Below are positions 1 to 30,280 of a DNA stretch of 30,280 nucleotides, piece after piece. The notes under the pieces were generated by a model. That model saw only the letters and a list, made by a program, of their open reading frames with translations, had not been told where the DNA came from and did no database searches. Position numbers and translations under genes: made by a program. Positions within the stretch are counted from its first letter, which is position 1. The number at the start of each line of letters is the position of its first letter. Source of the DNA: Candidatus Hydrogenedentota bacterium (GTDB taxonomy: Bacteria; Hydrogenedentota; Hydrogenedentia; Hydrogenedentales; SLHB01); the NCBI GenBank assembly GCA_034408725.1, contig JAWXCN010000170.1, forward strand, positions 1 to 30,280. The letters are read 5' to 3'.

Positions 1-336
1 GAAATGTATAAACAGTCGCTGGCGGACTCACGTATCGGGCTATCTTTTTTTGGATTCGGTTTCGATACCGTGCGGTATTGGGAACTGGCCGCGCACGGCT
101 GCATGCTGCTCGCAGAACGGCCACTGGTTCGGATACCATTTAACTTTATCGCCGGAGAATCAGCGAACTTTTTCGATGACCTGCCGGAGTTGGAACAGAA
201 GCTGGCGCACTATTTAGCCCATCCGGACGAAGCACAAATGATAGCGACGGCAGGCCACTCACATTTCCTCAAGTATCATACGACCTCCGCGAGGGCGAGA
301 CAGTTTCTCGGCCGGATTCAAATGATCATGAAATAG
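1..336 (+). CDS. Glycosyltransferase C-terminal domain (CgeB/Glyco_trans_1_2-like), truncated at window edge
   Basis: The frame is open from base 1. YKQSLADSRIGLS...RYWELAAHGCMLL...IATAGHSHFLKYHT resembles the CgeB-like GT-B C-terminus. Confidence 0.7.
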   Translation, partial: EMYKQSLADSRIGLSFFGFGFDTVRYWELAAHGCMLLAERPLVRIPFNFIAGESANFFDDLPELEQKLAHYLAHPDEAQMIATAGHSHFLKYHTTSARARQFLGRIQMIMK

Positions 337-372
337 CAAGCAGTCGAATGTAACGGAACATGGAGTCGAACA

Positions 373-849
373 ATTCGCTTTCAATTCGAAACGCATGTAA
401 ATACAAAGCGGTCGGAAGTGTTTTCCTTTTTCGCGTGCCCCGGTAATTTGCAAGTGTTGATGACCGGCCAACCCACGTTTCGCATGCTCCGTTGTGGCGA
501 TTCGGTTCAAGTTGGCGGCCAATTTTGGATAGAAGTAACAACGGCCGCCGTCCTTCCCGTCGTAATGGGATTCCAGTTCACGCAGTATGACGCACCAAAT
601 CTATTTTCGGAAACGCTCATCCACGGGCCATTTCAACAGTTCGACCATACACACCTGTTCGAAAACAGCGGAGGTGGAACACTGATTCGCGACACCATTT
701 CGTGCCGTCTGAAATGGCCGTATGGCGGCGAAATTGGAACGCGACTTATGGTGGCAAAAAGCTTGCACGCCATGTTTGCCTATCGCGCAACAGAGCTTCA
801 ACAGCTCGCCCAGTCTGCATTCGAATTCCGGAAGCCGGGGGATATCTAG
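373..849 (+). CDS. SRPBCC (polyketide cyclase/dehydrase-like) family protein
   Basis: EVFSFFACPGNL...GPFQQFDHTHLF...GGTLIRDTI...MFAYR is a typical SRPBCC pattern. Similarity extends upstream of the GTG at 418 to an ATT at 373 preceded by GGAG, so the start is uncertain. Confidence 0.75.
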   Translation: MRFQFETHVNTKRSEVFSFFACPGNLQVLMTGQPTFRMLRCGDSVQVGGQFWIEVTTAAVLPVVMGFQFTQYDAPNLFSETLIHGPFQQFDHTHLFENSGGGTLIRDTISCRLKWPYGGEIGTRLMVAKSLHAMFAYRATELQQLAQSAFEFRKPGDI

Positions 850-851
850 AT

Positions 852-1391
852 ATGGAAGTCGCCAGTTACCTTCTTTTCGTGCTGGGAGTTCTCGGTGCGG
901 CAGACATCGCTATGTATCACTCAGTGTCCCACGGGATTCGCAATCACCCTGACTCGCGCGCCGAACTCATAACGCACAGTCTGCGTGGGCCGACCTACGC
1001 TGTGCTGTTTGTATTGCTTCCGAATTTTTCGCTAAAAGGATGGTGGTTCGGGCTACTGGTAATAATCCTAATCTTTGATTTGCTCATCTCGCTGATAGAC
1101 TTTGCACTTGAAAGGAAGAGCCGGTCATTTTTCAACGGCCTCCCCAGTGGCGAGTACGTGTTACACACCGTTATTGCCATGGTTTTTGGAGCAATGGTCT
1201 CGAGTGTATTCTACGAAGGCGGGCGTTATTTTTATCATGCCACGTCAATAACATACTTTCCCGCAGTACCCGAATTTCTTCGCGCGATATTCGTAGTGAT
1301 GGCAGTCCTGGTGCTTATTTCCGGAACTCAGGATGCTGTAGCGGTTTTGCGGCTTGGTGGCCAACCCATGCGTGCCCCCAATGCAAAATAA
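852..1391 (+). CDS. Integral membrane protein (about 5 TM) with His/Asp/Glu-rich helices
   Basis: ATG at 852 directly follows the upstream stop. Hydrophobic segments carry GAADIAMYH, ELITHSLR, DFALERKSR and GEYVLH. Confidence 0.7.
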   Translation: MEVASYLLFVLGVLGAADIAMYHSVSHGIRNHPDSRAELITHSLRGPTYAVLFVLLPNFSLKGWWFGLLVIILIFDLLISLIDFALERKSRSFFNGLPSGEYVLHTVIAMVFGAMVSSVFYEGGRYFYHATSITYFPAVPEFLRAIFVVMAVLVLISGTQDAVAVLRLGGQPMRAPNAK

Positions 1392-1815
1392 ACTGGATAA
1401 TAGCGAATCATGCCATGCCAAATGGATGACCAAGGTCTTGGTTGCAGCGGCGTTGTACAATGCATGCTTTGGGGTTCTGGCCGGTTTAGCGCCCAAAATG
1501 ACATTGACCTGGCTCGGGTTTCTCGATCCCAGTAGTCGGGAACAGGCGCTGTGGCAATGCATCGGAATGATTGTGGGCGTGTATGGGGTTGCGTATTGGT
1601 TTGCCGCCCGAGCCCCACTGCGTCATTGGCCCGTTGTTTTGGCCGGACTTTTGGGGAAATTGTTCGGACCGATAGGGTTTGTTTCAAGTGCGGCAAATGG
1701 GGTAATGCCATGGCGAACGGGTTTCATTATTCTAAGCAATGACATTGTCTGGTGGATTCCTTTCTCGCTCATTTTGATTGCGTCAGCTCGGGTGCACAAG
1801 CGAATCGCAGAATAG
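1381..1815 (+). CDS. Small 4-TM membrane protein (family often loosely annotated as alkyl hydroperoxide reductase-associated)
   Basis: AALYNACFG...WQCIGMIVGVYGVAY...PLRHWPVVLAGLLGKLFGPIGF...NDIVWWIPF. The start could be 1381 or 1426. Confidence 0.7.
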   Translation: MQNKLDNSESCHAKWMTKVLVAAALYNACFGVLAGLAPKMTLTWLGFLDPSSREQALWQCIGMIVGVYGVAYWFAARAPLRHWPVVLAGLLGKLFGPIGFVSSAANGVMPWRTGFIILSNDIVWWIPFSLILIASARVHKRIAE

Positions 1816-1870
1816 AAAGCATTGAGATGTTCATCGCAAAAACATGCAACAACCGGTATTCTTTCCTCCC

Positions 1871-3067
1871 ATGAAACTACTCGACATTATTTCAAACGAA
1901 TCCACTCGCCGGGAACAGTTTCCGGTCGTCGCCGAACGCATTTTTATGGGCCATGCCGGTGTCGCGCCGTTGCCAAAAGTCGCTGTTGATGCAATGGCGG
2001 AATATTGCGCGCGGGGCTCAGTGGGCCCGCAGGAAAACGCTTGGTCCAATGGGCAGATGCTCAAAGCCCGGCAGACCTCGGCGCGGCTGATTGGCGCGAC
2101 TGCGGACGAAATCGTATTACTCGGTCCCACATCGCTGGGGTTAAGTTTGGTGGCAAACGGAATGCCGTGGCAAGCAGGCGACGAGGTCGTATTCTATGCC
2201 GACGACTATCCCGCGAACGTCTATCCCTGGACCGGCCTGGAAGAAAAAGGTGTGCGACCGGTGCGCGTGCAGCCCATTGCTCCCGGCCTTATTACATGGG
2301 ATGCAATCGAATCTGTACTCACATCACGAACGCGATTGGTGAGTTTGGCGTCGTGCCATTTTTTGAGCGGATACCGGACCGATATCGATGAGATCGGACG
2401 ACGGCTCCACGAACGCGATGTGCTGTTTTGTGTAGATGGCATCCAAACCTTGGGTGCTTTTCCCTTATCGGTCGCCCACGTCGATTTTCTGAGCGCGGAC
2501 TCCCATAAATGGCTACTCGGGCCAATGGGCGCGGGCATCGTGTTCATCAAGAAGGAGCATCAGGAGATGTTGCGGCCCTCACTGCTCGGATCATGGAACG
2601 TCGTCTCTCCCGGATTTGTCACGCAGGAAGTCCTCCAATATGAATCCGGTGGCCGCCGCTACGAACCCGGCGCGCTGAATATGCCCGGAATCATCGGTAT
2701 GCTCGCGTCGATGGAACTATTAATGAGTACCGGAGTTGACGCAATAGGTGAGCGGCTCCTGGCATTGCGCCGCGCCTTGTTGGCGCATTTGCGCGATTCG
2801 GGATACTCTACTTTTGCGGAATCGGGCGCGAACAACGCGGCGATGCTCGATTCAATTTCCGCGGCAGAGCCTTGGGCTTCGGGAATCGTGACCGTGGCGC
2901 ATCCTGACAAGGACATGCGCGCCATCTACAAGTCGTTGGAGAACGCAGGAATAGTTGCGTCGTTGCGGCAGAATCGTAAAGGAACGTTTTTCATCCGGTT
3001 TTCGCCGCACTTCTACAACACAGAGGAAGAAGTTGATCGAGTCGCGAGCGCTATGGCCGCGGGCTGA
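1871..3067 (+). CDS. PLP-dependent aminotransferase class V (cysteine desulfurase-like / cystine C-S lyase-like)
   Basis: Contains VDGIQTLG, SADSHKWLLGP (PLP Lys) and IRFSPHFYNT. It lacks the C-terminal catalytic Cys loop of SufS/IscS. The start is 1844 or 1871. Confidence 0.85.
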   Translation: MKLLDIISNESTRREQFPVVAERIFMGHAGVAPLPKVAVDAMAEYCARGSVGPQENAWSNGQMLKARQTSARLIGATADEIVLLGPTSLGLSLVANGMPWQAGDEVVFYADDYPANVYPWTGLEEKGVRPVRVQPIAPGLITWDAIESVLTSRTRLVSLASCHFLSGYRTDIDEIGRRLHERDVLFCVDGIQTLGAFPLSVAHVDFLSADSHKWLLGPMGAGIVFIKKEHQEMLRPSLLGSWNVVSPGFVTQEVLQYESGGRRYEPGALNMPGIIGMLASMELLMSTGVDAIGERLLALRRALLAHLRDSGYSTFAESGANNAAMLDSISAAEPWASGIVTVAHPDKDMRAIYKSLENAGIVASLRQNRKGTFFIRFSPHFYNTEEEVDRVASAMAAG

Positions 3068-3071
3068 AGGC

Positions 3072-3530
3072 TCAACCGTAAAAACGGTACAATGCCTCCG
3101 CGACACACGCTGGTTTCGCACCCCCTTCAATTTCCATGCTCAGGTTCACAGTAACCTGAATGCCTCCTGCGACATCCTCTACCGTGTTCAGCGAAACGTG
3201 TAATCGAATTCTGCTGCCCGCCAACACCGGCGCGGGAAATCGCAGCCGGTTCAGCCCGTAATTGAGTGCCGCGGACGCTCCGGACACCGTCCAAACCTGT
3301 TCCATCAAAAATGGCACAACAGATAATGTGTAATAACCATGAGCTACTGGCCCGCCAAAAGGCGACTCCCGTTTTGCACGCTCAACGTCAACATGTATCC
3401 ATTGCTCATCGTGAGTGGCCTTTGCAAACGCGTTGATTTCATCTTGCGTGACGTCGTGCCACTCGGACACGCCAATTTCCTGTCCAACCAACGACGGGAT
3501 TTCGGAAATCGAAACTTGGCGAGGGGCCAT
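3072..3530 (-). CDS. MaoC/NodN-like hot-dog fold dehydratase
   Basis: FAKATHDEQWIHVD hydratase motif, AHGYYTLS and NYGLNRLRFPAPV. GAGG SD precedes the ATG at 3530. Confidence 0.9.
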   Translation of the reverse strand: MAPRQVSISEIPSLVGQEIGVSEWHDVTQDEINAFAKATHDEQWIHVDVERAKRESPFGGPVAHGYYTLSVVPFLMEQVWTVSGASAALNYGLNRLRFPAPVLAGSRIRLHVSLNTVEDVAGGIQVTVNLSMEIEGGAKPACVAEALYRFYG

Positions 3531-3581
3531 GAAGTACCTCAATATCGTTTTGATTCACGTTGTTCGTAATCGGGTGTGGAG

Positions 3582-3854
3582 TTAGCCTTTTTCCTTCGCG
3601 ACCAGATCGGTCACGACATCGATATAGCGTTGTTTGGCTTCATCAAGCGTGGCGCCTTCGACCGCCTTCCATGAATCGAATTTCGCGCGGCCCACGAAAT
3701 CGAGCATGCCTGGGCGCGCGCCGGCGCAATCACCTTTTATAGCCTGCTTGTACAACCCATAAAGCTTGAGCATTACGTCGTTGTCGGGAGCCTGTGACAA
3801 TGCTGTGACATCTTTTATTGCCTGCTCGAACTGTGCATTCAAATCTTCCGGCAT
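3582..3854 (-). CDS. Acyl-CoA-binding protein (ACBP)
   Basis: LKLYGLYKQAIKGD...RPGMLDFVGRAKFDSW...AKQRYI matches the ACBP signature. AGAGGA SD. Confidence 0.93.
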   Translation of the reverse strand: MPEDLNAQFEQAIKDVTALSQAPDNDVMLKLYGLYKQAIKGDCAGARPGMLDFVGRAKFDSWKAVEGATLDEAKQRYIDVVTDLVAKEKG

Positions 3855-3905
3855 AGCTTAATCCTCTGTTGGTGATTCCGCTGCCCGCAGGGACCACGAC
3901 TCCCT

Positions 3906-3933
3906 ATCGTTATCGTAATCGTCCTCGTAATCG
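3906..3933. repeat. Degenerate hexamer tandem repeat (ATCGTN) x about 4.7
   Basis: atcgtt atcgta atcgtc ctcgta atcg, in the nagB-ACBP spacer. Confidence 0.65.
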
Positions 3934-3949
3934 ACACTGATTTTCCCTA

Positions 3950-4735
3950 TCAGCGAAACTCGTCCCAATCGGGCTCATTTTCAAAAATCCAGCGGTAGTA
4001 TTCCTTATTCTGCAAGTTTGCCGCCGCTGCTTCATCGACAATCACATGGCAACTCGGATGAAGCTGCAACGCCGATGCCGATATCATGCTGGTCACCGGC
4101 CCCTCGACCGCTTTGGCGATGACATCGGCCTTCTCATCGCCAACCGCCAACAATATGCACTCTTTCGCTTCCAGTATGGTGCCAACACCCATGGTGATGG
4201 CGCGCCGCGGGATGTCGCCAGGTTTGTCAAACAACGGGGAATTTTGGCGCAATGTTTCCGGTGTAAGCGCCTTCGCGCGGGTCCTCGATTGCATGGCCGA
4301 AAGCGGTTCATTGAACCCTATATGCCCCGAACGGCCAACCCCAAGCACCTGCAGCCCAATTCCCCCCCGCTCGCGAATCAACGCCTCATACGCCGCGCAT
4401 TCCGCATCGATATCCTTCGCGTCGCCCCGTGGAAGGTTGGTGTTTCGCGGATCGATATTGACATGATCGAACAGGTGGTGATCCATATAGTGTCGATACG
4501 ATTGCGGATGTTTCGGGGACAACCCGATGTACTCATCAAGATTGAACGTCTCGACGAGTGAGAAGTCGAGCGCCTCCTCGTTGTGCATGCGCACCAGGCG
4601 CTCATAGACCGATTCCATCGTCCGGCCCGTCGCAAGGCCCAACACCAGCTTCGGTTTCTTCCTGATACCCGCCGCGATAAAGCGCGCGGTAAGTTCCGCG
4701 GCGTCCTGCTCCGTGGGCCGAATAACTACTTCCAT
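3950..4735 (-). CDS. nagB: Glucosamine-6-phosphate deaminase
   Basis: VLGLATGRT, TFNLDEYIGL, GHIGFNEP, AITMGVGTI and SALQLHP. Confidence 0.95.
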   Translation of the reverse strand: MEVVIRPTEQDAAELTARFIAAGIRKKPKLVLGLATGRTMESVYERLVRMHNEEALDFSLVETFNLDEYIGLSPKHPQSYRHYMDHHLFDHVNIDPRNTNLPRGDAKDIDAECAAYEALIRERGGIGLQVLGVGRSGHIGFNEPLSAMQSRTRAKALTPETLRQNSPLFDKPGDIPRRAITMGVGTILEAKECILLAVGDEKADVIAKAVEGPVTSMISASALQLHPSCHVIVDEAAAANLQNKEYYRWIFENEPDWDEFR

Positions 4736-4846
4736 ATCGCTGGCCTTCTCCTCTCCACTACCTTCGGAAACGCCCCATCGTAAAGGATCGACGCTCTCAG
4801 TTAAATCTGTTCCGTTCTCGTGAAACGATCCCGAAGTATCTGATCT

Positions 4847-4916
4847 CGATACCCGTTACCCAACTCCCGCCATCCGACACCCGACACTCGACACACGGCA
4901 CCCGGCACCCGGATAC
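4847..4916. repeat. Degenerate heptamer tandem repeat (consensus CGRCACC) x about 10
   Basis: cgatacc cgttacc caactcc cgccatc cgacacc cgacact cgacaca cggcacc cggcacc cggatac. Confidence 0.75.
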
Positions 4917-4922
4917 CTCACT

Positions 4923-6584
4923 TCACCGCGGCTGCGCAATATAGTCGAGGTAATACGCATCTGGCGGCATCGCCAGTCCCAACGAAAACGGCATCGGTCC
5001 CCACAAGTCCGAATAGAATCCCGCGCCAAGAGGAAGGGACATGGTCGCGATCCGGCGATCAATCGCAACCGTTTCCCGCGTTCGCATTTCGACGTACTCG
5101 CGGGGCAACGGCGTGACATTGCTGTTGTTTTGCGGGCTGATGACGATGTCTCCCGGCAGCAGTACCGTACGGTCCAACTCGAAATGCTTGAACCCCGCTT
5201 CGGTCATGTAATGCTGGAAACCCCAATGTCCCTGGTAGTACACAGTGCCGGGAAAGCCCACGGCCCGTTCCCGGAATCGCTCTGCCGCAAGGCGTTGCGA
5301 TTGCGCCCAAGTCATGTCCGCGCGCGCGACGAGCAATGAAATGACCCCAGACAGAACCAGCGCCAGAAGCATGCGGAAGTTCGCGCGTCTGACATTTACA
5401 AATGAAAGATAATCGAGACGCCGCGCCGCGATGATTGCCGCCGCCGGCACGAGCGGCAACAGGCTCCTCGCGTTTACGGACCATGTAACAAAACACGCAA
5501 AAATGAACGTGCCCGCAATCCACGCCACCAGTAGCCATGATTCCGGTTCCCCGCGGTGACGTATTTCGCACAACGATAATGTGACAAGCTGTGTGCCGCC
5601 AAGAACGAGGATCGCGCATACGAATGACGAAACAATTGGAAGATCAAATCCACCGGTGAGCACGCCGTTGCCAGCGCGCCCCAGCCCGGCGAGCACAAGC
5701 GCAAAGGCAACCCAAATGAGTAACCCGAGTAAACGTACCCGGCCCTTCCACAGGACTGCTCCAAGCTGCATGATGGAAAAAGTGCAGCCGCCAGTGAACG
5801 CGAATCCAATCAACAGCCATGCCCACATGCTCCGGTTTTGGATGCGTTGGTCGAACACTACATCCGCGACGTTCCGGAACAGAAGATGACCGTAATGGTA
5901 GTAGCACCAAGTCTGCTCGACAGCAATCATCGAGATCGGAATCAGCAAGCAGGCCAACCACCATTTCGGGCGGGAAAATTTTAAGGCGCCGTACAGGACA
6001 AACAATGGAACGAGAGCGACGCCAAAATACTTTGTCCACATGGCGAGACCGGCGACACCGCACGCGGCGATCAGCCAACGCGTCTGACCTCGCTCGAATC
6101 CTTCAACCCACAGCGCGAGCGCGCCAACGAACAATGCAAGCAGCCACATATCGAGCATGAGCGATGTGCCACTTACCACAAACGCGGGTGCGCAGATGGT
6201 CGCGGCGCACGCGAGCAATGGGCGCTTGCAAAAGCGCCGTGCAAGTGCATAGGTGGACAAACCCGCAAGCATCGCGGGCAACAAAAAACCCACGTGGAGC
6301 ACCCATTCCTTCCAGCCAAATAGTCCACCAATCAGTGCGAGGTAAAAATTCGCAAGCGGCGGGCTCGCGTGCCATTCGTGGACAGGGCGCTCGGTCCCAT
6401 CCCAGTTCAGGGATACTCCGTAGTAATCGAGGGGGTCTTCGAGAATGTGCTTCGCAATGACAATATACGCAGTGTCGTCGATGTGGACCGGCTTGTTTAG
6501 AAACGGCGCGAGAAAAGCAATCGGCAACAGCGCCGCCACTACCCAGTCCCAGTGCGTCCCCATCCGCGTTTGCACTTTAGACAT
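4923..6584 (-). CDS. ArnT/PMT-type (GT-C fold) membrane glycosyltransferase
   Basis: About 12 hydrophobic segments. The first loop has an acidic HIDDTAY motif, followed by HASPPL, GLAMWTKYFG and ARSLLPLVP. Confidence 0.85.
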   Translation of the reverse strand: MSKVQTRMGTHWDWVVAALLPIAFLAPFLNKPVHIDDTAYIVIAKHILEDPLDYYGVSLNWDGTERPVHEWHASPPLANFYLALIGGLFGWKEWVLHVGFLLPAMLAGLSTYALARRFCKRPLLACAATICAPAFVVSGTSLMLDMWLLALFVGALALWVEGFERGQTRWLIAACGVAGLAMWTKYFGVALVPLFVLYGALKFSRPKWWLACLLIPISMIAVEQTWCYYHYGHLLFRNVADVVFDQRIQNRSMWAWLLIGFAFTGGCTFSIMQLGAVLWKGRVRLLGLLIWVAFALVLAGLGRAGNGVLTGGFDLPIVSSFVCAILVLGGTQLVTLSLCEIRHRGEPESWLLVAWIAGTFIFACFVTWSVNARSLLPLVPAAAIIAARRLDYLSFVNVRRANFRMLLALVLSGVISLLVARADMTWAQSQRLAAERFRERAVGFPGTVYYQGHWGFQHYMTEAGFKHFELDRTVLLPGDIVISPQNNSNVTPLPREYVEMRTRETVAIDRRIATMSLPLGAGFYSDLWGPMPFSLGLAMPPDAYYLDYIAQPR

Positions 6585-6616
6585 GCGCGCGCCCGGGACG
6601 AAAACAGATTGTGTGA

Positions 6617-6644
6617 ATTATAATGGTCATAAAGAACGCATCAA
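6617..6644 (-). promoter_or_regulatory. Putative sigma70 promoter of the GT-C gene
   Basis: Minus strand TTGATG-16 nt-TATAAT, about 30 nt upstream of the ATG at 6584. TTGATGCG is repeated 28 bp further upstream. Confidence 0.5.
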
Positions 6645-6682
6645 ATTAACATTGCTTGCGATAGCGCATCAATCCGGCAATT

Positions 6683-6721
6683 AAAATGGCGCCCCTGGCC
6701 ATATTGACCGGGGGCGCCATT
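6683..6721 (-). terminator. Rho-independent terminator after the PQQ dehydrogenase-like gene
   Basis: Minus strand AATGGCGCCCCCGGTCA-ATA-TGGCCAGGGGCGCCATTTT, a long GC stem 17 nt after the stop. Confidence 0.75.
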
Positions 6722-6738
6722 AGTGCTATTGCCGCGTC

Positions 6739-8730
6739 CTATAGTACTTCGGCGCGGCGGCGGCGGATTCGCATCGCGCCAATGATCGCCAACCCAAGCC
6801 CCAACACAAGACCGCCAACGATTCCCATCGCGGGTACTGGCGGGAAATCGAGCGGGTCCGTGGGATCTGTCCCAAAACTCACTTCCGTTCCATCGAGCAC
6901 GCCATCCCCATCGGTGTCGGGAAGCGTTGGATCTGAGAGATAGGTAGTGACTTCGTCAAAGTCGCCAAGTCCGTCACCATCCGTATCTCCGGAGGTCGGA
7001 TCGGAACCATAAGTATTCACTTCGACCCCGTCGTCTATACCATCGCCATCAGTATCGACGACAAGCGGGTCACTGCCGTAGACGTTCATTTCGTCGCCAT
7101 CATTCAGGCCATCGTTATCTGTATCAGCGTCGTCCGGCTGCGTGCCAATGACGTTGACTTCATCGCCATCCGTCAGGCCGTCGTTATCCGAGTCGCTGTC
7201 CAACGGGTCGGTGCCGTGTGTGTTGATCTCGGCGCCATCGCTCAGTCCATCGTTATCGGTATCGCTGTCGTCGGGCTGAGTACCGTGCGTATTGACCTCA
7301 GCGCCGTCGTCCAGGCCGTCGTTGTCTGAGTCGGTGTCGGTCGGGTCAGTGCCATGCGTGATCACTTCCGCTCCGTCATCCAGGCCGTCACTATCCGAAT
7401 CGGTGTCAAGCGGATCCGAATTGTACGTGTTCACTTCGTCACCATCGTCCAACAAATCGTTGTCGGAATCAGGATCGTTCGGATTCGTCCCGAGCGTTCC
7501 CTCTTCCACGTCGCTAAGGCCGTCCCCATCCGTGTCGGGAGCCCCTGTGCCGACGATTTTGAAAATCTCGCCGTCGTCGTAGTCGACGATATATAGCTCG
7601 CCGTCGGCGTCCTCTCCAAACGACGCGACAGAGCTGATTTCGCGCGCGCCGGGCGGATCGAGTTCGCCCGTGCCTCCAGTCAGCCTTATTGTAAAGTTCT
7701 GTACCGACCCGTTGTATTCGAGGGATCGGATTTCAGCAAAGATAAAGTCTGCGTAGAAATAAGTCCCTTGCAGACCCGAAATGGCCGTGCCACGATAGAC
7801 ATACCCGCCGCTAATGGAATGCCCGTCGCTGCGCGGGTAGTCAAGTATCGGCGGGGTGAAGCCGGGATTCGTGCCGCAAGTGCCGCCACCGCCAAGGCAC
7901 TCGAAACCTTCCGCGACGTCCCATCCATAATTCTCCTCACCAGTGCTCGCGCCATCCTGGAAATTCACTTCCTCCGCGAATCCCTGGCCAACATCGGCTA
8001 TCCACAGGTCGCCAGTGGTCCGATCAAAACTGCACCGCCAGGGATTACGGAGTCCATAGGACCAAATCCGGTCTTCGCCAGGCGTTGCGCCGAAGAAAGG
8101 ATTCGTGCTGGGCGTATATGGCGCCGCGGCGTCCACGTCAAGCCGGAGTATTTTTCCCAGATTCGTATTGATATCCTGTCCCGCGTCGAGCGGATCGTCG
8201 CCGCCGCCGCCGTCGCCCGAAGCGATGTACAGATAGCCGTCATTCGGGCTGAAACCCATCCAGCCTCCATTGTGATTGGTCTCGTATTGATCGAAAGAAT
8301 GGAAGACAACCGCGCTGCCACTGTTCGCCACGTTTGGATTCCCCGAAACCGTATACCGCGCAATTATGGTGTCGCCGGGGTAAGTGCTTTGGTCGATATA
8401 GTTCACATAAAAAAAGCCGTTCACCTGGTAATTGGGATGGAAAGCTAGACCCAGCAGCCCCCGCTCGCCGCCAGTCTGCACAAGCGAGCTCAAATTCAAA
8501 AATGGAGTCCCGAGGACAGTGCCGTTTTCGATTACCTTGATTACTCCGCCTTGCTCGACCACGAAAAGCCGCGTCGAGTCTCCGGGTGAATGGGTCACAA
8601 ATAAGGGGTTCGTAAATCCATCCGCAACGAATTCAGATGCCACGGGAACCGCCGACGCCCACGGAATAAGAAACGCACTGAAAAGGCAAACCGCGACCGT
8701 CCGGGAAATATTGTAATGCACTATGCCCAC
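6739..8730 (-). CDS. Secreted PQQ-dependent sugar dehydrogenase-like (GSDH beta-propeller) protein with Ca-binding repeats and C-terminal membrane/sorting signal
   Basis: Signal peptide (PWASA), GERGLLGLAFHP, NHNGG, YGLRNPWR and SISGGYVYRG. These are followed by ten DxDxDG repeats, then VPAMG-TM-RIRRRR. Confidence 0.9.
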   Translation of the reverse strand: MGIVHYNISRTVAVCLFSAFLIPWASAVPVASEFVADGFTNPLFVTHSPGDSTRLFVVEQGGVIKVIENGTVLGTPFLNLSSLVQTGGERGLLGLAFHPNYQVNGFFYVNYIDQSTYPGDTIIARYTVSGNPNVANSGSAVVFHSFDQYETNHNGGWMGFSPNDGYLYIASGDGGGGDDPLDAGQDINTNLGKILRLDVDAAAPYTPSTNPFFGATPGEDRIWSYGLRNPWRCSFDRTTGDLWIADVGQGFAEEVNFQDGASTGEENYGWDVAEGFECLGGGGTCGTNPGFTPPILDYPRSDGHSISGGYVYRGTAISGLQGTYFYADFIFAEIRSLEYNGSVQNFTIRLTGGTGELDPPGAREISSVASFGEDADGELYIVDYDDGEIFKIVGTGAPDTDGDGLSDVEEGTLGTNPNDPDSDNDLLDDGDEVNTYNSDPLDTDSDSDGLDDGAEVITHGTDPTDTDSDNDGLDDGAEVNTHGTQPDDSDTDNDGLSDGAEINTHGTDPLDSDSDNDGLTDGDEVNVIGTQPDDADTDNDGLNDGDEMNVYGSDPLVVDTDGDGIDDGVEVNTYGSDPTSGDTDGDGLGDFDEVTTYLSDPTLPDTDGDGVLDGTEVSFGTDPTDPLDFPPVPAMGIVGGLVLGLGLAIIGAMRIRRRRAEVL
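6841..7536 (-). repeat. Ten intragenic 22-23 aa DxDxDGLxDGxE...GTDP calcium-binding (thrombospondin type 3-like) repeats
   Basis: Counted directly in the translation, from DTDGDGLSDVEE to DTDGDGVLDGTEVSFGTDPTDP. Confidence 0.9.
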
Positions 8731-8965
8731 CCTTGTTCAGTGCGAAACCTCGCACCCTGCATCCAAGTTGCTCAACCCACCCGACTGTAGCGGTTAATTT
8801 ATACCACAGCGTTTTAGAACTTTACCAACTTATACGGGATATTCGTATTTATTTATAGCTCATGGTAAGATATTGCATTGTTTCGACTTGCGACTTTCGT
8901 ATATTGCTCCTAATACGCAATTGAAGCTGCAATTTACACCCTTAAACAAGGACAATTCCCAAGAC

Positions 8966-9724
8966 ATGCCCAAAAGCTATTTAATCGATATGGACGGTGT
9001 CCTCGTCAGCGGACGGACCATCATTCCGGGTGCTGATCTTTTCATTAACCGCTTGGCTGACGCCAAAGTAAACTTCCTGGTCCTTACAAATAATCCCCTA
9101 TTCACTCAACGAGACCTTGCACACCGATTAAAGGTGGGCGGACTCGACATTCCAGCGGAGAATATCTTTACGTCCGCCATGGCAACCGCGCGCTTCCTTC
9201 AGTCGCAAAAGGAGCGCGGCAAAGCATTTGTCATTGGTGAAAGCGGGCTGACCGGGCCCATTCACGACATCGGATGGGTAATTACCGACCATGACCCGGA
9301 ATACGTCGTGCTCGGAGAAACTCTGAACTACAACTTCGAAATGGTGACGAAGGCCATCCGGTTTGTGGCCGCCGGCGCCCATTTCATTGCGACCAACCCC
9401 GATCCTTCGGGCCCGAGCGAGACAGGTCTCGTGCCCGCGTGCGGCGCGTTGGCTTCCCTTATTGAAAAGGCCAGCGGGATGATGCCGTTTTTCGTGGGAA
9501 AGCCCAACCCATTGATGATGCGAATGGCGTTGAAATACCTGGGCGTGCATACCGAGGACACCATCATGGTTGGCGACCGCATGGACACCGACATTATCGC
9601 GGGGGTACAGAGCGGTTTGGAGACTATACTTGTGTTAAGCGGGGTGACAGCGCGAACGGACATTCGCCGTTTCCCGTATCAGCCGACACATATTGTCGCG
9701 TCGGTTGCGGACATTCAGCCGTAA
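8966..9724 (+). CDS. HAD-IIA family hydrolase (NagD-like)
   Basis: DMDGV, LTNN, GKP and GDRMDTDI motifs. The ATG at 8966 is preferred over the TTG at 8873. Confidence 0.9.
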
Positions 9725-9742
9725 CAGCATCGAGAGAGTGCA

Positions 9743-10774
9743 ATGAAAGCAGTGAAGTGGTTTGCGCCGCGGGACATGCGCCTTGTCGAGACGCCCAAGC
9801 CCACGCCTAAACCATACGAGGCGCTGATTCGAATCGAATCCACCGGCGTGTGCGGATCGGACATGCACTATTACGCCGAGGGGCGCATCGGAAAAACAAT
9901 CATCACTTCCCCAATTATCCTTGGCCACGAATATGCGGGAATCGTCGAAGACGTCGGCGCGGACGCCAATCGTTCGCTAATCGGAAAGCGCGTCGCCGTC
10001 GAGCCGGGCATCCCATGCACCCGCTGCGAGTTTTGCCTGAAAGGCCATTACAACGTCTGCCAAAATCTTCAGTTTCCCGGCGGGCCTCCCTACGATGGCG
10101 CATTGTGCGAGTATATCTGCGTACACGCGGCGTTCTGCTTTCCAGTGCCGGATTCGATGAGCGCGGCCGAAGCGGCGATGATCGAACCCCTCGCGGTGGC
10201 GCTGCATGCCATCGATCTCGCAAACATGAGACCCGGCGATACCGTCGCGATTTTGGGCTTGGGTCCGATCGGGTTGTTGACCGCGCTTGCCGCGCGCATC
10301 GCGGGAGCGGGGCGCATCTACGGATGCGATCTGCTGGATTATCGCGTGGAAGCCGCGCGCGCGCACGGGATAGACCACGCGTTTAACGCGAAGAACGAAC
10401 CCGAGCCGGACACAATCATGCGCGAGACGAACGGGCGCGGAGTAGATGTGGCTTTCGATTGCGCGCGTTCCATCGACACGCCCGCCGTCGCCTGCCGAAT
10501 CGCGCGGCCAGCCGGACGCTGTATTCTCGTCGGCATCTCCGGCGAGGAGAATGGCGTCTTTCCCGTCGACATCGCGCGGCGCAAGGAATTAACGCTGACG
10601 TGGTGCAGACGCTTCCTCTTTAATTTCCCAACGGCAATCGACCTTGTCGCGACGGGCCGGATTGACGTGAAGTCCATGATCACACATTCTTTTCCACTCG
10701 AACAGTCTCTGGAAGCTTTCGAGTTGGTTTCGCATGCCGGGGACGGTGTGTTAAAGGCTTCGATTGATCAGTAG
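9743..10774 (+). CDS. Zinc-dependent medium-chain dehydrogenase (sorbitol/L-iditol dehydrogenase-like)
   Basis: GVCGSD, LGHE, structural Zn site CTRCEFC...NVC, IEPLAV and GLGPIG. Confidence 0.92.
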   Translation: MKAVKWFAPRDMRLVETPKPTPKPYEALIRIESTGVCGSDMHYYAEGRIGKTIITSPIILGHEYAGIVEDVGADANRSLIGKRVAVEPGIPCTRCEFCLKGHYNVCQNLQFPGGPPYDGALCEYICVHAAFCFPVPDSMSAAEAAMIEPLAVALHAIDLANMRPGDTVAILGLGPIGLLTALAARIAGAGRIYGCDLLDYRVEAARAHGIDHAFNAKNEPEPDTIMRETNGRGVDVAFDCARSIDTPAVACRIARPAGRCILVGISGEENGVFPVDIARRKELTLTWCRRFLFNFPTAIDLVATGRIDVKSMITHSFPLEQSLEAFELVSHAGDGVLKASIDQ

Positions 10775-10810
10775 GCAAGGTGCAGGCAGAAAACGTGAAA
10801 CGGGGGCGGA

Positions 10811-12199
10811 ATGATTAAAAAGATTCTGAAGTGGGCTGCGGTGATATTTTTCGTGTTGCTCGTGCTGTTCGTCATCTTTGTCGGGCCGTGGCCGGCATAT
10901 GAAGCGAGCGACGTAACGAAAGAAGGCTACTTCCAGGACGCCATCGCGCTCGTGGACAAAAATCTCGCCGAAACAACAATCGGAAAACAATTAGGGGTCT
11001 TGAAAGCCGGGTGGGGCAAGGCAACGATCACGCCGCCCATTGGCACACCGCTCTCCGGCTATGGTGATCGAGAAGGAAAACCCTCTACCGGAGTGCATGA
11101 CGACGTCTTCGTGCGCGCGCTCGCGCTGAGCGACGGCACGGATACCGTGGTCATTGTCGGCTCGGACATGCTCATCGTTCCGGACAACATCGCGAACATC
11201 GCGCGGGCGGACGCAGCGGCCCAGACTTCGTTGACGCCCAACGACATCCTGTTCAATGCATCGCATACCCATTGCGGTCCCGGGGCATGGGCGCCGGGAC
11301 TCGCCGGTACGGCCTTCTCCGGACAGTTCAATGAAGCCATTACGACCGAAATTGGCCACGAGTTCGGTGAGGCCATCATCGCCGCATTCAAAGCCCTCGA
11401 ACCCGCCGAAATCGCTCACGGTACGCTCGACGTTCCCGACTACATCCGCAACCGCGTCCGCGACGCGGGCACGGACAACCAGCTCAAGTTTCTCCGTGTT
11501 AAACAGCAGGACGGCGACGAATGCTACCTATCCTCCTACTCCGCGCATCCCACCGTCCTCGGCGGCGGAACCATGGAATTCTCCGCGGATTATCCCGGCT
11601 ACCTCTATCGTTATATAGAAGCGCAAACGGGAAAATTTGCAATGTACCTCGGCGGCGCCGTGGGCAGCATGGGTCCGAAAATTTCGGGCCCCGACGGATT
11701 CACCAAAGCCCAAATCATGGGCGAAGCACTGGCCACAAAAGTCTTGGACGCGGCTAAGGATGCCAAATTTACGAACAGCGTCGAAATCGCGTCGGTCGGC
11801 TTTCCGTTCAAAATCCCATCGATGCAATTCACGCCGATGGGCCGCAGTTGGCGCGTATCGCCCTACCTTGTGCCGATGCTCGGTATCGACAACATCGCGT
11901 GGGTCCAGGGCATCCGCGTCGGCGATATGTTCTTCTATGGGACGCCATGCGACATGAGCGGCGAAATAGCCGTGGACATGAAGCAATGGGCGAAAGACAA
12001 GAGCGTGGACCTGTGGGTGCTCAGCTTTTGCGGCGACTACATCGGGTATGTCTCTCCACAGAAATACTATGAAACCGCGGATCCGAATGGCGACGAAGCC
12101 TACGAAATGTACCTCATGTCCTGGTTCGGCCCAAATCAGGAACCGTTCTTCACCGGAGTCATGGAACATATGATCCAGAAAATGTATGCCGCGCTGTAA
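10811..12199 (+). CDS. Neutral/alkaline ceramidase-family protein with N-terminal membrane anchor
   Basis: ITPPIGTPLSGY, VHDDVFVRAL, NASHTHCGP, YSAHPT, SADYPG and GYV...YE. Confidence 0.8.
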   Translation: MIKKILKWAAVIFFVLLVLFVIFVGPWPAYEASDVTKEGYFQDAIALVDKNLAETTIGKQLGVLKAGWGKATITPPIGTPLSGYGDREGKPSTGVHDDVFVRALALSDGTDTVVIVGSDMLIVPDNIANIARADAAAQTSLTPNDILFNASHTHCGPGAWAPGLAGTAFSGQFNEAITTEIGHEFGEAIIAAFKALEPAEIAHGTLDVPDYIRNRVRDAGTDNQLKFLRVKQQDGDECYLSSYSAHPTVLGGGTMEFSADYPGYLYRYIEAQTGKFAMYLGGAVGSMGPKISGPDGFTKAQIMGEALATKVLDAAKDAKFTNSVEIASVGFPFKIPSMQFTPMGRSWRVSPYLVPMLGIDNIAWVQGIRVGDMFFYGTPCDMSGEIAVDMKQWAKDKSVDLWVLSFCGDYIGYVSPQKYYETADPNGDEAYEMYLMSWFGPNQEPFFTGVMEHMIQKMYAAL

Positions 12200-13563
12200 T
12201 GTCCATGGATGAGCAATCGCTCGAAACGTCGATCCTTTCGCCGCCACTCGTCGAGGCGCAACCGCTTCGCCTGCTGGTTCCGGCCCTGCTGGTAATCGCT
12301 GGCATGTTGGTCCTTGGCGTCCTCGCCTATCGGGAGCGCGCATGGATCGACACACAGGTTTGGAAAGATGCGCTGATCGTTCGCTCATCGGGTGATATCC
12401 CAGATGGAGCTATCGCCGCGCGTATGCGCTTTATTGATGCATCAAACTTTCCAGGCACGCCCGAACTGGAACTGGCAGGCAATTCGCTGTTGCCCAATAT
12501 CGATTGGAATCCGCGCGAACGATTAACTGCGTTGGACATGCCCGACGGTGTTTGGGCAACCGTGATTGAATCCGGTTCGGTCCCCGCCCCAAATTCCAAT
12601 GAAGTCATCGCCGGCGCGCTTTGCCGCCTCAATACCTTTTCCGTCGATGGCCAGGTGTTTACCGTGGTGGGCAAACTTCAATCCGGCACTCCGGGGCTGT
12701 CATTTTCTTACCTATGTCGCGAAAGCGAAGCAATGATCTTTCTCATGCACGCAGAAGGCGAACCCGGCTGGATCGATCCGCAGGGGCAAACGCGGGCGCA
12801 CGAAGAATTGGAATCTGAAATCGATGAAAACGCAAGCATCGTTATGCCGTTCGCACCTGTTTCCAAACCGGTGTCGTTTGTCGCTTTGGGGGCGATTGCG
12901 CTGATTGTGTGTGGAGCGGGCTTCGCGCAGGTCCGCATTGTTCGTCATCTCGCAAAGCACTTCGAGATCGTCCGTTGGTTTGTCGCCCCGGCAATTGAAT
13001 ATCGCGGATTGTTCATCGCCATGCATGCGCTATGTTACGGCGCATACTTTGTCCCCTCCATTGTGGCCGTCTGGGCGCCAGTACAAAACCTCACCCTGCT
13101 CACGATTGTAAGCGGGTTTTTTACCGAGGGAGACCTGAGTCATATCGGCGACGCCTATATCTCGGGAAACGTATTCGCCGCGGCCTGGGCAACGTTCTAT
13201 AATAATTTTATCGTACAGACGCTCTACCTCAGCATACTCCCTTCTCTGTTGATTCCGTTCATTGGAGTACTCAAGACTGCCTTCAGCCTGTTGATCGCTG
13301 GATTCGCACTCTCGCCGATTTGGACAAGTCTCATCGAAAAAATGACTTTCCACTCCGTCACGCTGTCGTTCGAATGCGAAGCCTACATTTTCGCGGCGTT
13401 TGCCATGAGCGCATACGTGCTGTACATCGTTCGATGGTTCAATGGAAAGCGCGAAAGTTTCACAAGCGCAATACAGGTAGTGGTTTCAGGAACGCTGCTC
13501 TCCGCCGCAATCCTCATAATCGCCGCGCTTTTCGAGGCCGCGACGCTGATTGCGTGGAGTTAG
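12199..13563 (+). CDS. Membrane protein: TM + MacB-like periplasmic domain + SpoIIM-like TM domain
   Basis: TAATG overlap with the upstream gene. IESGSVP..NEVIAG..FTVVGKL, then TFYNNF, FHSVTLSFECEAY and LIIAALFEA. Confidence 0.6.
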   Translation: MSMDEQSLETSILSPPLVEAQPLRLLVPALLVIAGMLVLGVLAYRERAWIDTQVWKDALIVRSSGDIPDGAIAARMRFIDASNFPGTPELELAGNSLLPNIDWNPRERLTALDMPDGVWATVIESGSVPAPNSNEVIAGALCRLNTFSVDGQVFTVVGKLQSGTPGLSFSYLCRESEAMIFLMHAEGEPGWIDPQGQTRAHEELESEIDENASIVMPFAPVSKPVSFVALGAIALIVCGAGFAQVRIVRHLAKHFEIVRWFVAPAIEYRGLFIAMHALCYGAYFVPSIVAVWAPVQNLTLLTIVSGFFTEGDLSHIGDAYISGNVFAAAWATFYNNFIVQTLYLSILPSLLIPFIGVLKTAFSLLIAGFALSPIWTSLIEKMTFHSVTLSFECEAYIFAAFAMSAYVLYIVRWFNGKRESFTSAIQVVVSGTLLSAAILIIAALFEAATLIAWS

Positions 13564-13572
13564 TCGCGCGCG

Positions 13573-14397
13573 TTACCCGGCAGTGCTACCCGTGCGGTAG
13601 CCTGAAAGGTCCAGCGTCACGAATTTGTATCCCGCCGCGGTAACTTCGCGTACGATCGCCTGCCGGATTGCGTCGTCCACCAGTTTTGGTATGTCGTGCG
13701 GGTCGATCTCAATCCGGCAAGTGTCCCCATGATGCCGCGCGCGATACTGTTTGAATCCATACCGCTTCAACACTTCTTCCGCGCACTCGACTTTCTTCAG
13801 GTCCTCGACGGTAACCCGCGTGCCCACCGGAAACCGCGAAGACAAACATGCGAACGAGGGCTTGTCGTGCGTGGGCAGGTTCCGGTTCACACTTAGCGCG
13901 CGAATCTCCGCTTTGGTCAGTCCCGCATCCACCAGTGGCGCGACTACGCGGTATTCCTTCGCGGCCTTCGCGCCGAGACGCGTCGTATCGGTCAGGTCGT
14001 CGACGATCTCCCCATAGGCCATAATTGCGATGCCGGTCTTCTCCGCGTATGCGCTCATCGTCGCAAACAACTCCGACCTGCAGTGATAACAGCGCGTGCC
14101 ATCGTTACTAAGGTAGGCGTCATTGTCGAACTCGCTGGTGTGAATGATCTCGAAGTTCCACCCGCGGAGGTGCGCCAGGTCGGACGCTTCCGCCACTTCG
14201 GAGCGCGGTACGCTCGGAGAATCGGCAAGTAAAATGCGCGCGTTGGCCCCGAGCACATCGTTAGCAACATCGGAAAGATACGTCGAATCGACCCCGCCAG
14301 AATACGCCACCGCGAGGGCGCCATACTCCGACAAGAGCGCAATCAACTTCGCCTCTTTTGCCGCCAGCACACTGCTGTCTATATCCATCGCGATCAT
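13573..14397 (-). CDS. larE: LarE-family ATP-dependent sulfur transferase
   Basis: PP-loop AYSGGVDS, RCYHCR, KPSFACLSSRFP and VTLDLSGYRTGS. ATGA overlap with the mtaB stop. Confidence 0.88.
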   Translation of the reverse strand: MIAMDIDSSVLAAKEAKLIALLSEYGALAVAYSGGVDSTYLSDVANDVLGANARILLADSPSVPRSEVAEASDLAHLRGWNFEIIHTSEFDNDAYLSNDGTRCYHCRSELFATMSAYAEKTGIAIMAYGEIVDDLTDTTRLGAKAAKEYRVVAPLVDAGLTKAEIRALSVNRNLPTHDKPSFACLSSRFPVGTRVTVEDLKKVECAEEVLKRYGFKQYRARHHGDTCRIEIDPHDIPKLVDDAIRQAIVREVTAAGYKFVTLDLSGYRTGSTAG

Positions 14398-15731
14398 CGG
14401 GAAACCAACGCCTCCGATACCAGTGTACCCTCCATCAAGTCGCCGCACAATTGTTCAAGTCGCACTGTTTCAATAATATTTTTCATATCACTTGACGAAC
14501 GCACGGCAACACGGATGAAATTCCCCGTATACCCGGTCCAATAGCCATTTTCTTCGCACTCGAACAGCACGTCCATCTCGCGGCCGGAAAACTCCTTATA
14601 GAACGCTTCGCGTTTACCGGCACTAATGCGCCGGATAATCGCGCTCCGCCGGTTCATGGTCTGGGAATCGACCTTTCCGGCCAATTTGACTGATGCCGTG
14701 CCTGCACGTTCGCTGTACGTGAAGGCGTGGGCATACCGGACCGGGTTGTGTTCAAGCAATGCGACAGTCTCCGCAAACGCATCGTCACACTCACCGGGCA
14801 TGCCAACCATGATGTCCGTGCCGATGCAGAGATCAGGCACGGCGGCTTGCGCATGATTTATGAAATCAACAAACTCTTCACGCGTGTACCGTCGCTTCAT
14901 CAACCCTAGCACCTTGTTCGATCCCGATTGCATCGGAATATGGAGGTACGGCACAAGCGCGTGCGCCTCGTCGTTCATACGATCAAACACGCCATCCGGA
15001 ATCGTGGTCGGTTCAATCGAGCTGATGCGAATGCGCTCAATGCCCGGAATTTCGTTCAGCGCGTCGATCACGTCGAGGATACCGTTGCCCGCATAATCGT
15101 ACGTGCCAACATTCACGCCAGTAAGGACCAATTCTTTCGCGCCGCGACCGGCGAGTTGCCGCGCCTCTTCTAGCAAGTTCGCGAACTCACGGCTTCGCGC
15201 CCGGCCTCGCGCAAACGGAATAATGCAGAAACTACACATGAAATCGCAGCCATCCTGAATCTTCAAATTTGCGCGGCGGGACACGGGTGCGTCGCCCACC
15301 ACTTCGATCGTGAAATCATCGCAGTCAATGCGATCGCGCACTATCACCGGACGATTATTTTTGCCTTGCGCGGCATAGGCCAGGACATTCAGCTTTTCCT
15401 GATTACCGACAATCAGGTCCACGCCTTCGATCTCGGAAATAGCCTTGAAACCCATTTGCGCGTAGCAACCAATCACCGCGGTATAGGCATCGGGGTTCTT
15501 GCGAACGAATGCTCTCACCAATTGGCGTGATTTCGAATCCGCCTCTCCCGTGACCGTGCATGTGTTGATGATACCGAGATCGGCGGTTTCACCGAACGGC
15601 ACAAGTTCATACCCTTGCGCCCGCAACTGTTCCGCAATAATCGCGGACTCAGACTGGTTCAACCGGCATCCGAGCGTGTGGACCGATGCGCGCTTTCGCG
15701 ACGGCGCCGCGCCTGTCGCCTCAGCCGTCAC
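14394..15731 (-). CDS. mtaB: tRNA t6A37 methylthiotransferase (radical SAM)
   Basis: HTLGCRLNQSES, INTCTVT, GCYAQ, KIQDGCDFMCSFCIIP (CX3CX2C), RIRISSIEP and a TRAM-like C-terminus. GTGA overlap with the pepA stop. Confidence 0.92.
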   Translation of the reverse strand: MTAEATGAAPSRKRASVHTLGCRLNQSESAIIAEQLRAQGYELVPFGETADLGIINTCTVTGEADSKSRQLVRAFVRKNPDAYTAVIGCYAQMGFKAISEIEGVDLIVGNQEKLNVLAYAAQGKNNRPVIVRDRIDCDDFTIEVVGDAPVSRRANLKIQDGCDFMCSFCIIPFARGRARSREFANLLEEARQLAGRGAKELVLTGVNVGTYDYAGNGILDVIDALNEIPGIERIRISSIEPTTIPDGVFDRMNDEAHALVPYLHIPMQSGSNKVLGLMKRRYTREEFVDFINHAQAAVPDLCIGTDIMVGMPGECDDAFAETVALLEHNPVRYAHAFTYSERAGTASVKLAGKVDSQTMNRRSAIIRRISAGKREAFYKEFSGREMDVLFECEENGYWTGYTGNFIRVAVRSSSDMKNIIETVRLEQLCGDLMEGTLVSEALVSR

Positions 15732-17221
15732 GCGCGCGAATCCGCTTCGGCGCGAATCCATTCCGATAACAAACGCACGCCATAACCGCTTGCGAACTTC
15801 GTGTCGAGATAGGAAATACCTTTTGCGCCCCAGGCCGTACCCGCAATATCGAGATGCGCCCACGGCGTGTCACCAACAAATTCCTTCAGAAAGCATCCGC
15901 CCTGAATCGCGCTGGCCTGGCGCGATGGTCCGATGTTGCAGAGGTCGGCATGCTCGCCTTCCATCATCGCGCTATAATCTTCCCATAGCGGAAACCGCCA
16001 CACGCGTTCGCCCGTCACTTTGGACGCTGCTTCGATCTCCGCGTACAACGCATCGTCGGTTGCCATCACCCCCGCCGCGTAATGACCTAGCGCAACGATG
16101 ACACCTCCCGTCAGCGTAGCAACGTCCACAATCTTATTTGGCGCGTAGTGATCAACAAGGTAGGCCAGTGCATCGCAGAGCACCATTCGGCCTTCCGCGT
16201 CGGTATTGTGGACTTCGATCGTTTTTCCATTGTACGCGCGCACAATGTCTCCGGGCTTCTGCGCGTTGCCATCGACGCAGTTCTCCGCGGCCGGCACGAC
16301 GCAGAGAACATTGATAGTAGGTTTTGTCTGGCCAACGGTCTTCATCGCGCCCAGCACAGCCGCTGCCCCGCACATGTCATATTTCATCTCGTGCATGCTG
16401 TCGGACGGCTTGATGCTGATACCGCCTGTGTCAAATGTAATGCCCTTGCCGACCATCGCAAGCGTAGGCGCGTCGTGCGAGGCGTGATGGCTGATGATGA
16501 TGAGTTTCGGCGGTTCCTTGCTTCCCCGTGCAACACCGAGCAGCGCGTTCATGCCCAACTCCGCCATGCGGCCCGCGTCAAGACAATCGTATTCCAGTTT
16601 GTATTTCTCGGCGATGGTTTGCGCCTCAAACGCGAGTTGCGCGGGCGTCATGTCGTTTGATGCGGCATTGCCAAGGTCGCGCGCCCAGTTCGCGTTCGCG
16701 CAGACACGCGCGGCATGATTGCATGCACTAACCTCATCAACTAACGCAAAGGCCGATGCGCCGACCAGCACCACGTCGTCGATTTCTTCCGCAAAAGCAT
16801 CGGGTTTGGGTTTCTTATACCGGTCATACCGGTATTGTCCGAGAACTATACCGTCAATAAAACTTTGCACGGGCCAACGGTGCGATTCGCAATCAATTAC
16901 CAGGCGCGTGATCCGGTGTGAGCGCAGACAGTCAATTGCCTTGCCCGCGGCGCGCCGGATTTTCTCTTTGTCGGGGTCGGCGTCCGGCCCAAGTCCGATC
17001 AGAATAATTGCCCGTGCGCCATCGTCCGCGATGGGCAATGCATACGAATCTCCCGGCTTTCCGCAAAAAACCTTGCGATCGCGGACAGCCCCAACGAGGG
17101 CGCGCCCGGCATCAGAAAGCAACGGCGAATTAAGCGCCGAGTCCTCCCGAAGGGGAATAACCAGCGCGGCCGCGGTATCCGCTTTTTTCCAATCCGACGG
17201 CGTTGTCGCATGAATTTCCAT
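15728..17221 (-). CDS. pepA: Leucyl aminopeptidase (M17)
   Basis: GKGITFDTGG, MKYDMCGAA, NTDAEGR, ATLTG and WAHLDIAG. GAGG SD before the ATG at 17221. Confidence 0.95.
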   Translation of the reverse strand: MEIHATTPSDWKKADTAAALVIPLREDSALNSPLLSDAGRALVGAVRDRKVFCGKPGDSYALPIADDGARAIILIGLGPDADPDKEKIRRAAGKAIDCLRSHRITRLVIDCESHRWPVQSFIDGIVLGQYRYDRYKKPKPDAFAEEIDDVVLVGASAFALVDEVSACNHAARVCANANWARDLGNAASNDMTPAQLAFEAQTIAEKYKLEYDCLDAGRMAELGMNALLGVARGSKEPPKLIIISHHASHDAPTLAMVGKGITFDTGGISIKPSDSMHEMKYDMCGAAAVLGAMKTVGQTKPTINVLCVVPAAENCVDGNAQKPGDIVRAYNGKTIEVHNTDAEGRMVLCDALAYLVDHYAPNKIVDVATLTGGVIVALGHYAAGVMATDDALYAEIEAASKVTGERVWRFPLWEDYSAMMEGEHADLCNIGPSRQASAIQGGCFLKEFVGDTPWAHLDIAGTAWGAKGISYLDTKFASGYGVRLLSEWIRAEADSRA

Positions 17222-17288
17222 TGGGAAGCGCCTCTTGGTACTAGCGGCAAATGGTACTGGAATAGGAGGTAAGGGGCAAACGCCGCTG

Positions 17289-18185
17289 CTAGAACTTGGC
17301 CAGGCGCTGGAATTCACCAAACCGGGCGTCGATTTCCGCGCGATCAATTTCCGCGAGCCGGTCTGGCCCAAATTTTTCGCAAGTGAAGGACGCGGCGACG
17401 CTCCCGTAGATAACGGCGCGGCGAAGCGCCGCGTTATCAGTCTGGTTTGCGCCCGCAAGATGCCCAAGGAAACCGCCGGCGAACGTATCGCCCGCGCCCG
17501 TGGGATCGCACAGGTTTTCGAGGGGATACGCAGGCGCCGAAAATACGTCGTCGTCGCTAAAAAGCATGCAACCATGTTCGCCCTTCTTCATGACAACAAT
17601 GCGAGGGCCCAGCGCGCGCACGGCTTTAACGCCGCGAATGAGATTGTTTTCCCCGGTGAGCAGTTTCACTTCGGAATCGTTGATGATGATGACATCAACA
17701 CGGCGCAGCACCTGTTCGAGCTCGTCTCGCGCAATATTGATCCACAAGTTCATCGTGTCCAGGCCAACAAACCTGGGCTTCGCCTGGTCCAGTACTTCAA
17801 GTTGCAATGACGGATGAATGTTACCCAGAAAAAGAAATGGCGCTTTTCTTGCCGCGTCGGGAAGCTTGGGATGAAAGTGCTCGAACACGTTGAGCTGCGT
17901 CTCGAGCGTGTCGCGGTTGTTCATGTCCTCGTGATACTTGCCGGTCCAACGGAACGTGCGGCCCGGTGCGCGCTCGAGCCCCTCGAGGTTGATGCCTTTG
18001 GCCGCAAGCAGTTCAACATGTTGATCAGGAAAATCATCGCCAACCACGCCGACAAGATTCACCTCCGTGAAATTCGCCGCCGCCAACGCGAAATAAGTCG
18101 CCGCCCCGCCTAATCCCTCGTCATTTCGTCCCTCGGATGTTTCAACTGTGTCCAGTGCGACCGAACCAACTACGGTAATGCTCAT
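17289..18185 (-). CDS. PfkB-family carbohydrate/nucleoside kinase
   Basis: VGSVALD, LGGAATY, INDSE and DPTGAGDTFAGG. Confidence 0.92.
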   Translation of the reverse strand: MSITVVGSVALDTVETSEGRNDEGLGGAATYFALAAANFTEVNLVGVVGDDFPDQHVELLAAKGINLEGLERAPGRTFRWTGKYHEDMNNRDTLETQLNVFEHFHPKLPDAARKAPFLFLGNIHPSLQLEVLDQAKPRFVGLDTMNLWINIARDELEQVLRRVDVIIINDSEVKLLTGENNLIRGVKAVRALGPRIVVMKKGEHGCMLFSDDDVFSAPAYPLENLCDPTGAGDTFAGGFLGHLAGANQTDNAALRRAVIYGSVAASFTCEKFGPDRLAEIDRAEIDARFGEFQRLAKF

Positions 18186-18241
18186 TCGAAACTACCCTCT
18201 CCAATCATTTTCTGGACACGAACCAACATCGTCGACACAAC

Positions 18242-18271
18242 CTCGTTCCCAAGTTCCCGCTTGGGAATGAG
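18242..18271. repeat. Intergenic palindrome (REP-like or terminator)
   Basis: CTCGTTCCCAAG-TTCCCG-CTTGGGAATGAG, an 11/12 inverted repeat 20 nt after the sigma54 activator stop. Confidence 0.65.
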
Positions 18272-18290
18272 AAATCTGGAACAAACTTCC

Positions 18291-19712
18291 CTAGCTCGCT
18301 TCTTTGGCCGCCGGCGGCTGATCGATATTCAATTGGTCCATCTTGTACTTCAGAATGCGGCGGGTCGTGCCAAGGATTTCCGCGGCGCGGGACTGCACAA
18401 AGTTGGATTGTTCAAGCGCATGCGTAATCAGGTGGCGTTCAACCCGGCGCGTGGCCTCCTCAAGGGTGAGGCCATTGAACTCCTCAAGCGCCGATGCCGC
18501 CGATGATGATATATCCGGCGTACTTGTCATTGAGTTGTTGCCAGGAATTGAAGGTGTAAGAATTCCCCGAAGGTGTTCCGGTCTGATCTCGTGCTCGGTC
18601 ATATTCATGACAAGTATTCGCTCGACCATATTCTGCAGCTCACGAATGTTACCGGGCCAATCGTAGCGCGTCATAACGCCCATGGCGTCCGGCGCAAACC
18701 GCTTTACCTTTGCGTTCACGCGCACCCTATGTTTTGCGACAAAAAAATTCACAAGGCTCGGGATGTCTTCCCGGCGATCGCGCAACGGTGGCATTTCAAT
18801 GTTCAGCACATTGACGCGATAATACAAATCCTCGCGAAAGATTCCCTGGGAAATGGCGTCGCGCAGGATGCGGTTTGTCGCGCAAACAAACCGCACGTCC
18901 ACCTCAATTACTTTCGTGCTGCCCACGGGATAAAACTGGCCGTCCTGCAACACACGCAACAATTTCGACTGCGCTTCGAGCGGCATTTCGCCGATTTCGT
19001 CAAGAAACAGCGTGCCGCGGTCCGCGATTTGCATTTTCCCGATGCGCTTCTCTGTCGCGCCGGTAAACGAGCCCTTCTCGTGGCCAAACAGTTCGCTTTC
19101 GACAAGCTGCTGCGGAATTGCACAACAGGACACCGCGACAAATGGGTTCTTTGCGCGTTTGCCGCCGGAATGGATGGCCCGCGCAATAAGGTCTTTACCC
19201 GTCCCGCTTTCACCCGTGACAAGCACGGTGGAATCAACAAGCATCGCGCGTTTCGCCATCGCAAGGGCCTGTTTGAGCACCTGGCTGTCGCCCACGATCG
19301 ATTCAAAGCCCTGCATATCCGCTTCGCGCAAAAGAGCGAGCTCACATTCGCGCTGTTGGTCGGAGATCAGTTGATCGACCTTCAGCGCGATCTCGTCAAC
19401 GTCGAAAGGCTTGATGACGTACTCGCGCGCGCCGCGCTTAATTGCATCGACGGCGGACGCCACGGACTTCACCGCCGTGACGACGATAACGGGAATGTCC
19501 CGGTCTTCCTTCGCGATCTCATCCAGCACTTCCATGCCAGACATAGTAGGCATGACCATGTCGAGCAATACCAGATCGACGTGGGTGTCTTTGATCATGC
19601 GCAAGGCCGTCGGGCCGTCCGCGGCCTGAAGCACGCGGTATTTATCCGACAAAATAAGGCGGTACGCCTCTCGGACGCTTAGTTCATCGTCAACGGCCAG
19701 GACGGTCTTCAT
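18291..19712 (-). CDS. Sigma54-dependent response regulator (REC-AAA+-HTH, NtrC/AtoC family)
   Basis: VDDE/LLD/KPF receiver, GESGTGK, ESELFGHEKGSFTGA, LFLDEIG, FREDLYYR, WPGNIREL and a Fis-type HTH. Confidence 0.95.
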   Translation of the reverse strand: MKTVLAVDDELSVREAYRLILSDKYRVLQAADGPTALRMIKDTHVDLVLLDMVMPTMSGMEVLDEIAKEDRDIPVIVVTAVKSVASAVDAIKRGAREYVIKPFDVDEIALKVDQLISDQQRECELALLREADMQGFESIVGDSQVLKQALAMAKRAMLVDSTVLVTGESGTGKDLIARAIHSGGKRAKNPFVAVSCCAIPQQLVESELFGHEKGSFTGATEKRIGKMQIADRGTLFLDEIGEMPLEAQSKLLRVLQDGQFYPVGSTKVIEVDVRFVCATNRILRDAISQGIFREDLYYRVNVLNIEMPPLRDRREDIPSLVNFFVAKHRVRVNAKVKRFAPDAMGVMTRYDWPGNIRELQNMVERILVMNMTEHEIRPEHLRGILTPSIPGNNSMTSTPDISSSAASALEEFNGLTLEEATRRVERHLITHALEQSNFVQSRAAEILGTTRRILKYKMDQLNIDQPPAAKEAS

Positions 19713-21666
19713 GCGTTGCCCCCGTAGTTGCCTGCTCGACGGCGCGCGGCGCGCCTGCCAACGCGGATACTGTACCTCGCAGGGGCATAAAAAATACAAA
19801 CGTCGAGCCAGCTTGCGAAGACACGAGCTTCAGATCGCCGTGGTGCTGCCGCATGATGCGGTGCGCTACACTCAGGCCAAGCCCCATCCCCGTTTCCCGC
19901 GTGCTGAAAAACGGTAAAAAAACGAGCGGCGCCACACCGGCGTCAATGCCGGGCCCCGTGTCGGCAACGGTAATCTCGCACATGTCGCCCTGCGCGCGGG
20001 TATCTACTTTTAGCTTTCCGCCGCCCGGCATCATCTCGCAGGCATTCTGGAAAACATTGTGGAGCGCCTGCGCGAAATACAACGAATCCAGTTCCGCATT
20101 GGGGTTGGACATGTCGAAATCGACGTTGAGCTGGATGTTCACGTCGCGAAACTTTTCCTCGAATGTTCCCAATACGTTTGTAACGGCGTCGTTGACCGAT
20201 GCGCGCTGCAATGACAGGCGCGGCGGACGCGCGAAATCGTAGAGCGTTTCTACTACCCGGTTGATCCGCGCAACTTCTTTTTGCACCACGTCGCTGAACT
20301 GCGTGCGAAATTCGGTCGAATCGTATTTGCGAGGCAATAGTTGCGCGAACGTGTTGATCGCAACCAGAGGGTTCTTCACCTCTTGCGCCACGCGCGCGGA
20401 AAGGAATTCCCAATACGGACTCCCCAGCACGTCTTCCGAAGGCGCCTTCCCGCTTTCCTTAACGGGTAAACGCGCAAAGATAAGAGCAACGCCGTGCTCG
20501 CCAACCGGCGCTGCACTCACGCCGAGCAACGTATTTGCGCCAATATCCCGGATTTCCTGGCGAAACAGCGCGCGCCCTTCTCCCAGCGCGCGCAATGCAA
20601 CGTCCGCAAACGCGGAACCGAGCCGTTGAACGCTCCGCCCCACAATGTCGCGCTTGCGCACTTGCAACAGGGTCTCGGCGCTCTCGTTCATGAACGTCAC
20701 CGATTTGTCCGGCGCTACAACCACCATGCCCGACGACAAATGCGTAAAGATGGTTTCCAACTGCCCTTGTTGGTCCGCCATGCTGCGATAGCGTCTGGAA
20801 TTCTCCAGAGCGATTCCAGCCGTCCGCGCGAGCAGCGCCAGGAGTTCCCTATCGTCCTGTGAATAATCTCGGCCGGACGGAACGTCTCCCACGAGCAACG
20901 CACCGCTCACCACTCCATCGCACATCAGAGGCGCCGCGAATCGAGCACCGAGTAGTTGCAATTCCTTTTGCGCCGCCGCGTCGACTATGTGACTTCGATC
21001 AATCTGGACAGGCGATTCTTCGAGCAGGCGCATAAGTCCCGCTGAAAAATCGAGCCTCAAGGAATCCGTTACGGTGCGCGGCACGCCCTGCGCCGCCGCG
21101 ACGCGAATGGCCCCGCGCTCTTCCAAAAGCACGGCGCAACGCGCCGCGCCAAATACATCCTTCATCGCCTCGATCAGGTGGTCCGGCAGCCGGGCTGGAT
21201 TATCCAGATTGGCGGTAAGCCGACCTAGCCAGCGCAACGCCGTTTGATGTCGATCCAAGGACAGATGGTCCGTGGACGCCGGATTTGCCGGTGCCACCGT
21301 GGCTGGCGATAGCGCGCATTGTAAACTCGCAGTTTCAACGGCCGCGGTCAGGTTGTCGCATGAAAAAGGTTTGGTCACGCACCCCTGCGCCCCGGCTGCA
21401 ATGTAGCTCGCGCGGGTTTCGCTGTCGCCCCGGCCCAGCAGCGCGACAATGGGAATGAGCGGCGCTTTGGCCCGAATGCGGGCAAGCGCGTCTACGCCAA
21501 GTCTCGGCGTGTCATCGATTAAAATTACGTCTGCCGGCGCCGTGATTAGCCGCCGCAACGCATCGTCCACGCTGGACTCGATGAACACCACACCGGAATC
21601 TTTCAATGAGGCGGCCAACGCCTCGCGGACCCCCGCCTCCTCCGCGACCACCAATACCACTCGCAT
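19690..21666 (-). CDS. Cytoplasmic REC-GAF-PAS-HisKA-HATPase pseudo-histidine kinase (H-box His replaced by Gln)
   Basis: H-box reads RVAQEVKNPL. N, G1, F and G2 boxes are present (NVFQNA, DTGPGI, PFFST, GMGLGL). Atypical N-terminal receiver. Confidence 0.85.
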   Translation of the reverse strand: MRVVLVVAEEAGVREALAASLKDSGVVFIESSVDDALRRLITAPADVILIDDTPRLGVDALARIRAKAPLIPIVALLGRGDSETRASYIAAGAQGCVTKPFSCDNLTAAVETASLQCALSPATVAPANPASTDHLSLDRHQTALRWLGRLTANLDNPARLPDHLIEAMKDVFGAARCAVLLEERGAIRVAAAQGVPRTVTDSLRLDFSAGLMRLLEESPVQIDRSHIVDAAAQKELQLLGARFAAPLMCDGVVSGALLVGDVPSGRDYSQDDRELLALLARTAGIALENSRRYRSMADQQGQLETIFTHLSSGMVVVAPDKSVTFMNESAETLLQVRKRDIVGRSVQRLGSAFADVALRALGEGRALFRQEIRDIGANTLLGVSAAPVGEHGVALIFARLPVKESGKAPSEDVLGSPYWEFLSARVAQEVKNPLVAINTFAQLLPRKYDSTEFRTQFSDVVQKEVARINRVVETLYDFARPPRLSLQRASVNDAVTNVLGTFEEKFRDVNIQLNVDFDMSNPNAELDSLYFAQALHNVFQNACEMMPGGGKLKVDTRAQGDMCEITVADTGPGIDAGVAPLVFLPFFSTRETGMGLGLSVAHRIMRQHHGDLKLVSSQAGSTFVFFMPLRGTVSALAGAPRAVEQATTGATHEDRPGR

Positions 21667-21667
21667 A

Positions 21668-24184
21668 CTACGCACCTTTGCGTTCGGAGGCTCGGTGGGC
21701 TACCGGAAGCGTGATAACGAACGTCGTATCCTGCCCGGGGTTGCTCTCAACGTAGATGCTACCGCCGTGCTCGCTCACGATCCCGTGGACCACCGACAAA
21801 CCCAACCCAGTCCCATCGTCTTTGGTGGTATAGAACGGCGTAAATATCCGATCCAGACTCTCGCTGCTGATCCCGCACCCGGTATCAGTCAAGCAAACCT
21901 TCACACATTCGAAGTCTGGAACCGAACCCTTGACCCCACGCCGCACCAGCGCATGCTCGTAGTCCACCCTGACCCGAAGCGTGCCGCGCGATTTGTCCCG
22001 CATCGCATCTATGGCGTTCAACACGAGATTCAGAAACACCTGGTGTAACTGCTGCTCGTCACCATAAATGTTGACGCGCGGACCGGGAAAATCCGTCTGA
22101 ACCGAAATGCTTCCCTTGCGCAACTGGTTCTCTACCAACACTAGCACCTCTTCGATTATAGCACGAAGGTCTTGCGGTGCAAAGGTTGCTGGTTTCGGCC
22201 GGGCAAAGTGTAAAAGACGGGTGACAATCGAGTCGATTCGCTCCACCTCGTGTGGCACGATGTCGGTAAACGTCGCCCGGAAATCCGGGTCGTCATACCT
22301 AAGTGGAAGCAGTTGTGAGAATGTTTTTATTGAAACAAGTGGATTCTTTATTTCATGTGCCATGCCTGCGGCTAAAGTCCCCACTGAGGACAGCCGGTGG
22401 GCGCGTTGCACGTTCTGTTCCAGCCGTTTCACCTGGGTCAAATCGTACACCACTACCATCGCCCCGATAAGCTCGTCCTCCCCGGCCGTCAGAATTGAGG
22501 ACGACAACACCGCCGGAATGCGTTCGTCATCGGGACGCACGATCACCGTCTCATAGTCAATAATTGGCCGGTGATCGGCAAGCGTTTGTTCCAACACATG
22601 CGCCAGTTGAGTGTCCAGTTCCGAAAGGTGCTGGCCCACTTCGACGGGCCCAACCATCTCGCACATCCATTGGTTCACTGTTGTAACAATGCCCTGGGGA
22701 TCCACCGCGACTACCCCACCGCGCATGTTGGCGAGAATTCGCGCGCGATGCTGGTTGGCCTCTTCGAGTTTCCGGTAAAGCCGCGCGTTTTCTATGGCAG
22801 TGGCCAGTGGGCTGCTCAACGCGGTAAACGCAAGAATGTCCTCCGTTGTGTAAATATCGCGTGACACTTTTTGCCCCAAATTCAATAGCCCGACAAGTCC
22901 GCTTGTGCGCACGAGCGGGACGCAGAGATAGGCATCCAGCTCCGCGAGCATTTCCGCGATTCGATTGGCGTCTTGTGACACCCGTTCGCGCGCAATCTGT
23001 TCAAGGGTGAGGGGTTCGGTATTTTTGCGTACGTAATCAAGCAGCGGACTAAATTCGTGCGTGTGCATCCCCTTTTCCTCCGAGCGGCTCGAATATTCCG
23101 TAATCAGGGTGTTCAGATCGCGTTCATCCACCAGTTGCACCCGTACAACGGACGCGCCCACCGTAAATTCTATATCCCGGCACACGCGTTCCAACATTTC
23201 ATCGAGTTTGACCGTTTCCGAAGCGGTCTTGCCCACCCGTGCAAGCAATTGGTTGACGTCGTACCGGCGGCGCATGACGACGCGGTTAAGCACCAGTTGG
23301 ACACGTTCTTTGATAGGTTCGAGGATTAGTACAATGACGAGCGCCGCGACCACCGTCGGCAATGTGTTTCTCATTTCAGGGCTCATCGGAAGCTCGCCGA
23401 GCATCCAATGCACCGATGTAATGGAGCCGAGAAACACCAGGGCCACCAGTCCGCTTGCGGTGGCGAACACAGTCGTGCGGGAGAGAATAACCCAGATGTC
23501 GAGCAGGTGATAACGCACCATCGCGTACGCGAAAAAACCCATCATGATAACGATGAACACTGGACCATACGGTTCCAGGTCGTTGATTCCAATCATTGGG
23601 CCGACAATATTCGTCAGGAAGCCCGACGCCGTTCCCAACAGAATACCGAGAAAAATGTGCTGCAATTGCCGGCGTTCTATACCCCGCGCACGCCGCAGCT
23701 TGCGGAATAAGTTGGCGTGCATCGCGAAGAACACTACTGCGCACAGTGCCGAAAAACCTGTCAGCAGCGGGCCGTACACCACACGAGGCGGACTTCCCGG
23801 CGGCAGGGTCAGGTCCTGAATATATTCATCGTCCAACACAAGCGAAAGGCAGGTCAGAATCAAACCGCCAGCAGACAAAATAAAAAGCAGAACCTTGGAC
23901 CCATCAAATTTACCGCGCGGAAACAGGCTGATAAAGGTGTAATAAGCCGCGGGCAGTGTACACGCGAACCAGAATGACGCGTTCACCCGCAAACGCGCTT
24001 CTTCGACGGTCTCGGCCCGGATGACAAAAAGAATCGCAGTCGTCCAAAGGAACAGGCTCAAGCACAACGCGACAAAGGACAAATGCGTTGCCGTGCGCTG
24101 CGAGCGCAGCAGCACAATGGCGGCAAGAACAATGCAGGAGATGGCGGAAGCGGCGAGGAAACCCGACGTAATTGCGAGTTCCAT
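21668..24184 (-). CDS. Membrane histidine kinase (HisKA_7TM-like multi-TM, GAF, PAS, HisKA, HATPase)
   Basis: About 9 hydrophobic helices, YAMVRYHLLDI, GAF ending AIENARLY, AGMAHEIKNPL, NLVLNAIDA, DTGCGI and GTGLGL. TGATG overlap with the KS stop. Confidence 0.93.
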   Translation of the reverse strand: MELAITSGFLAASAISCIVLAAIVLLRSQRTATHLSFVALCLSLFLWTTAILFVIRAETVEEARLRVNASFWFACTLPAAYYTFISLFPRGKFDGSKVLLFILSAGGLILTCLSLVLDDEYIQDLTLPPGSPPRVVYGPLLTGFSALCAVVFFAMHANLFRKLRRARGIERRQLQHIFLGILLGTASGFLTNIVGPMIGINDLEPYGPVFIVIMMGFFAYAMVRYHLLDIWVILSRTTVFATASGLVALVFLGSITSVHWMLGELPMSPEMRNTLPTVVAALVIVLILEPIKERVQLVLNRVVMRRRYDVNQLLARVGKTASETVKLDEMLERVCRDIEFTVGASVVRVQLVDERDLNTLITEYSSRSEEKGMHTHEFSPLLDYVRKNTEPLTLEQIARERVSQDANRIAEMLAELDAYLCVPLVRTSGLVGLLNLGQKVSRDIYTTEDILAFTALSSPLATAIENARLYRKLEEANQHRARILANMRGGVVAVDPQGIVTTVNQWMCEMVGPVEVGQHLSELDTQLAHVLEQTLADHRPIIDYETVIVRPDDERIPAVLSSSILTAGEDELIGAMVVVYDLTQVKRLEQNVQRAHRLSSVGTLAAGMAHEIKNPLVSIKTFSQLLPLRYDDPDFRATFTDIVPHEVERIDSIVTRLLHFARPKPATFAPQDLRAIIEEVLVLVENQLRKGSISVQTDFPGPRVNIYGDEQQLHQVFLNLVLNAIDAMRDKSRGTLRVRVDYEHALVRRGVKGSVPDFECVKVCLTDTGCGISSESLDRIFTPFYTTKDDGTGLGLSVVHGIVSEHGGSIYVESNPGQDTTFVITLPVAHRASERKGA

Positions 24185-25428
24185 CAATCCGGCTTTCGCA
24201 GCACCACGCCGCTGTGGGTGCCGCCAAAACTCATCGCCGTAACCAGCACCGTCGAGACGTCGTTCAATCGCGCGCGATGCGGCACGTAATCAAGATCGCA
24301 CTCCGGATCGGACTCGTCAAGATTAATCGTTGGTGGAATAACACCGCGCTCCAGACACATCAACGCCGCCCCTACACCCAGAAGGCCGCCCGCGGCATAC
24401 GGCTGTCCGGTCATGGATTTCGGCGCGGTGATCGGAATGTGGTGCGCGTGGGCGCCCAGCGCTTTTTTGTAGGCCGAGGTTTCGCTGCGATCATACATCG
24501 GCAGCGAAACACCGTGGCACACCGCCGCATCCAGGTCGTCCGGACGCATCCCCGCGGCCTGCAAGGACGTCCCGATCGCGCGCGCAAGGGCCCTCCCTTC
24601 CTTGTCAATGACCAGCGGATTGTTCCCTTCGGCGGCCGCGCCATAGCCTGCTACCTCCGCGTAGATACGTGCGCCCCGTGCCTTGGCCGCGGATTCGCGT
24701 TCGAGGAAGACGCAGCCAGCCCCTTCGCTGAGCACAATTCCATCCGCGGTCTTGTCGAACGGCCGCATGGCTGTGTGGGGATCATCGTTGCGTTTGGATA
24801 CGACATTCAGGGAACAGCTTACCGCCATGGTCAATGGCGTCAAAGGCGATTCCGACGCGCCTACCACCGCGGCGTCTGCGTGGCCATACCGGAGTTGTTC
24901 CACGCCCCACTGTAATACATCCAAACCCGTGGCGCACCCGCTCGCTATGGTTGTCGCCGGACCGCGGAATTTGAATGTCGTGCTCACGTTCGCAGTGGAT
25001 GCGTGGCCTGACGACGCGGATGACGCGAACTTGTCTATCTTGTCCCAACCCTGTGATTCGTACGTTTCCCGATACCGCAGGTAATGCTCGTCCGGGGCGC
25101 CGACGCTTGTGCCAAACCCCACCGCGACGCGTTCGGGCGCGTACCCTGCCTTCGCGAATTCGGCATCGTCGTATGCAAGGCGCGCGCACGCCACCGATTG
25201 ATGGACATGGCTGTGCCAGCGTTTGATGTCTGCTTTGGATAAAAAATCCTCCGGGTTGAAGTCCCAGAGTTGCCCCCCAATATGGCAGGGAAATGGACTC
25301 GTGTCAAAACGTGTTATCAGGCCTATGCCCGACTTGCCCCGTTCCAGCGAGTCCCAAAACGCCGGCAATCCGATTCCGTTGCACGCCAAGATCCCGGCTC
25401 CCGTAATGACAATTCGATCAACCGGCAC
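24184..25428 (-). CDS. FabF-like beta-ketoacyl synthase family protein with atypical active site
   Basis: IVITGAG, ASGCATG (Cys), RPFD..DG..LSEGAG, CHGVSL, PKSMTGQP, IPPTIN and SFGGTH. Confidence 0.88.
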   Translation of the reverse strand: MPVDRIVITGAGILACNGIGLPAFWDSLERGKSGIGLITRFDTSPFPCHIGGQLWDFNPEDFLSKADIKRWHSHVHQSVACARLAYDDAEFAKAGYAPERVAVGFGTSVGAPDEHYLRYRETYESQGWDKIDKFASSASSGHASTANVSTTFKFRGPATTIASGCATGLDVLQWGVEQLRYGHADAAVVGASESPLTPLTMAVSCSLNVVSKRNDDPHTAMRPFDKTADGIVLSEGAGCVFLERESAAKARGARIYAEVAGYGAAAEGNNPLVIDKEGRALARAIGTSLQAAGMRPDDLDAAVCHGVSLPMYDRSETSAYKKALGAHAHHIPITAPKSMTGQPYAAGGLLGVGAALMCLERGVIPPTINLDESDPECDLDYVPHRARLNDVSTVLVTAMSFGGTHSGVVLRKPD

Positions 25429-25431
25429 AAC

Positions 25432-27117
25432 TTAGTTTCCTACCGCAAGGCGTTCGGTGTCTCGTGCGCGCAAGGCCATTCGCTTTGCGGGCACGCATGC
25501 CACCTCGTTAAACAAATCCACCATCGTGGCGACACCCATCGCATCACCACGGTGAAAATCCCGCTGCATTCGCGCCGCATACTCGGCTTCCCGCCCGGAG
25601 TCCGCCACGATTCGCGCAAGCCGCACAATATCTTCTGGCAGCGAAGCAGAAATACCGCGTTGTTCAATGTCGCGCGCCAGCCCGCGGTATTGTTCGGCAA
25701 CCTCTTGCTCACTCCAGGCGCCCGTCCGATACGGACGCGCCGCCCAGTGTTGCCGCACGCAGGGATATTTCCGGGCCGCCGCCAATGCGCGCTCGTAGTA
25801 GTGCCCCGAATCAATGCCGAAACCCAGTCTCCCCTTCTCAGTGTACCACCGCGAACCAGGCACGACCGCCGGTGTCGTCAGGGGCGCGGCATCAGGTCGC
25901 GCGCGCTCAATGATGCGCAGCGTTTCCGCGCGCGTGTGTACATCGTCTGCCGGCGATGGATACGTAAAACGCGCGATGGTGTAAATGCCTGCCTGTTTGG
26001 CGCATCGAAGCGTACGTTCCAACTCCGTAACCGTCGTCCCGGTAACGTAATACTGATCGAGCAATCGCTGGCTACCTGTGTGTATCGGAAAAGAAAGTGC
26101 GGTACAGCCCGATGCAAAAAGGCCCGGAAACGTAGCCGGCACCGCATGCGCAGGATCGCACGACCGCGTGTATGCGGCGGAAATACCCCGGCGCAACATT
26201 TCGAGCGCAACGGCGCTGACATGCGAAGCGGGCGCGGCTTCGCCCGTGAAATGAAACGCGCGCGCCCCGAACAAAGTGCCGGCCCGCCACATTTCGTTGC
26301 ACACCGCGCCGACAGTCCGCATGCGCGGTAAACCGCCGTCGTGGTCGTCATCATTCACACAACGAACCGGAGAGCGGCAGTCATCGATCTCGAACAGCCG
26401 AAGCTTTTGTTCTGCCTTCAACGCTGGATATGCATCTGGATCGTAGACCGGCGCGGGCAATGACGAGAAGCTCGTCGCGTCTTCGCGGCCGGTCTCACGG
26501 ATGCGATTGCCTTCCGCGTACAAAATATTCGGAATAGACCCCCAAAGATGCATGGCCTCGATCCGCTCGGCGAGCGCCACCAGCGTGGCCTCCGTCTCGG
26601 CAATGCACACAACGTCGATTCCCTCATGGGCAAGCTCGGCGCCATACGCCTCCGCCATCGCTCCGAATGCCACTATCTTCAGTTTCGGCCGTTGCGCGCG
26701 AAGCGGGCGAATAATGGCGAGCGTGCTGAGAATGTCTTCAACCGCATTCAGCATAAACGCCGCAAAGTGCAAACCACGCTGGCATGCCAGTTGTCCGGCG
26801 ATTTCGCGAGCGGCTTCCAAGCGCCGTTCGCGAAACAAGCGGTTCGCTGTATTCATCTGCCACAGAAAATGGAGCGTCTGCAAGGGGTTGGCGAATCCGT
26901 CCGCGGCCATCGCGTCTGAAACCCGAACAGCCAAATCAGAGGGTTTGCCTCGGACGAGGCGATGGACCATTTCTACAGTGCCATAATCGAGGACGCGGGT
27001 TTCGTGACCTTGATCCAGTAAACTGCCCGCAACCGAGGCCATGAGCCGGCTTGGAATCAGGGCTTGTGGCTCAAAGGGGTATCCGGGAAAATAAACCAGG
27101 ACACTGCGAGTCTTCAT
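25432..27117 (-). CDS. B12-binding/radical-SAM-fold protein lacking the CX3CX2C motif
   Basis: GHETRVLDY, DVVCIAETE, IPNILY, LPAPVYD, GC...HTGSQRLL and VPGSRW follow the layout of cobalamin-dependent radical SAM proteins. The cluster-motif region reads DDCRSPVRCVNDDDH. GGGGAG SD before the ATG at 27117. Confidence 0.75.
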   Translation of the reverse strand: MKTRSVLVYFPGYPFEPQALIPSRLMASVAGSLLDQGHETRVLDYGTVEMVHRLVRGKPSDLAVRVSDAMAADGFANPLQTLHFLWQMNTANRLFRERRLEAAREIAGQLACQRGLHFAAFMLNAVEDILSTLAIIRPLRAQRPKLKIVAFGAMAEAYGAELAHEGIDVVCIAETEATLVALAERIEAMHLWGSIPNILYAEGNRIRETGREDATSFSSLPAPVYDPDAYPALKAEQKLRLFEIDDCRSPVRCVNDDDHDGGLPRMRTVGAVCNEMWRAGTLFGARAFHFTGEAAPASHVSAVALEMLRRGISAAYTRSCDPAHAVPATFPGLFASGCTALSFPIHTGSQRLLDQYYVTGTTVTELERTLRCAKQAGIYTIARFTYPSPADDVHTRAETLRIIERARPDAAPLTTPAVVPGSRWYTEKGRLGFGIDSGHYYERALAAARKYPCVRQHWAARPYRTGAWSEQEVAEQYRGLARDIEQRGISASLPEDIVRLARIVADSGREAEYAARMQRDFHRGDAMGVATMVDLFNEVACVPAKRMALRARDTERLAVGN

Positions 27118-27240
27118 GATGGCTCCCCGTCTGAGCACCCCGAAAAGGTGCCCCAAACCCATGATCACGACCGCCTGACACCACAACGGCCTCGAAAATC
27201 ATGGCCGAAATAGGTCATCACTACGCAATATATCGTGGTG

Positions 27241-27269
27241 AGTATAGCAAGTCTACAATATGTGTGCAA
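27241..27269 (-). promoter_or_regulatory. Sigma70 promoter with extended -10 for the five-gene operon
   Basis: Minus strand TTGCAC-17 nt-TATACT with TGn immediately before the -10 element. Confidence 0.7.
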
Positions 27270-27463
27270 GCGCCAATTTTGGGTACAACATATTGTTGGC
27301 ACTAGGGAAGTTAGTGTGACGCTTGCTCTTAACATATTATATTGCAATAACTTAGGAAGTTTTATTGCCCAATGGCCTCCGCCGCCCAAAATTCCCTGCA
27401 ACGCAGAACTCACGACCGGCATTATAATATAGGATGAAGGTATGCCTTCTTGAAGGAGCGCCG

Positions 27464-28315
27464 ATGAACGGGCCTGCTGAAAATAAAGAAATCGTGACGA
27501 CGGATAATCACACCGTAACGCCGGAAATCCTGTCCCCGGCAGAAACGACTGAAACCGAGTCATCCTCGGTCACCCACGTTGTAGTAAGGCGACGCGACTC
27601 CGCGGCTTGGGCCGTGGCCAGCGTCTTCATCGTCGCCATCCTCGCTGCCGCCTACGTGGTCTACAGTGTCATCTATTCCCTGCCATCCGACGCGATCAAG
27701 ACCGGCGGTGAGGTCGCAAAGACCGTCGCCAAAGAGGCCTCGAGCGTGCCGGAACGCCTGGCCGCGGCGCTTCGGCCAAATGTTAATGTAACGACGCTCA
27801 TGGCGAGCGCGATTGACAACGTAAAAAGCGACGGCAAGCTGGTCGTCATGACCGCGGATGTAGACGTTGAAATCAGTAAGGTCAGCGAGAAAGTCGTGTG
27901 GGAGATGCTGCGGCTTGGCGATACGACCGTGCGGCTGCGCGTGCGCGATAACAAAGTGCAGTATTTTATACCCATGGACAGCTTTACCGAAAAGAATGTC
28001 ACCTACAACATTGAATCAGACGCGCTGCTTGTTACCGTCCCTGCTCCGGAACTTGACCGAACCATCGTGGACGTTCAAAGCGACCCCGATTTCATCGAAG
28101 CTGAAACGAGCCTGGGCTGGGGCCGTTGGTCATCGGGTGAGTTCTTGATGGACGCCGCGCAACGTGAGCTGCGCGAAGCGGTCCTGCGCGAAGGAGCCAA
28201 CTCGCTCTTGCAAGAAAAGGCCCGCGACGAAGCCGAGCAGGCCGTACGTACGCTATTTGATGGACTGCGCCCACACCTCCGCGAAGGAGTGTCCATCCAG
28301 GTACAATTCAGCTAA
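27464..28315 (+). CDS. DUF4230-like single-TM protein
   Basis: GAAGGAG SD before the ATG at 27464. TM helix, KLVV...KVQYFIPM...LLVTVPAPEL and LLQEKARDEAEQAVRTLF. Confidence 0.7.
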   Translation: MNGPAENKEIVTTDNHTVTPEILSPAETTETESSSVTHVVVRRRDSAAWAVASVFIVAILAAAYVVYSVIYSLPSDAIKTGGEVAKTVAKEASSVPERLAAALRPNVNVTTLMASAIDNVKSDGKLVVMTADVDVEISKVSEKVVWEMLRLGDTTVRLRVRDNKVQYFIPMDSFTEKNVTYNIESDALLVTVPAPELDRTIVDVQSDPDFIEAETSLGWGRWSSGEFLMDAAQRELREAVLREGANSLLQEKARDEAEQAVRTLFDGLRPHLREGVSIQVQFS

Positions 28316-28344
28316 ATCGAAACCCGCGGAGCGAACAGCATCAC

Positions 28345-28638
28345 ATGCCAGAACAAAAAGTCGTCGTCGTCGAGGAGAAACCGCGCGGGTGCATGGGGAT
28401 CGGAATCGCAATGCTTGGCGTTCTCGGTTCAGGAGCCTGGCTGTTGAACTTTACGGCGGGTATTGTGGAACTTCCGGACATGCTCCCCATCTTCGGAAAC
28501 ATTGATGAGGCGGCGGCAGCCGCTGTATTCTTCAGTTGCCTTCGCTACTTAGGAATCGATGTGCTGCCGTTTGGGCGAAAGCAGCAGGTAACTACGCGCG
28601 AAATCATCGATGTAACGCCGGCCTCGAAACGGAAATAA
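28345..28638 (+). CDS. DUF1232/YkvA-like small membrane protein
   Basis: WLLNFTAGIVELPDMLPIFGNIDEA. Confidence 0.75.
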   Translation: MPEQKVVVVEEKPRGCMGIGIAMLGVLGSGAWLLNFTAGIVELPDMLPIFGNIDEAAAAAVFFSCLRYLGIDVLPFGRKQQVTTREIIDVTPASKRK

Positions 28639-28642
28639 CCCT

Positions 28643-29200
28643 TCACGCCTCCGGTGATTCTGCTTCCTTTTCGGCCTGCTCTTTTTCCATGCGAGCGATA
28701 TCGGTTTCAATTGCTTCGATCACGCTCTTGAACATGATCCGGTTCGGCTCGTTAATTTCGGACAGCGATTTATGCGCTTCCAGCAGCATCCGCGCAACAT
28801 TCAACTCGGAGTCCGAAACTTCGCGCAAGGCTTCAAGATCGCCGCGAACCGGCGTATCAACATCGAGCAGAGTAAACAGGGATTCGAATCCCGTCACCTT
28901 CAGGTTCCGTGCCATTCGGCTGGTCTCAGGTACGAGAATGGAAGCCTTGCGTCCAAAACGATCAATGGAAAGCCGTCCCACTTCCGCGAGCAAACCCAGG
29001 TTTGTACTGTCCATCCCCTCGCACTCGGTCAGATCAATCACGATATTTTCGTAGTCGTCCTGGCCTAACAGTCGATCCACGAACAACCGCACCGATTTGC
29101 TGAGCGGAAATGTCCATTGATCAGTAAAACCAATGGACCCTACGAATTTGAGTACATACACGTTCTCGAAGCGCGCATACAGAACCTGTCCCGGCACCAT
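28643..29200 (-). CDS. STAS-domain anti-sigma-factor antagonist
   Basis: YVLKFVG, IDLTECEGMDSTNLGLL (phosphoacceptor Ser) and a MLLEAHKSLSEINEPNRIMFKSV tail. Confidence 0.88.
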   Translation of the reverse strand: MVPGQVLYARFENVYVLKFVGSIGFTDQWTFPLSKSVRLFVDRLLGQDDYENIVIDLTECEGMDSTNLGLLAEVGRLSIDRFGRKASILVPETSRMARNLKVTGFESLFTLLDVDTPVRGDLEALREVSDSELNVARMLLEAHKSLSEINEPNRIMFKSVIEAIETDIARMEKEQAEKEAESPEA

Positions 29201-29385
29201 GAAAAATTATCCCCCAAACCCCATCTCTTGTGACCCTGCGCATGGTACCCGTTACGGAATGCCTGAATCGAATCAATCGGGCAGGAGGCATTGAATTCGA
29301 TCCACCTCGCGCAGTACCTTCCAGAGGCAACGTTCCCGTACCGCATTTCTGTGCTGCGCCGTCTGTCCGTCAGAAAGATCACCTA

Positions 29386-29414
29386 TTGCATTTCTGTCAA
29401 TAATTTACTATACT
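29386..29414 (+). promoter_or_regulatory. Sigma70 promoter for the 29435 gene
   Basis: TTGCAT-17 nt-TATACT, followed by a GGGGAG SD and the GTG at 29435. Confidence 0.7.
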
Positions 29415-29434
29415 CCAGATAAGGGGAGCCAATC

Positions 29435-29938
29435 GTGATTCTGCACATTCGCGCCAAGCAGGAACGCATCATCGAAGCCGTACGCAACGGCTTGGAAGGC
29501 CTTGCAGCCGTCGAGTTTATCCAGCAGAGCGGCTACGCCATGACCCCCGCCGGCATCGCCAAGCATCTTCGCAGCATGGGCGGACGCGGGCATATCCAAC
29601 GAAGAATCACCCAAGGGGAAACGAACTTTGAAATCCTGCAAGAATGTTTCCCGGATGATGACTTGAGCCAACTCCGTTCCGACCCGCCCGAACAGGCCGA
29701 ACTCTTTGTGCAAAAAACGTCCGCTCCCTTCCCACGGGGTCCCGTGGCAAGGCCCGAAAACATCTACGAGATGAGGAAAATGGCCATTAAAGTTCCCGCT
29801 GATCTCTACGAAGCCATTCGGCTGGCGTCAAAAGCCGAAAACAAAAGCCAGAACGATCTCATTGTAGACGTGCTGACGTCCGCATTGGCCCGGGTGCCAA
29901 TTGCCGGCCTGGATCGGGATAACCTGGAAGATCGTTAG
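29435..29938 (+). CDS. Putative DNA-binding protein with C-terminal ribbon-helix-helix
   Basis: KMAIKVPADLYEAIRLASKAENKSQNDLIVDVL fits the Arc/CopG pattern. Has its own promoter and SD. Confidence 0.7.
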   Translation: MILHIRAKQERIIEAVRNGLEGLAAVEFIQQSGYAMTPAGIAKHLRSMGGRGHIQRRITQGETNFEILQECFPDDDLSQLRSDPPEQAELFVQKTSAPFPRGPVARPENIYEMRKMAIKVPADLYEAIRLASKAENKSQNDLIVDVLTSALARVPIAGLDRDNLEDR

Positions 29939-29963
29939 TGGCCCGGAGCCCTGCGAGTTCCGG

Positions 29964-30280
<317 letters not shown>

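Follow-up and report, generated by a model that had tools for sequence, protein, structure and literature searches.

Why would a ketosynthase and a relative of radical SAM enzymes be encoded in a single operon with two histidine kinases and a sigma-54 activator? This question is raised by a five-gene cassette in a 30,280-nucleotide stretch of DNA (hereafter the window) from a Candidatus Hydrogenedentota bacterium. The five genes are co-directional on the minus strand and tightly coupled, in the order rSAM-like, KS, HK1, HK2 and EBP (Table 1). A first-pass annotation of this DNA had proposed five coupled minus-strand genes, and all of the junctions that it gave match the sequence: a 3-nt gap between rSAM-like and KS (TAA-GTT-GTG), a TGATG overlap between KS and HK1, a 1-nt gap between HK1 and HK2 (TAG-T-ATG), and a 23-nt overlap between HK2 and EBP. 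The residue changes that it claimed in three of the proteins (His to Gln in KS, His to Gln in the H-box of HK2, and loss of CX3CX2C in the rSAM-like protein) were likewise all seen. Its statement that the operon has no ACP, acyltransferase or other FAS/PKS gene also held, as a domain search and inspection of neighboring ORFs revealed no ACP, AT, TE, reductase or other FAS/PKS gene.

Table 1. Positions of the cassette genes and flanking features in the window.
Feature	Position	Strand	Remarks
AT-rich leader; two sigma-70-like hexamer pairs that overlap, each matching 9 of 12	27227..27269	-	Motif scan; weak promoter candidate only
rSAM-like ORF	25432-27186	-	Likely start ATG 27117 (25432..27117), after GGGGAG box; 561 aa
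KS, FabF-type ketosynthase paralogue	24184..25428	-	414 aa; Cys-His-Gln triad and conserved Lys
HK1, 7TM-GAF-PAS-HisKA-HATPase sensor histidine kinase	21668..24187	-	839 aa; H-box His intact
HK2, soluble REC-GAF-PAS-DHp-CA paralogue of HK1	19690..21675	-	661 aa; Gln replaces the phospho-accepting His
EBP, NtrC-type sigma-54 enhancer-binding response regulator (REC-AAA+-HTH_8)	ORF 18291-19799; 18291..19712 from likely ATG 19712	-	
PfkB-family sugar/nucleoside kinase	17289..18185	-	105 nt downstream of the cassette, same strand

The "near-consensus promoter" of the first-pass annotation must be toned down. Sigma-70-like matches are present in the leader (27268-27241 and 27255-27227), but each reaches just 9 of 12, and two sites internal to the cassette score higher, at 10 of 12. 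Between positions 17000 and 28500, ten such sites were observed, compared with 4.8 +/- 2.4 in shuffles. A search of the leader for a sigma-54 -24/-12 element found none. The downstream gene for a PfkB-family kinase had been overlooked; it is the sixth gene in 37 of 53 evaluable loci and is missing from that position in the two closest relatives (L013 and L033).

The cassette is the product of neither decay nor assembly error. The five-gene order is kept in 13 of 20 loci fetched via the rSAM-like gene. Among 73 Hydrogenedentota-type loci anchored on HK2, those that could be evaluated carry HK1 in 55 of 55 cases, KS in 44 of 45, the rSAM-like gene in at least 39 of 41 and EBP in 59 of 62. An HK2 orthologue occurs in 83 of 135 genomes of Candidatus Hydrogenedentota, and the cassette is conserved over most of this uncultured phylum, where we tentatively consider it to be vertically inherited. 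Two conditions under which the first-pass annotation would have dropped its proposal, a lack of conserved order in relatives and canonical residues in close orthologues, thus do not apply: gene order is kept in relatives, and orthologues both close and distant share the non-canonical KS and HK2 residues. Furthermore, all five genes are under purifying selection, with pN far below pS and dN/dS, computed with saturated dS, at roughly 0.05-0.18; for the rSAM-like gene and its closest relative, pN is 0.165 and pS is 0.715. KS is conserved to the same degree as EBP (57-87% identity). A few genomes (L026, L028/L097) have a cassette without KS, which indicates that the kinases can work in its absence.

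The unit of five genes is therefore real and conserved, but its evolutionary core is KS-HK1-HK2 rather than all five. This core also occurs in two further lineages, beside MMPL or FadL lipid-transport genes. In the second lineage, all 4 evaluable loci have genes for a hybrid kinase and an MMPL transporter after KS-HK1-HK2, and one locus (L106) has genes for an acyl-AMP ligase and a CoA-transferase upstream of the core. Elsewhere (L110/L111), the core adjoins a divergent FadL gene. A published account describes Hydrogenedentota as predicted fatty-acid and glycerol degraders (PMC10866078).

The KS has both ketoacyl-synthase domains (PF00109, 131 bits; PF02801, 84 bits) and aligns end to end with Thermus thermophilus FabF (1j3n). 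The active-site Cys, the first His and the Phe-Gly-Gly loop are kept, and the second His is Gln (KSMIGH in FabF versus KSMTGQ). Across the cassette KSs, Cys and Lys are each present in 55 of 55. At the third triad position, all 49 Hydrogenedentota proteins have Gln, L110/L111 have Asn and L105-107/L112 have Ile, and this last group also carries Asn instead of the first His. Because Cys and Lys are invariant while both histidines vary between lineages, only the residues for transacylation are universal. Published work assigns the decarboxylative condensation step to the two histidines (PMC9006962).

The cassette KSs form a single clade (SH-aLRT 99) apart from five housekeeping FabFs, and no cassette-type KS was found elsewhere in five genomes that lack the cassette KS or the cassette. 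Identification as FabF itself was rejected, given 335.9 bits against an equivalog cut-off of 493.75 (TIGR03150) and the missing Cys-His-His triad. A canonical fabF, scoring 560.1 bits on the same model, is present elsewhere in the same genome (G000). A StlD/DarB-type signal ketosynthase was rejected too (NF005293, KAS III-type; 18 bits against 450). The comparison with PpyS and DarB that had been drawn from the sequence alone accordingly fails, since both are KAS III-type enzymes and the KS here is FabF-type.

HK1 is a HisKA_7TM-GAF-PAS-HisKA-HATPase protein by Pfam, and the His of its H-box (AHEIKNP) is kept in 62 of 62 sequences. HK2 (REC-GAF-PAS-HisKA-HATPase) is a paralogue with 27-31% identity to the cytoplasmic part of HK1, and its H-box reads AQEVKNP. 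The window protein and all 15 orthologues fetched without regard to the residue have this Gln, as do 72 of 74 members of a second, pattern-biased set. It is fixed among the Hydrogenedentota orthologues examined, and the second kinase of L110/L111 still has the His. In 13 HK2 sequences, the N, G1, F and G2 boxes (N544, D572/G574/G576, F586/P588/F589 and G596-L601) are invariant, as are Asp54 and Lys102 of the receiver domain.

EBP has the receiver, sigma-54 activation and HTH_8 domains (PF00072; PF00158, 230.9 bits; PF02954), with a Walker A motif (GESGTGKD) and a GAFTGA-type loop (GSFTGA) legible in its sequence. Its genome carries rpoN and encodes 16 EBPs. None of 32 loci has a sigma-54 site matching at least 9 of 11 positions ahead of the first gene, and none of 57 has one after EBP, and so by motif search the cassette has no sigma-54 promoter of its own. 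Perfect sites number 11 in the genome, versus 3 in a reversed-genome null, and precede PII, flagellar rod and PEP-CTERM genes. With no site before the first gene or after EBP, and perfect sites elsewhere, the cassette is more readily seen as an input than as an output of this regulation.

The rSAM-like protein, labeled "hypothetical protein" in public records, gives a sub-threshold Pfam match to B12-binding (24.1 bits; cut-off 32.1) and no match to Radical_SAM (PF04055) at an E value of 0.01 or better. CX3CX2C is absent, as the first-pass annotation had noted, but this is not a family-wide trait: 11 of 45 orthologues keep the motif and 34 do not. Its presence in those 11 implies that the family descends from a real B12-radical-SAM enzyme. 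A strand motif of the GSQ type and some 40 core positions are common to the window protein and the motif-bearing orthologues. In its AF2 model (pLDDT 89.2), residues 252-261, the former cluster loop, are disordered, and the top Foldseek matches are TsrM, OxsB, MgmA, AprD4, CysS and TokK (E values 7e-20 to 4e-10); weak profile matches to AprD4, TokK and TsrM were also obtained. The protein is probably a pseudoenzyme or an accessory protein.

Our preferred reading, to which we assign a probability of about 40%, is that the cassette is an input module for acyl/lipid status, in which a signal passes from a KS-derived protein to a kinase/pseudokinase pair and an NtrC-type activator. The KS-like protein keeps the acyl-accepting Cys and the Lys, and probably the acyl pocket, and has lost the canonical His-His pair. 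It could load or bind an acyl chain from an acyl-thioester and so report fatty-acid or lipid status to the kinases. Membrane-bound HK1 would then autophosphorylate and pass phosphate to the activator and to the receiver domain of HK2. Autophosphorylation of HK2 should be impossible because its H-box His is Gln, but we infer that it retains ATP binding and modulates HK1, either as a partner pseudokinase or as a sink for phosphate. The activator would in turn switch on sigma-54 promoters elsewhere in the genome. The rSAM-derived protein might be a Hydrogenedentota-specific accessory that here has lost its iron-sulfur site and serves as a non-catalytic ligand-binding or scaffold partner.

Besides the distribution of sigma-54 sites, the lack of a product-releasing ACP, AT, TE or reductase gene in the operon counts in favor of this reading. 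So do the conservation of the cassette and the selection on its genes, the universal Cys and Lys of KS beside its variable histidines, the separate clade of cassette KSs and its tie to the kinases, the lipid-related neighbors in other lineages, the intact CA boxes and receiver residues of HK2, and the predicted fatty-acid and glycerol degradation by the phylum. Several observations count against it. The invariant Cys and Lys and the high conservation of KS fit an active enzyme equally well. KAS III enzymes have a Cys-His-Asn triad that supports condensation, and the Cys-His-Gln and Cys-His-Asn triads seen here could still do the same. The MMPL and acyl-AMP ligase context also resembles a lipid synthesis-and-export pathway. 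Lastly, there are the 16 EBPs of this genome and the kinases that can work without KS. A more specific version is possible, if doubtful: the KS became a signaling input that, acyl-loaded on its Cys, docks on the sensory domains of the kinase/pseudokinase pair and gates the sigma-54 response, and a B12-rSAM enzyme was separately turned into a ligand sensor or scaffold that has no cluster and acts in this pathway too. If true, this would be the first two-component system with a fatty-acid-synthase paralogue as its sensor, and the module would be ancient and common to at least three bacterial lineages.

The main rival, which we consider rather unlikely, is a quorum-sensing-like pairing of signal synthase and receptor. 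Here the KS would make an acyl-derived molecule, helped by the rSAM protein where that is active, and HK1/HK2 would sense it via the 7TM or GAF/PAS domains and drive the sigma-54 activator. The strong conservation of KS and its invariant Cys and Lys suit this idea, as does the 7TM membrane domain of HK1, which would accommodate a hydrophobic ligand. In two lineages the third triad residue is an amide (Gln or Asn), which could stand in for His, and the second lineage also has genes for an acyl-AMP ligase, a CoA-transferase and an MMPL exporter. There is also precedent in CqsA/CqsS and PhcB/PhcS, whose synthase genes adjoin that of the receptor kinase. However, the Hydrogenedentota operon has no ACP, thioesterase or other release or tailoring gene, the second-lineage KS has Asn and Ile in place of both histidines and is a poor fit to condensation, and 34 of 45 rSAM-like partners are without the cluster motif. 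Moreover, the stand-alone ketosynthases that we know to make signals are KAS III-type and none is FabF-type, and the StlD/DarB model is far from matched. The first-pass annotation had offered either a synthase with its receptor or a set of enzyme-derived sensors. These were the right two hypotheses, and the evidence leans slightly toward sensors without deciding the matter.

Perhaps KS and the rSAM-like protein are instead lipid-modifying enzymes whose genes simply travel with those of their regulators, in the manner of desK/desR and des, with a membrane property sensed via the 7TM domain. The large size of that domain, the translational coupling of all genes and the lipid-transport neighbors in other lineages agree with such an effector operon. 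We nonetheless find it improbable: none of 32 loci has a sigma-54 promoter ahead of the operon, which leaves EBP not obviously its driver; the rSAM-like gene is retained although the cluster is lost in most lineages; no lineage has a KS with the canonical condensation triad; and a canonical fabF is encoded elsewhere.

A checkpoint system for flagella or motility like FlgS/FlgR or FleS/FleR, to which the enzymes were added in particular lineages, is quite improbable. In 11 of 38 evaluable loci, drawn from several clades, the cassette has divergent fliM and fliN genes 0.4-2.5 kb upstream, and one perfect sigma-54 promoter precedes a flagellar rod gene. This adjacency is a minority arrangement that is absent from the window, however, and family f13 is flagellated (FliM in 8 of 10) with the cassette in 0 of 10, as are six other genomes without it (G014, G017, G025, G029, G046, G047). 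The FlgR and FlbD models are far below their cut-offs (309 and 323 bits, each against 750). Finally, a counterpart of PrsK/PrsR, regulators of the PEP-CTERM/exosortase system, is already disfavored and very improbable. In its favor, no protein of G000 other than HK1 matches the membrane part at the N terminus of the PrsK model (40 bits), this genome has exosortases and a PEP-CTERM gene behind a perfect sigma-54 site, and none of its proteins reaches either cut-off, but the analogy drawn earlier breaks down because HK1 and EBP fall short (TIGR02916, 130.8 bits against 300; TIGR02915, 352.1 against 502.6), five other EBPs outscore this one on the PrsR model, and exosortases do not track the cassette over 135 genomes (cassette without an exosortase match in G035, a closed chromosome, G018 and several f3 genomes; the reverse in G014, G011, G025, G029, G046 and G047).

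Accessory sensor proteins are a familiar feature of two-component systems. A literature search turned up no description of this cassette, which the first-pass annotation had not recognized as a described system either, and it looks like an undescribed coupling of lipid chemistry to gene control. Specifically, we found no description of a FabF-type KS paralogue fixed in a two-component system with a phylum-wide Cys-His-Gln triad, nor of an operon that joins a conserved His-to-Gln pseudokinase to a pseudoenzyme of radical SAM origin. As a sensor, the KS would give cells a new route for reading the status of acyl-thioesters or lipids; as a synthase, it would be a FabF-type source of a new class of acyl-derived signals. 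Either way, the cassette offers a concrete handle on regulation in the uncultured Hydrogenedentota, predicted users of lipids and glycerol, and all six genes are amenable to heterologous expression. The series from cluster-bearing to cluster-less orthologues also provides a natural setting in which to follow the conversion of a radical SAM enzyme into a pseudoenzyme.

Among regulatory systems, AtoS/AtoC, which governs the use of short-chain fatty acids and answers to a beta-keto acid, likewise combines a PAS-HisKA-HATPase kinase with an NtrC-type sigma-54 activator. These are the best-scoring named models, rejected at 305.9 bits against 646 (NF008468) and 431 against 714 (NF008469), and AtoS is without the 7TM-GAF module, pseudokinase partner and KS. 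In CqsA/CqsS-LuxO and PhcB/PhcS/PhcR, an acyl-chemistry enzyme gene also adjoins that of a membrane sensor kinase, the former with a sigma-54 activator as output and the latter with a receiver-plus-kinase-like protein in the circuit. Their enzymes, a PLP acyltransferase and a methyltransferase, are unrelated to KS, and EBP was rejected as LuxO (383 bits against 800). HK2 recalls DivL in the DivL-CckA-DivK system and RetS acting on GacS, as a His-less kinase paralogue that is here encoded with a real kinase, and by this likeness it plausibly acts via DHp or PAS contacts or as a phosphate sink. Unlike in those systems, the substitution is His to Gln, HK2 has its own N-terminal receiver and GAF-PAS domains, and it is a direct paralogue of the cytoplasmic part of its partner.

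The modeled fold of the rSAM-like protein has the same three parts as those of class B (cobalamin-dependent) radical SAM enzymes such as TsrM, OxsB, TokK, CysS, AprD4 and MgmA, namely a B12-type Rossmann domain at the N terminus, a partial TIM barrel and, at the C terminus, a helical domain. It differs from them by lacking CX3CX2C and a Pfam Radical_SAM match and by its linkage to kinases rather than to a biosynthetic cluster. Like FabF (KAS II), the cassette KS is a full-length thiolase-fold ketosynthase with the Cys, Lys and Phe-Gly-Gly loop, whereas it scores below the equivalog cut-off, belongs to a separate clade and has a Cys-His-Gln triad here and Cys-His-Asn or Cys-Asn-Ile in other lineages. 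It also resembles the non-elongating KS0 domains of trans-AT polyketide synthases, in that the acyl-accepting Cys is kept and a condensation histidine is gone. In contrast to both FabF and KS0, however, the cassette KS stands alone, outside any FAS or PKS and fixed beside two kinases.

The cassette consists of five co-directional open reading frames on the minus strand, listed with their neighbors in the table. The first encodes a protein derived from B12-radical-SAM enzymes (rSAM-like), which probably starts at the ATG at 27117, has a GGGGAG box in front, and yields a product of 561 amino acids. It is followed by genes for a ketosynthase paralogue (KS), a sensor kinase (HK1), a related protein with an altered H-box (HK2), and a sigma-54 activator (EBP). 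Reading the sequence confirmed the tight junctions noted in the first-pass annotation: TAA-GTT-GTG between the first gene and KS, a TGATG stop/start overlap between KS and HK1, TAG-T-ATG between HK1 and HK2, and a 23-nt overlap between HK2 and EBP. The promoter that had been described as near-consensus does have candidate elements, but these are two overlapping 9-of-12 matches and carry little weight. The divergent gene upstream of the cassette is not among the recurrent upstream neighbors of other loci.

Features of the cassette, its surroundings, and two further loci in the same genome (G000)
Feature	Coordinates	Strand	Assignment	Source or placement
rSAM-like	25432-27117	-	sub-threshold B12-binding match; weak matches to several B12-radical-SAM models	Pfam + NCBIfam
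KS	24184-25428	-	FabF-type ketosynthase	Pfam + NCBIfam
HK1	21668-24187	-	7TM-GAF-PAS-HisKA-HATPase kinase	Pfam + NCBIfam
HK2	19690-21675	-	REC-GAF-PAS-HisKA-HATPase protein	Pfam + NCBIfam
EBP	18291-19712	-	REC-AAA+-HTH_8, NtrC-type activator	Pfam + NCBIfam
Sixth gene	17289-18185	-	PfkB-family kinase	105 nt downstream of EBP in the window, same strand
Upstream gene	27434-28315	+	DUF4230 membrane protein	divergent from the cassette
Ceramidase-like gene	10811-12199	+	462-aa protein; neutral/alkaline ceramidase N-terminal domain match, 58 bits
Coupled ORF	12199-13563	+	454 aa; no Pfam family	translationally coupled behind the ceramidase-like gene
Dehydrogenase-like gene	6739-8730	-	663-aa protein; glucose/sorbosone dehydrogenase domain and six bacterial TSP3 (thrombospondin type 3) repeats
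KS domain in large frame	G000:C32:37108-38367		polyketide-synthase-like, within a 2267-aa open frame	~20 kb from housekeeping fabF
PEP-CTERM gene	G000:C38:1242-2006	-	PEP-CTERM	behind a perfect sigma-54 site

Conservation of the gene order, which the first-pass annotation had made a test of its proposal, was found: 13 of the 20 loci retrieved via the first gene preserve the complete order. Anchoring on HK2 gave 73 Hydrogenedentota-type loci, in which the evaluable cases have HK1 in 55/55, KS in 44/45, EBP in 59/62, and the rSAM-like gene in 39/41. One of the two apparent misses of the latter (L097) carries the gene directly before HK1 because KS is absent, and the other (L100) has a weak and partial match. 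Of 53 evaluable loci, 37 have the PfkB-family gene next after EBP in the same orientation; it is missing from that place in the two closest relatives. In three loci (L052, L058 from genome G022, and L083) the operon stops after HK2 with no EBP next; the rSAM-like proteins of the first two are among those that keep the CX3CX2C motif.

An HK2 orthologue occurs in 83 of the 135 genomes of the phylum set, with most families represented; none was found in families f11 (0/23 genomes) or f13 (0/10). Related loci are mostly labelled Candidatus Hydrogenedentota, and the few other taxon labels are probably binning or naming errors. Cassettes on contigs labelled Nitrospiraceae, Nitrospirales or Bathyarchaeia (L041, L043, L050, L055, L057, L059 and others) nest among Hydrogenedentota in the KS tree, and these labels are probably taxonomic mislabels of MAGs. 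Between 0.64 and 0.91 of the words sampled from positions 17289-27269 were also found, besides a run that may be the source, as assembled DNA in runs of three other studies, all of them labelled microbial mat metagenome (2018).

Two of the catalytic-residue changes reported earlier hold both in the window and in its relatives. Aligned to Thermus thermophilus FabF (1j3n), KS retains Cys and the first His but has Gln in place of the second, and the H-box reads AQEVKNP in HK2 versus AHEIKNP in HK1. When orthologous cassettes were retrieved by way of the rSAM-like gene, so that the residues scored played no part in the selection, the KS Gln was present in 15/15, the HK2 Gln in 15/15 and the HK1 His in 16/16. 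A second set of 80 loci gave Cys and Lys in 55/55 KSs each and Gln in all 49 Hydrogenedentota KSs; its HK2 count (Gln in 72/74) is biased because the search pattern itself contained Gln. The proposed dN/dS comparison across relatives revealed nonsynonymous divergence far below synonymous in all five genes (for the rSAM-like gene against its closest relative, pN 0.165 and pS 0.715). With pS at 0.65-0.75, synonymous sites have reached saturation, and therefore the result is stated as strong purifying selection rather than as ratios. Decay and assembly error are excluded as sources of the altered residues.

The third reported change, absence of CX3CX2C from the rSAM-like protein, is true of the window but is not family-wide, as 11 of 45 distinct orthologues keep the canonical motif at the cluster loop. 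In public records the relatives of the window protein are called hypothetical proteins, mostly without Pfam domains. An AlphaFold2 model built from an alignment of 26 orthologues is confident (pLDDT 89.2, pTM 0.89), and its only internal disordered stretch, residues 252-261, lies where the cluster-binding loop would be expected. The best Foldseek match of the model is TsrM (E 7e-20), followed by OxsB, MgmA, AprD4, CysS and TokK, all cobalamin-dependent radical SAM enzymes, and a PDB-sequence profile search and ESM Atlas concur. Outside the motif, about 40 positions reach at least 90% conservation among motif-bearing and among motif-less orthologues alike; a GSQ strand motif and an acidic/His/Arg cluster at 391-405 belong to them. 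Given the fold matches, the motif in some orthologues and the positions common to both groups, the family goes back to a genuine B12-radical-SAM enzyme, and its fold and surface stayed under constraint after cluster loss. The protein is also the fastest-evolving of the five (24-75% identity versus 57-87% for KS). Repeated loss of the motif is not established, since its state needs one change on the unrooted HK1+HK2 tree and two on the rSAM-like tree, where a very distant, long-branched paralogue serves as the root.

The genome has a canonical fabF of its own, which scores 560 bits and so exceeds the model cut-off of 493.75, whereas the cassette KS reaches 335.9. A quick maximum-likelihood tree groups the 55 cassette KSs together (SH-aLRT 99) and separates them from three other paralogues and five housekeeping FabFs; because branches are long and there is no independent outgroup, this grouping is a bipartition rather than a rooted clade. 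No cassette-type KS was found elsewhere in five genomes that lack the cassette KS or the cassette (0/5). G000 also carries a KS domain in a large polyketide-synthase-like frame (table).

Seven loci of other lineages carry KS-HK1-HK2 but no rSAM-like gene. L105-L108 and L112 form one of these lineages; in all four of its loci with enough flank, genes for a REC-HK-REC hybrid kinase and an MMPL transporter come after the trio, and L106 has genes for an acyl-AMP ligase, a family III CoA-transferase and a metallo-beta-lactamase-fold protein upstream. In L110 (labelled Kiritimatiellia) and L111 (labelled Omnitrophota), the gene divergent from KS encodes a FadL-type outer-membrane transporter, the second kinase retains its His, and an EBP comes next. 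The proteins of these two loci are about 80% identical over FadL, an FAD oxidase, EBP and a phosphoesterase, which indicates either that one MAG is mislabelled or mis-binned or that transfer was recent. Careful alignment gives the KS triad as Cys-His-Gln in Hydrogenedentota, Cys-His-Asn in L110/L111 and Cys-Asn-Ile in L105-L107 and L112, with Cys and Lys invariant. According to a review's account of elongating ketosynthases (PMC9006962), the Cys and oxyanion hole serve the transacylation half-reaction and the two histidines serve decarboxylative condensation. With Cys and Lys invariant and the histidines variable, the universal feature of cassette KSs would therefore be acyl capture, not canonical condensation chemistry.

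HK2, paralogous to the cytoplasmic part of HK1 (27-31% identity over ~420 amino acids), has a receiver in place of the 7TM domain. Its ATP-binding boxes do not vary among 13 sequences, and neither do Asp54 and Lys102 of the receiver. EBP combines receiver and HTH_8 domains with Walker A and a GSFTGA loop, and the genome contains rpoN. A three-chain complex prediction with HK1 305-595, HK2 135-420 and KS (separate alignments) scored 0.77 three times, 0.00 and 0.00 when KS was swapped for unrelated proteins, and 0.75 when the HK1 fragment was swapped, a design that can be read neither for nor against binding.

We tentatively favor, at a probability of about 0.4, the reading that the cassette is an acyl/lipid-status sensing module in which the KS-derived protein acts on the HK1/HK2 pair. 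The KS-derived protein would capture an acyl chain and modulate the two kinases, phosphate would pass from HK1 to EBP and to the HK2 receiver, and EBP would switch on sigma-54 promoters elsewhere. HK2 might serve as a pseudokinase partner or a phosphate sink, and the rSAM-derived protein may be a lineage-specific accessory that is non-catalytic in the window genome. The lipid- and glycerol-degrading lifestyle predicted for Hydrogenedentota in a published account (PMC10866078) and the lipid-transport neighbors in other lineages fit such a role. The main rival, which we consider less likely, is that the operon instead encodes a signal synthase together with its receptor. The invariant Cys and Lys, the ligase/MMPL context, and the amide that two lineages have as third triad residue all speak for synthesis, but the Cys-Asn-Ile triad, the lack of a release or carrier gene, and a partner rSAM-like protein that is mostly cluster-less argue against it.

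The distribution of sigma-54 sites bears on whether the cassette is an input or an output. A site matching at least 9 of 11 positions was found upstream of the first gene in 0/32 loci and after EBP in 0/57, and the window holds 19 matches with at most two mismatches versus 15.8 expected. The consensus works in this genome, and perfect -24/-12 sites number 11 versus 3 in a reversed-genome null. They precede genes for two PII proteins, a flagellar rod protein, a PEP-CTERM protein, a PilZ protein, a PhyH-family dioxygenase, a TRASH-domain protein and others, a list that offers a first sketch of the sigma-54 regulon of the host organism. Because the genome encodes 16 EBP AAA+ domains, these sites are not attributable to the cassette EBP. 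From these scans, the cassette is not an obvious target of its own activator, and the missing site favors an input role for the two enzyme-derived proteins. The same absence weakens the idea of an effector operon, which we regard as improbable.

Genomic context prompts two further readings. Of 38 evaluable loci, 11 from several clades (L041, L050, L064, L066, L068, L074, L076, L087, L088, L095 and L097) have fliM/fliN in divergent orientation 0.4-2.5 kb upstream of the rSAM-like gene, which is a possible hint of a motility-related regulon. However, the FliM profile includes flagellated families without the cassette, profile and adjacency do not discriminate, and a flagellar regulator is quite improbable. 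Least probable is the suggested parallel with PrsK/PrsR, as the proteins do not reach the model cut-offs and exosortase presence does not follow the cassette. Elsewhere in the window, the ceramidase-like gene is unusual for a bacterium.

A full-text literature search and a search by term in Hydrogenedentota genome papers, with supplements, non-indexed papers and ~1.7 million PMC articles outside their scope, did not find the cassette, in agreement with the initial impression that it is not a described system. Its parts are of known kinds, namely a two-component system, a pseudokinase and pseudoenzymes. The combination appears to be undescribed, above all in that a FabF-type paralogue is a fixed member of a two-kinase module, and this in at least three lineages.
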